This document shows, one piece after another, positions 1-64,000 of a DNA stretch of 64,000 nt. Position 1 is the stretch's first letter, and the number at the start of each line of letters is the position of its first letter. A program made the position numbers and the translations under genes. This DNA is from a virus. The notes under the pieces are model-generated. The model saw only the letters and a list, made by a program, of their open reading frames with translations, did no database searches and was not told where the DNA came from. Location: IMG/VR virus record IMGVR_UViG_3300042868_011620, positions 1 to 64,000 of that record. One strand, 5' to 3'.

Positions 1-279
1 AACGACTAACACTGCCGACCAACGCTACGTTGAACTCACTGACTTGCCAGTTTATCAAACTGGCGATCAAACGATTTCGGGAATCAAAGCGTTTGCCGTT
101 CGACCAACGGTCAACGGAACTGGCGTTATCCTTTCAGGAGAGTTGGCGACTGGATCATTCTTAACGACTGGCGCTGGTGACACGCGATACGCATTAGCTG
201 GCGCTACTGGCTCATTCTTAACGACTAACACTGCCGACCAACGCTACGTTGAACTCACTGACCTGCCAGTTTATCAAAC
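1..279 (+). repeat. Direct repeat of about 60 bp (1-60 vs 221-279) in the fibre gene
   Basis: aacgactaacactgccgaccaacgctacgttgaactcactgac(t/c)tgccagtttatcaaac occurs twice; a second looser repeat pairs about 86-180 with about 1045-1140. Confidence 0.9.
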
Positions 280-1948
280 AGGAAATCAAACCATCTCAGG
301 AACTAAAACATTTGCAAAAGATATCATTGTTAATGATATTTCATTCGGCAGAGGATCTGGCAATATCAGCACTAATATAGCAATAGGTGCGTCGGGTTTA
401 AATAGCAATATATCTGGAACTGGTAATATAGCAATTGGCGCAAAAAACTTGTTTACTAATCCATATAGTAATAATAATACGGCAATCGGCTTTCAGAGTC
501 TTATTAATATTACTAGTGGATCTAATAATATAGCAATTGGTAAAGATGCAGGGTTTTCTTCTATTAATCCTACAGAGACTATTAATTTAGAAGCTATAAA
601 TAATAGTATATTAATAGGTAATACTACAAGCGCTTACGAGGCTAATGGCGACACTAATTTTATAGTCATTGGAGATCAAGCAGTGGGCATGAGTAGCAAC
701 TCAGTAGTTTTAGGTAATAATGCTATAACTAATACTTATCTTAAAGGAGCTGCACAAATACATAGATTAGCCGCAAATCCATACGATTATGATCGTATTG
801 CAATGCAATGGAAAGGATTTACTGGAACAATTGGTACTAGTAGAGCTGGCGCGGGCGTAGCAAGAGATTTTGCATTAGAGACAGATGGTACAGCTAGAAT
901 GATTATTACCACTGGTGGTAATATTGGTATTAATAATTTAACTCCAACAGAAAGACTAGATGTTAATGGTAATGCTAAAGTATCTGGATCTTTCTCTACT
1001 AATACTCTGGGGGTAAGTGGAGCAAGCGTATTTAATTCATCAGCAGCGTTTACCGTTCGACCTACGGTCAGTGGAACTGGCGTTCTTCTGTCAGGAGAGC
1101 TGGCTACTGGCGCATTCTTGACAACTGGCGCTGGCGACGGAAGGTACGCCAGCATTTCCAACTCGTACTTAACGACTAGCGCTGGAGACCAACGCTATAT
1201 ATTAACTGGCAGTAGTGCTACTGGCGCATTCTTGACGACTGGCGCTGCTGATTTGAGATACGTTGAATTTATTGATCAGCCAGTTTATCAAACTGGAGTT
1301 CAAACAATTAGTGGTATTAAAACTTTTGTAGATGATATTAAATTAGGCATTTCTGGCGATATAGTATTAGCTAGAGATGGGGCTGGAATTCTAGCTCAGC
1401 GCAGTGGAACAAATCCACAAGAATCACGTATTTATGGAACATATACTAGCGCTACTAATTTTGAAAGATTAGCATTAAAATACAATACACCCAACTTAGC
1501 ATTCCAAATAGCCGCAGAGAGCGGCAGTGCGGGAGGCTCTGCTAGAGCACTTCAATTCTTAACATCTGGAACTAGCCGCATGACAGTTGCTGCAAATGGT
1601 GCGGTTAGCGTATCTGGTCACTTCTCAGCAGCTACTAAATCGTTCTTAATTCCTCATCCTACTAAACCATCCAAGCAACTTCAATACGCTTGTTTAGAAG
1701 GTCCAGAAAACGGCGTTTATATTCGCGGCAAGACTAATGAATCCATTATCCTCCTCCCAGATTATTGGGGCAAATTAGTAGACGAAGACTCTGTCACTGT
1801 CACTGCTACACCAATTGGTAAGTTTCAGCAGCTATTTGTTGCATCTCAAACTTCTGAGAGTGTAGAAATAGGTAATGTTGATGGTTTTTATAATTACGTA
1901 ATTTATGGAGAGCGTAAAGATGTTGATAAACTAATAACAGAAATTTAA
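44..1948 (+). CDS. Tail fibre protein, 5'-truncated at the window edge, with internal repeats and a C-terminal chaperone-like domain
   Basis: Repeated PVYQTGxQTISGxKxF and TGxFLTTGAxDxRY units; NIAIG beta-roll repeats; GNIGINNLTPTERLDVNG fibre motif; C-terminal KSFLIPHP...LEGPENGVYIRG typical of phage fibre C-termini. The frame is open to the window start. Confidence 0.8.
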   Translation: MPVYQTGDQTISGIKAFAVRPTVNGTGVILSGELATGSFLTTGAGDTRYALAGATGSFLTTNTADQRYVELTDLPVYQTGNQTISGTKTFAKDIIVNDISFGRGSGNISTNIAIGASGLNSNISGTGNIAIGAKNLFTNPYSNNNTAIGFQSLINITSGSNNIAIGKDAGFSSINPTETINLEAINNSILIGNTTSAYEANGDTNFIVIGDQAVGMSSNSVVLGNNAITNTYLKGAAQIHRLAANPYDYDRIAMQWKGFTGTIGTSRAGAGVARDFALETDGTARMIITTGGNIGINNLTPTERLDVNGNAKVSGSFSTNTLGVSGASVFNSSAAFTVRPTVSGTGVLLSGELATGAFLTTGAGDGRYASISNSYLTTSAGDQRYILTGSSATGAFLTTGAADLRYVEFIDQPVYQTGVQTISGIKTFVDDIKLGISGDIVLARDGAGILAQRSGTNPQESRIYGTYTSATNFERLALKYNTPNLAFQIAAESGSAGGSARALQFLTSGTSRMTVAANGAVSVSGHFSAATKSFLIPHPTKPSKQLQYACLEGPENGVYIRGKTNESIILLPDYWGKLVDEDSVTVTATPIGKFQQLFVASQTSESVEIGNVDGFYNYVIYGERKDVDKLITEI

Positions 1949-1950
1949 AT

Positions 1951-2589
1951 ATGGCGTGTAATTATCAAAATAAAATAGTCACAAATGGGCTTATAGCATG
2001 TTTGGACGCTTCTGATAAGAAAAGTTATCCTGGCAGCGGTACGACTTGGTTTGATCGAAGTGGTAACGGAAATAATGGAACACTTGCTGGAGGCGTTATT
2101 TATAGCAATGCAAATGGTGGTTTATTTGATTTTGATGGAATAGATGATTCTATAACTATACCAATAAATCTTACGATTTCAAGATATACTATAATAGCTG
2201 TTGCAAGATATAAAGGAACTAATAATCAAAGAATAGTCTCATCTCCAACATCTAACTGGTTAATGGGGTGGTGGAACGTGCGGACAAATCAGTATTACGC
2301 CGAAGGATGGGTTCATAACCCTTCGGGCGTAGCAGAAACTAGTTGGATTTGTTACGCAGCAACTGGTGATACATTTGGAGATATTTGGCAGTTATATAGA
2401 AATGGAGCATTAATAGGAGGTCCAAATGCTAATGGCTCATATGGTCCAAATGGAATTAAATTAGGCGGTTGGGTTTCAAGCGAATTTTCAGCTTGTCAAG
2501 TTTCTTGCCTTTTAGTATATAATAGAGTTTTAACTCCACAAGAAATCACCCAAAACTTCAACGCCACAAGAGGAAGGTTCGGAATATGA
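1951..2589 (+). CDS. LamG/concanavalin A-like lectin domain protein (array copy 1)
   Basis: IVTNGLIACLDASDKKSYPGSGTTWFDRSGNGNNGTL N-terminus, FDGIDD, LYRNG, YNRVLTPQEI C-terminus. Confidence 0.85.
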   Translation: MACNYQNKIVTNGLIACLDASDKKSYPGSGTTWFDRSGNGNNGTLAGGVIYSNANGGLFDFDGIDDSITIPINLTISRYTIIAVARYKGTNNQRIVSSPTSNWLMGWWNVRTNQYYAEGWVHNPSGVAETSWICYAATGDTFGDIWQLYRNGALIGGPNANGSYGPNGIKLGGWVSSEFSACQVSCLLVYNRVLTPQEITQNFNATRGRFGI

Positions 2590-3302
2590 GCTTAAGTCAC
2601 TCTCCTAAGATTGTAACTAATGGGCTGGTCTTGTGTTTAGACGCCGCCGATAAGAAGAGTTATCCTGGAACTGGAACGCTTTGGACTGATCGAAGCGGGA
2701 ATGGGAACAATGGAACATTAACTAATGGCCCAACATTTAACAGTACTAATGGAGGCTCTATTGTTTTTAATGGAAATCTTACTTACGGCAGCGTTTCCTG
2801 CGCACAATTTCAATCTGGCAATAATCCATTCACTATAGAATGCTGGGTAAAATGGTTTGGTGATGGTACAAATACATTTAATTGTATATTTGGTTATGGA
2901 TCTGATACTGGTCCAAATAGGGTGCCTCTTTTATATCCGAGTAGTAATTTATTTAAATTTGAATTCGGAAGTAATTCTGGAGCTGTTGTTTCTTCAAGTA
3001 TTTTAATAAATTCTTGGTATCATGTTACAGCTACATATGATTTAAGCTCTTGTAAAATATATGTAAATGGAGTTTTACAAAATAGTACTTCTTATTCTGC
3101 TGCAAATGTGATATTAGTTGGAAATAATGGGGCGCTTGCTGGTATAGGATCACTATTTAGTTCATTTGGCAATGTTGGAAGTCCCTCTAGATATGGAACA
3201 TTTAATGGAAATATTGCAAAAATTGCTTATTATAGAAAAGCACTCTCCGCAGCAGAAATCCTCCAAAACTTCAACGCCACAAGAGGGAGGTATGGAATAT
3301 GA
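2586..3302 (+). CDS. LamG/ConA-like lectin domain protein (copy 2)
   Basis: Same conserved termini; FTIECWVK, WYHVTATYD, IYVNG LamG motifs; ATGA overlap with copy 1. Confidence 0.85.
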   Translation: MSLSHSPKIVTNGLVLCLDAADKKSYPGTGTLWTDRSGNGNNGTLTNGPTFNSTNGGSIVFNGNLTYGSVSCAQFQSGNNPFTIECWVKWFGDGTNTFNCIFGYGSDTGPNRVPLLYPSSNLFKFEFGSNSGAVVSSSILINSWYHVTATYDLSSCKIYVNGVLQNSTSYSAANVILVGNNGALAGIGSLFSSFGNVGSPSRYGTFNGNIAKIAYYRKALSAAEILQNFNATRGRYGI

Positions 3303-3964
3303 GTTCTAGTGCTAGTCCTGATATTGTGACAAATGGTTTGGTATTGTGTTTAGACGCGGCGGATAAGAAGAGTTATCCTGGCAGCGGCACTGTTTGGAAT
3401 GATCGAAGCAGTAATAACAATCATGGAACATTAATTAATGGCCCCACATTTAGTGGTATTAATGGTGGGTCTATTGTGTTTGATGGGAGTAATGACTTTG
3501 TAAGTTCTAACTATATGCCACCGACGGGCACAAATCCTAGAACTGTTTCTATATGGTTTAATCCTGATATAATACAAAATAAAAATCTATTAGGATATGG
3601 AACCGCTGGTCCATTGCAGATGTGGGACATATTATTATACAATGGATCTATTCAAGTACATTTGTATGCATCAGATAATGTAGCAATTACTCCTTACCAA
3701 ATTAATAAATGGCAAAATATTGTATTTACTTTTACGTATCCAACAATAACTGCGTACATGGATGGCATACTAAAAAATAGCTATACAAATTCAGCAATAA
3801 ACACTGGAACTGGAAATTCTTTAAGCTTATCAAAGGGGGTTTATAGCCCATACTCTTATTTCGATGGATTGATGTCAAATGTTCAAATCTATAATCGCGC
3901 TTTATCAGAAGCAGAAATTAAACAAAACTTTAAAAATACTAAATCCAGATTCAACATCCTTTAA
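3299..3964 (+). CDS. LamG/ConA-like lectin domain protein (copy 3)
   Basis: RTVSIWF, WQNIVFT, YMDG, YNRALSEAEI motifs. Confidence 0.85.
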   Translation: MSSSASPDIVTNGLVLCLDAADKKSYPGSGTVWNDRSSNNNHGTLINGPTFSGINGGSIVFDGSNDFVSSNYMPPTGTNPRTVSIWFNPDIIQNKNLLGYGTAGPLQMWDILLYNGSIQVHLYASDNVAITPYQINKWQNIVFTFTYPTITAYMDGILKNSYTNSAINTGTGNSLSLSKGVYSPYSYFDGLMSNVQIYNRALSEAEIKQNFKNTKSRFNIL

Positions 3965-3982
3965 CACTAATAAACAATCAAC

Positions 3983-4669
3983 ATGGCCATAGATTATCAA
4001 AATAAAATAGTTACTAATGGACTAATAGTGTGTTTGGATGCTTCTGATAGAAGAAGCTACCCTACAACTGGAACCACTTGGTTCGATAGAACTAAGAATA
4101 AAAACCATGCAACACTTGTAGCTGGTCCAGTATATAGTGGAATTAATCGAGGAACAATAGCATTTGATGGAACAGATGATTATGTATCTGTACCATGCCC
4201 TCAGTTGGCAGGTAAAGCTACAACTACATTAGACATGTATACAAATTGGCGATCACTAGATGCTCGCATGTTTTGTGGATTTACAACGTATACTGTATTT
4301 ACACCAGGTGGCGCATTAGGATATAATAATGGAGCTTCAAATTGTCTTGGAATTTCAGCAGCAGCAGTCACAGCATTAGGACTTAAAAATAAATTTCATC
4401 ATTATGCTTTTGTAATGAATAGCGCTGGTAATCTATCTGCTAATAAAATTTATATTGATGGAGTTAATATTGGTCCGCTAACTGCGGTTGCAGGAGCTGA
4501 TGGTCTATGCGCTACTTTTACTACTGGAATGCGTGTATGTGATTGGAATAATGGTGGAGGGTATAATGCTGATCATGTAGTTAGTTCATTTAGAATTTAT
4601 GATAGAGAACTTACAGTTCAAGAAATTCAACAAAACTTCAACGCCACAAGAGGAAGGTTCGGAGTATGA
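3983..4669 (+). CDS. LamG/ConA-like lectin domain protein (copy 4)
   Basis: N-terminus closest to copy 1 (YQNKIVTNGLI); FDGTDDY, IYIDG, YDRELTVQEI. Confidence 0.85.
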   Translation: MAIDYQNKIVTNGLIVCLDASDRRSYPTTGTTWFDRTKNKNHATLVAGPVYSGINRGTIAFDGTDDYVSVPCPQLAGKATTTLDMYTNWRSLDARMFCGFTTYTVFTPGGALGYNNGASNCLGISAAAVTALGLKNKFHHYAFVMNSAGNLSANKIYIDGVNIGPLTAVAGADGLCATFTTGMRVCDWNNGGGYNADHVVSSFRIYDRELTVQEIQQNFNATRGRFGV

Positions 4670-5343
4670 GTTGCGAGAGCGGTCCTAATATAATTACTAA
4701 AGGTCTAATTCTTCATTTAGATGCCGCAGACAAGAAAAGTTATGTAGGCAGCGGAACTCTTTGGAATAATAGATGTGGTAAAAAAGATAAGGGAACCTTA
4801 ACTAACGCCCCAGTGTATAATGCTGCAAATGGTGGATTTTTACAATTTAATAATAATACTTTTATTGCGATTCCCAACGATACAATATATAACACTCAAA
4901 CGCCAACTATTATAGTATGGGTCAAGACTAATAATACAAATCAACAAGGAGTATGGTTTGAAAAAGGAAATCCAACAAAACAATACTCATTACTTCAAGA
5001 AAATGCTAATATCAACTGGAGAATTGAAATAGGGGGCAACACTACTAATTTAACTGTCGCAACAGCAACATACATGAATACATCAAACTGGTATCAAGTA
5101 GCTGGCACTTATTCTTCTGGATTTAAAAGACTTTATATCAATGGAGTATTAGTAAATTCAGCTTCTAATAGTGGAAGCATCTCTACTGATGCAGGAGGAG
5201 TTACTGTTGGAGCGCGTGGGGGCGGCGGCGGCACTAATTATAATGGAAATCTTGCAATTTGCAAACTGTATAATAGAGTGTTATCTGCTGAAGAAATTCA
5301 ACAAAACTTTAATTCGACTAAATCCAGATTCGGTTTACTATAA
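4666..5343 (+). CDS. LamG/ConA-like lectin domain protein (copy 5)
   Basis: WYQVAGTY, LYING, YNRVLSAEEI; C-terminus TKSRFG resembles copy 3. Confidence 0.85.
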   Translation: MSCESGPNIITKGLILHLDAADKKSYVGSGTLWNNRCGKKDKGTLTNAPVYNAANGGFLQFNNNTFIAIPNDTIYNTQTPTIIVWVKTNNTNQQGVWFEKGNPTKQYSLLQENANINWRIEIGGNTTNLTVATATYMNTSNWYQVAGTYSSGFKRLYINGVLVNSASNSGSISTDAGGVTVGARGGGGGTNYNGNLAICKLYNRVLSAEEIQQNFNSTKSRFGLL

Positions 5344-5351
5344 TAAATAAA

Positions 5352-5918
5352 ATGGCTAATATATTAATGATCCCCGCGTCAGGCTCTATTGTTTTTGATT
5401 CGCAATCAGCAGGTTCGAGCACAATTTCATCACTCACTGGTGCTCCAAGATTATCATATGATAATGCTGGAGGCTTGAATATAAGTAGTTATACTACTGG
5501 ATTAAGCGCTCGCAATAGACTCTCTATAGATGGCAACTACGGCAGATTATTAACCGTGTCTGATAGTTCTACTGGAGTTATATTTTCCGTTAATGATGCA
5601 GCAGGCTTGCCAGTTATTCAAGTTGAATCGAATCTTACAGATATAATAACAATTGGAACTTACGAGTTCAATACTTTAGTTGTTAATGATACTAGAGTTG
5701 GTATTGGCACTGCAACGCCAAGTGAAGCTTTAACAGTCAGCGGAAATATCAGAAACACTGCATTAGTTTTGACTAGCGGATTTGCCTCTACAGGAATTGC
5801 TCCAGCTACAACTGGAGCCTCTGGAGTTAGCGGCCAAATTGCATTCAGCAGCACTTTCCTTTATCGACACAATGGAACTAATTGGCAAAGAACAGGCATT
5901 GGTTTTGCTAATTGGTAA
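5352..5918 (+). CDS. Short tail-fibre-like virion protein
   Basis: RVGIGTATPSEALTVSGN fibre motif; C-terminal GxSGQIAF...LY....WQR domain resembles the end of the 896-aa fibre. Confidence 0.65.
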   Translation: MANILMIPASGSIVFDSQSAGSSTISSLTGAPRLSYDNAGGLNISSYTTGLSARNRLSIDGNYGRLLTVSDSSTGVIFSVNDAAGLPVIQVESNLTDIITIGTYEFNTLVVNDTRVGIGTATPSEALTVSGNIRNTALVLTSGFASTGIAPATTGASGVSGQIAFSSTFLYRHNGTNWQRTGIGFANW

Positions 5919-5920
5919 TA

Positions 5921-6997
5921 TTAGCTTGACTCTTTATCTTTCGATCCAATAATTGGTTCTAAAATAGTAGAATAGATGAATTCATAATGCTTTTTAAAAG
6001 CTGGTATTTTCATGAATCTAGAACTATTAACAGAAAAACAACTAATAATTTTCATGATTTTTGATGGTCTTTCAGATTCAAGAGAGTAGCTTTCTTGAAT
6101 TAAATCAAATAAACTTTCCAAGGCTTTTACTCTAATCATAATCTCATAGCAGCAATTGTACTCCTGAAGCTTTTCTTGATAGAGTGCTGGATCTTGATAT
6201 TCCGCAAAAGATTGAACGATTAATTTTTCAGATGCGTGATCTAAATTAAAATTAATAACTAACGATGCTACGTCCAAGTATAAGTTGCTTGTAAAGCATT
6301 TTGTAAAATTTACAAACTTAAAATTAAACTCTCTAAATAAAATATTTTCTAAGTTTAAATTGCCATGACACAATTCTTTTTTTTCTAAAATTAAAGGTTT
6401 GTAAAAATTATTAATATCATTTTTAATTTCTTCAGTGATCTTATTGATAGTCTCTATTTGATTTTTACTTTTAAAAACTTCAACAACTTCATCTGGTAAG
6501 TTAGCCGCCGAGCACTCTGATAAAACTCTAGATAAAAAAGAGTTCACATTGCCTCTGGAGAGATTCTTATTTTGCAATGAAAAGTAATTTTCAATAAAAT
6601 CTGGCAGAAAGTCCATGAGAACAGATCTTCCACATTCATTAATTGTTTCAGCATATTCAAAAGATGTTACTGAGTACACAATTTCATCACCAAATTTTAA
6701 CTTTCCATGAGCAATGATAGTTGGTTGCCACGCAAATTCACTAGTGCTTAAAATAGAACTTTCATTCTCAAAACCTTTATAAGAAGAGTCTAAACTATAT
6801 TTTACAAAATAAGATTTATCATCAACTATTACTTTATAGCAATCGTAATTTACGTTAGCAGAAATAAATTCAACACTTAAAATCTCTCCTAATTTACAAA
6901 CTTTAACAATTTCATCAATAATCTCAAAATCATTCGACGCTCCTTCTTTACCATCAAAGACAAAAGCTTTATTTTTAAATAAATTTTTTAAATCCAT
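5921..6997 (-). CDS. APH/choline-kinase-fold protein with substituted catalytic Asp residues (pseudokinase-like)
   Basis: YFVKY..NE N-lobe, LCHGNLNLENILF (normally HGD), FKFVNF (normally D-F/W). Start moved from 7054 to ATG 6997 because the extension lies in a terminator. Confidence 0.6.
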   Translation of the reverse strand: MDLKNLFKNKAFVFDGKEGASNDFEIIDEIVKVCKLGEILSVEFISANVNYDCYKVIVDDKSYFVKYSLDSSYKGFENESSILSTSEFAWQPTIIAHGKLKFGDEIVYSVTSFEYAETINECGRSVLMDFLPDFIENYFSLQNKNLSRGNVNSFLSRVLSECSAANLPDEVVEVFKSKNQIETINKITEEIKNDINNFYKPLILEKKELCHGNLNLENILFREFNFKFVNFTKCFTSNLYLDVASLVINFNLDHASEKLIVQSFAEYQDPALYQEKLQEYNCCYEIMIRVKALESLFDLIQESYSLESERPSKIMKIISCFSVNSSRFMKIPAFKKHYEFIYSTILEPIIGSKDKESS

Positions 6998-7009
6998 AAA
7001 TTTGTATAT

Positions 7010-7043
7010 AAAAAAAATGGGATGCGCTATTAGCGCATCCCAT
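7010..7043 (-). terminator. Rho-independent terminator after the 84-aa gene
   Basis: 12-bp stem atgggatgcgct-att-agcgcatcccat followed by a T-run on the minus strand. Confidence 0.85.
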
Positions 7044-7053
7044 ATGCTATCCA

Positions 7054-7308
7054 CTAGTAACGGACAACATATTCATTTTTGGAAATTCGCACCTTAGCAA
7101 TAGACTTTTTACTAAAACTCCTAAACTGATCAGCATTGCGATCATAAACTGTCATGTAACAATTAGTCTCACCCACAAAACGCGCATTGAGAGTTTCACC
7201 TTGAACTGTATCTAATCCAAAGTATCTGCCGCGAGAACCTCTGAGAGCGGAAACTGTTTCGTTTAAAGTAGAAGAGCGTCGTTGATGTGATGTGGTTGTG
7301 TTATTCAT
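7054..7308 (-). CDS. Small WYL/SH3-fold-like phage protein
   Basis: MTVYDRNADQFRSFSKKSI resembles the YD....WRSF motif of phage WYL-like beta-barrel proteins; it has its own promoter and terminator. Confidence 0.45.
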   Translation of the reverse strand: MNNTTTSHQRRSSTLNETVSALRGSRGRYFGLDTVQGETLNARFVGETNCYMTVYDRNADQFRSFSKKSIAKVRISKNEYVVRY

Positions 7309-7315
7309 ATAGGAG

Positions 7316-7344
7316 ATATTAACTCAACAACAGCTTATTGTCAA
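7316..7344 (-). promoter_or_regulatory. Sigma70-like promoter TTGACA-17-TAATAT
   Basis: Ends 7 nt before ATG 7308. Confidence 0.6.
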
Positions 7345-9628
7345 CAACTTTAATAGAAATCTTTAGGATTTTAGAGTTCTTTAAATAGAATTTTGCTAGG
7401 GGAGCTTCGATTTGATTTCTAATGATTGAGTCAATATTACGAGCATTATTTTCTTTTTTAACAATGCTCGACAAGTGCGCTAGAGTCTTTTTGCAGAAAG
7501 ATAATTCTATCTCCTTTTCCTTTAGAATGCTTTTAATTGAGTTGAGCTTGGTGCTGATAATCTGTTCAAAATGAGAGAGTTCCAAGCTTTTAAACACAAT
7601 GATTTCATTGATTCTAGCCACTAGCTCTGGTCGCAGATATTTTTTTACAGAAGCTAAGAACGAGCTTTCATTAGACACTTTTTGAGAGATGAATCCCACT
7701 TGTTTCTGGATTGCCTCTTCATTGCCAATGTTGCTGGTCATGATGATGATGCATCTGGAAAAATTGATTTTGCGATTAAAGTTATCAGATATACAAGCTT
7801 CGTCCAAAATTTGAAGCAAGAGATCCAAGGTATTTTTGTGGCACTTGTCAACTTCATCAAACAAGATGACAGAATTAGGATTTTTACGAACAAACTCTGT
7901 TAAAATGCCGCCCTCTTCAAATCCAACATACCCAGCGCTAGTTCCAATCAGCTTGGAAATAGAAGTGGTTTCTTGATATTCACTCATGTTTAATTGGAGA
8001 ATATTTTTTGGATTACCATAGAATTTGCAAGCAATCTCTTTGGCCGTGAATGTTTTGCCCACACTAGTTGGTCCCACAAAAAAGAAACTAGCAATAGGCT
8101 TGTTTGGCTTTTGAAATCCAAATTTGGAGCAGCTTAAAACATCATAAATTTTAGAGATGTTTTGTTCTTGACCTAGAATTTTTTTGTTTAAATCAGTTTC
8201 AAAGTTGTGAAAAGCATTGTTGTAGTTTTGCTTCATTGAAGCAACGTCAACATTAATTTTATTAGCTACCACTTCATAGATGCAATCTAGAGACACTTTG
8301 GGAGTTCTAGTTTTTTTGTTTTTAATTTTAGTTTTAGTAGAAGCTTGATCGATGATATCAAAAACTTTATCTGGAAATCTCTTATGCGGCAAGTAAGTTT
8401 CGCATAAATCAATTGTTAAATTCAAAACGTTTTCTGGATATTTAACTTTATGAAATTTTTCATAACTAGGCAGAGCTTTAAATGACATTTCTTTGGTCAT
8501 TAATTTTGAAGGCTCATCAATGTTAATCATATCAAATCTTCTAGCAAGTGCAGCATCTTTTTCAAAAGCTTTTTTATACTCTTCGATGGTTGTTGCTCCA
8601 ATGCATTTAATTTCACCGCGAGCCAAGGCTGGCTTAATCATGTTAGCCACATCTAGAGAGTTTTCTCTATTGCCAGCACCAATCATTGTGTGAATCTCAT
8701 CAATGAAAAGAATGAGTTCTTTGTGAAGTTTTAACTGCTTGATGACTTTTGATAAGCGATCTTCTAATTGACCTCTATATCTAGTGCCAGCAGTTAAGAG
8801 TCCCATGTCGAGACTGTAGATTTTATTGTTTTGAAGCGGTCCAGAGTACTCTTCGGTAGAGATCAACTGGGCGAATCCCTCTACTATGCTTGTTTTGCCA
8901 GTTCCAGCTTCTCCAACTAGAATACAATTGCTTTTTACTTTTCTGCAAAGAGACTGTTCAATTAATGCAATTTCATTGTCTCTGCCAGAAATCTTTGGAA
9001 ACGATGGTTGATTAACTTCATCATTTAAAATGCTGCCAAATTTTTTGAGATAACCATATTCTACATCTCCATAATCATTTTTGACTCCATCTGGAGAATC
9101 ATCTTCTTCATCTTCCCCGTCTTCGTCATCATAATACTCTTCATACTCGCTCTCGTCATCTGCGAAAATATTTCCAGATACGAAAGATTCAATGCAAGTT
9201 TTAAAGTGCTCTGTATCAATGTCTTGAGTTAAAAGAAAGCTGCAAAATTCATCAGGAGTATTGAGTATCCCGTACAATACATGCTCAACTCCAATAAAAT
9301 AATTATTCTTTTTATAAGCAAAGCTCAAAGCTTCGGCTATTGAAGATGTTGTAGAAGGGCTAAAGACTACTTCTTTCTTTTCTGAATCAAACAAATAAGG
9401 ATACTTTACCGCAAATCTAGAAATGAATCTCTCGACTTTTTCATCAGAAAGCTCCACGCCGCGAGAGAAAATATACTCTTTAAAATTCTTATTAGCATTT
9501 TGCCATGCACTGCAAAATAGATAGCAATTATTAACGATATTTTGGCCGCTACTAGAGACTTTTAGTTTAACATTGTTAAACGCTCTTTCAACACTAGGAG
9601 TAAACTTAATATTATTAATGTCCATCAT
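7319..9628 (-). CDS. ClpA/ClpC-like Hsp100 AAA+ ATPase
   Basis: Clp N-domain (IGVEHVLYGI), Walker A GEAGTGKT and GPTSVGKT, Walker B LFIDEIH and LFDEVDK, RRF finger, GYVG pore loop, VGF loop. Confidence 0.9.
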   Translation of the reverse strand: MMDINNIKFTPSVERAFNNVKLKVSSSGQNIVNNCYLFCSAWQNANKNFKEYIFSRGVELSDEKVERFISRFAVKYPYLFDSEKKEVVFSPSTTSSIAEALSFAYKKNNYFIGVEHVLYGILNTPDEFCSFLLTQDIDTEHFKTCIESFVSGNIFADDESEYEEYYDDEDGEDEEDDSPDGVKNDYGDVEYGYLKKFGSILNDEVNQPSFPKISGRDNEIALIEQSLCRKVKSNCILVGEAGTGKTSIVEGFAQLISTEEYSGPLQNNKIYSLDMGLLTAGTRYRGQLEDRLSKVIKQLKLHKELILFIDEIHTMIGAGNRENSLDVANMIKPALARGEIKCIGATTIEEYKKAFEKDAALARRFDMINIDEPSKLMTKEMSFKALPSYEKFHKVKYPENVLNLTIDLCETYLPHKRFPDKVFDIIDQASTKTKIKNKKTRTPKVSLDCIYEVVANKINVDVASMKQNYNNAFHNFETDLNKKILGQEQNISKIYDVLSCSKFGFQKPNKPIASFFFVGPTSVGKTFTAKEIACKFYGNPKNILQLNMSEYQETTSISKLIGTSAGYVGFEEGGILTEFVRKNPNSVILFDEVDKCHKNTLDLLLQILDEACISDNFNRKINFSRCIIIMTSNIGNEEAIQKQVGFISQKVSNESSFLASVKKYLRPELVARINEIIVFKSLELSHFEQIISTKLNSIKSILKEKEIELSFCKKTLAHLSSIVKKENNARNIDSIIRNQIEAPLAKFYLKNSKILKISIKVVDNKLLLS

Positions 9629-9641
9629 AAAATTTTACACT

Positions 9642-12200
9642 TTACTTTACATCAGATAGCTTCATATAAATTTTATCTTCTAAGGGAGAGAGGCTATTGA
9701 TGCTGATGATATCATTGCTTTTTCTTCCAGTCAAGATGATAACTTCTCCTTTTTTGGGAAGAACTTTTCCAGATTGAATGAAATTGGAGTATGTGGCATT
9801 TTGTTGAGAATCCATCATGAGTGCTGTTAAATTGCCCGATTCATCAGACATTTCTAGTCTAGCATATTTGTTTCCTCTAGCGCTAGTTCTAGAGATGACA
9901 TCGCTCACAGTTCCGACAAATTTAATTTTTTCATTGTTTCCAAGCTCAGAAATTCCACTAGAAGAAATCAATGTTTCTCCAGAGTTTTCAGTGAAAACTT
10001 CTCTAATGTTTGTAGAGTGACTGTAGCCCAGCAACTTAGTTTCAAAATACCAATTAGCGAATTTTAAGTGCTTGTGATTTTTTTCATAAATTACTTTGTA
10101 TGGTTCGTATTTTGATTTAAAAGTGACAAATCTTTTTTCAGAAAAGATTAATTTATTATTGTCATCTACAAGTGATTGAGTTGTGCATTCGTGAATGCAC
10201 TTCAAAACATCATAGTTAAAGCGCTCTCCAAGAGCTATCACGCTACGCTTCTCCTTGTCGGTGAGTAGGTTGAACGCCTGTGCCTCTAGGACAAGCCTAC
10301 AGCGATCTTTATTCAAGAAGTGATCAAGCACCCCAGCTTGAATCAAAGCGGATAAGACGCCAATATTAAGCCCCGCTTGCTTGGCAGCTAAAAAGACCTC
10401 GTACTTGTTCTTGAACTGCCCTTCGCGAAACTCAATCAAACTCTCTAACGATTTAGTAGACACTCCTTTGATAGAGTTTAATCCGTAACGAATATCCTTA
10501 CCTTGAATTGTAAAATCAATTTCAGACTGAGCCAAATCTGGAGCTAAAAGCTTGATGTCGAATAATGGAAGCTCTTGTGTGATTTTCGAGATTTCTTCAT
10601 GAGGATTAGGTTCAAATTGAGCATACTTTAAAAGACTCAAATAAAACTGTTGTGGATAATTGAATTTTAAATAGATTGTAATGGCTGCAAGATTTGCATA
10701 ACTGAGTGAGTGACTCTTATTAAAAGAGTAGTTTGCAGAGTCTTCAGCCACCTTCCACAAAGTGTCACCAACGCTTGGATCAAGATCATGCTCTACAATT
10801 TTAGCAGCGATCTTATCTTTCCAAGTTGCCATTTGATCAACTTTCTTTTTGCCAACAATTCTTCTAAGTTGTTCAGCTTCGTCTAGGCTGAATCCAATTT
10901 TAGTTGCCATTTTCATCAACTGTTCTTGATACAAAGGAATCCCTCCAGTGTAACTGAGCACATCATCAAAAAATGGATGAATAGATTGAAACTGTCCAGT
11001 GCGAGAGTAATCTGCATAACGATCAACAAAGTCTAAAGCTCCAGGTCGAGCCAAGGCTACCACCGCAGAGAGTTCTTGCAGATTTTTCGGAGCTACTTTT
11101 TGAGCTACTCTAAAATTAGTATCAGCTTCAATTTGAAACAATCCCTTGGGACTTTTCAAGATTTGCATTGCTGCATAAATGCTAGGATCTTCAACATTAA
11201 TGTCGTCCACGTTAATTCCAATCATAGAACAAACATCATGAATCACCGACAGAGTTCTGAGTCCTAAGATGTCGAATTTGACAGTTAATGCTGAGACGCT
11301 GTTCATGTCGTATCCAGATACAATGGCATCTTCGCCAGTCTTTTGGATTGGCATAATATCTGGAAGATTATAAAAACTAATCGCAATCCCTGAAGGATGA
11401 ACTCCAGTATTTTTATTTAAGCCTTCTAGTTTATTAGCAATGGTATATACTTTTTTGTGTGATAATGCAAAAGCTTTAAAAACTTCGCTCTCTTCAAAAG
11501 CATCTTTTAGCTTGAGAACTTTGCCGAATTTTTTAGGAATAGAATCGCTAATAATGTTCACCTCTGTTTCAGACATCTCAGCAACAATTTTCCCGCACTC
11601 TTTAACACAGAGCTTGCCGCTCAAAGTGTTCATCGTGAGAATTTTAGAAGTTTTTCCTTTATATTTATTATTAATATATTCTATCACTTCATTTCTGCGC
11701 TCATAGCTAATGTCATTATCAATGTCTGCGAGAAGAGATCCGTCGAGATAAATCTCCCCTTCGCTTTCAATGATTTTAGCTCTGCTTTTAGAAACAAATC
11801 GCTCAAAAAAGAGATCGTATTTGATTGGATCAATGTTTGTAACTGAGATGCAATATAAGACTAAACTGCCAGGAGCACTTCCGCGCCCCGCACCCACTGG
11901 GATTTTATTCTCATGACAATAGTTGATAACATCCCAATTTAAAAGAATATAATCAATAAATCCTAATTCGTTTAGGATTGACAGTTCCATGGTTAATCTT
12001 TCATAGTAAACTTGCTTGTTTGGAAGCTCGTCAATTTTTCTTTTCTTAACGCCTTCAAAGCACAACTTGCGCAAAAAGTTAAAATTAGAAATGCTTGATT
12101 GGCATCCAAGAAGATCGTAGTATTTTTGATCTACACGAATTTCTGGAAGTTTAACTCCCGCTGGAAATGGACTTTTGTAAGGAGAAAAACTAGTAATCAT
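9642..12200 (-). CDS. dnaE: DNA polymerase III alpha catalytic core lacking the N-terminal PHP domain
   Basis: GAGRGSAPGSLV, DIDND catalytic motif, GVHPSG, KFDILGL, YSFNKSH, C-terminal OB fold. Confidence 0.92.
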   Translation of the reverse strand: MITSFSPYKSPFPAGVKLPEIRVDQKYYDLLGCQSSISNFNFLRKLCFEGVKKRKIDELPNKQVYYERLTMELSILNELGFIDYILLNWDVINYCHENKIPVGAGRGSAPGSLVLYCISVTNIDPIKYDLFFERFVSKSRAKIIESEGEIYLDGSLLADIDNDISYERRNEVIEYINNKYKGKTSKILTMNTLSGKLCVKECGKIVAEMSETEVNIISDSIPKKFGKVLKLKDAFEESEVFKAFALSHKKVYTIANKLEGLNKNTGVHPSGIAISFYNLPDIMPIQKTGEDAIVSGYDMNSVSALTVKFDILGLRTLSVIHDVCSMIGINVDDINVEDPSIYAAMQILKSPKGLFQIEADTNFRVAQKVAPKNLQELSAVVALARPGALDFVDRYADYSRTGQFQSIHPFFDDVLSYTGGIPLYQEQLMKMATKIGFSLDEAEQLRRIVGKKKVDQMATWKDKIAAKIVEHDLDPSVGDTLWKVAEDSANYSFNKSHSLSYANLAAITIYLKFNYPQQFYLSLLKYAQFEPNPHEEISKITQELPLFDIKLLAPDLAQSEIDFTIQGKDIRYGLNSIKGVSTKSLESLIEFREGQFKNKYEVFLAAKQAGLNIGVLSALIQAGVLDHFLNKDRCRLVLEAQAFNLLTDKEKRSVIALGERFNYDVLKCIHECTTQSLVDDNNKLIFSEKRFVTFKSKYEPYKVIYEKNHKHLKFANWYFETKLLGYSHSTNIREVFTENSGETLISSSGISELGNNEKIKFVGTVSDVISRTSARGNKYARLEMSDESGNLTALMMDSQQNATYSNFIQSGKVLPKKGEVIILTGRKSNDIISINSLSPLEDKIYMKLSDVK

Positions 12201-12829
12201 ATTTCAATGTCGTAAATTTGTTTGAGGAAAATATCAAAGTTCATTTCAATATCGTACAAGGCATCGTGCAACTTGCCCTGATCAAATGGAATACCATAAT
12301 GCTTGAGCAAGGTCAACTGGGATGTTTTAAGACCCTTCTCTTTAACATGAAGAAGCTTGTACTGCCAACTAGTAAAGTTATTCTTGTCGGGCCAAATGTT
12401 TTTAAAGATTGCAGCAGCAATTGATTTAGTGTCAATGATTCGATCAATGAAAGAGTAGTCGGATTTTAATCCCATTTCTTTTCTCCAAATATTAATCATA
12501 TAAACATCAAAGCCTAGAAGATTCTGCCCGATTATTTTATACTCTGGATTGTAAAGATAAGGTTTTAACTTATTAAAAACTTCCATGGGATCTTCGGCGA
12601 GCCTTTCGTATTTCTCCATGGAGAATCCAGTCACTTTAGCAGCACCTTCGGAGACTGTTAGATTTGGCCACTTGATAAAGTGGCTGTGCTTGGATTTGAT
12701 TTGTTTGCCTTCTGCAACAATCCAAGCAACTTGCCATGGTCTAGACTTTACTAGATTAAGCCCCTCTGTCTCAGTGTCGAGCACTATGTATTTCTGAGAA
12801 TTATTAAAGCGAAGTAGATTATCGTTCAT
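12197..12829 (-). CDS. DEDDh 3'-5' exonuclease (epsilon/DnaQ-like)
   Basis: LDTETEG (ExoI), QNLLGFD (ExoII), HDALYD (ExoIII). Confidence 0.88.
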   Translation of the reverse strand: MNDNLLRFNNSQKYIVLDTETEGLNLVKSRPWQVAWIVAEGKQIKSKHSHFIKWPNLTVSEGAAKVTGFSMEKYERLAEDPMEVFNKLKPYLYNPEYKIIGQNLLGFDVYMINIWRKEMGLKSDYSFIDRIIDTKSIAAAIFKNIWPDKNNFTSWQYKLLHVKEKGLKTSQLTLLKHYGIPFDQGKLHDALYDIEMNFDIFLKQIYDIEI

Positions 12830-13571
12830 TAGTTTGTTCTAGATAAGATTCCCAGCAAAATTCATCACTTCCAAAGTGATTGAGATTAGGAGAGGATAGT
12901 GTAGCTTGACGACCAAAGGTTCGATTGCAAATAATTTTATAAGTTTGAAAAGCTTCTACATCACACTTATCTTTATAATAAATAGATTTAGTTTTTTGCA
13001 CTTCAAACTTTTTCCCGTTTTCAGTAAATTTCAAAACTTCTCTTTCCAAAGCCTCATCGAATGGAAGATTATTAGACTCTATAAAAAAGACTGGATTGAT
13101 ATCTCCAAACTCTTGAATGCAGCTTTGAAAGTAAAAATTATTCTGATGAATGAATGAATCATAGAATGGAACAGCTAACTTTAAGTTGTCTGTCCATGCT
13201 AATTGTAGTTGTTCATGAGTGATTCTACCATTGAAATCAACATAAATTTTAGAGTAAAGACTATACAAATCTTTGCATCCTTGATCATTTTTAGCAAAAA
13301 CAATTAGTTTGTGAGTTGATGCTGCATTATCAAGCTGATCACAGCATGTGATTCTCAATCCAAAAATCAATTGAATGCCAAGAGCTTGACTGATTCTAAA
13401 TGAGTCGAAAAATCCAACCATGGAATCTTCCACAAGAGTAACTGTTTTTAAATCATTCTCAACAGCAATGGAGAAAATGCTATCTGGTCCGTTCTCATGA
13501 CAATTATTAGGATCATTTAGAGTTAGGATACTGCGTCCAATAGAACAGCTTGATTTGAAGAGAGCGAGCAT
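12819..13571 (-). CDS. Stand-alone degenerate PHP domain of Pol III alpha
   Basis: SIGRSIL, TLVED...GF, QLIFGLRI, HKLIVFAKNDQGCKDL match the DnaE PHP pattern, but the HxH/H/D metal ligands are missing. Confidence 0.75.
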   Translation of the reverse strand: MLALFKSSCSIGRSILTLNDPNNCHENGPDSIFSIAVENDLKTVTLVEDSMVGFFDSFRISQALGIQLIFGLRITCCDQLDNAASTHKLIVFAKNDQGCKDLYSLYSKIYVDFNGRITHEQLQLAWTDNLKLAVPFYDSFIHQNNFYFQSCIQEFGDINPVFFIESNNLPFDEALEREVLKFTENGKKFEVQKTKSIYYKDKCDVEAFQTYKIICNRTFGRQATLSSPNLNHFGSDEFCWESYLEQTNER

Positions 13572-13576
13572 CTTCT

Positions 13577-13604
13577 ATGATACTGAACCTTGAGAACAAG
13601 TCAA
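13577..13604 (-). promoter_or_regulatory. Sigma70-like promoter TTGACT-16-TATCAT
   Basis: Ends 5 nt before ATG 13571. Confidence 0.6.
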
Positions 13605-14641
13605 GAGCGTTTTGTGTAGCGAGGACAACCCGCATAGTATCTCTTCTCGAAAGAATGGTCGCTCTCCACTAGAGATTCATCAAAGTCTTTTTCAAAAAAT
13701 GATTTAGTAACTTTTCCATCTTTTAAAATGACATAATAATCAAAGTCAAACTTCATAGAACAAGCCCACTTGGGTTTTCCATCTTTTTTTAGTTCTCCTT
13801 TGTATTTGGCAAATCCACATTGCAGTGGACCGCTAAAAGACTTGTCTGTTGGAAATGGAGCGTCTCCTGCAAAATTAGATTTAGCATCAATTTCGGAGAG
13901 TTCATCTATGTATTTTTGAATTGAAGTTAATTGATGCTCGAATCCATCCAAATCATCTTCATTGATTCTTTCCATTACTACCGCACCATCAGATTTTTGA
14001 AGAAGCTTTTGATCTAGTTCAAACTTCAAAAAAAGAAATTCGCTAACTCTTTTTTTGAATTCTGGAAACATGTGGCGAACTGCAAGATTGTACATGTAAT
14101 CCTGCAAGTTATCAGAGATTTCTTTTCCCTTAAACTTTTCTTTGCTAGTTTTAAAGTCTCGAATAATTGCTAAATTTTCGTCTTTGTATAAAAATAATTT
14201 ATCAATAAATCCTTTGATCTTGTAAGAGATTCCAACTTTTTCATCTTGACGAACAATTTCAAAGTCTTTCTCTGAAAAAGATTCTGAAATCAATCCATTA
14301 GCTCTGCCGTAGAAATCATACTTGAGTCCATTCAGAATCATGATTCTGATAGACTCCAAGTTTTCCTCGTCAGCAACTTCTAATTTTAAAGCATGTTTTA
14401 ATACTAATCGTTTAACTGCGCTATGAGAAAAAGGATCATTATTATCTATAATATATTGATGAATTGATTCTCTTCTTGGTTTGCCTAGAAGCTCAAAAAC
14501 GAAGTGGCACACAGTACCGCGTTTCGCGCCATCATTAGATGGATCTGGAAGATTTAATTTATACTTGCACCAATACAACCAGCTGCAACTTTGAAGAGTT
14601 TTGATTCTGCTTGCGGATAATGTAGTTTTAGGTTCAGTCAT
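13601..14641 (-). CDS. PD-(D/E)XK nuclease (RecB/AddB/Cas4-like exonuclease)
   Basis: LSASRIKTLQSC, RGTVCH, GFIDKL, IRDFKTS, Q..MY, C-terminal cysteines. Confidence 0.85.
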   Translation of the reverse strand: MTEPKTTLSASRIKTLQSCSWLYWCKYKLNLPDPSNDGAKRGTVCHFVFELLGKPRRESIHQYIIDNNDPFSHSAVKRLVLKHALKLEVADEENLESIRIMILNGLKYDFYGRANGLISESFSEKDFEIVRQDEKVGISYKIKGFIDKLFLYKDENLAIIRDFKTSKEKFKGKEISDNLQDYMYNLAVRHMFPEFKKRVSEFLFLKFELDQKLLQKSDGAVVMERINEDDLDGFEHQLTSIQKYIDELSEIDAKSNFAGDAPFPTDKSFSGPLQCGFAKYKGELKKDGKPKWACSMKFDFDYYVILKDGKVTKSFFEKDFDESLVESDHSFEKRYYAGCPRYTKRS

Positions 14642-15707
14642 AATGGTTCAAAATTTTCATCAAAGACTCTACATCTTTTTGTTTAAAGATTGTTTTATGA
14701 TTGTGAACGTAGTATTTTAAATTCTCAATATACTTTTTACGATCTATTTCTTGATTGAGCCAAGACTGCAAATTATACTTGTCTTGATGAGCATCTGAAA
14801 AATCATTGTATGATTGTGGAGGAAGGCGAATTTCAATCTGATCAAAGTTAAAGTACTTGATCAAGGAGAGTAGAATCTTAATAGCTCCATTGTATCCATG
14901 ATTGATGGATGATTCAAAGTCGTTGTTTGTTGATATAATTATTTTCTTTAGTTGGAAAGAATTTAAATAACTAATAATTGCGGGACTCACTCCTAGTCCA
15001 AAAGTTACAATGTTGTTGGGAATGTTGTTTTCATAAAGAGCCATGCTGTCTCCAATGCTCTCTACTAATATCACTTCTTCTTTTTCTTTTATCCAAGAAT
15101 CTACTGTTTTGACTGCGGGAATGTGTGCTGGATAAATCCAGTTTTTTCTTTGTCCCAAGTGCTTCCATTTTGGAATCTTTTCAAAGTTATCAATTTTTCT
15201 ACCACTGAATCCAATGATTTGAGAGTTCTCGTTATAAATTGGAAACACCATGCGGCGATACATTTTGCCCTCGCCAGCAAATCCAGTTTTATAAAATTTA
15301 AGAGTTGATTCTTTATAGTTCTTCTTGGTATAAAAAGAGTAATTAGGAAATAGCTTCTCTAATATTGAGTCTGGGTAGATTCGTTCCATTTCGATTAATT
15401 GTTTAGGCTCATAAAAAAAGTCTTCTGATTTATTTAAAGAATCAAGAATCTTGTTAAGTTTTTTCTTGTCTCCAGAGACTGTTAATTGTAGCAGTTTTTC
15501 TAGTGGAAAAGATTGAGAACCAGATACAAAATCTGTCCACACTCCAGTGTTTTTATAGATTCTAATAGAAGTGGAATTGTCTCCACCTCTATAAAGAGCG
15601 CTGGTTCTCCAGTGATTTCCAAAATCCATTAGCTTGTAGCCAACAGATTCTAGAGTACTTTTGATCTGATTGGGATCAACGGAAACTTGGCAAGTCGTCA
15701 TCTTCAT
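14634..15707 (-). CDS. dnaG: DnaG-type primase
   Basis: RMVFPI, IIGFSGRK, PKWKH, LVESIGD TOPRIM; N-terminal ZBD-like region without Cys ligands. Confidence 0.82.
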   Translation of the reverse strand: MKMTTCQVSVDPNQIKSTLESVGYKLMDFGNHWRTSALYRGGDNSTSIRIYKNTGVWTDFVSGSQSFPLEKLLQLTVSGDKKKLNKILDSLNKSEDFFYEPKQLIEMERIYPDSILEKLFPNYSFYTKKNYKESTLKFYKTGFAGEGKMYRRMVFPIYNENSQIIGFSGRKIDNFEKIPKWKHLGQRKNWIYPAHIPAVKTVDSWIKEKEEVILVESIGDSMALYENNIPNNIVTFGLGVSPAIISYLNSFQLKKIIISTNNDFESSINHGYNGAIKILLSLIKYFNFDQIEIRLPPQSYNDFSDAHQDKYNLQSWLNQEIDRKKYIENLKYYVHNHKTIFKQKDVESLMKILNHYD

Positions 15708-17184
15708 CGGTTTCTAGTTCTCCATTTGTATCCATTGAGTTAGCGATGTCACGAAGATCACCCCGTTCGCTAATGGAGAAGTTTTTAAAATCTAAATTGA
15801 TGAAGTTCTTTCTAAGAGTATCTCCAATTCTAATAGGCTCAACTGCTCCAGCAATATCTTGACCAAGATGTCGAGCTTTCACATTGATGAGTTTATGAGT
15901 TCCAAAGTTGCGACCTTCGGACTCAATTTCATCAGCAGTTTTGTTTCTAAGAATAAACATGTGAGAGCAGAACTGAGTAATTCGATCAGAAAGAGAAACT
16001 ACACTTTCGTCATCAATAACATTTGACGAGTTTCTGTTGTTTGTAATTCCACTTCGGTTAGACTGAACTGATGTAATCATTGGAATGATAGGATTTCCAT
16101 CATGCAAGATTTCTTTCTGGACGCACTTTTTAAACTTGTCTACCATCTCACCAACAACTTGCCACTCATTCTTTCCACCCCCAGATTCAGAAGTGGTTTT
16201 GATGTAGTCGAATGAAAAAATCATTCGATTGCCACGACCAACTTTTCCATAATAAAAACGCTTGAGAGTTTTAATCATAGAGTCAACATCCATGCCGCCA
16301 ACATTGTAGTAATAGAATTGGAGATTTTTAATTTGACTCCACACTGATCTAATTTTGTCAACTACATCTTGTCCAGCTTTACGCCAGTTTCCAGTTTCAA
16401 TCAAATGCATGGGAACTCCAGAGAGTGCAGCACATTGTCGCATGATGAGTTCTTCTTTACTCATTTCTCCATTGTCGAAATGTAATACTGGGATGCCATA
16501 CTTGACGGCAACCTTGGTGCTGTAATCCATGCAAAATTGAGTTTTACCAACACCACTTCTAGCAACGATCACAGTGATATTCCCAGGGCGAAGAAGAGAT
16601 CCATAGATTTGATTTACTTTTTTATGCGGACCCATCATGCCGAATTCGACAACTGGATTGTTTCCTCTCTCCTCAACGAGAGCTTCCATCTCTTCGTAAA
16701 TATTTTCTGGAGTATCGTTTCCTAATTCATACAAATTAATGCGAGAATTATAAATTTGATCTGCTTGGGAAATGATGTCTGTGTAAGTAGAATCAGGACT
16801 TATGCCCTTCATTTTCTTAGCGACCTCGCGAGCAGACTCGTAGATTTCTCTACGCACTGTGTATTTTTTTAACTCCTTAGCTGTTTTAATCAGGTTTCCC
16901 TTGGGAACTTTTCTCATTCCTAAAGACCGAATATAATCAGATGGATTAACATTATCCTCAAAAGATAATCCTAGAGAATTTACTCTTTGAGCAATGATAA
17001 CCTCATCCACCCCTTCGCTCTTATCAATAGCTTGCTTGATAATTGAAAAGATTGAAGAGTGTAAATTGGTATTGTCAGAGTAAAAATCTCTAGAGTTAAT
17101 AAAATTAGAAATCTCACAATAATCATCTGGCTCTTTGATTAAAGCTGCAAGCAACTGTTTTTCTAATTCATAATCGTAGATCAT
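15676..17184 (-). CDS. dnaB: Replicative DnaB-like helicase
   Basis: ELEKQLLAALI N-domain, ARSGVGKT Walker A, GEMSKEEL, FDYI, QSNR, KARH. Confidence 0.9.
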   Translation of the reverse strand: MIYDYELEKQLLAALIKEPDDYCEISNFINSRDFYSDNTNLHSSIFSIIKQAIDKSEGVDEVIIAQRVNSLGLSFEDNVNPSDYIRSLGMRKVPKGNLIKTAKELKKYTVRREIYESAREVAKKMKGISPDSTYTDIISQADQIYNSRINLYELGNDTPENIYEEMEALVEERGNNPVVEFGMMGPHKKVNQIYGSLLRPGNITVIVARSGVGKTQFCMDYSTKVAVKYGIPVLHFDNGEMSKEELIMRQCAALSGVPMHLIETGNWRKAGQDVVDKIRSVWSQIKNLQFYYYNVGGMDVDSMIKTLKRFYYGKVGRGNRMIFSFDYIKTTSESGGGKNEWQVVGEMVDKFKKCVQKEILHDGNPIIPMITSVQSNRSGITNNRNSSNVIDDESVVSLSDRITQFCSHMFILRNKTADEIESEGRNFGTHKLINVKARHLGQDIAGAVEPIRIGDTLRKNFINLDFKNFSISERGDLRDIANSMDTNGELETDEDDDLPSFR

Positions 17185-17189
17185 ATATG

Positions 17190-17218
17190 TGTATAAGCGA
17201 GACTAGTAGTTTTGTCAA
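17190..17218 (-). promoter_or_regulatory. Sigma70-like promoter TTGACA-17-TATACA
   Basis: In the intergenic gap, 5 nt before dnaB ATG; the -10 is imperfect. Confidence 0.5.
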
Positions 17219-17226
17219 TGGCGGAT

Positions 17227-17634
17227 TTATAGTTCAACTCCAAAATTCAAGAATAGCTCCCGATTGAGAACGTCTTTGGGATAAATTTCTATTAAAACTA
17301 TTTCGTTGACTTCGCAAAACTTTAACTTTTTGTCATCTCTTTTTAATTGTTTTAAGTATTGCAGTTTATTCCTGTGAAAGAATTTAACATATTGAGTGTG
17401 CTGTAAACCTTGCACTTCAACAGCAACTTTTTTATTATAGTTGTAAAAGTCTAAAGACAAAGCTGTTCCAACAACGCGCATCTCTTCAAAAACTTTATCA
17501 CCCTCCCAATAAGATTTTAAAAAGTTTTTAACAGTTGTTTGGAATTTGCTGCGACTATCAACTTCCCAATTAATAGCATATTTCTTAGAATTTTTTAAAA
17601 ACGATGGATTACCATTGATATTTTTAAACTTCAT
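17227..17634 (-). CDS. Vsr/DUF559-like PD-(D/E)XK endonuclease
   Basis: LSLDFY...VAVEVQGLQH...RDDKKLKFC...LIEI; likely start MKFKN at 17634. Confidence 0.75.
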   Translation of the reverse strand: MKFKNINGNPSFLKNSKKYAINWEVDSRSKFQTTVKNFLKSYWEGDKVFEEMRVVGTALSLDFYNYNKKVAVEVQGLQHTQYVKFFHRNKLQYLKQLKRDDKKLKFCEVNEIVLIEIYPKDVLNRELFLNFGVEL

Positions 17635-18760
17635 TATTAATGAGTTTCTTAAAATATCCAATCAGGAAAGTTGCTAATTTAGCGTCATTCTCAATAAACA
17701 AGAATAAATTCTCAGCACCTTGAATTTTTTCAGGAATAATGATAGCAGTTTCTTCAAGGACTAATTGCCGAAACTCGTCTGAGATATTAATCCAAGCTCC
17801 TTTGCGAGAGATAAACTCCCATGCATAAAGCATATCAACAATTTCTTTCTCAATCCAAATTGAATTACCATTTGTTCTTCCATATTTAATAGGATATGGA
17901 ATGGTTAAATTTGTCTTTTCATTAGGAGACTTTTTAACTGTAGCTTTTGCAAAGTGACCAATGATTGGATTATTGATCAAATCAATTTTATTATCATTAG
18001 GATTTTTGAGAATAAGATCTCCCTTGAATCTTGGTTCAAACTCAAGAATCCAGTTGGCAAAGTGAAGCAGAGCATTACCGCCAGTAGCAGAAGTTTGGCG
18101 TACTGGAGCTTTAGAGTATGGATCAAGTTTAATATCTGCTCGAACTTGACTGATAAAAATTGCTAAGTGGCCCCTCTTGCATAGAGAGATTGACATTCGC
18201 TTCATAAAGTTACCAGCAATCACGGCTCCACCAGCAACCTTATTACTATCCTCAAATCCCTTGTCTAAGTCTCCTTTAGAAATGAGTCCATCAACAGAAT
18301 CTAAAAGAAAAAAGTAGAATTTATTTTCATCATTCTTAGTTACGAGTTGACGCATAGCATCAACAGCAGTTTCATAAATATTTGTTTCAAATACAAAGCA
18401 AGTTCCATCAACCCATTCATCAGCAGAGAAAACAAATTTAATACCAGATCTTTCTCTCATCTGTTTGGAAAGGCGACCTTCGGCTTTGATGTAAAAGCCT
18501 TTACGATTAGAACTATTATCTAAAAAGCCCTTCATGAATGAAAGGGCGCATGATGTTTTTCCAGTTTCATTTGGCCCGCAAAATCTATGTAATCCTGGTC
18601 CCAATCCACCATCTAAATGCAAATCTAGCTGAAGCGATCCACTAGAAACTTTATAGTCAGTTTCGTCTTCAAAATTATAGTGATCTTCAGAATTTTGCTT
18701 GAGGAATGATCCCAGAACATCTGAGGATTTTACAAACTCTTTATCTTTAATTTTGCTCAT
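17624..18760 (-). CDS. recA: RecA/UvsX-like recombinase
   Basis: SSGSLQLD, GPNETGKT Walker A, LLDSV, FISQVR, TGGNALLH. Confidence 0.88.
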   Translation of the reverse strand: MSKIKDKEFVKSSDVLGSFLKQNSEDHYNFEDETDYKVSSGSLQLDLHLDGGLGPGLHRFCGPNETGKTSCALSFMKGFLDNSSNRKGFYIKAEGRLSKQMRERSGIKFVFSADEWVDGTCFVFETNIYETAVDAMRQLVTKNDENKFYFFLLDSVDGLISKGDLDKGFEDSNKVAGGAVIAGNFMKRMSISLCKRGHLAIFISQVRADIKLDPYSKAPVRQTSATGGNALLHFANWILEFEPRFKGDLILKNPNDNKIDLINNPIIGHFAKATVKKSPNEKTNLTIPYPIKYGRTNGNSIWIEKEIVDMLYAWEFISRKGAWINISDEFRQLVLEETAIIIPEKIQGAENLFLFIENDAKLATFLIGYFKKLINNEV

Positions 18761-19121
18761 TTAGAAAGTCTTTGATGGTTTTAGTTTTATTAATGATAGA
18801 TGCATCAGAATCACACTTATCACCTAGATTATAACTCTCGTACCTTGAAGTGTCAACGGTAAAGTTGAAAGCTCTGAACTTTTGATCTAACGTATCTTTG
18901 AGCTTTTCACTAACTAGATATGCTAAAGAATCAAACTGCTTATCAAAAGAAGCAACTTCCATGAACTCTTCAGAATATCTCTCACATAGAATATTCAAAA
19001 AGTGCATTTCGCGCATATAAAAAAGGCGCTTATCCTTTGCGGGAATAAGCACCAATCTTATGAGAATTTTCTTTTTATTAACTTTTCTTTGAGCTTTTGG
19101 CTTAGTCTTTTTAGCTGGCAT
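18747..19121 (-). CDS. Hypothetical protein
   Basis: 124-aa ORF co-oriented with recA, with a clear promoter immediately upstream. Confidence 0.6.
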   Translation of the reverse strand: MPAKKTKPKAQRKVNKKKILIRLVLIPAKDKRLFYMREMHFLNILCERYSEEFMEVASFDKQFDSLAYLVSEKLKDTLDQKFRAFNFTVDTSRYESYNLGDKCDSDASIINKTKTIKDFLNEQN

Positions 19122-19126
19122 TCAGC

Positions 19127-19154
19127 ATTATACAATAGCCTTAAAGTTCGTCAA
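19127..19154 (-). promoter_or_regulatory. Sigma70-like promoter TTGACG-16-TATAAT
   Basis: Ends 5 nt before ATG 19121. Confidence 0.65.
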
Positions 19155-20193
19155 GGTCATTTTTTACCATCTTACAAACGAGATTTTCAAAAGATGTTTT
19201 TGGAATCCAGTTTAGTTCTTGACGAGCTTTTGTAGAATCCCCCCAGAGAAGATCCACTTCGGCAGGTCGATAAAATTTAGAATTAATTGCTACTAATACT
19301 GAAGATTTTAAATTAGATTGTTCAAGGAGGTGGTTAGCGATGATGTATTGTTCATTCAAACCATCTCCACTCCAATAGCCAGATACTCCAATTTCAGAAA
19401 AAGCTAATTCAACAAATTCTCTAATAGAATGTGTTTCATTAGATGATAGCACATATTCATTTGGATTGTCTTGATTAAGCATTAGCCAAACTCCTTCGAC
19501 AAAATCTTCAGCGTCACTCCAGTCTCTTTTTGATTCTAAATTTCCAAGTTCAAGCGGTTGAAATTGCTCGTTATTCTTTATAGATTTACAAATACGAGAA
19601 ACGTTTTTCGTAATTTTACGAGTTACAAATTCTTCTCCTCGACGAATTCCTTCATGATTGAATAGCCACCCTTGTATAGCAAACAAATTATACGAGTCTC
19701 TGTAAACCTTTACAAGATGTCTTGCTGAAGCTTTTGAAGCTCCGTATGGACTTCTAGGACGAAGTGGGTGTGATTCATCCTGCGGGATGTAAGAGACATC
19801 CCCAAACTCTTCTGAAGAGCCAGCATTGTAATATCTACACTGAGGCGCAAACTTTCTAATAGCTTCTAACTGATATAAAACTGCCATGCAATTTGTGTTC
19901 ATGTGATTCACTGGCATAGTCCAACTATTACCAACAAATGAATTCGCTGCAAAATTAATAAAATAATCTGGCTGCTCAGTACGAATAACTTCTTCTACAT
20001 TTTGCGCATCTGTAATATCTAAATCAATTAATTTAAATCTAGAATTATTTTTTAAATGTTGAATGTTTTTATGATTAGTAATACTCAAGCGTCTTACTCC
20101 TGCTATTACTGTATGATTTGTATTTTGCAAAAGAAAATCCGCCATAAAACTGCCGTCTTGTCCAGTAACTCCTGTAATAATAATTTTTTTCAT
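19141..20193 (-). CDS. gmd: GDP-mannose 4,6-dehydratase
   Basis: ITGVTGQDGS, SSEEFG, PRSPYGASK, LFNHE, FVTRKIT, RDW, YRPAEVDLLWGD. Confidence 0.93.
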   Translation of the reverse strand: MKKIIITGVTGQDGSFMADFLLQNTNHTVIAGVRRLSITNHKNIQHLKNNSRFKLIDLDITDAQNVEEVIRTEQPDYFINFAANSFVGNSWTMPVNHMNTNCMAVLYQLEAIRKFAPQCRYYNAGSSEEFGDVSYIPQDESHPLRPRSPYGASKASARHLVKVYRDSYNLFAIQGWLFNHEGIRRGEEFVTRKITKNVSRICKSIKNNEQFQPLELGNLESKRDWSDAEDFVEGVWLMLNQDNPNEYVLSSNETHSIREFVELAFSEIGVSGYWSGDGLNEQYIIANHLLEQSNLKSSVLVAINSKFYRPAEVDLLWGDSTKARQELNWIPKTSFENLVCKMVKNDLDEL

Positions 20194-20194
20194 A

Positions 20195-20803
20195 TTATAA
20201 AATATTTTTATTTACATACCAATCTTCATATGGTTTTTGATAAAAATTTGGATTAGTATCTAAACAAACAACATCTTCAAAAACTCTTTCAAAATTATTC
20301 TCGCTAAGTAATTTAAATAATCTATTTTTATTAAAATCCCCATCAACATACAAATTATGTTCAATTGTTATTAAATTAATTTGCCATTTTTTAAAATCAA
20401 AATCTTTCAGAGCGTTGAATTCAGAACCCTCAATATCAATTGACATGTAATCTATAATAGATGGAGCATCATTTTGTTCTAAAATATTATTTAAAGTGTC
20501 ACATGGCGTTAGATTTCCAATATTATCATTTCTAACAGAATCGCGATAAAAACTACAATAACCTTTATAGTCTAAAACTGCTAAATTTAAATTTTTAGAT
20601 TTCCTATTTAATGATAACGTATTGAAAACTTCACTATTAGCTTCAACACAAATTCCACTCCAATTTAAATCTTTTTCTAAAACAAATGTATTGCTAGTTT
20701 GAATGCCATCATATGCGCCGATATCTAAATAAAAACCATTTTGTTTAAAATTTAAGAATTCGCATACCCATTTATCTTGATTTGCTTGAGAATAATAGGT
20801 CAT
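20195..20803 (-). CDS. FkbM-family methyltransferase
   Basis: YSQANQD, FYLDIGAYDG..SNT, IDYMSIDIEGSE. Confidence 0.85.
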   Translation of the reverse strand: MTYYSQANQDKWVCEFLNFKQNGFYLDIGAYDGIQTSNTFVLEKDLNWSGICVEANSEVFNTLSLNRKSKNLNLAVLDYKGYCSFYRDSVRNDNIGNLTPCDTLNNILEQNDAPSIIDYMSIDIEGSEFNALKDFDFKKWQINLITIEHNLYVDGDFNKNRLFKLLSENNFERVFEDVVCLDTNPNFYQKPYEDWYVNKNIL

Positions 20804-20805
20804 TT

Positions 20806-22020
20806 TTATAAACTAATAATTTGAAATTTTGGACATGGAACAATGAATTTACCACCATTTTCTAAAAATTCACGTTCTCTTTCTACAAATTCATTTATAA
20901 AATGCCAAGGAAGAACTAGTAAATAATCTGGCTTCAATTCTCTCATTTCATCTTCTGAAATAATTGGTATTTCAGTTCCTACAGTTTTAAGACCATACTT
21001 GTATGGAGATCTTTCCGCTATATAACTAATGAGATTTTTATCTAATCCAAAAACCTGAAGAAGTGTATTGCCCTTTGTTGACGCTCCATAGCCAGCAATT
21101 GTTTTTCCTTTTGCTTTTTCACTTGTAATAAAGCCCACTACTTCTTCCTTTAAATCTTGAATACTTTGATGAAATTTATCCCAAATTTCCTCTTTGGAAA
21201 TATCATATTTCTTTTCAGATTCAAGTATAGCCTCAACTCTAAATTTACAAACATCTCTCAGGGGGGCCGTTCCAAAGGTTTCTTTTGTTCTATTTTTATT
21301 TTGAATATAGACTCTAATGCTACCGCCATTCACATCGTTTAAATCTGCGTCAACGACTTCCATTCCATTTCTTTCCAATAAAATTTTCAGACTAGATAAA
21401 GAATGATAATAATAATGCTCATGACAAATATTATCAAATGCCATCTGAGCCAACATTAATGGAGTGTAAGAAATTTGAATAACCCACACCCCATTAGAAT
21501 CCATTACTTTTACAATATCTTTAATAAATGAGTCTGGATCTTCCAAATCATAGAACATTGCTATTGTAGTAATTATCTTTGGTTTACTTTCTGAAAAATT
21601 AGATTTTTGGAAAGAATCGTAGGAAAAATAATCCTGAATAACATCATCTGCAATTTTAATTGACTCTGCATAGTAAGAGTCGTCAGCTGGATCGATACCC
21701 ATCCTCTTGATTCCTTCTGGAATAAAAGAGAGCAGCGTCCCATCATTACAAGCAATATCTAACCAAAGGTCTTCATTTTTTAATGATACACGCTTACAGA
21801 TTTCATCTACAATCTCCTTGAGATCTCTCTTCATAGAATCATTCGTTCCTGATCTATACCAATACTGACCCCACATCTCCGAACTTGGCGGCATTTCTGT
21901 AAGACTTGGCGCTCCAATATCTTTATTGATTTTTAACTCTAGAGGATACTTCTTTTTAATAGAAGAATCTGCACTCATCTTTAAAAAGTCTGAAACGTAT
22001 AAATTTCCTAAATTAAGCAT
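20806..22020 (-). CDS. NDP-sugar C-methyltransferase
   Basis: LDIACNDGTLL, FDNICHEH, NGGSIR, GYGASTKGNTLL, LVLPWHF, GGKFIVP. Confidence 0.85.
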   Translation of the reverse strand: MLNLGNLYVSDFLKMSADSSIKKKYPLELKINKDIGAPSLTEMPPSSEMWGQYWYRSGTNDSMKRDLKEIVDEICKRVSLKNEDLWLDIACNDGTLLSFIPEGIKRMGIDPADDSYYAESIKIADDVIQDYFSYDSFQKSNFSESKPKIITTIAMFYDLEDPDSFIKDIVKVMDSNGVWVIQISYTPLMLAQMAFDNICHEHYYYHSLSSLKILLERNGMEVVDADLNDVNGGSIRVYIQNKNRTKETFGTAPLRDVCKFRVEAILESEKKYDISKEEIWDKFHQSIQDLKEEVVGFITSEKAKGKTIAGYGASTKGNTLLQVFGLDKNLISYIAERSPYKYGLKTVGTEIPIISEDEMRELKPDYLLVLPWHFINEFVEREREFLENGGKFIVPCPKFQIISL

Positions 22021-22028
22021 ATGAGATG

Positions 22029-22946
22029 CTATATTGTAAAGCTAATTTTTTCAATTATTTTTTCGTATTCAGCAATTAAATTATCATGCGACCACTCTTC
22101 TCTTAAAGACAAAATATGATCTATAGGATTATTAATAATATCAATAATTGAATTTGATTCAATTGAAAAAAGATTTTTATGTTTATAGTTTACATGTCTA
22201 AACATATGAGATGAAGATAACCCTATTGGTTTATCAATAGCAATCACATAATCCAAAACAGAAGAAGCTCCCCTATTTGGTAGATGGTCGTAAGCGAATA
22301 TATTAATATCATTTGAATTTAAAAAATCTAATACGGATTTATCTGAAATAAAGTTATTAGTTAAATTAAGTTTAATATTAGGTTTAGTTATTTTAGATAA
22401 ACATTTTTGTTTAATTTGTTCATTTTCAAAATTATTTCCACAATAATGGCTAAAAGTTATATTTAAATTTATGACAGCTTCATCAAATTGATCATTAACT
22501 AAAGAACAAATTTTATCAAACCCTTTATTTTCAAAACCAAAACCAAAACTTCCTATTGATGGAATATTATTTTTTATTTTTTCAAAATTATCAAACTTTA
22601 AAATTGGTCTAACAACTTTAAAATTATTTTTATTTTCATTATACTGGGGATCTAAATGAATGTAAAAGTCAAAATTAGATATTTCAGTTTCATGTACTAA
22701 ACCAACTTTACAAATATTAATTTCAGATAAATCAAGCCAGTGCATTGTAATTGGATGATAATTAAAAATACATACTGTAGGTTTAAAATGATTTATAGAA
22801 AATCGCACTTCTTCTTGATTTGATACTTCTAAATAGATGAAATCAAACTTTAATGATTTTTTGACAATGTTAGCCGTTCGTTTTCCATATTGATAAACGC
22901 CACACGCTTCTATTGAATTGTTAAAAAATAAAATTTTATCTTTCAT
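22029..22946 (-). CDS. Putative glycosyltransferase (GT-B-like)
   Basis: CGVYQYG, IGSFGFGFENKGF, GASSVLD; located in the sugar cassette; likely start MKDKIL at 22946. Confidence 0.6.
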   Translation of the reverse strand: MKDKILFFNNSIEACGVYQYGKRTANIVKKSLKFDFIYLEVSNQEEVRFSINHFKPTVCIFNYHPITMHWLDLSEINICKVGLVHETEISNFDFYIHLDPQYNENKNNFKVVRPILKFDNFEKIKNNIPSIGSFGFGFENKGFDKICSLVNDQFDEAVINLNITFSHYCGNNFENEQIKQKCLSKITKPNIKLNLTNNFISDKSVLDFLNSNDINIFAYDHLPNRGASSVLDYVIAIDKPIGLSSSHMFRHVNYKHKNLFSIESNSIIDIINNPIDHILSLREEWSHDNLIAEYEKIIEKISFTI

Positions 22947-23658
22947 GATACAGTCTAACTGATTGATTAATGATGATATTAGAGTGTCCCATTTCTCTAA
23001 AATCTTCACACAAAACTGCGGTATCGCAGTCGTGTTTTTGTAATCTTTTATTAAATGAAGAGAATTTTAAACCATTTAAGAATGGTTGTATATTATACAA
23101 ACATACCCCATTAGCTGTTGACCAAAATTCTTTAATTGGATTCCATGCAAAATCACTAGAAAACCCTCCCCATTCTTCGGTAGAATTCCTACGCATTCCC
23201 CACGTATCATAAGGAATGTTATTCATCATTAAAACTCCTGAATAAATATCAGTATTTTCAGGAGCTAATGATTTTGTTATAATTTCTTTTATACTATCAA
23301 AAGAATAAACAATATCTGGTTCAATAATTAATATATTTGAATATTTTTCAAGATTTAAATCTTCAATAGTTTTATTTCTAGCATTGGCAAAATTAATTAC
23401 TCTTTGAGCATCTGTAACAGAGTGGTAATATATAGTTCCTATATTTTCAGTTTTAATAAATGATTCAACAAATAGGGAATAATCCTGAGATTTTAAAATT
23501 TCTTTTGAATTATCAACTGAATCATTTTCATAAATACTTATAGAAAAATCATATTCATCACTTAAATTTTTTACAAAATTTAAAATTTGATTAAAATAAT
23601 TTAGTAATTTATCTCCCCTATTTCGCACTATTGAGCTTATTAATATATGCTGTTTCAT
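22936..23658 (-). CDS. Putative glycosyltransferase (GT-A-like)
   Basis: SSIVRN, IYENDSVDNS, ANARN, IEPD (DxD-like), YDTW. Confidence 0.7.
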   Translation of the reverse strand: MKQHILISSIVRNRGDKLLNYFNQILNFVKNLSDEYDFSISIYENDSVDNSKEILKSQDYSLFVESFIKTENIGTIYYHSVTDAQRVINFANARNKTIEDLNLEKYSNILIIEPDIVYSFDSIKEIITKSLAPENTDIYSGVLMMNNIPYDTWGMRRNSTEEWGGFSSDFAWNPIKEFWSTANGVCLYNIQPFLNGLKFSSFNKRLQKHDCDTAVLCEDFREMGHSNIIINQSVRLYHER

Positions 23659-23694
23659 TTTTCACTCATGTCTATGCATGATTATAAATGAACT

Positions 23695-24657
23695 TCAAAA
23701 ATCTTCAAAACTTTCTTCAATATCTCTAAGCTCTGGTAGGTGTATAAAGAGTTCATTTTGATCTACAAAACCATCATCTAACCATTCCTCTTCATCTTCA
23801 TCAATATCATCATAATCTTCCGAGGCTAAAGAAGATACTGGCTTACTACTCCAAAATTTACAACTCCAATAATTAGCTTTCCATTTTGGTCCAACGTTAG
23901 TATCACATTGATGTCTTGCTCGATAATTTTTACGTCGAGCAGGATCATCGCGTTTGATTTCCATGTTAGGATCTCCAAACTTTACAACAACAATATTTCC
24001 TTTGTCATTTTTAACATAAACTCCGAATTTTTTATTAGATCCGCTTGGAAGTCTAAATGGTTTGTTGAGAGTTTTCTTTTCTGCTTCAGAGTAATCAATG
24101 TCTGACAAATCAATATTTGCTTCGTAAAATAAATCCACTCCAGCTTTGATCAAATCAATTCGAGCTAGATCAAAATCAATTGAATCAAACTTCCAGAAAC
24201 AATCTTCTGGCTTTTCTTCATAGTAAGCTTCACTTCCAGATGCAACGTCTTGATCAGCAGACCTGTAAGAGTCTTTAACTTTTTCTCCACGAAGCATTTT
24301 TAAAAACATATTAACTCTAGCCATTGCCCAGCTACTTCTACTTTGACCTGGACGATGGGAGAAGGAAAATGCTCCAAGACCTCTTCTATAAATTTTCTTC
24401 AGTTGAGATAAGGAAACTTTCTTATCATGATTTTCATTATGAGATCTTACTTTTTCCTGCAAAGAATTTATGATTTTTTCAGCAAATTCAATTTTTCCAC
24501 CATCTTCTCCAGCCGAACCTTTAGGATTTTTAGACGATCCTTTTTTACGCTCGCTGGGAGCAGATGGAGTTTGAGCGGCACTTTTTGGTCCAGATCTTTT
24601 TGCAGATTCTGAAGTATCAAAGAGTTGTTTAATTCTATCTGAAAAATCTATTTCCAT
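23695..24657 (-). CDS. Two-domain viral hypothetical protein, probably virion-associated
   Basis: Domain 1 LKKIYRRGLGAF...WAMARVNMF; domain 2 LNKPFR...KKFGVYV...KFGD...YRARH...YWSC; acidic tail; GTGTA motif before ATG 24657. Confidence 0.6.
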   Translation of the reverse strand: MEIDFSDRIKQLFDTSESAKRSGPKSAAQTPSAPSERKKGSSKNPKGSAGEDGGKIEFAEKIINSLQEKVRSHNENHDKKVSLSQLKKIYRRGLGAFSFSHRPGQSRSSWAMARVNMFLKMLRGEKVKDSYRSADQDVASGSEAYYEEKPEDCFWKFDSIDFDLARIDLIKAGVDLFYEANIDLSDIDYSEAEKKTLNKPFRLPSGSNKKFGVYVKNDKGNIVVVKFGDPNMEIKRDDPARRKNYRARHQCDTNVGPKWKANYWSCKFWSSKPVSSLASEDYDDIDEDEEEWLDDGFVDQNELFIHLPELRDIEESFEDF

Positions 24658-24695
24658 AAATATTAATACACTTTTTTTAAATAATTTGACTGGAA

Positions 24696-26390
24696 TTATG
24701 CTTGGCATGATTCGCAATTGAGAATAGAGCGGGCTAATTCTTGTGCTGGATTAGCGCTCTTTTGATAATATAAACCTTTGATTCCTTGCTCCCATGCAAA
24801 AATCATAAGTTGATTCACTTCTTTTGCAGATGCTGAAGGAGGAATCATGATGTTTAAACTTTGGCCTTGGTCAATGTATTTTTGACGCTGAGCAGCTTGA
24901 ATAATAATTTCTTTTTGAGAGATTTCTCCAAAGGTTTTAAAGGTGGCTTTTTCATTTTCAGATAAAAAATCTAAATGAGCAACAGATCCGCCCCTAATTA
25001 AAATAGATTTCCAAACTTCTGCGGAGTTTTGATTTTTTTCAATTAGCAATTTTTCCAAATAGGGATTTTGATAAGAGAAGTCTCCTTTAGCCAATCCTTT
25101 AACAAAGTAGTTTCCATTTAAAGGTTCAATACCCTGAGACACTTGACCAAGAATAAAGCTGGAGCTTACTGTTGGAGCAACAGCGATTGTAGTCACATTG
25201 CGACGACCATAGCCTTCGAGTAACGCTGGTTCACCGTAGATCTCAGCTAATTGTTCAGTAGCCGCATCAGCACGATTTCTGATCGTTTTCCAAATTTGAT
25301 TATTTAAAATTTTAGCTTCCATTGATTCAAAAGGAATCATTTTAGATTGAAGCAGCGAGTGCCACCCAAGAACTCCAATACCAAGCGCTCTTTGATTGAT
25401 TGCAAAGTTGCGAGCATGACTCATGAATGCCATGTTTTCAGTTTTATTAATGAACTCTGTCATGACAGCATCCAAGAAAAAGACCATTGTTTCAACAGCA
25501 TCAGTATCTTTCCACTCTTCCCACTTATCAAGATTCAGAGATGATAAATTACAAACAAAAGATTCTGTTGGAGAATCAGCAAGCATAATTTCATTGCAGA
25601 GATTTGAATGACTGATTTTTAAATTTTTATCTTTATAAACTTGAGGAGCTTGATCATTAGCATTGTCAGAGAAAAAAATGTATGGATATCCGCTTTCAAA
25701 TCTTTTTTGAATCACAAGGCCCCAGATTCTTCTGTTTTCCTTGTTACCATCAATCATATCCTGCATCCATTGATTAGAGACGCAAACTCCAATTGAGAGT
25801 TCTTGAATGTCATTTCCTTCGGATTTAATCTTTAAAAACTCTTCAATATCACCATGATCGATTGGAAGATATGTTGCGCAAGCTCCTCTTCTGGTATTTC
25901 CCTGAGAAACAACAGTCATCATCTTATCATAGAGTTCCATGAAATGAACTGAACCTGTTGATTCTCCACCAGATGAAATTTTAGATCCTCTAGGACGAAC
26001 ATTGCCAAAGAATGCGCTAGTACCTCCTCCAGACTTTGTCATCATGCTGATTTCAGCAAGTTTGTGGCCAGTAATAGACTCTATAGAATCTTCTAGATAA
26101 GTTCCAAAACAAGAAATTGGAAGACCTCTTTTTCTGCCGAGATTAGACCAATTAGGAGATGATAGCGAATAAAATCCACGCTCAACATAGTCAGCGAACT
26201 TCTCAGCAAAGCTTTTGCATTTGAGGTAAGCATTAACTTTAGCAATGCAATCTCCGCTTACAGACAAAAGACTTTCTGCTGTTTGTGCAACATCAGATAT
26301 TCTTTGCTCAGCAGTTTCGCCGTCCATCAAGTAACCGCTGCTTAAAAATTTGCGAGAATCTGCATTGAGCCAGTAAATATTTTTTTCCAT
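24696..26390 (-). CDS. nrdA: Ribonucleotide reductase class I alpha subunit (short, no ATP cone)
   Basis: PISCF, SNLCNEI, VCNLSS, APTVSSS, LYY, C-terminal CESC. Confidence 0.93.
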   Translation of the reverse strand: MEKNIYWLNADSRKFLSSGYLMDGETAEQRISDVAQTAESLLSVSGDCIAKVNAYLKCKSFAEKFADYVERGFYSLSSPNWSNLGRKRGLPISCFGTYLEDSIESITGHKLAEISMMTKSGGGTSAFFGNVRPRGSKISSGGESTGSVHFMELYDKMMTVVSQGNTRRGACATYLPIDHGDIEEFLKIKSEGNDIQELSIGVCVSNQWMQDMIDGNKENRRIWGLVIQKRFESGYPYIFFSDNANDQAPQVYKDKNLKISHSNLCNEIMLADSPTESFVCNLSSLNLDKWEEWKDTDAVETMVFFLDAVMTEFINKTENMAFMSHARNFAINQRALGIGVLGWHSLLQSKMIPFESMEAKILNNQIWKTIRNRADAATEQLAEIYGEPALLEGYGRRNVTTIAVAPTVSSSFILGQVSQGIEPLNGNYFVKGLAKGDFSYQNPYLEKLLIEKNQNSAEVWKSILIRGGSVAHLDFLSENEKATFKTFGEISQKEIIIQAAQRQKYIDQGQSLNIMIPPSASAKEVNQLMIFAWEQGIKGLYYQKSANPAQELARSILNCESCQA

Positions 26391-26427
26391 GTTAGTTATA
26401 ATGTCTTATTAATAAATCTCTAGTTTT

Positions 26428-27399
26428 TTAGAACAAATCGTTTTCATCGAAACTCTTATTGTCTTTAGAGTACTCTACTGGAGTACTGTAAAAGAAATCA
26501 GATGCTGTGTTTCCGTATAAACTCTCGTCAAACCATTTTGTTTTAGCAAGAAGTTCTTCGTCGATTGAAAAGGCTTTCTTGAATCCAATCAAACCAAATG
26601 ATTCATTGATTCTATTTTTCACAAATTCTTTAAGAATTGCGGCGGATAACAAATCTTCTTCGGCTCCATTAACAATCCAATCAATAATTTTAGACTCTGC
26701 AATCAAAGCTTCTTGAGCTTCGTGCAGAATTCTCGCCTCAAGTTCAGCATCAAATAATTCGGGGAACTCTTTTCTGATATCGTTGATGATTTGGATTCCA
26801 ATAAGGCCATGAATCATCTCTTCGTTTTTAGTATATCTAACCTGCTGATTAGTATCTTTTAGTAAGTTATTTTTACCGAACCAGTTAATAACATAAAACT
26901 GGCTAAACAGCGAAGCGTTTTCAACAAAGAGAGTGAATAGTATGATGCTATAAAGAAACTGCTTTTTAGAATCTTTGTAGAAGCGATGGGTATACTTTTT
27001 CAAATACTTCACTCTTCCTTGAATCCAATCAAGCTTGAGATTTTCCTCAAACACATCATTCAAATCAAGTATTGTTAGCAGTGCTTCATAAGCATTATTA
27101 TGAACAACTTCTGTATTTGCCATTACAAAACCAAGATCTTGAATGGCTGGATGCGGAAGATTATCTCCTAATTTTGCCCAAAATGTTTTAACAGCAACTT
27201 CAATTTGCCCAATTGCAGACAATGTGCGGATGATGATTTCCCTGTCTCTCTCACTCAGGGAAACTTTAAAATCTTGAACGTCTGATTTAAAATTCCACCT
27301 TTTATGAGACCACGCATTGTTATGCATAGCATCAATAAATTGCTCTGTCCAGGGATAAAGGTTGGGTTTTCTAGATACTTGTTCGTCAAAAATACTCAT
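26428..27399 (-). CDS. nrdB: Ribonucleotide reductase class I beta subunit
   Basis: EVVHNNAY, VENASLFSQF, NEEMIH, DFF; likely start MSIFDEQ at 27399. Confidence 0.92.
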   Translation of the reverse strand: MSIFDEQVSRKPNLYPWTEQFIDAMHNNAWSHKRWNFKSDVQDFKVSLSERDREIIIRTLSAIGQIEVAVKTFWAKLGDNLPHPAIQDLGFVMANTEVVHNNAYEALLTILDLNDVFEENLKLDWIQGRVKYLKKYTHRFYKDSKKQFLYSIILFTLFVENASLFSQFYVINWFGKNNLLKDTNQQVRYTKNEEMIHGLIGIQIINDIRKEFPELFDAELEARILHEAQEALIAESKIIDWIVNGAEEDLLSAAILKEFVKNRINESFGLIGFKKAFSIDEELLAKTKWFDESLYGNTASDFFYSTPVEYSKDNKSFDENDLF

Positions 27400-27489
27400 G
27401 GCTAATATCTTACACCATAGTGCAGGAATCAAGAATAGCAAATGGAAATTTTCTTTAATTTTGCCGTTGACAGATTAAAATTTGATATA

Positions 27490-27693
27490 CATAATACTGA
27501 GCGAAGCGAAGTATTACCGAGCGAAGCGAGGTTGCCGTTAAATTTGTAGATGCTCTGAATAATTAATTTGCTTCGCAAATTAATTAAAGATTTTTGAAAA
27601 AAATCTTTATTCATTGCACTTTTTCACTTGAATTGTGGAACTGCACTAATATAATACTGAGCGAAGCGAAGTATTATACGAGCGAGAGCGAGT
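27490..27693. other. Cluster of GCGAAGC/GA-mismatch DNA hairpins in the divergent intergenic region (candidate origin or ssDNA signal)
   Basis: ataatactgagcgaagcgaagtatta at 27491 and 27651; accGAGCGAAGCGAggt at 27516-27532; taattaatttGCTTCGCaaattaatta at 27560-27586; acGAGCGAGAGCGAgt at 27678-27693. Confidence 0.6.
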
Positions 27694-27760
27694 TTAAAAT
27701 GAAAACGTAACGCTTTTCAACTGCGTGCAAATATATTTTTACTTTATGTATAAATTTTAC

Positions 27761-27789
27761 TTGACAGCATACAATTCTATGCTTAATTA
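27761..27789 (+). promoter_or_regulatory. TTGACA-type promoter for the rightward operon
   Basis: TTGACA 34 nt before ATG 27795; weak -10. Confidence 0.45.
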
Positions 27790-27794
27790 TCTTA

Positions 27795-28064
27795 ATGGAC
27801 GAACCACAACAAGAATATTTATGCTCAAGCGCTAACTGGGAGGTATCAGTATCGGCAAAATCTGCTGAAGAAGCAGCATCACTGGCAGTTCAAAAAATAG
27901 TCGATGGTTCAAAAGTTGTAAACTTTCCAATTGGAGCTATGATTGTTGTTATACCAATTTTGAAAGATCTGGAAAATTTACATATGATTTATGCTCCTAA
28001 AATCTTGGCAGACGTTGGTCTTCATGAATTCTCATCAGATTTAATCAAATTTATAAATGAATAA
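27795..28064 (+). CDS. Hypothetical protein
   Basis: First ORF of the rightward operon; VSAKSAEEAA motif common in small phage proteins. Confidence 0.6.
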   Translation: MDEPQQEYLCSSANWEVSVSAKSAEEAASLAVQKIVDGSKVVNFPIGAMIVVIPILKDLENLHMIYAPKILADVGLHEFSSDLIKFINE

Positions 28065-28560
28065 ACTTAAAGTCAATAACATTTCTTTGATTAGCCCTCC
28101 ATCTAATGGAGATGTTGGCTATGATATTTTCGCAAATTCAGAACCAAATATTGTTGGTGAATACACTGAATCACTAGGTTATACTCACATTGATTATATT
28201 GAGTATGACTCTGGATTGATTATTGATCCAGGATCTGATCATCATACTTTGCTTTTTCCCAGATCTTCAATTTCAACTAAAAATCTTGCTCTCTGCAATA
28301 GTGTTGGAGTTATTGATTCTAGCTATAGAGGAACTATCAAAGTAAGGTTCAAATACATTCCTTCTCCAGAAGATGTTAATAATATTGGACGATTCGTTGC
28401 TAGACACGCTATTGATATCAATCCTCAGTATATTTATAAAAAAGGTGATAAAATCGCACAATTAGTTTTCCAGAAATCAAATTTTGTTGAGCTTGAACAG
28501 TGCGATTCTTTTGAACCAACACAAAGAGGAGAGGGGGGCTTTGGTAGCACAGGAGTATGA
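28057..28560 (+). CDS. dut: dUTPase (trimeric)
   Basis: GDVGYD, PRSS, GVIDSSYRG, KIAQLV, RGEGGFGSTG. Confidence 0.93.
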   Translation: MNKLKVNNISLISPPSNGDVGYDIFANSEPNIVGEYTESLGYTHIDYIEYDSGLIIDPGSDHHTLLFPRSSISTKNLALCNSVGVIDSSYRGTIKVRFKYIPSPEDVNNIGRFVARHAIDINPQYIYKKGDKIAQLVFQKSNFVELEQCDSFEPTQRGEGGFGSTGV

Positions 28561-29135
28561 ACGATAGAATTATTGGAATTTGTGGACCAGCTAGAAGTGG
28601 CAAAGATACTTTAGCTGATAGCTTCGTTGAAATTTTTAAAGAGTATAAAGTTAAAACTCAAAAATTATCTTTTGCTAAAGAATTGAAGTATGAATGTAAA
28701 AGTTTTGTTAAAAAAACTTTAGGCATTGACATTTTCACAGAAGTTACAGAAGAAAAAGATATTATTCGGCCACTTTTGGTAACATGGGGAACTCATGTAA
28801 GGCGCAAGCTAAATGATAACGTTTGGATTGAGGCTCTTGAAAAAAGAATGCATTCTAACAAAATAGTAATCATTAGCGATGTTAGATTTGAGAATGAATT
28901 TAATTGGGTAAAAGAGCGAGGTGGAAAAATTGTATTTATTAATAGAACTCTTCCAGATGGAACTTTAGTTCCAAATGCAAATGAAGATGAAGAAAAAAAC
29001 AATTCTTTCTTGCAAAAGAATGCTGATTCGGCTTTTACATGGGACACTATGAATGATGAAAGATGGATTCAAGCTATTTCTCATACAATTTTAACAGGGA
29101 TTGTTCCTAAAGATTGGATTAACCGTGGACTCTGA
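28557..29135 (+). CDS. Deoxynucleoside monophosphate kinase
   Basis: IIGICGPARSGKDT, SFAKELK, R.LL..WGT, IISDVRFENE. Confidence 0.85.
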   Translation: MNDRIIGICGPARSGKDTLADSFVEIFKEYKVKTQKLSFAKELKYECKSFVKKTLGIDIFTEVTEEKDIIRPLLVTWGTHVRRKLNDNVWIEALEKRMHSNKIVIISDVRFENEFNWVKERGGKIVFINRTLPDGTLVPNANEDEEKNNSFLQKNADSAFTWDTMNDERWIQAISHTILTGIVPKDWINRGL

Positions 29136-29691
29136 TTTATCTCTCATCAATAAAATTAAAGAGAATCGTGATGATGAAAGTTTAAAAGAACTCATCAATC
29201 GCCACTCTGGGATTTATTTAGAAATGGTTAATCGTGTTATTCCAGACTATTCTGGCATTGTTAATAAGCATGATGTTTTGCTGGAAAAAGATTTTACAAT
29301 CTATTGTGCTGCTTTAAAATATGAGCCAGATAGAAACACAAAATTCTCTACTCACCTAGCAAATGAAACAAGATGGAAGTGCTTAAATCTTTATAATAAA
29401 AATAAAAAAATGATGGAAGATCCTCTTGATAAAATTATTTTAGAACCTTTCTGCGAAGACTTCACAAAATCTATTCACAAGCAAGAATTAATTCAAAGCA
29501 TTCTTGATTATGCAAAAAAATATCCTGATGCGAGAGTGAGAAAAATGATTGACATGAGGTATGATTCAATGTACAATAAAGTCGTTCCTTGGAAATTAAT
29601 CGCTAAAGAACTCGGCATGAGTATTCAAGGATGTATAGACATTCACAATAAATTCATTATTAAAGCCAAAAAAGAACTAAATTATGTATAA
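29125..29691 (+). CDS. Sigma-factor-like protein
   Basis: D..LI..IK...SLKELINRH; AALKYEPDRNTKFSTHL (region 2.3); C-terminal HTH WKLIAKELGMS; probable GTG start. Confidence 0.75.
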   Translation: MDSDLSLINKIKENRDDESLKELINRHSGIYLEMVNRVIPDYSGIVNKHDVLLEKDFTIYCAALKYEPDRNTKFSTHLANETRWKCLNLYNKNKKMMEDPLDKIILEPFCEDFTKSIHKQELIQSILDYAKKYPDARVRKMIDMRYDSMYNKVVPWKLIAKELGMSIQGCIDIHNKFIIKAKKELNYV

Positions 29692-30124
29692 TAAAATCAT
29701 CGGAATTGGAAACGTAGTAAAAGACCCAGAATCACGAACAATCTCTACTGGCAAGCAAGTCTGCACGTTGAGAGTTTGCATCTCTGACTCTCAAGCTAAA
29801 AATAAATGTTTTATTGACTGCGAGTGCTGGGATAGGCTTGCCGAAATTTGCATGGAATTTTTAAAGAAAGGAAAAGAAATTATGATTGAGGGAGAGCTTT
29901 GCATGTCTTCTTGGACTGGAAAAGACGGCTCTACTCAAAATAAACCATATATTCGAGCGGACAAAGTTAAGTTTATGAATTCATCTCAAAAGCAGACGGT
30001 TAAACCTGAAGGTGAAAATTTTGCAGATTCAAAATCTGATGAAAAAAATACAACCACAAAACCTAAACAATCCAACCAAGATCAATCTGAAGATGTCGAT
30101 GGTGGCTGGAATATTCCATTCTAA
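29684..30124 (+). CDS. ssb: Single-stranded DNA-binding protein
   Basis: NKIIGIGNVVKDPE, W..LAE...FLKKG..IEGEL...W, acidic tail ending IPF. Confidence 0.92.
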   Translation: MYNKIIGIGNVVKDPESRTISTGKQVCTLRVCISDSQAKNKCFIDCECWDRLAEICMEFLKKGKEIMIEGELCMSSWTGKDGSTQNKPYIRADKVKFMNSSQKQTVKPEGENFADSKSDEKNTTTKPKQSNQDQSEDVDGGWNIPF

Positions 30125-31197
30125 TGAAACTCCTAGTACAAGCAGCCCTTAATAGTTTAAGTTTCGGAAATGTCAGCGTCAACATTCTTAAAGAATTTTT
30201 CAATAAAAATATTGAAATCGGTTTGTTTCCTTTTGGGAATGTTGATTTGTCAGTTTTCAATTTATCTAACGAATTTAAAGAATTTCTTCAAAAGTCTATC
30301 AATCAAAGATTTGATGCCTTAAAAAAAGATGTTCCAGCATTTAAGCTGTGGCATTTGAATAGTTCTGATGATCGCAAAAATCCTAATCAGAATCTTTTAA
30401 CATTCTACGAGTGTAGTGAACCAACAAAAACTGAAGTAGCTATTGCTCAAGCTCAAGATAAAATCTTTTTTAGCTCAACTTATGCTCAAAATAAATTCAT
30501 TGATCTTGGATGTGAAAATACTAGTTTTGTGCCTATGGGTTTCGATCCTGATCTTCACATCACAAATAAAAAGTATTTAGATGTAGTTCACTTTGGTTTG
30601 ATGGGTAAATTTGAGCATCGAAAGCATACTGAAAAAATTATTAAAACTTGGCTTAATAAGTATGGAAATAATAATGAATATCAGCTTTCTTGCTGTGTTA
30701 CTAACCCATTTTTCAAACCAGAGCAAATGCAAGCTATCATTAACAATTTGTTACAAGGAAAAAGATATACTAATATTAATTTTATTCCTTACCTACAAAC
30801 TAATCAAGAAGTCAATGAATTTTTAAATGCTATTGATATTGATTTGACTGGTTTGAGTGGGGCTGAAGGTTGGAATCTTCCAGCATTCAATGCTACTTGT
30901 TTAGGCAAATGGTCAATTGTTTTGAATGAAACATCTCATAAAGACTGGGCAACATCTGAGAATTCTATTTTGGTTGAATCAGATGGAAAAATTCCAGCGC
31001 ACGATGGAGTTTTCTTCTTGAAAGGACACGAATTTAATCAAGGTGAATTTTACTCTTGGAGCGAAGAAGCTGTGGTTGCAGCCATGGAATCTGCGGTTAA
31101 AAAATACAAAGTCTCTAATGTTTCTGGAATTGAAATGAGCAAAAAATTCTCGTATAAAAATACAGCTGAAATTATTTTAGATAAAGTTTTTTCTTGA
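30124..31197 (+). CDS. GT-B (family 4-like) glycosyltransferase
   Basis: GKFEHRKH, SGAEGWNLPAFNA motif. Confidence 0.78.
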   Translation: MKLLVQAALNSLSFGNVSVNILKEFFNKNIEIGLFPFGNVDLSVFNLSNEFKEFLQKSINQRFDALKKDVPAFKLWHLNSSDDRKNPNQNLLTFYECSEPTKTEVAIAQAQDKIFFSSTYAQNKFIDLGCENTSFVPMGFDPDLHITNKKYLDVVHFGLMGKFEHRKHTEKIIKTWLNKYGNNNEYQLSCCVTNPFFKPEQMQAIINNLLQGKRYTNINFIPYLQTNQEVNEFLNAIDIDLTGLSGAEGWNLPAFNATCLGKWSIVLNETSHKDWATSENSILVESDGKIPAHDGVFFLKGHEFNQGEFYSWSEEAVVAAMESAVKKYKVSNVSGIEMSKKFSYKNTAEIILDKVFS

Positions 31198-31222
31198 CTT
31201 TTAATTAAAAATATATTAATAT
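31194..31222 (+). promoter_or_regulatory. Sigma70-like promoter TTGACT-17-TAATAT
   Basis: 35 nt before ATG 31229. Confidence 0.55.
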
Positions 31223-31228
31223 AATTAT

Positions 31229-31570
31229 ATGATAGACAATAAAACTGAACAATACTTTAATAGCCTTCTATATCCAGAAAGCAATTGTTGCTTTAATGGA
31301 GCGGTTAAAATTAAGACTCTTGAAAATCATTATGAAGCATTGATGATTATGCCTGGCTCTGAAAAAACAGAGGTTAATATCACCGCATCCAGTAGTCTTC
31401 TTGAAGCAAAAAGCTCAAATCTTGATTATCCTTATGGATATCAAATCAAGCTTTCTAAACTGGTTGACGTTGAAAAGATTTCATCCTCTCTTAAAAACGG
31501 AGTCTTGAAAATTACAATGCCTAAACAAAAACTTCAAGCTTCTGATAAGTTTAAAGTTCCAATCTCGTAA
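31229..31570 (+). CDS. Small heat shock protein (Hsp20/alpha-crystallin)
   Basis: MPG.EK.EVNIT, VDVEKISSSLKNGVLKITMPK, VPI tail. Confidence 0.85.
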   Translation: MIDNKTEQYFNSLLYPESNCCFNGAVKIKTLENHYEALMIMPGSEKTEVNITASSSLLEAKSSNLDYPYGYQIKLSKLVDVEKISSSLKNGVLKITMPKQKLQASDKFKVPIS

Positions 31571-31595
31571 GTCGGCTAATAAATAAACAAATAAT

Positions 31596-31626
31596 AAAAC
31601 AGGTAGTGAAAACTACCTGTTTTTTT
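31596..31626 (+). terminator. Rho-independent terminator
   Basis: aaaacaggtagt-gaaa-actacctgtttt plus T-run. Confidence 0.85.
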
Positions 31627-31636
31627 ATTATATAGT

Positions 31637-32026
31637 ATGCCCCTTTACATTTACCTCAATGAATCAACAAATGAATATCGCGAAATTCTCCAAGGAATGA
31701 ATGATCCTCACGAATACTTTGGAGAAGAGGATGAACTCAATGAGCCTTGGCAGCGCGTTTTTACCATTCCCAATGCATCCATTGATACTCAGATCGATCC
31801 ATTTAACTCTAATCAATTTGTGGACCGTACAGCCTCTAAAAAGGGTTCCTATGGAGATATGCTCGACTACAGCTCAGAGATGAGTCAGCGTCGTGCAGAT
31901 CAAGCTGGAGGAGTTGATCCTGTTAAAGAAAAGTACTTTAAAGACTATTCACAAAAGAGAAAAGGAGCTAAACACTTTGAACAAATGAAAACATTTGAGA
32001 GCAAAGGAATTGAGGTTAAATACTAA
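31637..32026 (+). CDS. FmdB-like zinc-ribbon-family protein without cysteines
   Basis: MPLYIY...E.LQ.MND...WQRVF matches the FmdB pattern MPxYxYxC..C, but the protein has no Cys. Confidence 0.5.
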   Translation: MPLYIYLNESTNEYREILQGMNDPHEYFGEEDELNEPWQRVFTIPNASIDTQIDPFNSNQFVDRTASKKGSYGDMLDYSSEMSQRRADQAGGVDPVKEKYFKDYSQKRKGAKHFEQMKTFESKGIEVKY

Positions 32027-34713
32027 AAAGTAGACAAGAAAACTCTTCCCCATCCACTTCCAGCAGTGCCAGTACAAATGTAAAGACCAGATCCGCTAAC
32101 TGCCATTTCTCCAAATTTTCCAGTTTGACTAGATAACCCAGCAAAAGCTGGCAGGCTGAAATAAGTTCCAGCTGCGAAGTCTAATGTACAAGCATTTGCG
32201 GCTCTTGATAAGTGTACTCTATTATCGCCATCAGCTATTACTGTAGATCCACTATGAGAAGCTGGAATTGAAGCTCTTCTTCCTCCTAAAATACTTGAAA
32301 AATCTCCACTGGTAATATGTTTAGTGCCTCCCACAATAGTTGTGTACCTGCCACTAGAGGTATTTTCTTGACCTCCACCAATGAATGAATTTTCTCCGCT
32401 AGTGATTACATTAACCCATCCTCCTCCAATAGTTGAATATTGACCGCTAGAAGTATTCTCTCTTCCTCCTGCTATAACACTATTAATTCCAGACTTAATC
32501 TGATTGCCAGATCCGCCAACAATAACTGAATACTCGCCAGTAACATAGTTTGCGCCACCACCCCCAATAAATAATTTATTACCTCCGCAAACATTAGCTG
32601 ATCCACCTACTATAGAATTATGATTTCCAGTTGTAATTGCATTAACCTCTCCTCCACCAAGAACTGAATAATTTGCAGATGTGGTATTTTCAGATCCTCC
32701 ACCAATAGATGTATAAGATCCAGAAAGTATATTGTTTTCTCCTCCATTAATATTTGATATATCTGAATTGATTTCATTACCAAGTCCACCATTAATGCAT
32801 GAATTTGCACCAAAAGCGTTAATTGTATTATTATTTCCTCCATTAATATTTGAATTACTACCGTAAACTTTGTTTCCTTGTCCACCACCAATGAATGAAT
32901 AACCTCCAAGAATAATTTCATTACTATATCCGCCTAACACTGCCGAATTACTTCCACTACAAGTATTGTATTGACCTCCACCTACGATGCTATAATTTCC
33001 ACTTTTAATAACATTATTATTTCCAGCACCAATAAATGAATGCGTTCCGCTGTTTTTATTGTAAGTCCCCGCTCCAATTAATGAAAAATCTCCTTTAATA
33101 TCATTAACTGCTCCTCCCATTATAGCGCTATAATCTCCACTTGTAATAGTATTATTACTGCCAGCAACAATTGCTGTGGCTAATCCACTTGAACTATTAG
33201 CTTCTCCACCACCAATGAATGAATAGTCTCCATTAATAATTATATTTGTGTATCCCCCACCAACAAATGAATAATTTGCATTTGCTGTATTAGATAGTCC
33301 CGCAGCAATAGATGAAGATACTCCACTTGCCGAATTAGCCTTGCCAGCACCAATAAAAGCACCGCTTCCGCGTGCTATATTATCTTCCCCGCCGCCAATG
33401 AATGAAAATCCTCCATTGGATCGATTATTTTCGCCACCACAAATTGTGGAGTTTATACCACTAGTTTTATTAAAAGCCCCGCCTCCTATAAATGATAAAG
33501 TTCCACTAATAAAATTACCGCCACCCGCCATGATAGCGCTATAGTCTCCAATTACAATAGTATTATTGCTTCCAGCAACAATTGCCGCTCCTGATGCATT
33601 TACAGAATTAGCTTCTCCCCCCCCAATAAATGAATGAATTCCGCTTGTGATTGTATTACCTCCTCCTCCTCCAATAAATGCAAAGTTTCCATTTGCCATA
33701 TTACCAAATCCCGCAACAACAGATGAAGATGCTCCACTTGTAGAGTTAAATTGTCCAGCTCCAATAAAAGCATCACTTCCAATTGCTATATTATGTTCTC
33801 CACCACCAATAAAATTAAAAGCTCCATTTGATCGATTATCCTCGCCGCCACATATAGTAGAGTTTGTCCCGCTAGTAATGTTGAGTTCTCCTCCTCCAAT
33901 AAAAGAGTATTGGTCATTTATTCTATTTCCAGAACCCCCAACAATTGATGAATAGTTTGCTATTGTAGTATTTCTAAGTCCTCCCCCAATAAATGAATTA
34001 GCTCCACTGTTAATTCCACTAACTCCTCCAACTATACTAGCATATAATCCGCTATTGAAATTCCCAGATCCTCCACCAATAAAACTATAATCTTTTATAT
34101 TTATATTACCAGATCCTGCGCCAATAAATGAATTTTTTCCGCTTACTCTATTATTTTCTCCATTAACAATTGTGGAATATTCACCATGCGTAGTATTTAA
34201 ATATCCACCACCAATAAAAGAATTTGCTCCACTTGTTGTATTAAATCCTCCTGCTGCCACATACGATCCCGCGCCAACTTGAGAGTTGGAATTTGCAGTA
34301 TTTTTAATTTGATTTTGAAATGTTTTAAATCCTGATATATTTTGAGTTCCACTTGTAACTACAACATTAAGCGGATTAACTGCAATCGCATCAGATGAAA
34401 CTGTAATTCCATAACCAGTTCCAATATTTAATGTAATATCTCCAACTAATTGCCCACCCCCCACTAGTCCACTTCCAGCAATTACTAGTCTATCTGCGCG
34501 AAGTGCATGTTGAGTCGAGTTTGCTTGAGTAATTAAAAAAACTGGATTATTAAAATATTTCTCTCCAGTAATAAATTGATTTCCAGTTTTAGCAACAACT
34601 CCCCCCGCGTCCCAATTAACTGATCCGTTATTTCCCAGAGTAATTGGATTAGCTCCACTTTGATTTAAAACAAATGGATATGTTACGCTTACTTGTGTTG
34701 GACCTAAGTTCAT
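32023..34713 (-). CDS. Gly-rich beta-helical tail fibre/adhesin
   Basis: Dozens of 14-15-aa S[FA]I[GV]GGxxNxxxG repeats; N-terminal TGNQFITGEK and SGTQNISGFKTF fibre motifs. Confidence 0.8.
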   Translation of the reverse strand: MNLGPTQVSVTYPFVLNQSGANPITLGNNGSVNWDAGGVVAKTGNQFITGEKYFNNPVFLITQANSTQHALRADRLVIAGSGLVGGGQLVGDITLNIGTGYGITVSSDAIAVNPLNVVVTSGTQNISGFKTFQNQIKNTANSNSQVGAGSYVAAGGFNTTSGANSFIGGGYLNTTHGEYSTIVNGENNRVSGKNSFIGAGSGNINIKDYSFIGGGSGNFNSGLYASIVGGVSGINSGANSFIGGGLRNTTIANYSSIVGGSGNRINDQYSFIGGGELNITSGTNSTICGGEDNRSNGAFNFIGGGEHNIAIGSDAFIGAGQFNSTSGASSSVVAGFGNMANGNFAFIGGGGGNTITSGIHSFIGGGEANSVNASGAAIVAGSNNTIVIGDYSAIMAGGGNFISGTLSFIGGGAFNKTSGINSTICGGENNRSNGGFSFIGGGEDNIARGSGAFIGAGKANSASGVSSSIAAGLSNTANANYSFVGGGYTNIIINGDYSFIGGGEANSSSGLATAIVAGSNNTITSGDYSAIMGGAVNDIKGDFSLIGAGTYNKNSGTHSFIGAGNNNVIKSGNYSIVGGGQYNTCSGSNSAVLGGYSNEIILGGYSFIGGGQGNKVYGSNSNINGGNNNTINAFGANSCINGGLGNEINSDISNINGGENNILSGSYTSIGGGSENTTSANYSVLGGGEVNAITTGNHNSIVGGSANVCGGNKLFIGGGGANYVTGEYSVIVGGSGNQIKSGINSVIAGGRENTSSGQYSTIGGGWVNVITSGENSFIGGGQENTSSGRYTTIVGGTKHITSGDFSSILGGRRASIPASHSGSTVIADGDNRVHLSRAANACTLDFAAGTYFSLPAFAGLSSQTGKFGEMAVSGSGLYICTGTAGSGWGRVFLSTF

Positions 34714-34729
34714 ACTAATTTTTACACAT

Positions 34730-35920
34730 TTATTCTAAAGATTGCCAATTAACATTAATTGAACTCCATAAATTAGGTATTGTGTCCCACAGGGTTGGTT
34801 TTACTATTCTATCAATATAAAATCCTTTAGAATCATTCGTTTCTACTGAAAACTGCGCTGTAAAATTTAAAATATTATTAACAGCTATTGAATAATTAAA
34901 ATTATCGAGTTTAGCATTTGTTATACTGTAAAATCCAGTAGCAAATTTTGTTGGCTCTGAAAATAATATATCAAAATTATAACCACTTTCATTGTATAAC
35001 ATTCCACTTAAAAATCCACTTGAGAATCCAGAAACTTGAGCGGATAAACTTACTGATCCATTGATTGGATACTCTAACTTTCTGTTATAAACGTAATTAC
35101 TTCCTAGTCCATAAAGTGGAGTTCTTGGCAAATTAAAATTTAAGGATAAATTTTGCAATATAGGTTTAGATTGACTTGATAAAGCAACTCCTCCAACCTG
35201 TAAATTCTGTAAAGAGAATGTGCAATAAGATGGAACAGCTACTGGTTGATTATATTCTGTTTTGCCATTTGTTAGTCCCGTAACAAAATTTCCAGTTAAT
35301 GAAGAGTAAAGTCCAGATAAATTTAACGAACCAGCATTAATAGAATTTCCGCTGATGCTATTAATGGCTGGAATAGTGATTGAGTTTCCAGTTAAAACAT
35401 CAAATTTCATATTAGAAGCTTCAAATCCAACTGAAACTTTAGGTATTTGATTTAAACTAAAATCAACACTATACTTATTTAAATAGCAATTTCCAAAAGA
35501 TAAAACATTAAATCCACTATAGCTAGTGCTTGTGATACTTGGATTTTTAGGCTGATCAAACGCATCTCTAAGATCTTCTGGATCAACAACAATATAAAAA
35601 TTGTTGTTGTTGTTTTTCATATTAACAAATGCGCCAATATTAGCAGCACTTTTCTTCTGAAAATTCATTGCTAATTCGTTACTAATATAAGGCGATAAAT
35701 AATAATCAAAAGATAATTCTATATTTGGCGCTCTAACAAGATCATTAACAGAGTAGTCTTGACTTCCGATTTGTTTTAATTTTTGCCTCTCATTAGTAAC
35801 TGAAAAATTACAGTTTTGAACCAACGGAAATAATCGTGCAGAATCATTACCAGTCGTCCATGATGGAGACTGACCAATAGCTACAAATGCTGAATTGCTT
35901 TTTAAAATGGTTCTATTCAT
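34730..35920 (-). CDS. Tail-tube-like protein (paralogue of the major tail protein)
   Basis: VQNCNFSVTNERQ..QIG, FDYYL, GNCYLNKYSVD..IPKVSVGFEASN and LPRTPLYGLGS align by eye with 50262-51416. Confidence 0.7.
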   Translation of the reverse strand: MNRTILKSNSAFVAIGQSPSWTTGNDSARLFPLVQNCNFSVTNERQKLKQIGSQDYSVNDLVRAPNIELSFDYYLSPYISNELAMNFQKKSAANIGAFVNMKNNNNNFYIVVDPEDLRDAFDQPKNPSITSTSYSGFNVLSFGNCYLNKYSVDFSLNQIPKVSVGFEASNMKFDVLTGNSITIPAINSISGNSINAGSLNLSGLYSSLTGNFVTGLTNGKTEYNQPVAVPSYCTFSLQNLQVGGVALSSQSKPILQNLSLNFNLPRTPLYGLGSNYVYNRKLEYPINGSVSLSAQVSGFSSGFLSGMLYNESGYNFDILFSEPTKFATGFYSITNAKLDNFNYSIAVNNILNFTAQFSVETNDSKGFYIDRIVKPTLWDTIPNLWSSINVNWQSLE

Positions 35921-36858
35921 GAGCCTGTTGGTACTATTCCTAGCGGATCTTCAATTAATGACACTTCTAAATCATGAGAATTACTATAATTCCAAGTGTG
36001 ACTCCAAGATGGAGAGTAGAATACTTTCAATCTATTATACACTGATGGAGGATCACTATAGAATCTGCGATATCCACCTTTGTTTTCTAAGAAATGTAAA
36101 ATAGCTTTAGCTTTTTTGCTAGAAGCTTTGTCAAATTTATAAGAAAAATCTGTTGTGGCTATGTTTGTTCTTGTTTTCATTCTTTGAACAAATGAATTTT
36201 TAAATTCAATCTTATCAACCTTTAAAGCTACGCTATTCTGCATAGCAACATCTGGTTCAAAAAAGAAATATTGAGACCACTTTGTTTGACTTCCAGTTGG
36301 TCCATCAACAGCAGGATCTAAACCAGTATGATCTCCCGAACAATAATAATAGTTATCAAGCTTATTGGAGCTAGTTGGAAAATAAGCTATATCATATTTC
36401 TCATAAATTCTATTAGCTTCCCAAGCTTCAAGGGGAGCATTTATAAAAGTCATTCCAGACCAGTTTAATAAATTCGGAGCCTCATCAACTTGTAGAGATA
36501 AGTCAATCTCATAATGATTTTTATTAACATGATTGATAGAATAGTTATCAATTACTCCAGAAATTGTTTTATAAAAATCAGATGCATCTGAGAAAGGAAG
36601 CAAAGTGGTTCCATTTTTGTTCTCAACATAATTTATTAATTTTTGTGCGTTGAGTTCATTTAGCTCAAATTTTAATTGATACTCTGCGGTTAAGCTATTA
36701 ACTGATAATGGAATAAAATTATAATATCCATTATGAGTTTCGTAAGAATAATAAGTGCTTTTGAAATTTATTTTTGATCCATATGATGGAGTAAAAGTTA
36801 AATCTGTAATAGGAACAATTCCACTAATATTAGAATCTCTATTGTAAAAAGCGCTCAT
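35917..36858 (-). CDS. Minor tail protein (duplicated lambda gpM/distal-tail-like domains)
   Basis: F.PSY/F.PD starts and KAILHFLENKGG/KLINYVENKNG repeated halves; located downstream of the tape measure. Confidence 0.6.
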   Translation of the reverse strand: MSAFYNRDSNISGIVPITDLTFTPSYGSKINFKSTYYSYETHNGYYNFIPLSVNSLTAEYQLKFELNELNAQKLINYVENKNGTTLLPFSDASDFYKTISGVIDNYSINHVNKNHYEIDLSLQVDEAPNLLNWSGMTFINAPLEAWEANRIYEKYDIAYFPTSSNKLDNYYYCSGDHTGLDPAVDGPTGSQTKWSQYFFFEPDVAMQNSVALKVDKIEFKNSFVQRMKTRTNIATTDFSYKFDKASSKKAKAILHFLENKGGYRRFYSDPPSVYNRLKVFYSPSWSHTWNYSNSHDLEVSLIEDPLGIVPTGS

Positions 36859-37643
36859 GAGTGACCAATAAAGTTTAATGTTAATCTTACACCACCATCA
36901 GCACTACTAGAAAGGCGTTCAGATACTAAAGATGCATTTGGTATACTTATAGCTTGAAGAGTATTAGTTAATGTTTTATCTTTTATAGAAAACTCAACTG
37001 TTTTGTATTGGCGAATTGTTAAAAATTCAAAAGAATTTTGAAGAAAAGCGTCATCAACATCAATTTGCACAGATGCTGAATATTGCGTGGGAGCAACTGT
37101 AACTACTTCGTAAGGATTTTTATCTCCAACAACGTAGATTGCTTTTTTGCTAATCTTAATTGCATAATCAAATCCAACAACTCTGTTAGTTGAAGAGTAG
37201 TCGCAAACTAAAGATATACTTCCTTGATTAGGAATATAAATAGAGGGAGGTGGAACAGTTTGCGATGGAAGATCTTTAGTTACAATCTCATCGAATATAA
37301 CAAAATTAGTAGAAACTTTAGGTATTGATCCTATAGCACAATTAACCATATACTCAGTTAAATATCCATTAGAGAATCCGCACGATTTATCATTATACAC
37401 TAGGCCAGCCTCTACTACTCTTCCATCTACATAAGAATAAATTGGATCTGCATAAATTAAATTTCTAGAAACTGACAGCTGTTGAGAAGCTGCGCCTCCA
37501 ATTGATGTAAACGAGGAATTTCTTCCCAGCATGTTAGAAATAACTGCTGAATTAGTGTAGGATAAATCAAGACTTTCAATTCCTAATATTTCCTGATCAA
37601 GAATGAATAATCGATTATCGTAGATATTAGTAGAATCAAACAT
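36855..37643 (-). CDS. Tail-tube-like protein (second paralogue)
   Basis: NGYLTEYMVNCAIGSIPKVSTNF matches NAYITNYSLDASVGNLPTVSVSF of the major tail protein; adjacent to the tape measure. Confidence 0.6.
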   Translation of the reverse strand: MFDSTNIYDNRLFILDQEILGIESLDLSYTNSAVISNMLGRNSSFTSIGGAASQQLSVSRNLIYADPIYSYVDGRVVEAGLVYNDKSCGFSNGYLTEYMVNCAIGSIPKVSTNFVIFDEIVTKDLPSQTVPPPSIYIPNQGSISLVCDYSSTNRVVGFDYAIKISKKAIYVVGDKNPYEVVTVAPTQYSASVQIDVDDAFLQNSFEFLTIRQYKTVEFSIKDKTLTNTLQAISIPNASLVSERLSSSADGGVRLTLNFIGHS

Positions 37644-37644
37644 A

Positions 37645-40600
37645 TTACATTCCTCTTCTTAATTGACCTCCAAGGCGTTTTTCCTCTTGAATAACTTTTA
37701 AAACAGCATCTCTAATTTGACGCGAGAGTTGCTGGCCCGATTGTTGAGTTTGTCCAGTTGAAGCTTCTGAGCTTTTACCAGTAGATCCATCCACATTGAT
37801 TGTGATTGAGCCTGTTGATTTTTCAGTTGTGCCAATGAGTTCATCAAATTTAGAAATTAATTTATCATTTAAATCTCTAGAAGCTTTTTCGTCAACTGGT
37901 TTAGAAGCTCCAGCATTCATAGCTTGCAAGTTTCCTGTTCCAATGTTTTCAGCAGCAGCTTTGTTCATGATAAACTCGCCGCCAGAAAGCATTGTTGGGA
38001 TTGTGTCTATTCCTGCCGTTTGAGAAATTGATCCTCCAGTAGCTCTCTTTGCTGGAGTATATTTTTCAAGAAAACCTGGTGGAAATAATCCTCCATCATC
38101 AAATCCTCCTCCATATGGAAGAGCTAATCCATTTGCATTGGATTGATTTGAATTGATATTGTTACCAGCATTAACTTTTTGAGATTCTTGAATTGGTCCT
38201 ATAAAATCTTTGCCATAAGTTGATTGAATGTATTTAGAAGCATCAGTAATGCCACCTCTCTTTGAAAACATATTAAGGATTCCGCCATAATTATTTCCTT
38301 GTAATCCATCTACTCCTCCTCCCGTCACCATTCCTCCGAGTCCTGACATTGCATTTTTTGCAAATGTTCCGCCTGCAAGTTTTGATGTTGAGAAAGCATT
38401 TTTGAATCCACTCATTGCGCCACCCACTAATGCTGATCCAGCTATAGAAACTCCTGCCATAATCAAAGCATTTTTAAAAGCTTTTTTTCTAGCTTTCTTT
38501 TCTTCCTCTTCTTGTTTCTTAAGCTCAGCAGCTTTTCTCATTTCGTCAATATAAATGCCAAACATTTGCTTTCTAACATCTTTAGCTCTTTGAGCTTGCG
38601 GACTATTTCTTCTTCCAAAATTAGTTAATCTCACACTTTCTGGCTCTAAAGAGACTGATGCAAATCCATTTCCAGAACTAATTTTATCTTTGCTTCCGCT
38701 AGTATATTCTTGAGTTGCAAAAGCTAATAAATCATCATCAGTAGTCATTTGTTTCACTCCATAAGTTCCAGGAGTAAAATAATCTTTTACTTTTCCGCCT
38801 TTGGCGTATCCGTCTAAACTTCCAGAGTTGATAGCTTCTAAAAACGCTGGTCCATATTTATTAACTGATTTTTTATTAATAACATACTCACCGCCCATGA
38901 GCATTGCTGGAACGTCATCCTTGCTTCCGCTTCCTCCACGAATGTACCCTCCAGCAGCCGCACCCTGCGGAGCGCCAAAGCCTGGAAGAAAATTCCCCAA
39001 ACCTTGCGTAAATAAATCAGCCATATTAGAAATAGACTTGCTAGATATAGCTTTTAAAAAGCTAGTAGCAGCATCCATTAAAGACTCTTTTAATGATTTG
39101 GTTCCATCAAGAGCGCCTTCAATTGCAGATGCTAGACCATTAGAAAACAATTGAGGAATTTCTGTGCCAAATTTATATTGGAAATTGTTGGTTTGTTTAT
39201 TTAATTCTATAAATCCGCTACTTAATCCAGATTTGAAAGTTCCTTCTTGTTTATTTTTTTCTAACTCATCTTGAGTCTTACGTTCTTTATTTTGAGCTTT
39301 TATTTTTGCATTAGAAGCTTGTATTCTAGAGACTTGTTCAGTTAAATTTGTGGCATACTGAGTAATTTGATCTTGACTTCCATCTATAGTCTGTGCGATT
39401 GCATTAATCGCATCTGATAATTGAGAAGAGTCTAAAGTTTGATTTGCAAGTTTGTTTACAAGATCATTTGCCCTTGCAATAATTGCATCTGAGCTATTCA
39501 CATCTTTATATGCATTAACGCCATACGCTCCTAATGAACTATTAGGAGTTAGATTATTACTATTAGATATATTTTCTTGAGTTGGCGCTGAAACTGCAAG
39601 CCCATTAGTCTTCGTCGCTCTCTCTCCTCTCATTACTGCCCAGTATTTTGATAATCCTTGATATCCATCATTTTTATTTCCTCCAGCAATTGCCCCGCCA
39701 CTCTCCTCAATCATTTGTTTCATGATTTCAGCGGCAATCATTGCATTTTGTTGAGGATCTAATAAGTCTTCTTGCGTAATACTTGGTTTATTATTTTTTT
39801 CTCTCCATTTATTTACTGATTCAGTAGACATCTGAAATAAGCCAGTGCTTATAACATTTTTCCCTTGGTTGTCTTTAATTTTCTTTTCTTCGTATGTTTT
39901 TTTTGGATCAAACCCACTTTCTTCAGAAGCTATATTAGTTAAAAGTTTTTTCCAATCGCCTGGACCTGGAACATCTTTCCCAAAAAATTGTTGAGATTGC
40001 TCTTTATTAACTACCGTTGATTGTATACCAGAATATAGTACAGCTTTACTTATAGCCGCATCTATATTAGATGGAGTATTTGGAATATTACTTGAATTAA
40101 CCTGATTAGAAATCAATTGTGGATCTACAGGAGTAGAATCTTTTATCTGTTGTATTTGCTGTTGCAATTGATCGATTAATTTTCCTAATGTGTCTGTATT
40201 AGCATTTAAAGCAGAGATATTATCTTGCGTTAATAATTTTTTAGCTAAATCAATTGAAGCTTGACGATCTTCAATTTCTCTTTCTAATTGCACTCTTCTA
40301 TCAAAGGACTCTTTTTCAATTTGTTGTGTTTTTTCAATTCTGCCAGCTTCTGTTCTGATGCCTGAAAATGTATTAGGATTTGATAAAACATCATTTTTTC
40401 TCATTTCATCTATTTTGATAGATGATTCGGCAGCTATGTTTTGAATGCTTCTAGAGTTTAAAATTGTGTCTAATGAATTTGAATATTTCTGAAAATCTCT
40501 GTTAATTTGCTCAGTTGCTTTTTGTCTTTGTAAATCAATTAATAAAATTTCTTTATTTTTTAATGTTGTAGTTGAGAGATCTTTATTTGCATCTTTTATT

Positions 40601-43600
40601 GACTCCCCAATTTTGATAAATGACAAAGATAAAGCCTTTGCTGCTTCTTGAGAGTCATCTCCTTCAACTCCTAATTGTTTAAGAATATTTAAGCTTTGAG
40701 CTAATACTGATTGTGTATCAGTAGCTCCAGCTATATCTGTAAATAAATTAGGATTATTTTTTAATAAACTTGGTATGCCCTGAGTAATTGATTGCTTAGC
40801 TGGTGCGGTAACGCCTGTACCACTAAATCCTTCTTCTAGTAATGATTTCGCAGAAGTTAAAACGCTTAATTCTTGCGCAACTAAACCTGCTCTTTCTTCA
40901 TATTTTAAATTTATTAAACTTTCAATTTTTGATCTATCTTCGGCTGATACTGTTAAGCTATTAGACAAGGCTGAGAGTTCTCTTTGTTTTGCAATCTCAG
41001 CATTTGCGGAAATTTGAGCAAAGCTAGCTATTTTATTTTTATAGATAGACTCTGCTCCTAGCTCTCTAACATATTTTTCGAGAGCAATGTTTCTTGTTTC
41101 AACTGCCTCTTTCTCTTCTCTGCTTGTTGCTTGCAATTGCTCGCGAGTTTTCTTAACTATATTAATAGCAAAAGTTTTACCTATGCCTTGATCTTTAATT
41201 AAATCTGATATTAAATTTTCAGATTCTATAATCTTAGTTAATTCTCCAACGCTTTTACCAGCAATTAATGATTTTACTTTTATAGGATCATTTGTACTTT
41301 TATTGAGTAAAGATTCTACTTTTTTACCAATAAAATCTGAATTAATCGCTGTATAGTCTGGAGTTGCGGCTGCGGCTGCGGCTGCTTCGTTTTTTAGCTG
41401 TAATTCACTTTTCTTAGATGGGGTGCTCTCCCTATACATTCCACCCTTACCACCCATCATACCGTCTGTTAGTTGAACGGGCTTTAACTGAACTTCTCTG
41501 ATGGATGATTTTAAAAAGTCATCCATTTCTTGTTTTGTAACAGATCCAGCCTGTAACATTTCAAAAGCTTTAATAAGCTGCTCTTTCATTGGATCATCAA
41601 TAGATAGCCCAGCTCTCATTGACGTTTTCTCTCCACTTGCACTCTCAAATTGATAAGTCCCTTTTGTTAATTGAGCTACATATTCTTCCGCCTGTTTTTT
41701 AATAGAAGTTTGTTCCGTTGGATTATAATCTTGAAGATTAGCCGCAGCATTTTTTGCAGCATCAGCCAAAGAATTAGCAGCTTTTGCAGCCCTTTCATTT
41801 GCTCCAGAAAACTCGTAATATAGTTCTTTACCGCCTTTAAATACTTCGTATGCAATACCCAAAGCAGCTCCAACTTGTCCTAGTTTACCAAAAGCAGCTG
41901 TTAATTTATTACTAGATGATGCAATGCTAGAAAATCCACTCATTGCAAAAGCGGCAGTGCTCACATTAGATAAAGAATCAGCTACTATACTGGTATATTT
42001 TCCAATTTGAGAAGCGCTATCTTTAAAAGCGCCACTTAATAAAGATAATCCTCCTTGAACTGCAAAAATTGTGCCAAGCATTTTTTCACTAGACATTCCA
42101 GATTTTGGAGGTTCTGGTGGAGCTGCATTTATTTGAGCATTTGGTCTAGCTGGAGTTGGAAGTGGAAGTTTAGCGGGAGCGGCAGCAGCAGCGGGAGCCG
42201 AAGCAGACATCGCTTTTGTAACAGCAGCAGCAATTGATGCGGCAATTGCATTTGTTGCAGCAGTCACCGCTGCTGATTGATTTACTGGCGGTTGAGTATT
42301 AGAGGTGGAGTTTCCTGGTGTTTGAAATGACCCCATGGTAGCATAGTTTGGCACGAATCCATTAGCAGCACCATAAGTCATTGGATTGGCTCCCTCTTTA
42401 CGCGCTCTAGCAATGCCCTGAGAGCCTCCCATTGGTTCGTCAATACGATTAGCCACCATGAGTCCATTGGGATTCATGGCATTCTTTAATGATGCGTTCT
42501 GATCAATGTAAATTTGAGAAGCTGGAACGCCAGCACTCATTTCTCTTCCAATAGCAGCTTGAACTGGATCAGCAAAGTTTGGCAAAAATCCTTTAGCTCC
42601 AGATTTAGTAGTAGCTTTAACAAGAAGTTTAGCTAATTTATCTTGAAGAGTTTTGCTAACTTTTAAACCATAACTCTCAGCACTTTGAACAAACTTTACT
42701 GCATTTGGGCCAGCAAAAGATGCTGAATACATTGCGCTATCTTTAATGGTTTTAAAGATGCCCTCAGTCTCTAATCCATGACCAGCATCTCCTAAAACTA
42801 AATCTGCAAAAAATTTCTCTGGAAGAACCTTGAATAAATTACCAATGGTGCCAGTGGCGCTTCTATATTTTTGAGCTTTGGCGGATCTTTCTCTCTGTCT
42901 TCTTGCGTACTCTGGATCTTTTCCTAGTGCTACTGTAGTGTTTGCAAAGTTTGGAATGAATCCTCTAGCAGATCTTTCAGTAGTATTTCCTTTGGCAGCT
43001 TCTTTTAAACGAAAGGCGCTAATTTTTTGAGCCATGCTGCTTAAATTTGGATCGCTTAAATCATTTTTAAAATCAGCAGCTAGCATCTCTGGATTTATAT
43101 TGCCAGCGATAGAAGCTTTTAATATTCCGCCTCTTTCCATAGACCCAACAAATGAATTTAACTTGGTTCTACTTGGCAAATCAAATGTTTGACCAATATT
43201 TGGCGGCACTTCCATAGCCGACTGAAATACGCTTTCAAAAACTGTTCCAAAAGCAGCTTCAATAGTTCCAGGATTTAAATTACTTTTTATTCCTGCTGCA
43301 AATCTCTCTTCTTGTATGATATCAGGATTAAATCCTAAATTTTTAGCATAGTTCATTCCAGCATTAATAATTCCCTTTTCAACTTCAGGGTACAAGTCAT
43401 CTGATGGTTTTCCAATAATTGGAATACCCTTTACAACTTCTCTTTGATTTCCAACTAAAAATGATGAGACTTTTCCTTTTGAATTTGATGGATAAATCAT
43501 TCCAAATTCAGCTACAGCCCCAGTTGTATCTGCGCGTCTTGCAGTTACACCCTCTTGTTTATTAGATTTATAATCGTCTCTAATTTGAATAGCATTTTGT

Positions 43601-46203
43601 GCTATATGAAGATCAAGTGCTTTTGATATTTCAATAGCTTTTGTTTTATTAGGACTAGTTCCACTTTGTGCGCTAGCAGTTTTTATAAAATCAAATGTTT
43701 TACCATTTTTCAATGGGCTATCCCAAGCATTATAAGCAGCTTCTCTTTGGCTAATTGCAAAATTTGGAATAAAACCGTTAGCAGAAATGGGAATTTTAGT
43801 TCCAATTTGTTCTCTAGGAATATTTTTATATTTTTCAATGATCCGCCTAGCTTCACCAAATAATGAATTATGACTTATTCCAGTATTGCGATTTATTTCT
43901 GCTTTTTTATTTTTTTCTAATCTTTGATCATATTCTTTAGAAGAAGTACTTGGTAAAACTAAACGATTCCCTTTACCACCCATAAGTTCTGGAATTCCAA
44001 AACTAGGATCTTCATACGCTGCTTTTCCTGATAATTTAGCTTCTGCTATTTTGAAATTTCCTTTTTTAATATCCGCTTCTTGTTTGTTTTCTTGTATATC
44101 AATATACTTTAACCCCTGAAGGCGAGACTCAAATATTCTTCCAGCTAAAACATATGGAGCTGTTTTTTGATCTCCATTTTTCTCTGATTCAGATTCTACA
44201 ATATATCTATCAAAATTATATTTAAGATCTTTCCCCTGCAAACCTCCGATTCCAAATAACTGCTTATTTTTAGTATTTATATTTTCAATAGCTTTTTTAG
44301 CATAATTTGGTATAAAACCTTCGGCAGAATTAATTTTTTGCGCCCCACTAGGCATTCCCATTTTTCTCACCATGTCTCTATTAAAGATGGCGCTTCCGCT
44401 GCCTCCATTAAAGTTTGGAACAATGTGCTCACCAGAGTTTGCCACCATGGTTCCGCGTTTTCCGCCACCAAAGTTGAAATTTGGAATGACTACTGGCTTA
44501 TCTGAAGCTTTAGCTCCACCCACTCCACGTTTCACGCTAGAAGCTTCCTCTGCAACTGCTGGCATATATCCATCAGCAGCTTTTGGCACGCGCAAGCCTT
44601 GTCCTGTTGATCTAACGCCACTGCCGTATAAACCAGGAGCAATTGCAGCAGATGTGCTAGCAATTCTTCTAAGCATAGCCTCCTGATTAATAATCTCAGC
44701 GCTAATAATTTTTAATTGAGCTGCGCGATTTCCCTCAAGACCCAACAATCTCTGTTGTAAAGAAACATTTGTAGACAGTGCTTGAGCAACAGACTTTTCA
44801 ACATCTGCAATTTGTTTAGCAGCTTGACCAATGCCAAAAAAACTTTTTAAACTAGAAAATCCAAACTGAACAAGATCCCTGGACAACTTGAGAATGATAG
44901 CTCCAAACAGTGCTAGTCCTGGCCCAGAGATTACTGCTCCAATTCCTTTAGCGAGTCCTTTAAAAAATGTGCCAACAGCACTATCTTCTCTTAATAAATT
45001 TTGAACACTATCCAAAAGACCACCAAAGAAATTAAGAATATTTTTTAAATTATCAGTAACGCCAAGTTCGCCAAGAGTCGCGCCAAGTTGCTGAGCACTA
45101 ATAAGTGTTTTATTAATGATAGCTTCTAAAGTTTGATTTAAAGCTGCGTTTTTCTTATAAGCCTCGTCACTCACTTTAGCTGAGACTTCAATTGCTTTTC
45201 TATAAACTGACTGAGCGCTAGATAAATCTTGCACAGCAGCTAATAAATTGTTTAATTGATAAATTCCGCCTAATTTTTGAGAAATATCAGACTGATCTAA
45301 TGCAGAAAAAGATTCAAATTGTGCTGCTAAATTTTCTAATAATTTAGATGCTGGTAATAGTTTTCCTTGCAAGTCTGTAACTTGAATTCCAATATCTTTT
45401 AAATATGAAATTGTGCTAGTATTTTGAAGTCCTGCAAAAATCGTTTTGAATGACTGACCAATGACTGCGCCACCTCTAGAAGTCTTTTCTTGAACAGCAG
45501 TAATTAAACCAGCAAGTTCATCAAAAGAAACTCCAGCTTGTTTAGCAGTAGAGCCAGATCTCTTGATACCTTCAATAAGATCTCGCTCAGAAACAGCGTA
45601 TTCCTGAGAAACTGCAACAAGTTTATTTAAAATTTGAGCAGTTGTTATTCCAGTTTCTTTAAAAGAGTTGAATGCTGCTGTTAAACCAGAAACAGCATCT
45701 TCTGAACTCAAACCAGATAGTCTAGTTAAAATAAGAGCGTCGCTCAAGCGCTTTAAAACTTCTTCAGCTCCTAATCCTTGGCGAGATAACTCTAATGCTC
45801 CATTAGCAACATCCTTAAAGGTTTGAGATGTATTTTTAGCAATATTAAATAATCCATCTCCAAATTTTTGAAGTCCAGCGCCACTTTCATTTAAAGCAGT
45901 GTTAATACTAGCTAAAGAACTTTCAACTTCAATTGTATTTTGAACAACGCTCTTAAGAGCTTGACTAACGCTATTAATAATTCCAACAGATGCTCCGAAT
46001 GCAAAGACGCGAGCATTCGCAGCTTCCATTGATTTTGTGAATTGATCAGCTTGACCAGTGATTCTTCCCAGCGGTTGAGATAGCGAAGAGATTTGTTTGG
46101 CGCTAGTGCCCAAATTAATTACAGCACTTTTACCAGCGCTTTTCATTGCTGCTTGGATGCTTGCTTCTAAACCTGTTTGTACTACTGGAAGTTGTAATGC
46201 CAT
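37645..46203 (-). CDS. Tape measure protein with inserted cassettes and a lytic transglycosylase domain
   Basis: TP901-type TMP core (A...ELSRQG, GVSFDEL, RGGAVIGQSFKTIF), long helical regions, SLT motifs EESGFDP/STGLFQM/LLDP, repeated GFIPNFA motifs. Confidence 0.9.
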   Translation of the reverse strand: MALQLPVVQTGLEASIQAAMKSAGKSAVINLGTSAKQISSLSQPLGRITGQADQFTKSMEAANARVFAFGASVGIINSVSQALKSVVQNTIEVESSLASINTALNESGAGLQKFGDGLFNIAKNTSQTFKDVANGALELSRQGLGAEEVLKRLSDALILTRLSGLSSEDAVSGLTAAFNSFKETGITTAQILNKLVAVSQEYAVSERDLIEGIKRSGSTAKQAGVSFDELAGLITAVQEKTSRGGAVIGQSFKTIFAGLQNTSTISYLKDIGIQVTDLQGKLLPASKLLENLAAQFESFSALDQSDISQKLGGIYQLNNLLAAVQDLSSAQSVYRKAIEVSAKVSDEAYKKNAALNQTLEAIINKTLISAQQLGATLGELGVTDNLKNILNFFGGLLDSVQNLLREDSAVGTFFKGLAKGIGAVISGPGLALFGAIILKLSRDLVQFGFSSLKSFFGIGQAAKQIADVEKSVAQALSTNVSLQQRLLGLEGNRAAQLKIISAEIINQEAMLRRIASTSAAIAPGLYGSGVRSTGQGLRVPKAADGYMPAVAEEASSVKRGVGGAKASDKPVVIPNFNFGGGKRGTMVANSGEHIVPNFNGGSGSAIFNRDMVRKMGMPSGAQKINSAEGFIPNYAKKAIENINTKNKQLFGIGGLQGKDLKYNFDRYIVESESEKNGDQKTAPYVLAGRIFESRLQGLKYIDIQENKQEADIKKGNFKIAEAKLSGKAAYEDPSFGIPELMGGKGNRLVLPSTSSKEYDQRLEKNKKAEINRNTGISHNSLFGEARRIIEKYKNIPREQIGTKIPISANGFIPNFAISQREAAYNAWDSPLKNGKTFDFIKTASAQSGTSPNKTKAIEISKALDLHIAQNAIQIRDDYKSNKQEGVTARRADTTGAVAEFGMIYPSNSKGKVSSFLVGNQREVVKGIPIIGKPSDDLYPEVEKGIINAGMNYAKNLGFNPDIIQEERFAAGIKSNLNPGTIEAAFGTVFESVFQSAMEVPPNIGQTFDLPSRTKLNSFVGSMERGGILKASIAGNINPEMLAADFKNDLSDPNLSSMAQKISAFRLKEAAKGNTTERSARGFIPNFANTTVALGKDPEYARRQRERSAKAQKYRSATGTIGNLFKVLPEKFFADLVLGDAGHGLETEGIFKTIKDSAMYSASFAGPNAVKFVQSAESYGLKVSKTLQDKLAKLLVKATTKSGAKGFLPNFADPVQAAIGREMSAGVPASQIYIDQNASLKNAMNPNGLMVANRIDEPMGGSQGIARARKEGANPMTYGAANGFVPNYATMGSFQTPGNSTSNTQPPVNQSAAVTAATNAIAASIAAAVTKAMSASAPAAAAAPAKLPLPTPARPNAQINAAPPEPPKSGMSSEKMLGTIFAVQGGLSLLSGAFKDSASQIGKYTSIVADSLSNVSTAAFAMSGFSSIASSSNKLTAAFGKLGQVGAALGIAYEVFKGGKELYYEFSGANERAAKAANSLADAAKNAAANLQDYNPTEQTSIKKQAEEYVAQLTKGTYQFESASGEKTSMRAGLSIDDPMKEQLIKAFEMLQAGSVTKQEMDDFLKSSIREVQLKPVQLTDGMMGGKGGMYRESTPSKKSELQLKNEAAAAAAATPDYTAINSDFIGKKVESLLNKSTNDPIKVKSLIAGKSVGELTKIIESENLISDLIKDQGIGKTFAINIVKKTREQLQATSREEKEAVETRNIALEKYVRELGAESIYKNKIASFAQISANAEIAKQRELSALSNSLTVSAEDRSKIESLINLKYEERAGLVAQELSVLTSAKSLLEEGFSGTGVTAPAKQSITQGIPSLLKNNPNLFTDIAGATDTQSVLAQSLNILKQLGVEGDDSQEAAKALSLSFIKIGESIKDANKDLSTTTLKNKEILLIDLQRQKATEQINRDFQKYSNSLDTILNSRSIQNIAAESSIKIDEMRKNDVLSNPNTFSGIRTEAGRIEKTQQIEKESFDRRVQLEREIEDRQASIDLAKKLLTQDNISALNANTDTLGKLIDQLQQQIQQIKDSTPVDPQLISNQVNSSNIPNTPSNIDAAISKAVLYSGIQSTVVNKEQSQQFFGKDVPGPGDWKKLLTNIASEESGFDPKKTYEEKKIKDNQGKNVISTGLFQMSTESVNKWREKNNKPSITQEDLLDPQQNAMIAAEIMKQMIEESGGAIAGGNKNDGYQGLSKYWAVMRGERATKTNGLAVSAPTQENISNSNNLTPNSSLGAYGVNAYKDVNSSDAIIARANDLVNKLANQTLDSSQLSDAINAIAQTIDGSQDQITQYATNLTEQVSRIQASNAKIKAQNKERKTQDELEKNKQEGTFKSGLSSGFIELNKQTNNFQYKFGTEIPQLFSNGLASAIEGALDGTKSLKESLMDAATSFLKAISSKSISNMADLFTQGLGNFLPGFGAPQGAAAGGYIRGGSGSKDDVPAMLMGGEYVINKKSVNKYGPAFLEAINSGSLDGYAKGGKVKDYFTPGTYGVKQMTTDDDLLAFATQEYTSGSKDKISSGNGFASVSLEPESVRLTNFGRRNSPQAQRAKDVRKQMFGIYIDEMRKAAELKKQEEEEKKARKKAFKNALIMAGVSIAGSALVGGAMSGFKNAFSTSKLAGGTFAKNAMSGLGGMVTGGGVDGLQGNNYGGILNMFSKRGGITDASKYIQSTYGKDFIGPIQESQKVNAGNNINSNQSNANGLALPYGGGFDDGGLFPPGFLEKYTPAKRATGGSISQTAGIDTIPTMLSGGEFIMNKAAAENIGTGNLQAMNAGASKPVDEKASRDLNDKLISKFDELIGTTEKSTGSITINVDGSTGKSSEASTGQTQQSGQQLSRQIRDAVLKVIQEEKRLGGQLRRGM
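42340..44580 (-). repeat. Repeated peptide motif [SAG]AxG[FY][ILV]PN[FY]A in the tape measure
   Basis: SAEGFIPNYA 44299-44328, SANGFIPNFA 43756-43785, SARGFIPNFA 42943-42972, GAKGFLPNFA 42571-42600, AANGFVPNYA 42340-42369; partial AADGYMP 44560-44580. Confidence 0.9.
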
Positions 46204-46240
46204 TGTCCTTGCTCCTTTAAGAACTTTACACTAAAAAATC

Positions 46241-47218
46241 CTAACCATCCATCAATTTCATCATTTGTTCCATATTAAGACTTCCGCCATTTTGCCTAAC
46301 AGCATCTTCTAAAGAAATAGTTCGAGCATTAGGATCTATTTGCTTCAAATCTTCTTTTGTAGCTCCAAAAACTACTGTTGATTCAGAGTCCCTAGACTGT
46401 CTTTGAGATGACTGCTTGCCAGTCTTTTTGCTTTCAGAGAATCTTAAAATTGCAGATGGATCTTTTTTAATATTGTCTGGAAGATCTTCGTTATATTGAA
46501 ATATATTAAAAAATACTCTAGCATACAAAGCTAGTTTTAATTGAAAGATTGATAATTGAATAATTGGCTTACCATAAAATGCTGACAAGTGCTCTGTTTG
46601 AGAAAGATACATGTTAAAGAAATCTCTCAAAACACAATGTTGAATATTGTCTTCGCTCAGTCTAGCATTAGAAGTTGAATAAATTTTAACTAAATAATTT
46701 ATATTATAATCTTCCAAATCGTCAAACTCTTCTTGCGAAAATAAATGTTCCTTGAGAGTTTCGTCTTTGAATAAAATATATCTTATAAACTCTTCATTTG
46801 TTCTGGTAGAAGCGTAAGACTCTGCTGTATTACCAGAAATTTCTTTTTTAGCGGACAGCAATTTGCTTAATTCATAATTCTTCTCAAGAATAGTTTTATT
46901 AAAATTACTTTTTTGAGATGGTAAGTAAGCTGCTTTTTGAGACTCTTTTAATTTAGTAATTTCAAACTCTAAATTAGCAATATTTAAATCATCAGAGTCG
47001 CTCCACAAGTCGTCATTTTTTAGTCTAACTAAAATTTCTTTTTCACTTGGTATTCCCTTTTGTAAAGCAATGTTTTTATATTTATCATAATAGCGATGAA
47101 TATATCTCTGATCTCTAATTGAGAAATGCTTCAAGTACGCTGGTCTTCCAGCGTACTCGAATTCTGTATAGCCATCAAATATTTCTCCAACTATAGAAAT
47201 ATACTCTTCTTCGCTCAC
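46241..47218 (-). CDS. Putative tail assembly chaperone
   Basis: Directly upstream of the tape measure; GTG start overlapping the previous stop. Confidence 0.5.
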   Translation of the reverse strand: MSEEEYISIVGEIFDGYTEFEYAGRPAYLKHFSIRDQRYIHRYYDKYKNIALQKGIPSEKEILVRLKNDDLWSDSDDLNIANLEFEITKLKESQKAAYLPSQKSNFNKTILEKNYELSKLLSAKKEISGNTAESYASTRTNEEFIRYILFKDETLKEHLFSQEEFDDLEDYNINYLVKIYSTSNARLSEDNIQHCVLRDFFNMYLSQTEHLSAFYGKPIIQLSIFQLKLALYARVFFNIFQYNEDLPDNIKKDPSAILRFSESKKTGKQSSQRQSRDSESTVVFGATKEDLKQIDPNARTISLEDAVRQNGGSLNMEQMMKLMDG

Positions 47219-47970
47219 AATTCATTAGTTTCGAGTCGTTTCATCAATCCATCAAAAGAGTCTTTGTCAGATGTTTGGTTGAAGAACCAAAATGCTAAAA
47301 TTGTTGCAGCCTTTTTAGTAATCAAAAAGTACAAAGGATCTTCGCCCTCTTCTCTCTTGTAGTACTCTTCCATCTTGTCTTCAAAAGATCCCTTGCCAAA
47401 AAATGGCTTTGGATTTTCATCACCCTCTTCTTGAACATGAGTGAGCATAATAACATACCAGAGAATGAGTCGATTCTGCGCTCTAACATCTGCTGTATGA
47501 TCAAACAAAGATTGATAGTTGCTTTCAAACTCTACAATTTGGCGGCGAACTTTAACAAGATCAGTAGAAATTTCCTCTACTCTTTCTTTTTGTTTGTCAG
47601 TTTTATTTTGAACAATTTCTAGACGAGAGTATTCATTTTGTAAATCAAAAATCTTTTTGTAAGAATCCACTAAGGACTGAGCATCATCTTCACTCATTAA
47701 GCCGCCAGTATCGCTGTACTTTTTGGCTAACATAGCTTTTGTCAAAATGCCTTTCTTGACACATCGACTCATCTCAACACTAAACTCTAACTCAGCCTCT
47801 TCAAGCTCTCTGCGCGAGGGGCGTTTTAGTTTAATAACTACTGGCACCTTTTCTTTAACTGTTTTTTTAGTGATAGTTTCTTCACCAGTTTTCTTATCTT
47901 TCTTAGAAGACTCGATTACTTTTTCCACTTCTTTATCTACTGTAAAATTGTATAGTTCTTTAAATTCCAT
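47215..47970 (-). CDS. Putative tail assembly chaperone
   Basis: Charged helical protein with a LKRPSRRE motif, two genes upstream of the TMP. Confidence 0.5.
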   Translation of the reverse strand: MEFKELYNFTVDKEVEKVIESSKKDKKTGEETITKKTVKEKVPVVIKLKRPSRRELEEAELEFSVEMSRCVKKGILTKAMLAKKYSDTGGLMSEDDAQSLVDSYKKIFDLQNEYSRLEIVQNKTDKQKERVEEISTDLVKVRRQIVEFESNYQSLFDHTADVRAQNRLILWYVIMLTHVQEEGDENPKPFFGKGSFEDKMEEYYKREEGEDPLYFLITKKAATILAFWFFNQTSDKDSFDGLMKRLETNEL

Positions 47971-47985
47971 ATGCCTTAATATATT

Positions 47986-48276
47986 TTAATTTTTAAATAC
48001 AAAAGTTACAGTATATTTTTCAAATTCATCAGAAAAATCTCTGATAGCTTCATTTCCAATGTCTAAAATTCGTTTTCTCAATCTAACTGACTTTTCATCT
48101 GTTAAATAATTTGCTGCATAAATTAAGTTATGATGCTCAGTTGGTAAAACATCTAAAATTTTCCTAAATTGAGAGTCATGTTCAAACTTTAAATCCTCAA
48201 TGATAACTAGCATATCCTTAAATAAGCTAGACATTGACCGTTTACACCTTTCTTCTAAAGAATTTTTAGCATTCAT
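47986..48276 (-). CDS. Hypothetical protein
   Basis: 96-aa ORF heading the leftward chaperone/TMP operon. Confidence 0.6.
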   Translation of the reverse strand: MNAKNSLEERCKRSMSSLFKDMLVIIEDLKFEHDSQFRKILDVLPTEHHNLIYAANYLTDEKSVRLRKRILDIGNEAIRDFSDEFEKYTVTFVFKN

Positions 48277-48321
48277 CCGTATACCTTTATATATAATACT
48301 TTTTAAAGTGTAAATTTCAAT

Positions 48322-48771
48322 ATGGCTAGTTTACTTAACGCATCAAAACAAACAGCAATCAATAGTATTTATGTTAATCTTCATGATACTTTTTCAAGAG
48401 CAATTGTTGTTTATAAAAATGCTCAAAAATCAGTGTCAACATCTAACGCTAAATTTAATGGCATTTATGGCAACGCTGGTAAAACTACTAGCATTGTAAA
48501 TCAGGAAGTTAGTCAAACCATTCAAGCAAGAATTTACTATACCAATTTAAAAGAAGAAATCTTATCAGATTCCAACGCTCCAGCTAGTAAAATTATACTG
48601 CCACAAGGCTCTGTTAAAATTATTGTAGATTTTGCAGGCGCTGAATTTATAAGAGAAGCTCGTCGAGTAGAATTCGATGGTAAAATATTTGCTATTAAAA
48701 GCGAATGGACTCCAATTTGTTTGTTTGATAATTTATATTATGAGTTTTACTTGAGTCCAATTGATTCTTGA
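48322..48771 (+). CDS. Putative head-tail joining (stopper-like) protein
   Basis: Beta-rich; RVEFDGKIFAI motif; first gene of the neck/tube operon. Confidence 0.5.
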   Translation: MASLLNASKQTAINSIYVNLHDTFSRAIVVYKNAQKSVSTSNAKFNGIYGNAGKTTSIVNQEVSQTIQARIYYTNLKEEILSDSNAPASKIILPQGSVKIIVDFAGAEFIREARRVEFDGKIFAIKSEWTPICLFDNLYYEFYLSPIDS

Positions 48772-48773
48772 TT

Positions 48774-49349
48774 ATGAAACTTCCCAAAGACGTACAGAGC
48801 ATTATAGATGCTCAAACTCCAAAACTTTTACGAGTTCCTTTTGAGCAAGCTCTTCAAAAAAGATTTGAAACTTTAAAAAATCAAATGATTAATGAGTTTT
48901 TGAATCACCCAGTTTCTCAAGAAATTTCAGGTGGTCCAGAAGCATCAAATTCGAGCGGTTCTCTTGGGGGATATGGAAATTTATTTTCATTCATTGGATT
49001 TGAAGAGGATGATGAACCTCTCAAACCAATTTTAGAACAGCTACAAGCAACAAACTTTATATACTCTGGAGAGATTGCTTCTGGAGTTAAATTCTCAATA
49101 CTACTTCCAACAGCTAAGGAGATTTTTGAGGTTACTCCCATGCCATGGGCCTCTGGTAGAAGTTGGGCCAAAGGAATCGAAAGTGGAATCTCTGGACTAG
49201 GATTTTATTTAAAATTAAAAAGTAAAAATAGTAGATCTGGCGAAGGAATACAAACTAGTGTAAAAGCTAATACTAGAAGATTTAAAAATCAACAATACAT
49301 TTCTCTTTTGATTAATAAATACACTAACTTATTCGCTCAATTAAAATGA
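48774..49349 (+). CDS. Putative neck/tail completion protein
   Basis: Position between the stopper-like gene and the tube gene; basic C-terminus. Confidence 0.45.
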   Translation: MKLPKDVQSIIDAQTPKLLRVPFEQALQKRFETLKNQMINEFLNHPVSQEISGGPEASNSSGSLGGYGNLFSFIGFEEDDEPLKPILEQLQATNFIYSGEIASGVKFSILLPTAKEIFEVTPMPWASGRSWAKGIESGISGLGFYLKLKSKNSRSGEGIQTSVKANTRRFKNQQYISLLINKYTNLFAQLK

Positions 49350-50194
49350 TAGAACAATTCCAACACAGAGCCACGACTTCTTTTTTACTATGGTTTGACA
49401 ATTTCTTGTTACGCAAAGGAGAAGCATTTTCCAATCAAACTGGAAAGTTTTTTAATTATACTGATGATCGCTTAGATTCTAGATATAAACCATATGGTAG
49501 CGCTTACAAGCAGTGGGTCACAGATTCTTCTATAGCTAATGCTGTGGTTCCTAGTGGGGTTCATATCAGCGGATCTTTCGTTCCAAGAAGCAATTCTTTA
49601 ATCATTGATTTTGAAAATGGAAGAGTTTTAGCTAGCGGAGTTGCTGCATCCGCTCCAATTACAGGATCATTCTCCGTAAAAGATTTTAATGTTTATTTTA
49701 CTAATGACTCTGAGGATGATTTGATTGTGGAGAGAAAGTATATTCAAAACTCTCGAATCTCTAGTCCTGATGAAAGCTATATTTCACCATATGATCAAGT
49801 AGTGCCTGCTATTTTCTTGTCTAGTGATTCTATGAAGAATGATGGATTTGCATTTGGCGGCATGGATACTACTAAAATTAATATGAAAGCTGTAATTTTA
49901 GCTGAAAATGCTTATCAGTTAGATGGAGTTCTATCTATTTTTGCAGATTCATATAATGAGAATATTTGCAACGTTCCCTTTTCTGGTCACCCTCAAACAG
50001 AGTATGGAGATTTAAAAAATGGATCTTATTCTTATGCAAATTTAAAGTCAACTTACGCTTCTAATACTTCATTTTTTATTAACAGCGTAAATGCTTCCAA
50101 ATTAACCGATAAGGCTAGAACAACTTTAACAGATAACTTGTATGTTGGATTTTTAGACTTTGAAATACACCAACAAAGATATTCAAGACAATAA
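49346..50194 (+). CDS. Putative tail terminator protein
   Basis: Immediately upstream of the major tail gene; VPAIFLS...GFAFGG motif. Confidence 0.45.
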   Translation: MIEQFQHRATTSFLLWFDNFLLRKGEAFSNQTGKFFNYTDDRLDSRYKPYGSAYKQWVTDSSIANAVVPSGVHISGSFVPRSNSLIIDFENGRVLASGVAASAPITGSFSVKDFNVYFTNDSEDDLIVERKYIQNSRISSPDESYISPYDQVVPAIFLSSDSMKNDGFAFGGMDTTKINMKAVILAENAYQLDGVLSIFADSYNENICNVPFSGHPQTEYGDLKNGSYSYANLKSTYASNTSFFINSVNASKLTDKARTTLTDNLYVGFLDFEIHQQRYSRQ

Positions 50195-50261
50195 AAAAAA
50201 TTCTCTTTAATAGGGAAAAACTGTAAATAAAACGAACCCCAACTAAACCTATTTAACTACC

Positions 50262-51416
50262 ATGGCTAGAAATCGAGTAATTTATCAATCAGACGCATTA
50301 TACGTCAGCAAAAATATCACTGGATCTGTGAGCGGCGCTCACGTTCAACTTGATCGCGTTCAAAGCGCAAACTACAGTTTCACTATCAATCGTCAAGACA
50401 TCAATCAATTTGGTGAACTTGGACGCATTGGATATGTGACTCTTGAGCCGCCAACTGTTAATCTTGACTTTACTTATTATTTAACAGATGGAGCTAATGA
50501 AAGAGCTATGAATTTCCACGTTAGAAATGGTGGAGTTGGAATGACTGGAGAAAGAACATTTCTTTCTGGACACATGATTGCAGACTTTAGTGGACAAAAT
50601 TTCTACATCTTAACATCTACAGAAGGAAATGATGTTAATAATACTACTGGAGATGTGACTGGAGCTGGAAACTACATTAAAAATGCTGTTGGCATTGGTA
50701 ATGCTTATATTACTAATTATAGTCTTGATGCATCAGTTGGTAACCTCCCAACAGTATCAGTTTCATTTGAAGGTGCCAATATGAATGCTGTTACTGGAGT
50801 AACCCCACTTTCTGGTGGTTGGAGTGGATTGCAAAATGCAGCTGTTCAACCAGAAAGTGGAATTTCATTCTCTGGAACTGGAGTTCTTCTTCCAAGTGGC
50901 AAAAGCTCCTTGGGAATAGCTGGAATCACCGCTCTTCGCCCTGGAGACATCACATTAAACTTATCACTTTTTGATGATGTTGGAAGTGGAGTTTTCTCTA
51001 AAGTAAGTGGAACAGACGCTATTCATATTCAGAGTGCTGCGTTAGCTATTCCTCTCTCTAGAACTCCAATTCAGCGCCTTGGAAGTAGATTTGCATTCAG
51101 CAGACCATTAGACTTGCCAGCAAGTGCTACGCTTTCAGTTTCCGCTATCGTTAATGAAATGACTGCTGAAAATCTTGCCGCAGTTCTTGATTTAACTTAT
51201 GAAAAAGATATTACCCTTACTATTAACGCCCCAACTGGTGGTGCAGCAGTAATTTATACTCTTAAAAAATGCCGCTTAGACAGCGAATCATTCTCTAGTA
51301 GCATTGGCGCAAATAAAACTGTTGATCTTGTTTTCTCTACTCAGTACAGCAGCTTGAATGATACTACGCGAGGAGTTTTCATGAGTGGTATTTCCACTGG
51401 AACAATCTTCGCTTAA
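50262..51416 (+). CDS. Major tail tube protein
   Basis: Gly/Ser/Thr-rich beta protein with higher-expression codon style; own upstream motif and a strong terminator; paralogous to two genes after the TMP. Confidence 0.7.
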   Translation: MARNRVIYQSDALYVSKNITGSVSGAHVQLDRVQSANYSFTINRQDINQFGELGRIGYVTLEPPTVNLDFTYYLTDGANERAMNFHVRNGGVGMTGERTFLSGHMIADFSGQNFYILTSTEGNDVNNTTGDVTGAGNYIKNAVGIGNAYITNYSLDASVGNLPTVSVSFEGANMNAVTGVTPLSGGWSGLQNAAVQPESGISFSGTGVLLPSGKSSLGIAGITALRPGDITLNLSLFDDVGSGVFSKVSGTDAIHIQSAALAIPLSRTPIQRLGSRFAFSRPLDLPASATLSVSAIVNEMTAENLAAVLDLTYEKDITLTINAPTGGAAVIYTLKKCRLDSESFSSSIGANKTVDLVFSTQYSSLNDTTRGVFMSGISTGTIFA

Positions 51417-51426
51417 CCGCTTAAAT

Positions 51427-51460
51427 AAAAAAGGAGCATGGGAAACCATGCTCCTTTTTT
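51427..51460. terminator. Bidirectional rho-independent terminator
   Basis: aaaaaaggagcatgg-gaaa-ccatgctcctttttt between convergent genes. Confidence 0.9.
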
Positions 51461-51483
51461 TATATTATCACAGCTGAAAAATT

Positions 51484-51933
51484 TTAGTTTATATCTGTTT
51501 CAATTCCGCCTAATTGAAGTGGCTCAGATTGATACATGTTATATTTGTGACTCATAGAATCAATTTTAGCTTGGCAATCTGTTGCCATGGACTTGTAGAC
51601 TTTTGCTACTTCGTTTTTATTAGTGAATGATACTGAGCTATTGCCATCTCGTAAACTCAAAACATCTCCTCCATTAGATGCTGAAAGTATGCCTCTGAGA
51701 GCATTACGAGATTGTTTATTGTAATAACTACAGAGATACATCTCTTTATAAATGGCGCTAGACTCTAAATCCAAGAGCGCTCCGCTACCACTATACGATG
51801 TATTAATAAGTGTATTTAATTGTCCAAGATTCTCATTTAGCCAAGAGGTGATGTAAGACTCTGGAACAATGCCAGAATCTCCATCAAATTCAGTTTGAAA
51901 AATGCCAGAACTTAAATCACTAATAGCGCTCAT
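51484..51933 (-). CDS. Putative head-tail adaptor
   Basis: Downstream of capsid genes; SLRDGNSSVSF resembles the adaptor S.x.GD.SVSY motif. Confidence 0.5.
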   Translation of the reverse strand: MSAISDLSSGIFQTEFDGDSGIVPESYITSWLNENLGQLNTLINTSYSGSGALLDLESSAIYKEMYLCSYYNKQSRNALRGILSASNGGDVLSLRDGNSSVSFTNKNEVAKVYKSMATDCQAKIDSMSHKYNMYQSEPLQLGGIETDIN

Positions 51934-51947
51934 ATAAACATTTTACA

Positions 51948-52394
51948 CTAAATGTCATTGATAATTTTCATTAAGTGTTTATGTTCAGGATTATTAGGGT
52001 CCATTACAAAGCTATTCATAGAAGTTGGCATGATGTTTCTGCGGCTATTGCGCGTGGAAGCAGAGAATTCTTTTAATAAGTTTTTCTTTAGAGTGGGATA
52101 ATCGTGAAAAGGATTGAGTCCAACTTTTTGAGCAAGTTTTTGAATTTCTGATAAGCTCATGCCAGCCAAGGACTCTTGAAATACTTCTAGTTCATTAGTT
52201 CCGAATGGGCTAATCTGAGATACTCCTAATAGGATTTCTAACTCTCTCATTTTAGCTACAAATTCTGGAGTGTTTGTGGAATTTGAAGCTCTCATTTCGT
52301 TGATTTCTTCAATCAGTGTGCGGCTGGAATGTGGATTAGATTCATAACTAGAGGTTACTCCGTTGGCAGTTTCCATTTGATTTGTGTTGCTCAT
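51948..52394 (-). CDS. Hypothetical protein (possible Rho-N/HeH-like helical domain)
   Basis: LAGMSLSEIQKLAQKVGL motif; follows the capsid gene. Confidence 0.5.
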   Translation of the reverse strand: MSNTNQMETANGVTSSYESNPHSSRTLIEEINEMRASNSTNTPEFVAKMRELEILLGVSQISPFGTNELEVFQESLAGMSLSEIQKLAQKVGLNPFHDYPTLKKNLLKEFSASTRNSRRNIMPTSMNSFVMDPNNPEHKHLMKIINDI

Positions 52395-52428
52395 ACTATA
52401 TTATAAATTAAATATAGCGTTTTTAAAT

Positions 52429-52457
52429 AAAAAGAGCCGCCCCTTTCAGGGCGGCTC
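52429..52457 (-). terminator. Rho-independent terminator after the major capsid gene
   Basis: gagccgccc/gggcggctc stem with a T-run on the minus strand. Confidence 0.85.
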
Positions 52458-52475
52458 AGTTTAAGAAAGACTAGC

Positions 52476-53618
52476 TTATGCTAATCCAGAGACGATCTTA
52501 CCAACAAGGGCGCGAGTGTCAAGCACCATGCGACCTTCTTCAAGGCTACCAAAGTATCCAATCTTGTTCTGACGGATTGAGTACTGGTCATCAGCGATGA
52601 GGCTGAACTCAGAGCCTGTATCAGAGTCTGTAGCAACTGCGCGAATGAGAGACTCGCGACCACGATCAATACCGATGATGATTTCGTCATTAGCGCCATC
52701 AAATGCTCCGCTGATTGTGCTAGAAGCATTAAAGAAGCTTGTGGCTCCAGCAACGTTATCAAAGATGGTGTTAAAGCGCTGATTACGGCCAAGCTCATTA
52801 ATTTCCATGATTGAAACTCCATAAAACTCTGGAATACCAGCGCTGTTATAGATTGCTGTTCTCATGTCATCTGGAGCAGTAATGCCATCAGTAGGGGTTC
52901 CGCCAGCAGGACTTCCTTTTGTGTTGATAGGATTGTAAGCCATTGCGCGAAGCTCTTGAACAACTTCTGGGGAAACAATGATGTCGGTGATGCCACGGCC
53001 ACTGCGGCTCTCTGGAGTGCCTTTGAGCCATGATGTGTTGATTCTCTTGGCGAGAGTGAAGAGTTCGTTGAGGTCAGCCAAGAGGAAGCGCCCATTGCTT
53101 GTAGCGCGTTGAACGTGACGTTTACCGTTGGTTGTTGCTCCAGCCAAAGCTGCGAGAAGCAAGTTGGCAGAGGTTTTCTCTTGTTTGAAGAGAATTTCTT
53201 GAGCCATGCGAGTGAAGGTTTTGCTAATCACATCCATGCGACTCTTAGATGCATAACGCTTATCAAAGCTGAGTGCAGAGTCGAGGGAATAGGTAGCAAT
53301 TTTCATTTCGCTCACAGTTGGGAGCACTTGGTTCTGGGGAAGACCACCAGCAACGCTCTGACTGTAAACAGTGATATAATCTTCAGCAGAGATATCATAG
53401 TAGAGGTCGAGAGGAATGCTAGGATTATCATCCTTGTTGAACTGGAACACTGTAAACAAGTTACTAAGTGTTGGAGCGTTGTTGATAACTTCAGCTAAAA
53501 CTGGACCAATAAATTCAGCGAGAGCTGTTTGTGCTTCTGATGCAACAGCGCGGTTTTTTGAGGCCATAGCCTTGATTAACTCGATTTGCTCAGGAGTTCT
53601 TTTGAGTGTAATTTTCAT
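52476..53618 (-). CDS. Major capsid protein
   Basis: 380 aa; follows portal-protease-decoration; GC-richer highly expressed codon style; GIPEFYGVSI motif; strong terminator. Confidence 0.8.
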   Translation of the reverse strand: MKITLKRTPEQIELIKAMASKNRAVASEAQTALAEFIGPVLAEVINNAPTLSNLFTVFQFNKDDNPSIPLDLYYDISAEDYITVYSQSVAGGLPQNQVLPTVSEMKIATYSLDSALSFDKRYASKSRMDVISKTFTRMAQEILFKQEKTSANLLLAALAGATTNGKRHVQRATSNGRFLLADLNELFTLAKRINTSWLKGTPESRSGRGITDIIVSPEVVQELRAMAYNPINTKGSPAGGTPTDGITAPDDMRTAIYNSAGIPEFYGVSIMEINELGRNQRFNTIFDNVAGATSFFNASSTISGAFDGANDEIIIGIDRGRESLIRAVATDSDTGSEFSLIADDQYSIRQNKIGYFGSLEEGRMVLDTRALVGKIVSGLA

Positions 53619-53639
53619 TATATTTTAAAAGGGTTAAGA

Positions 53640-54275
53640 TTAGATTCCGAGAGCAATGATAGCGTATGCGCTAGTTCCTGTTCCTGCGAATTGATCGGGA
53701 ATTGATGTTGAAGGTGTACGAGATCCTGTTGCCATGACAAATGCCACGCGAGTAGGATCGGTGATTGCACAACCAGTGAGTTTTCCACTAACTCCACTAG
53801 GAAGCTTTAATCCACTACCAATACCAATAGCGCCAACATAAGCGGCATCAGTGATAGTGAAAAATCCTTTGCAAGCAACTGGAACAGCTTGTCCTGGAAG
53901 AACAGCTTGTAACTCAGCAGCTTTCTGAGGATAATAGAGAAGTTTTTCTCCATTTTCATCAGTTTTAGCAGTCTGATTAAGAGTGAGTCCAAGAAGAGAG
54001 TCTCCAGATGTTGCTGGTTTAACAGAGAGAGTGACTCTTGGATAGGAATTACTTCCAACAAAAGCATAGTCTGTTTTACCTAAATACGATGCATAAGTGT
54101 TATCAAATGTGATAGTATCAAGGTTTAAATTGCCAGAACTCATAGTAACGAAAACGCCAGCGTCTCCGTTAGTAGTTCCAGTTGTGCTTTCGCCAACATA
54201 TGCTGCATCAAGTGCAAACATGTTAATAACGTTAGATTCGTGATATTGTCTAAATGGTAAGATTCGGAGTGCCAT
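53640..54275 (-). CDS. Capsid decoration/cement protein
   Basis: Small Gly/Ala/Thr-rich protein between the scaffold and capsid genes. Confidence 0.55.
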   Translation of the reverse strand: MALRILPFRQYHESNVINMFALDAAYVGESTTGTTNGDAGVFVTMSSGNLNLDTITFDNTYASYLGKTDYAFVGSNSYPRVTLSVKPATSGDSLLGLTLNQTAKTDENGEKLLYYPQKAAELQAVLPGQAVPVACKGFFTITDAAYVGAIGIGSGLKLPSGVSGKLTGCAITDPTRVAFVMATGSRTPSTSIPDQFAGTGTSAYAIIALGI

Positions 54276-54287
54276 ATATTTTTTTAA

Positions 54288-55004
54288 TTAGGAAATGATA
54301 ATGTTGTTACGGTTAAAAGCTGCTGCGAATTTATCGCGCAGAGATGGTTCGGAACGAGAAGATGTTTCATTTGAGCTAGAAATGCCAGCTTCAGAAGCTT
54401 CAGCATTTTCAATAGCATCAGGAATTGAATCAGACTCTTCTGGTTCTTTTTCAGCTTCTTTTTCTTCAGAAGCTTTTGATAATTTGAGTTTAGCGATTTT
54501 CTTTTCAACTTCAGCATCAATTTTGTCTTGAATGCTCTTGTCAATAGAAGCTTTAGCTTCTTTATTTTTGTGTTTCCACACAACTGCTAATTTGCCTTGG
54601 AATGAAGCGAAGCTCTCTTCTGTTTCATCCAAAGACTTGAGTTCTTGAACTAAAAATTGTCGATCTTCAGCATCTAATTCGTAGCTTTGATCAACAGTGT
54701 CCATGCGAGAATTGAATCGGGCTAAGCCCTCTTCAATTTTCTTAAAAGCTTCAAATTCAGCAAGCTTTTGACTGGAAACTTCAAGCTGTTCACGAATTTC
54801 AGCCATGGAAGCTTTGAGAGCTTCACGCTCAGCGGCCAATGCTTCTTTTTCTTTTGAAGCGGCAACCAAAGACTCTTTGTATTCAGCATCTTTCTGCTTG
54901 ATAGCATCAGCGAATGTGTTAGTCATATTAGCCACGGCTTCTTCGGAAAATTTCTTTTCCAAAAGAACATCTTTTAACTCTAAGAGAATTTTTTCTACTT
55001 CCAT
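54288..55004 (-). CDS. Nested in-frame scaffold protein (internal start MEVEK)
   Basis: Internal ATG preceded by CTGTAAATAA (55021-55030), identical to the element before the major tail gene. Confidence 0.55.
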   Translation of the reverse strand: MEVEKILLELKDVLLEKKFSEEAVANMTNTFADAIKQKDAEYKESLVAASKEKEALAAEREALKASMAEIREQLEVSSQKLAEFEAFKKIEEGLARFNSRMDTVDQSYELDAEDRQFLVQELKSLDETEESFASFQGKLAVVWKHKNKEAKASIDKSIQDKIDAEVEKKIAKLKLSKASEEKEAEKEPEESDSIPDAIENAEASEAGISSSNETSSRSEPSLRDKFAAAFNRNNIIIS

Positions 55005-55871
55005 AGTCTTTATTTTTGTGTTATTTACAGCAAGAATTTTATCTTGTGAAATTTTAGATTTATTTTTTTCATTGAAGAGCGGATGCTTCATATTGAAAAT
55101 TGATTTTTTTTCTTGAACTGGAAACGCATTGAATTCGGATTGATCTGAGAACAAACCTTTGACATCTGCTGCTGGATTTGTTGTGAATCCAATTCCTAGT
55201 GGGAAAACTTCTCCTTTTAAAATGCGATAAACTTTAGAACCGTCACTCAATCTGCCAGGTCCGCCATAAGCTTTGAGTTTAGCTTTCATTTCTTCAAAGT
55301 GTTTTGGATTAGTGATTAATTCACAATCTGCGAAGTCCTCACCACCAACTGCAATTGTAAAATCATTAAAACCAATCTCCCAACTAGTAGAAATGTGTTG
55401 ATACATAGTATCAGTTGGATCTACTGATCTTTGAATCATGCTAGCAAAATCTTTGTTAGCATATTTATAAACAACAGCTCCCAAAGAAATGTTAAAAGCA
55501 TCTGTTCTAGATGCTACAGTGTCTAAGGAGATTAAAGCGCTGTCTTGACCATATTCGCTAAAGCCAGCAGAAACAATGTGTCCAACAATTTGACTCTTAT
55601 CATGCTCAATGTTCGTTGGTTTGTGAATAAAGTTTTTAACAACTTGAGATGCTGTAACAGCATCCATTCCATCGTCATTTTTATTAAATTTATTAACAAC
55701 AGCAGCATTAAATGCTACTCCCAACAAATCAATATTCTCAGAAAAATTAATTTCTTGAGGAATAAGAGGTTTTAAATTTTCAAGTGAAGCTTTAGAAATA
55801 AACGACTCGTCGCCCAATGCGCAAAAGCGAATTGGCGATGAAAATGAACTCGTATATTTATATTGCTTCAT
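54288..55871 (-). CDS. Prohead protease fused to scaffold
   Basis: NKNDD, KPTNIEH...IVGHI, STSWE, GIGFTTNPAAD protease motifs; acidic coiled-coil C-terminal half. Confidence 0.8.
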   Translation of the reverse strand: MKQYKYTSSFSSPIRFCALGDESFISKASLENLKPLIPQEINFSENIDLLGVAFNAAVVNKFNKNDDGMDAVTASQVVKNFIHKPTNIEHDKSQIVGHIVSAGFSEYGQDSALISLDTVASRTDAFNISLGAVVYKYANKDFASMIQRSVDPTDTMYQHISTSWEIGFNDFTIAVGGEDFADCELITNPKHFEEMKAKLKAYGGPGRLSDGSKVYRILKGEVFPLGIGFTTNPAADVKGLFSDQSEFNAFPVQEKKSIFNMKHPLFNEKNKSKISQDKILAVNNTKIKTMEVEKILLELKDVLLEKKFSEEAVANMTNTFADAIKQKDAEYKESLVAASKEKEALAAEREALKASMAEIREQLEVSSQKLAEFEAFKKIEEGLARFNSRMDTVDQSYELDAEDRQFLVQELKSLDETEESFASFQGKLAVVWKHKNKEAKASIDKSIQDKIDAEVEKKIAKLKLSKASEEKEAEKEPEESDSIPDAIENAEASEAGISSSNETSSRSEPSLRDKFAAAFNRNNIIIS

Positions 55872-55877
55872 TAATGA

Positions 55878-56270
55878 TTACTTTCCTTCTTCTGTTTTTT
55901 CCATTTCGTCACTCTCTTCATTTTCATGCTCATCAGAGTCATCTGGACTGTCCATTTTTTTCAAAATAGCTTTTTGAAGTGCAGGAGGAAGTTTCTTTTG
56001 GCCTGGAGTGAGTTCTCCAGAAGTGCTCTTTTCCATCATCATCTTTTTCATCTTGTCGAATTGCATAGCGCATGTAGACATGGTAGCCTCTTTGCTCATT
56101 CCAGCAGTGTTCACAAGATCTTCTTCATTTGCAGCGCAAAGACTCATAAAGCTCTTGTAAAGATACTCTTGCTTTGGTTTCATTTTAGAAAGAGAAATTT
56201 CATATTCTCCATTTTTAAATTCAACAGTTTTTTCTAATGGAACTTTGATGTCGCCTAAGTTAATTTTCAT
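55878..56270 (-). CDS. Hypothetical head-region protein
   Basis: Between portal and protease; LTPGQKKLPPALQKAILKK motif and acidic tail. Confidence 0.6.
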   Translation of the reverse strand: MKINLGDIKVPLEKTVEFKNGEYEISLSKMKPKQEYLYKSFMSLCAANEEDLVNTAGMSKEATMSTCAMQFDKMKKMMMEKSTSGELTPGQKKLPPALQKAILKKMDSPDDSDEHENEESDEMEKTEEGK

Positions 56271-58245
56271 TGATTTGGTTTGAGTGGTAAAGGATTGCTG
56301 CGGATAAGTCGTCTTCTAGTTGATGCTCCGCCAAAATGGATAAGATTTCCTCTTTTGGTTGCAAAAGAGAAATTTGTTCAAAGTCGTTTACACAAGAACT
56401 AGCACAAGATGCCCAATTTTCTGCATCTTTAGAAACAATAACTTTCTCGCACAGTTGATCTAGGATGTTAGACTGCTGTTCTGAAAGAGTTTTAATTTTA
56501 AATTTCTTTTTGAGAGAGGCATCTGCCAAAGCTCTCATTTGCTCCATTTTTTTAATGGTAGAGTGAATGTTTTTAACAGAGTATTCAGCTTTAACAATGG
56601 GAATGCCAGTTGTTCCCTGTGGTCGTCCAGGCACTTTGTTAGTAGCATTGATTTTGCCGCCTTCTGGAGTTGGAGGAGCGATGAAAGGAATACCACCAAC
56701 GATAGGATTGTAGTATCCATCTTTTCTCTCGTTGATATAAGCAGACTGAGCTGGAGCAATGTCTTCTGGTTTTGGAAATTTGCCAGTTTGGAACATTTCC
56801 ATGCCTTGTTGAGGAGTGAGAATGCCAAGCTCCATTAAACGACTAGAAACTCTCATGAGTTGAGTTTGATCTCTAATGTCAATGTCTCTGAAGTGTGCTG
56901 TGGGATAAGATCTAAAGCCAAGATTTTTAGCTATGCGTTTAATCTCAACTTGCAAAAAGTCGTTCAAGAAAGCGTTGCGAGATTCTTTTAAACGATCAAC
57001 AAAAATCTGAGCTTTAACTTCTGTGGCACTATATTTTTCCTCGCCAACAATGATGTTTTGCAACCCTTGCTTAATGTCTTCATTTAACACTTTGTATTTT
57101 TCAGAACCAAGAACTTTGTTTAGATCTGGAAGAATAAAATCCGCTTTTGTAGTATAGTCTGAAACTAAAACTCTGCCAACACTCTCATTTCTAAACAAGC
57201 CTTGCATAGCTTGCAAATTATTAGCATTAATGCCGCCCTTGTCTGGATCTGTACCCATTGTAATGAGCAGAATAACATTCTCGACAGTGCGAGTAATTGC
57301 TTGATCCATTTTCTTCAACTCTAATTTAGCGTTGATGTCTTCTAACACTGAAAATCCAAATGGAACTGCAAACGGTTCGTAGTCTTGCTTTTTATAGAAT
57401 GAATAACTTAATTTAGATGGATCAAGTTCAATTTTCAAGCCATCCGTAAAGTAAGTTCCTATTTTAATCTGCTCTCTCACCTTTGGTGGTAGACCATTTA
57501 AAATATCTCTGTCCTCTTCAGTAACAGGAGTTTGAAGGCGAGAGAGTTCGTACTCTGAAAGAATTTTTTCGTAGAGTCCAACTGCAAAACTAGAGCTTCT
57601 CTTGGCAACAACGTCAAAAGGATTGAGTAAAATATATTTAACAGGAATAGAATTGTTAATTTTGGACACTTCGCCAAGTTGCTTTACTAAAAGAGCAAAA
57701 TCATCAGCTTTAAATTTGCCATCAACTCTGTACAAGAAAATATTTCCTCCTCTGTAATACTCTCTAAAGTACTGATCTTTCAAGTTCCAAATTTTAATGC
57801 GTTTAAACCACTCAGTGAAAAAATCACGACTCTTTTTATTTCCACCCTCTAAGTAAATTTCAGTATTGGCAAACTCAGACATAACGTCAATAGCATTGCG
57901 AAAAACAGAAACGTTAGCGTAAGCTTTTTGACACAATTCGATTGCTTCTCTAACATTAACTCCATCGATAGCATAATCATAAGGCAGCAATCCGTTGCGA
58001 ATGCTGCCGTAACGATCTAGTGTTGGAGCAAAGGCTGAAGCGTTCTTTCTGCTGCTAGTTACAGATGCTGCTTTGCGAGAGTAAGCTGCGTTGGATGAAG
58101 ATTTAAAAGAAGACTGTGAAACATAAAAAGGATCACCAGATAATTCTGGAGAAAAATTGCCCATTTGTGGTGGAATTGCCTCTACAGATGGTTTAGTAAA
58201 ATTAGACCAGTAATCAGACTTTTTAGTATATGCTCTTTTTTCCAT
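56260..58245 (-). CDS. Portal protein
   Basis: 661 aa directly after the terminase; FRNAIDVMSEF, REYYRGGNIF, ILLNP motifs. Confidence 0.78.
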   Translation of the reverse strand: MEKRAYTKKSDYWSNFTKPSVEAIPPQMGNFSPELSGDPFYVSQSSFKSSSNAAYSRKAASVTSSRKNASAFAPTLDRYGSIRNGLLPYDYAIDGVNVREAIELCQKAYANVSVFRNAIDVMSEFANTEIYLEGGNKKSRDFFTEWFKRIKIWNLKDQYFREYYRGGNIFLYRVDGKFKADDFALLVKQLGEVSKINNSIPVKYILLNPFDVVAKRSSSFAVGLYEKILSEYELSRLQTPVTEEDRDILNGLPPKVREQIKIGTYFTDGLKIELDPSKLSYSFYKKQDYEPFAVPFGFSVLEDINAKLELKKMDQAITRTVENVILLITMGTDPDKGGINANNLQAMQGLFRNESVGRVLVSDYTTKADFILPDLNKVLGSEKYKVLNEDIKQGLQNIIVGEEKYSATEVKAQIFVDRLKESRNAFLNDFLQVEIKRIAKNLGFRSYPTAHFRDIDIRDQTQLMRVSSRLMELGILTPQQGMEMFQTGKFPKPEDIAPAQSAYINERKDGYYNPIVGGIPFIAPPTPEGGKINATNKVPGRPQGTTGIPIVKAEYSVKNIHSTIKKMEQMRALADASLKKKFKIKTLSEQQSNILDQLCEKVIVSKDAENWASCASSCVNDFEQISLLQPKEEILSILAEHQLEDDLSAAILYHSNQINEN

Positions 58246-58299
58246 ATTTTCATTTGGATTTACACTAAAATAGTAAAAGTCAACTTTAAAAGTTTAAAG

Positions 58300-61200
58300 T
58301 CAACAAATAAACATTGGTGTGAATCCAATTGGAGCAGCAGCAGCTTCTACTGCCATCATGTCATAATACATGTGCATCATCCAGTTACCCAACACTAAAG
58401 CAGAGTAAGAATCCTTTCGCGCTCTGTTTGCGCCTTTTTGTTTTTTTAGATTTGAGGGTAAATCAAAACTTTGAGTTCCTTGAGTAGAGGTTGTTACTTG
58501 CACAAGAGCGCATTGAACTTTGATTAGTTCAATCATGTCTTTCTGATGCTCAATAAAATCAATCAACTTAGCCCCAGACGATAAGTCCTCTTCAATTTTG
58601 CTATACTTGATATCATCAATGCTAATCTTAGCAGTTTTTTGCCTAGAATAGTCATCATCAATTGCCATGCCCGCGAACCAAATTCTTCTATGATCAAAAG
58701 AACCCTGAAGCAATTCATTAGCATATCTAATCCAAAAAGAACTAGGCTTTCTCAAGTGAACTATCCTTTTGGTTGTTAAATTGTATTGACTTCTAGCCTC
58801 GCGCAAAGATTTGTCGTAATCTGCTATATTGTCAAAATCAAAATCAAAAGTGTCTAGTTTTAAACCGTCTCTTTTAAAAACTTCGCTCTCATTACATGCG
58901 CTCAAAAATTGAACGCCTCCATTGTAGTCTCCCACAACAGCTATAATATTAAAATTACTTAATAAATAGTGAAAATACTCGATGTGCTTTTTCAAGTTGG
59001 TTCCTGCCATAGCATAAGAGTGAACCACGGTTCCTCCTTTTTTAGATGGATTTAATTTGATTAATTGAATGGCAAAATCATCTGATCCATCACTCTCTGA
59101 CCATGAAGGGTCAAAACTAGCAATGTATTCAGCTTTGGATTCTCCCATAATTTCTACACTTTGCCCCTCTCCATCAACTACTGTGCATAAAGCCATTTTA
59201 CTAACTTTAAAATACCCCGAACTGTCGTCTGTAAACACACTGCCAAATTCTCGCTCAAATTGAGACTGACTCATTGTGGCTTTTGCTTGGCTGAGCAAGT
59301 TTTGATCATACAATTGTTGAGGAGCGCAGTCGTAACTAAAATGCATGATCACTCTGTGAGCGCCATCTTGTCGATCTGGATGCATAATGAGTCTTTCGTA
59401 CTCTTGATACAACTTATATAAGTATTCAAACTTGTAGCTTGCTGATGACAAACCAATAATCTTATTGCTTGGCCAGCGATAGCGATCTTCTTCTATCATT
59501 TCTCCCTTGGCTATTAATTTGCTCTCTAAATCGTGAAGCTGCTGTCTTTCTGTGGGATTTTCCACCACAGATAAGAATGGAAGAATAACTTCATTCAAAA
59601 TCTTTTCGGGCATCAAAAGAAGCTCATCAATAATCATTCTTTGAAAGCGAAAACCTCTTAATTTTTCACCATCTCCCAGTGGCAAAGCAGTGATTCTGCT
59701 TCTTCCAATTTCAATAATCCATTCATCATTTGTTTTGGAAATTCTAGTGATGCATTGAGCTAAAAATCCAGCTTTTGGACTTCGAGAGATTTCTTCAATT
59801 TTTCTAAAAATCATTTTCGACTGACGAAATGATTTACTAATAATTCCAATGTGAACTCCTTGATTTAACGTCGCATCTAAGATGGCAAACACTGCTGTAG
59901 AGAAGCTTTTACTCATGCCGCGTGAATTATGATGCACAATGCCGTTGCCCACGTAATTCTCTTCGGAATCAACTGTAATGTCTACTGTGGAAGTTTCGAT
60001 GGAAGTTATAGTTTCAATTTTTGAAAAATAAATATTTTCATTTTTTAAAACTAAAAGAGCCTGTCTATCTTTTTCATCTAAAAATTTTGCTGATAAGGCA
60101 GAGTCTAAACACATGTCTTTTCCAAAGTTTCCTCTCTCTCCAAATAATTTTTGCCACGTTTTATATTTTTTCTTTAGATAAGTTCCTAAATTTGGTACTA
60201 AATTTATTTGATATTTTCTACTTGGAAGATTTAAAACTTCTAATAAATTATCTTGTTTATGATCTGAAATGAATCCAATTCTATCGCTAAATTTTTGATG
60301 TCCACTTTTAGGTATTTTTAAATCATAGTATGGAACATCTTTATGAGATCCGCTATATCTAATAGAAGATTCTACTCCAAAATTATTAAGGAGCATTTTC
60401 ACCTGCCTCAACAATTCAATAGATGTATTCTTTAATCCTAATTTAACTGTTTTTGAATTAGAGTATCTCTTGTCTTTTAAAATGCTGCAATATCCATCTG
60501 CACTAAAAATTCCGCTAATTAAAGCTGCCATTTTTTGCTCATTAATTTGCAAGATAGAATCTGGTATAATTTTATTTTTTGCTTTTAAGGATCTGTCGAA
60601 TCCAATAGATTTTAACCAATCAATTAAGTCTTTACTAGAAATTCCCATTTCTAAAAATCCATTATCAGCTCTTGAGCGGCAAATAATTTTATTTTTAGGA
60701 AAATACTCTTTAGCTTTAGCTATTGTCATGTCAATAACTTTAGAATCTTCGGAGCACCAATGCATAGTATAGTCATCAAAATATCCATCTCCAATCATGT
60801 ATCCTAATAAAAAATACCAATAATCACAATCTTCAATGTTCATCTTTGGAGAGTTCTCCACTAATTGAGCGTCTCCCCAACAGTTCATGCCAAGTTTAAT
60901 TGGTAAGAAATCTTCAGTACTTAAAGTTTCAATCTCTTTAAATTCTAAATCTAAAGTTAAACTATTATAAATTAAAGTTTTATGACCAAGCTTTGCCTTA
61001 AAAGAATCGCCAGAAAATGTTTTAATATATAATCCTTTTTCATTTGGAGCATTGAATTTTTTATCAGTAACTAGATTTAATTTATTTCTAGATCTTACTC
61101 GTTCTCCAACATTCACATCTTTAATTTTCTTGAAACCACTTTCTGTTAAAACGTATTCGTTTTCATCTAGACACCAAATGCCCAAAAAGTAATCAGAGTC

Positions 61201-61407
61201 CATCATCGCTTTAATAGCCATGTGTTGAAAAGGAAACAAAGAGACTCCTGTCATGAATTCGGAAGTGAACGAGGGATTTTCTTTTAAAAATTTATATAAT
61301 AAAATTTTAGATTTTCTCTCGTCAATAAATCCTTTGGTATTTAGAATTTCTTCATTAATTCCTCTGAATTTATTGTGTAGTTTTTGATGTCCAGCTTCCC
61401 AACTCAT
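58300..61407 (-). CDS. terL: Terminase large subunit with intein
   Basis: LFPFQ, spliced Walker A WSRGMSKS, LRGFRF..IIDE Walker B, LSSA, FEREF, nuclease FDPS and KDSYSA. Confidence 0.88.
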   Translation of the reverse strand: MSWEAGHQKLHNKFRGINEEILNTKGFIDERKSKILLYKFLKENPSFTSEFMTGVSLFPFQHMAIKAMMDSDYFLGIWCLDENEYVLTESGFKKIKDVNVGERVRSRNKLNLVTDKKFNAPNEKGLYIKTFSGDSFKAKLGHKTLIYNSLTLDLEFKEIETLSTEDFLPIKLGMNCWGDAQLVENSPKMNIEDCDYWYFLLGYMIGDGYFDDYTMHWCSEDSKVIDMTIAKAKEYFPKNKIICRSRADNGFLEMGISSKDLIDWLKSIGFDRSLKAKNKIIPDSILQINEQKMAALISGIFSADGYCSILKDKRYSNSKTVKLGLKNTSIELLRQVKMLLNNFGVESSIRYSGSHKDVPYYDLKIPKSGHQKFSDRIGFISDHKQDNLLEVLNLPSRKYQINLVPNLGTYLKKKYKTWQKLFGERGNFGKDMCLDSALSAKFLDEKDRQALLVLKNENIYFSKIETITSIETSTVDITVDSEENYVGNGIVHHNSRGMSKSFSTAVFAILDATLNQGVHIGIISKSFRQSKMIFRKIEEISRSPKAGFLAQCITRISKTNDEWIIEIGRSRITALPLGDGEKLRGFRFQRMIIDELLLMPEKILNEVILPFLSVVENPTERQQLHDLESKLIAKGEMIEEDRYRWPSNKIIGLSSASYKFEYLYKLYQEYERLIMHPDRQDGAHRVIMHFSYDCAPQQLYDQNLLSQAKATMSQSQFEREFGSVFTDDSSGYFKVSKMALCTVVDGEGQSVEIMGESKAEYIASFDPSWSESDGSDDFAIQLIKLNPSKKGGTVVHSYAMAGTNLKKHIEYFHYLLSNFNIIAVVGDYNGGVQFLSACNESEVFKRDGLKLDTFDFDFDNIADYDKSLREARSQYNLTTKRIVHLRKPSSFWIRYANELLQGSFDHRRIWFAGMAIDDDYSRQKTAKISIDDIKYSKIEEDLSSGAKLIDFIEHQKDMIELIKVQCALVQVTTSTQGTQSFDLPSNLKKQKGANRARKDSYSALVLGNWMMHMYYDMMAVEAAAAPIGFTPMFIC
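59926..61173 (-). mobile_element. Intein with LAGLIDADG homing endonuclease (416 aa)
   Basis: Starts CLDENEYV, ends YVGNGIVHHN followed by Ser; FLLGYMIGDG and LISGIFSADG motifs. Confidence 0.92.
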
Positions 61408-61413
61408 AATATT

Positions 61414-62340
61414 TTAATAATCTAATAGTCCAACGTTCAAATAATATTGAACATCAACATTTTTCATCACATCTCCTAAAACTAACAGTTTAGGAATTAA
61501 AAATTCGCTGCGTTTTCTACTGCCGCTAAAAACGAACTGACAGCAGTCGCCATACTCTTGCTGAACATCTCTAAGAGCGTGTAAAATAAATTTTAAATTT
61601 ATTTGTCTGCGTTTAAAGATGGTTAAGCTTTCTAATTTGTACAAATCTTCTTCAATCACGATGAACAAGAAACATCCTGCGCTTCTACAGCGCTCAAGTT
61701 CTTTTCTAAAGCGAGCATTTCCAGAAGATAAGGTTCCTGCCAAGTCTTCAATAGATTTTCGGTCTACATAGCAATATTTATAATAATCTCCAGAAACAGC
61801 ATAGTCTCCAGTGTCTAATTTTAACTTTTCAGAATTTTTAAACTCTAGCGGTTTCTGTTCTCTAGTGTCTATAAAAATTTTGACGCTTGAGAAATCATTA
61901 TGAAAACTGCGTGTAATTGAACTCGCGAACATAGGCTTAACGCCGCATTTTTCACATGCAGCAGAATAGCTTCCAAAATGTTTTTTATATAAACTAACAG
62001 GTGGGAGATTGGCAGAATATAATTCAATAGTACTTGGTCCATATTTTAATTCTTTTTTATCTATTCTATTCTTTAAAAGAGACAATATATATTCTGATAC
62101 GATTTCTGGAGGGGAAATTTCGCACCACTTTAATAATTGCTCATAATTGGAAAAATCTTTTTCAAAATATTCACTATAATTTTTAAAAGGAATAAGTTCG
62201 CCAGTTAATTTATTTTTGCGCCTATAGTGCTTGACATAATAATCTCCCAAAAGCATGTTGTGCTTTTTAACGTGAGCGTGCAAGCTTTTTAAAGCATCAA
62301 ACTCTGAATTGCATTCTTGACATTTAAAGCACATCTTCAA
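61414..62340 (-). CDS. C2H2 zinc finger plus ERCC4/XPF-like nuclease
   Basis: CQEC...HVKKH finger; IDTREQKP, LDTGDY, VDRKSIEDL ERCC4 motifs. Confidence 0.8.
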   Translation of the reverse strand: MKMCFKCQECNSEFDALKSLHAHVKKHNMLLGDYYVKHYRRKNKLTGELIPFKNYSEYFEKDFSNYEQLLKWCEISPPEIVSEYILSLLKNRIDKKELKYGPSTIELYSANLPPVSLYKKHFGSYSAACEKCGVKPMFASSITRSFHNDFSSVKIFIDTREQKPLEFKNSEKLKLDTGDYAVSGDYYKYCYVDRKSIEDLAGTLSSGNARFRKELERCRSAGCFLFIVIEEDLYKLESLTIFKRRQINLKFILHALRDVQQEYGDCCQFVFSGSRKRSEFLIPKLLVLGDVMKNVDVQYYLNVGLLDY

Positions 62341-63376
62341 TTGAAATTCCTAAAACTCTAGCTTTCCAGTCAGCCATTCCTTCAATCTTTTCAGCCTCAT
62401 CTTTTACTAGTTGCCGCTGCATTTCAGCAATGCGAACCATGTTGACTCTCTCTTCCTCATCTTGAAAAAATTGAACCAGTGATAATATAGAAGAATTCTC
62501 TTTGTGGCGACTCTTCATTCGCTCAGATCGATCTCCTTGCAGTTTTTTTGTTAAGTTTTCAATGCGACTTTCGCATTGATGATATTCTGAGCTTTTAGCT
62601 TTGATGATTTCTGCTAGTCGAACAGTGATTTCGTCATTATCGCTGGCAAGATCAAAAGCGTCGTTTAGTTTGTTCAAATGCTTGCTAACAATTTCTAAGC
62701 TAATGATTTCTTTGCACACGTTCATGTACAAGTTTAGTTCATCAGATGTTAAATCTGGCTTGTCCCATGTTAAGCGAACAAATTCTTCTTCAAACAACAC
62801 TCTGTCTTCTTTGGAAGTGTAGTTATTAACAATTGTTAAAAAACGCGAATTGTTCAAGTTGATTCCCAAGCGATCTATGCAGATTTTGTGCTGTCGGTTG
62901 AGTTTTTCATCTTCTAGTGCGCTGCCAGTAGCATCGTTGATTTTTTTAACAATTCTTCCTGGTGATTTTGGCGCAATGTAGTTGCTTAGGGGAGTGTCAA
63001 CGTCAGAGCTGGGAGTGAAGTCTGGATTCTCTTCTCTAATCACATCTAGCACTCCTCTCTGCTCAATAGACAGTGCTCCCACATCTCGCAGTGGAAAGAT
63101 TAAGCGAGCAATTGCTAAGGAAGATAAGCCAGCGTTAGCATTTGCTAAGATAAACTTTCTTTGCTCTGGAGAAAAATCTAAAGGATCAGCTTTGTCTCGC
63201 TTTGTTGTTTTAAATTTGACTTTGCTGTTGATGAGATAAGATCTAACTAGTCTGCCCTCTTTGCTTCTGCCATCAAGACTGGGACTGTCGAATGCGAAAC
63301 GCACAATCTCATTCAAATCAGTGGTTGATTTGAGAATTTCTAAAATTCTAGCTTCTTGTTCGGGTAGTAGAGTCAT
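62324..63376 (-). CDS. Hypothetical helical/coiled-coil protein (possibly terminase-small-subunit-like)
   Basis: N-terminal HTH-like segment (GLSSLAIARLIF) and coiled-coil C-terminus; upstream of terL. Confidence 0.4.
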   Translation of the reverse strand: MTLLPEQEARILEILKSTTDLNEIVRFAFDSPSLDGRSKEGRLVRSYLINSKVKFKTTKRDKADPLDFSPEQRKFILANANAGLSSLAIARLIFPLRDVGALSIEQRGVLDVIREENPDFTPSSDVDTPLSNYIAPKSPGRIVKKINDATGSALEDEKLNRQHKICIDRLGINLNNSRFLTIVNNYTSKEDRVLFEEEFVRLTWDKPDLTSDELNLYMNVCKEIISLEIVSKHLNKLNDAFDLASDNDEITVRLAEIIKAKSSEYHQCESRIENLTKKLQGDRSERMKSRHKENSSILSLVQFFQDEEERVNMVRIAEMQRQLVKDEAEKIEGMADWKARVLGISIEDVL

Positions 63377-63999
63377 TTGATGATGTCGTTTTGATAAATG
63401 ATTTCTTTCGCCTTGTTTTTGAGCATGTTCTTTAAATTTTTGATTTGCTTGTAGCCAGCTTTGCGGTTTTTTTCGTTAGTTTTATAACCCATGAAATTTG
63501 CCACATCTTCTTCTGATTTTTTTTCTAAAAAAAGCATCACATACACTGTGTAATGCTCTGCTGACAAAGCGTTTTTCATCATCTTGTTCAACTCTTCTAG
63601 TGATGAATCAAAATGAATGTAAGAGTCTTGCTTTTGGTCAACTTCTACGAGATGATTCTCAATAGAGAGAGGCATTTTTATTCCGTAGCCAATTTTTTTT
63701 AATTTTGACCATTTAGCATAGTCACTGCAAGATTCTTCTTGATTGCCAGATGAATTTTTAGCACACAGTGTGCCGCCCATGTTGAATTCGCAGTTCATGC
63801 AGGGACGCACATAGTTTGTGTAGTTGTTTCGGATAATATTTTTGATTTGATTGCTAGTGATTCGCGCAATCCATGGTTCAAGGGGTTTTGTTTCATCCCA
63901 CATGTGCCACTTTTTATAAATGTGCAATTTGACCATTTGAGATACATCCTCAAAATCAAACCAAGCAATAGCTTTTAGCTGCCATTTTTTTTGGAACTT
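63373..63999 (-). CDS. ECF-like sigma factor, 5'-truncated
   Basis: Frame stays open past 63936 (…WFDFEDVSQMVKLHIYKKW..WD....LEPWIARITSNQIKN); Cys insert; HTH SEEDVANFMGY. Confidence 0.7.
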   Translation of the reverse strand, partial: KFQKKWQLKAIAWFDFEDVSQMVKLHIYKKWHMWDETKPLEPWIARITSNQIKNIIRNNYTNYVRPCMNCEFNMGGTLCAKNSSGNQEESCSDYAKWSKLKKIGYGIKMPLSIENHLVEVDQKQDSYIHFDSSLEELNKMMKNALSAEHYTVYVMLFLEKKSEEDVANFMGYKTNEKNRKAGYKQIKNLKNMLKNKAKEIIYQNDIIK

Positions 64000-64000
64000 G

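Follow-up and report, generated by a model that had tools for sequence, protein, structure and literature searches.

Tape measure proteins (TMPs) of the TP901-1 type (PF10145) are the nearest described counterparts of the phage protein that we report here. They share with it the N-terminal core, a gene position ahead of the tail-tip genes and, within their C-terminal half, an embedded SLT domain. Their similarity ends with the core: the best 30 of 143 matching phage records align only with the N-terminal core (aa 13–492, at 24–28% identity), and none of 50,697 phage records covers 80% of our TMP. A second point of comparison is gp96 of Thermus phage P23-45, a TMP of 5002 aa that carries a functional virion RNA polymerase as its N-terminal part (PMC10770324). 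The likeness lies in a cytoplasm-acting enzyme housed in the head-proximal part of a TMP and proposed to stay uncut beside the incoming DNA; by its description there, however, gp96 is set apart by having one fixed enzyme at the extreme N-terminus and by lacking both a repeated junction motif and any exchange of cassettes.

Polyvalent proteins (Iyer et al. 2017, PMC5512222) are likewise large single chains of unrelated, reshuffled domains, GNAT and nuclease domains included, and are thought to enter the host with the DNA. They are marked by pervasive embedded zincin-like peptidases, whereas Pfam finds none in our TMP, its only matches over the whole protein being PhageMin_Tail, SLT and one chance-level row. 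Iyer et al. (2017) use neither “tape measure” nor “tape-measure” and describe no conserved junction peptide, and most cassettes here belong to families seen only in TMPs. The Sle1-type TMP-related effectors of actinobacterial contractile injection systems also load an exchangeable domain, on a TMP-derived scaffold, into a tail-like tube; as described (PMC13277306), they are injection systems of cells in which a single C-terminal functional domain is accompanied by a partner protein, whereas the present case is the ruler of a phage, with several cassettes in an internal array and a motif at their junctions.

Polymorphic toxin systems, finally, combine a conserved delivery part with variable modules that recombination exchanges at a conserved junction. 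Here there are instead several variable modules in internal positions, one cassette is universal, and there is no sign of immunity genes; with all cassettes inside one ORF, none is followed by a small gene. The initial annotation had likened the array to such toxins, a comparison that we do not uphold: one cassette of the window occurs only inside TMPs among 1.84 billion proteins and is not shared with other protein kinds, a second is fixed, the window's cassettes have no Pfam match, and neither the TMP nor 20 neighbouring products contain a recognised peptidase. Literature searches outside subscription journals turned up no paper on the motif or on TMP arrays fenced by it (none combined “PNFA” with “tape measure”), and to that extent no TMP has been described with a motif-fenced array of domains that do not act on the wall.

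The tape measure gene and its layout

The window, by which we mean the whole stretch of 64,000 nt analysed (positions 1 to 64,000 of IMG/VR record IMGVR_UViG_3300042868_011620), encodes the features listed in Table 1. Identification of the gene as a tape measure was sound: PhageMin_Tail scores 96.6 bits against a curated cut-off of 33.2, the SLT domain 35.1 bits against 21.3, and the protein matches PHROG tape-measure families down to E 3.3e-52. With a core domain over the cut-off, a very long ORF and a tail-module position before the tail-tip genes, it is a TP901-family TMP. The second gene downstream (35917–36858, minus strand) encodes a lambda gpM-like minor tail protein (Phage_min_tail, 52.8 bits against a cut-off of 39); this, a terminase and an ERCC4-type nuclease are the only products recognised among 20 neighbours compared with PHROGs, 10 of them also with Pfam, and no chaperone or protease was recognised in this set. 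Among five whole relatives, too, wall-hydrolase domains (VanY, NlpC/P60) lie downstream of the array.

Table 1. Features of the tape measure gene, in window coordinates
Feature	Protein position (aa)	Window position	Strand	Evidence or remark
Tape measure protein gene (P0001)		37645..46203	-	2852 aa; ORF, Pfam PhageMin_Tail and SLT, PHROG families
TP901-type TMP core, PhageMin_Tail	122–313	45265..45840	-	Pfam E 2.3e-27
Hydrophobic segment upstream of array	416–442	44878..44958	-	Kyte–Doolittle 19-mer peak 1.97
Module 1	534–625	44329..44604	-	92 aa; first element of array; holds partial and two degenerate motifs
Motif 1, SAEGFIPNYA	626–635	44299..44328	-	Pattern search
Cassette 1, family 11	636–806	43786..44298	-	Optional; invariant E..PD..EAK
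Motif 2, SANGFIPNFA	807–816	43756..43785	-	Pattern search
Cassette 2, family 2	817–1077	42973..43755	-	Near-universal core; invariant G, F, E, D, K
Motif 3, SARGFIPNFA	1078–1087	42943..42972	-	Pattern search
Cassette 3, family 5	1088–1201	42601..42942	-	Optional; always adjoins module 0
Motif 4, GAKGFLPNFA	1202–1211	42571..42600	-	Pattern search
Module 0	1212–1278	42370..42570	-	67 aa; closes array; last element in relatives
Motif 5, AANGFVPNYA	1279–1288	42340..42369	-	Pattern search
Pro/Ala-rich linker and two hydrophobic segments	1289–1393	42025..42339	-	Translation, hydropathy; directly after array
SLT lytic transglycosylase domain	2082–2170	39694..39960	-	Pfam E 1.1e-8; outside array

Positions 42340–44580, which the initial annotation had read as a cassette polyprotein, correspond to aa 542–1288. 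On balance we lean towards the view that the phage is an uncultured lake siphovirus with a TP901-type TMP in which aa 534–1288 form a motif-fenced array of soluble, independently folding domains. Relatives are counted below among the 120 listed of 488 matches, 116 of these 120 being complete. A hydrophobic segment precedes the array in 114 of the 116 complete relatives listed, and another follows it within 200 aa in 72 of the 116 (in the window, the downstream hydropathy peaks are at aa 1310–1331 and 1375–1393). The arrays themselves are free of hydrophobic 19-mers in 115 of the 116 which, together with the mixed alpha/beta models of cassettes 1 and 2, sets the cassettes apart from ordinary TMP helices.

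The junction peptide

Five copies of [SAG]AxGF[ILV]PN[FY]A start exactly where they had been reported, with the G of G[FY][ILV]PN[FY] at aa 629, 810, 1081, 1205 and 1282, and the segment lengths given for them (77, 171, 261, 114 and 67 aa) are correct. We also located the partial copy AADGYMP at aa 542–548 (44560–44580) and found two further degenerate copies, VIPNF at aa 573 (44476–44487) and VPNF at aa 595 (44410–44421). From the protein's own composition 4.2e-5 copies would be expected by chance, as compared to the 5 seen. The consensus of the ten-residue peptide is A-A-x-G-[FY]-[IV]-P-N-[FY]-[AV], with G, P and N invariant. Synonymous codons vary across the five copies, so a pure DNA recombination signal is ruled out; the conservation is at the level of the protein, not the DNA, and reflects selection on the protein.

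In the predicted structures of cassettes 1 and 2 the motif ends are coil (pLDDT 35–51), and the junction peptide is thus modelled as an exposed, disordered linker element. Because both motifs of a cassette are coil in the model, we rejected the idea that they pair in cis and loop the domain out. We likewise considered a site for a head maturation protease; the motif is absent from all other window ORFs of at least 60 aa, head genes included, except one 62-aa antisense ORF at 21175, and so cannot be where a general virion maturation protease cuts.

The motif also bounds the two modules that flank the cassettes. Module 1 opens the array in 115 of the 120 listed relatives and module 0 ends it in 117. 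Pfam recognises neither, and neither has a match among the 50,697 phage records (tblastn for module 1). Distant pairs retain 69–79% residue identity in the two modules, with third positions only 38–55% identical; the invariant positions of module 0 in the alignment are R, E, N, P, G, D-E-P and Q-G. Alignments of both modules contain no conserved Ser, His or Cys. A trimer prediction with three copies of module 0 and its flanking motifs (13-row alignment) scored 0.00 and was returned as “no answer”, an outcome that speaks neither for binding nor against it.

Base composition separates the modules from the cassettes, as had been noticed: GC content is 0.30, 0.35 and 0.37 in the three cassettes versus 0.48 and 0.46 in the flanking modules, and at third positions 0.14–0.21 versus 0.37 and 0.31. 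With a GC3 of 0.19 elsewhere in the gene, it is the conserved modules that deviate and not the cassettes, and we rejected a foreign origin of the cassette DNA on that ground.

The three cassettes of the window

The middle three cassettes are mutually unrelated, as had been supposed: profile–profile comparison of cassette 2 with cassette 1 gives only 10.8% probability over 24 columns, and of cassette 3 with either of them nothing above 5%. Up to E 5, Pfam returned a single chance-level row and no family for these cassettes and the two modules.

Cassette 1 is found in 13 of the 120 listed relatives. It has 15 matches among 1.84e9 representative proteins, 13 of them inside large TMPs and the other two in TMP fragments with motif flanks. 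Across 16 sequences the invariant residues are G63, R64, F66, E67, E80, D86, E96, A97 and K98 (numbered on window:43756-44328:-), and relatives read PD-x9-EAK, an order of residues that fits the PD-(D/E)XK signature E ... (P)D ... (D/E)xK. The model (pLDDT 71.7) is mixed alpha/beta and has no Foldseek match at E <= 0.001 in PDB or BFVD. In VIA-align, where the best Z is 3.5 and so below a trustworthy level, 14 of 50 rows are by our reading PD-(D/E)XK-type folds, at equally untrustworthy Z of 2.6–3.5 (YaeQ, CdiA-CT, T7 endonuclease I, FAAP24, AF1548, BsaWI, EcoRII, NucS, Can2 and R2). Cassette 1 carries a nuclease-like residue pattern, with a weak fold match to nucleases.

Cassette 2 belongs to family 2, which is related to families 9, 14 and 22 (hhalign probabilities 95, 81 and 71%); together this superfamily occurs in 117 of the 120 listed relatives. 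By this distribution cassette 2 is a fixed component and not interchangeable cargo. Its alignments hold G180, F183, E184, D202 and a lysine invariant, with 18 residues from E to D as compared to 19 in cassette 1. The model is alpha/beta (pLDDT 71.1), and in both this model and that of cassette 1 the alpha/beta domain core reaches pLDDT of about 80–90. No Foldseek match in PDB was found at E <= 0.001, the best VIA-align Z of 5.0 covers a 50-residue helical hairpin only, and the cassette 2 profile has no match among PDB sequences (best E 0.3).

Cassette 3 is present in 19 of the 120 listed relatives, with family 0 as its only following neighbour. For cassettes 2 and 3, the ESM Atlas returns unnamed viral clusters only. 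Given no Pfam match, no Foldseek match and low structural Z, no enzymatic cassette is demonstrated in the window's phage.

Array diversity among relatives

All 120 listed relatives carry the motif, in 2–11 copies, and the stretches between motifs fall into 43 sequence families arranged in 72 architectures. Cassette number and identity thus both vary between conserved motifs, as a cassette reading had anticipated. The minimal architecture, without any optional cassette, consists of module 1, the core cassette and module 0, and it too contains the motif; in a distant subgroup of relatives the motif also precedes module 1. Some positions are fixed: family 5 always adjoins module 0, and family 8 always follows module 1 (120 listed relatives). 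Recombination through neighbouring homology therefore fits as well as recombination through the motif.

From a DNA pattern scan, viral contigs encode GFIPNFA at no fewer than 119 loci, of which at least 97 have two or more copies in one giant ORF (up to 13 copies among the matches listed). The loci listed yield 313 unique cassettes in 82 clusters. Four of the 82 cluster representatives reach curated Pfam cut-offs: one SNase (38.5 bits), two GNAT (25.3 and 22.3 bits) and one HIGH_NTase1_ass (33.3 bits). NCBIfam and PHROGs add cytidyltransferase and nuclease matches, as well as one weak NCBIfam metalloprotease row (E 4e-4) in one of the 82. The ORFs that hold the SNase-, GNAT- and nucleotidyltransferase-related cassettes are TMPs of the same family, and enzymes of the SNase, GNAT and cytidyltransferase-related kinds play no part in building tails. 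Pfam finds no peptidase within the arrays of five whole relatives.

Exchange at the motif

The motif had been proposed as a recombination boundary, and comparison with close relatives bears this out. The closest of them, L003, holds an unrelated cassette in place of cassette 1 (a second, L004, lacks cassette 1): nucleotide identity to the window is 79–86% on both sides of the exchanged cassette, and homology breaks off at aa 642, shortly past motif 1, to be picked up again at aa 808, in motif 2. Homology to a third relative, L002, resumes at aa 808 as well. Together with the 72 architectures and the third positions described next, these breaks at or beside motifs 1 and 2 argue for exchange at the peptide. 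Where the encoded residue is the same, third-position identity between the window and L003 is 0.92 in cassette 2 and 0.68 in the core, and between the window and L004 it is 0.89 in cassette 3 and 0.62 in cassette 2; to judge from these values, the cassettes within one phage pair have separate synonymous-site histories. Mosaicism extends beyond the array, as aa 1315–2416 also lack nucleotide homology to L003.

Contigs from four lake sequencing runs lend modest support to breaks centred on the motif. We considered 20 of 25 loose contig ends. Four lie at a motif, at 42971 in X11 and X15 and at 44303 (motif 1) in X12 and X13; the X11 and X15 contigs share motif 3 and then part at the upstream edge of that motif. 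Another eight fall in the Pro/Ala linker (42172–42206), where all four lake runs diverge, and one further downstream at 42067. Three fall inside module 1 (44465, 44529 and 44555) and four inside cassettes (42742, 43213, 43884 and 43918). A further loose end, at 44269 in cassette 1, is 30 bases from motif 1.

A recombination boundary between interchangeable soluble modules is therefore supported. Interchangeability holds for the optional cassettes, which swap (cassette 1 is replaced in L003), and fails for the superfamily of cassette 2, which is fixed in 117 of the 120 listed relatives.

Proposed mechanism and alternatives

In the mechanism that we propose, the junction peptide would be the only sequence common to all junctions, kept by selection on the protein, and hence the place at which cassettes are gained, lost and replaced by recombination; modules 1 and 0 and the core cassette (cassette 2 here) would be the nearly universal frame, and the remaining cassettes optional. 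The TMP probably exits the tail C-terminus first, so that the SLT domain would act on the wall and the hydrophobic segments would go into the membrane; the array, bracketed by such segments and head-proximal, would then follow last, beside the incoming DNA end. Its domains could act early in infection (nuclease-like here; SNase, GNAT or nucleotidyltransferase-like in relatives), either tethered to the TMP, as proposed for the P23-45 RNA polymerase, or cut free at the motif. Against this reading, cassette 1 is found nowhere but in TMPs, unlike effector domains, which different delivery systems have in common, and the lumen of a siphophage tail tube is a few nanometres wide. Three copies of folded domains of 170–260 aa are too big to lie side by side in it, and the array would thus be stored unfolded or extended. 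On the sequence comparisons above, it may be a variable complement of proteins that the tail brings into the host.

It is possible, though less likely than not, that the junction peptide is never cut and serves in docking or assembly, with a tail assembly chaperone, the tube's inner wall, another TMP chain nearby or some host factor as its binding partner, or forms a joint at which each domain unfolds and refolds on its own while passing the tube. Such a role accords with strict protein-level conservation of a segment that is exposed and unstructured in the models, with the three [IV]PNF-like units of module 1, which resemble a repeat used for binding or structure, and with retention of the motif in the minimal architecture; the P23-45 model, moreover, works without cleavage (PMC10770324). 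Yet we have no candidate partner, it would leave unexplained why every junction needs a docking site, and in the single-chain model of one cassette the flanking motifs pair neither with each other nor with the domain.

Slightly less likely, in our view, is a true polyprotein, its cassettes freed at the motif by a phage or host protease or by self-cleavage at Asn triggered by assembly or ejection. The TMPs of lambda and T5 do undergo processing, and Asn-dependent self-cleavage is known in penetration proteins of some non-enveloped viruses. The motif is placed as a cleavage site might be, at each junction, also after the last module and, in the distant subgroup, before module 1; it spans some ten residues, G, P and N among them invariant, and sits in a disordered linker of the models. 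Phage polyvalent proteins are also thought to separate after delivery (PMC5512222). Against cleavage, no peptidase domain was recognised in the TMP or its 20 neighbouring products, the confinement of the motif to this protein argues against a general virion maturation protease, and the universal modules offer no conserved Ser, His or Cys.

More speculative still, and in our view unlikely, is a further step in which the TMP is a programmable injection rack and the motif a processing site, possibly self-cleaving at its invariant Asn after exit, that frees a lineage-specific enzyme cocktail. As the DNA enters, this mixture (nucleases, acetyltransferases and nucleotidyltransferases, together with dozens of unknown families) would counter host defences or ready the cell, and recombination at the peptide would let lake phage populations reshuffle it.

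It is most improbable that the cassettes are mere length or plug elements of a long ruler with no role in the host and the motif a tolerated recombination scar. In favour of this, 78 of the 82 cassette representatives are below curated Pfam cut-offs and could be structural, cassette 1 is TMP-specific, and the TMP is mosaic elsewhere too. Against it, a scar would not hold ten near-invariant residues across TMPs that are 20–30% identical elsewhere while synonymous change runs free, the cassettes model as globular alpha/beta domains and not long helices, and SNase and GNAT domains have no structural role. Nor does protein length outside the array compensate for that of the array, which ranges from 304 to 1890 aa (Pearson r = 0.14, p = 0.14).

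If the array is delivered as we propose, it would represent a widespread, undescribed route for bringing ready-made proteins into the cell ahead of the phage DNA, present in hundreds of such TMPs in lake and other metagenomes. Its plug-in architecture flags dozens of unknown protein families as candidate early-acting factors and offers a natural template for fitting foreign domains into phage tails. With so simple and invariant a junction peptide, cutting of the TMP and its role after ejection can be tested by peptide mass spectrometry. Even without delivery, the array is a clean natural case of domain shuffling at a defined peptide.

Occurrence in genome contigs

A first search of genome contigs for relatives found none. 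Scanning them with the motif pattern gave at least 120 matches, and 118 of those listed are single copies at chance level. Two among those listed look real: L198, a contig of 3960 bases with five copies from a MAG that bears the label Proteobacteria, and L263, with two copies.

A motif-fenced domain array in the tape measure protein

Our best-supported reading is that the head-proximal third of this phage's ruler, the tape measure protein (TMP), holds an array of soluble domains fenced by a short repeated motif, and that recombination reshuffles these domains at the motif, the sole sequence common to all junctions of the array. The PHROGs matches of the protein are to tape-measure families only, and the second gene downstream encodes a lambda gpM-like minor tail domain. 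When the TMP was compared with 50,697 deposited phage genomes, 143 records matched, and the best 30 of these align to the N-terminal core alone (aa 13-492, 24-28% identity); none of the genomes reaches 80% coverage of the TMP, and modules 1 and 0, which open and close the array, have no match among them. All 24 listed sequencing runs containing window sequence are lake-water or freshwater metagenomes, and at least half of the sampled window words are present in 12 of them.

Features of the TMP, of cassettes in related loci and of other window genes
Feature	Location	Strand	Remarks
TMP ORF	37645-46203	minus	2852 residues, from ORF listing and translation; whole array within one ORF
PhageMin_Tail (Pfam)	TMP aa 122-313	minus	96.6 bits, cut-off 33.2
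Module 1	44329-44604 (TMP aa 534-625)	minus	
Cassette 1	TMP aa 636-806	minus	
Cassette 2	TMP aa 817-1077	minus	
Cassette 3	TMP aa 1088-1201	minus	
Module 0	42370-42570 (TMP aa 1212-1278)	minus	
SLT lytic transglycosylase domain (Pfam)	TMP aa 2082-2170	minus	
SNase cassette	L158:8769-9341		above curated Pfam cut-off
GNAT cassette	L156:9923-10321		above curated Pfam cut-off
GNAT cassette	L118:6774-7298		above curated Pfam cut-off
Cytidyltransferase-related region	L100:4172-6145		above curated Pfam cut-off
Large terminase subunit	58300-61407	minus	1035 aa; terminase match limited to aa 490-871
ERCC4-type nuclease gene	61414-62340	minus	PHROG 3490, E 9e-14; adjoins terminase gene

The initial annotation had placed full motif copies at aa 626, 807, 1078, 1202 and 1279 and a partial AADGYMP at aa 542; translation bears all of these out, and two degenerate [IV]PNF copies are found at aa 573 and 595. 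The TMP's own composition would yield only 4e-5 motif matches per protein, and the motif is absent from every other real ORF in the 64-kb window, including all other structural-module genes. Across 517 distinct instances, the logo reads A-A-x-G-[FY]-[IV]-P-N-[FY]-[AV], with G and P invariant, N 99% conserved, and little conservation outside the ten motif residues. Synonymous codons differ among the five window copies and, between distantly related pairs, the residues of modules 1 and 0 are still 69-79% identical at a third-position identity of 38-55%; it is thus the peptide, rather than the DNA, that is under selection. In AlphaFold models of cassettes 1 and 2 with their motifs, the motif ends are coil (pLDDT 35-51, with domain cores at 80-90) and the two motifs flanking cassette 2 are unpaired, which argues that the motif is, as modeled, an exposed linear element within linkers. 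It may be cleaved, be bound by a partner or simply serve as a joint. No peptidase is recognizable in the TMP or in 20 neighboring gene products by PHROGs (10 of them also by Pfam). The products of 46241-47218 and 47215-47970 are candidate chaperones.

Hydrophobic 19-mers occur in the TMP at aa 416-442, 1310-1331, 1375-1393 and 2575-2600. Among 116 complete relatives, a hydrophobic segment lies before the array in 114 and after it in 72, and the array itself lacks one in 115. Array length ranges from 304 to 1890 aa, and longer arrays are not offset by shorter C-terminal parts (r = 0.14).

Cassette variation among relatives

A search with TMP aa 530-1300 (E <= 0.001) retrieved 488 proteins, 120 of which were listed and analysed. 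These 120 are all TMPs, of 1663-4358 aa, and each carries between 2 and 11 motif copies. The opening copy usually sits close to aa 630, and a distance of 77 residues usually separates the final two. The inter-motif stretches of these TMPs form 43 families, 17 with a single member, arranged in 72 architectures, in agreement with the proposal that cassette number and identity vary between conserved motifs. Scanning viral contigs for DNA encoding GFIPNFA gave at least 119 loci, 97 of which have at least two copies, and up to 13, within one giant ORF; most single matches are due to chance and sited in tiny ORFs. With the contig loci added, we count 313 distinct cassettes in 82 clusters. The contig locus L152 has 13 copies in a single giant ORF, which the locus end truncates at 3071 aa, with several short cassettes of ~60-90 residues and more degenerate motif flanks.

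Three elements are nearly universal in the 120 listed relatives: module 1, preceding the first motif in 115; module 0, preceding the last motif in 117; and one core cassette, present in 117 and composed of families 2, 9, 14 and 22, which are interrelated by hhalign (95, 81 and 71% probability). Written as family numbers, the minimal form is 1-2-0 and the window's is 1-11-2-5-0, which identifies cassette 2 as the core cassette and the window's other two cassettes as optional. Family 5 always stands directly before module 0 and family 8 directly after module 1, and some other families shift position and duplicate. A distant subgroup with TMPs of ~2240 aa (L032-L041, e.g. L035:3572-3850) has a full motif also upstream of module 1, where the window has AADGYMP alone, and a closing module of another type.

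Recombination at the motif

Comparison with the closest relative, L003, locates one exchange precisely. On either side of the array start, nucleotide identity is 79-86%; homology stops at aa 642, seven residues past motif 1, and picks up again within motif 2, at aa 808. In this interval the L003 cassette is an unrelated one of family 8, and a second related TMP, L004, has no cassette. Cassettes within one phage pair differ in age: at identical residues, third-position identity to L003 is 0.92 in cassette 2 and 0.68 in the core, and that to L004 is 0.89 in cassette 3 and 0.62 in cassette 2. In four lake runs, contigs also part from the window sequence at motifs, in two runs at 42971, on the upstream edge of motif 3, and in two at 44303, inside motif 1; since further contig loose ends fall in cassettes, module 1 and a Pro/Ala linker, these breaks lend modest support to exchange at the motif. 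In that Pro/Ala-rich linker, just past the array (42172-42206), contigs of all four runs diverge from the window, which suggests that this low-complexity stretch is hypervariable or varies in length.

The TMP is mosaic outside the array too. In a second large variable zone (38956-42259, aa 1315-2416), nucleotide homology to the closest relatives (L003, L002 and L004) is absent, with both flanks 77-86% identical; this zone holds SLT in the window, and in relatives VanY, NlpC/P60 or lysozyme domains occupy it instead. In the window TMP and the relatives examined, the wall-hydrolase domains SLT, VanY and NlpC/P60 are always downstream of the array.

Cassette content and possible delivery

The three middle segments had been described as mutually unrelated, and the best pair in profile comparison indeed reaches only 10.8% probability, over 24 columns. 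None of the window's own cassettes matches a Pfam family. In cassette 1, G63, R64, F66, E67, E80, D86, E96, A97 and K98 are invariant in 16 sequences and follow the site order of PD-(D/E)XK enzymes, with relatives reading PD-x9-EAK. Its model is alpha/beta (pLDDT 71.7) with no significant fold match; 14 of 50 weak VIA-align rows (Z 2.6-3.5) are, by our judgment, proteins of PD-(D/E)XK fold. A role for cassette 1 as a putative nuclease is plausible but unproven. This cassette is present in 15 representative proteins of 1.84 billion, all TMPs or TMP fragments. Cassette 2 has an invariant set of G, F, E, D and K, E184 and D202 among them, with an E-to-D spacing of 18, near the 19 of cassette 1, and its model has no fold match. 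Among cassettes of relatives, 4 of 82 representatives reach curated Pfam cut-offs, and NCBIfam and PHROGs concur on the nuclease and cytidyltransferase assignments; the ORFs with SNase, GNAT and cytidyltransferase-related cassettes have the TMP core or C-terminal part in common with the window TMP.

The array would be carried into the host cell with the TMP, as may be expected from known TMP behavior, from the enzymes among the cassettes of relatives and from a precedent, P23-45 gp96: in that TMP, the N-terminal part works as a virion RNA polymerase, for which action beside the entering DNA has been proposed (PMC10770324). Among published concepts, the polyvalent protein comes nearest (PMC5512222); tape measure proteins go unmentioned in that paper, which describes polyvalent proteins as marked by embedded peptidases, of which the window TMP has none that we found. 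TMP-related effectors of contractile injection systems (PMC13277306) are a further parallel.

Base composition and other window genes

The initial annotation's observation that the three middle segments are more AT-rich than the flanking modules is confirmed. At third positions, however, the cassettes (GC 0.14-0.21) match the rest of the TMP gene (0.19), and the compositional outliers are module 1 (0.37) and module 0 (0.31). Their third-position GC is high beyond what amino-acid composition alone gives, in a window of overall GC 0.35; the excess could reflect frequent exchange with higher-GC phages or an mRNA constraint. In both modules, a motif or a motif-like beginning is followed by G-x-M-V-A-x-x-x-[DE], and module 1 further resembles the P-x-M-L-x-G-G-E modules that occur in duplicate close to the C-terminus of the TMP (37910-38961). 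By inspection the two modules appear paralogous, and it is on inspection that this rests, since hhalign gives the pair a probability of only 1.2%.

Most structural-module genes (51484-63936 and 32023-37643) have no PHROG or Pfam match, and the phage lineage is very distant from cultured phages. In its N-terminal part (aa 76-345), the large terminase subunit has matches to PHROG families with ribonucleotide reductase and helicase annotations; this part might be an intein or other insertion.
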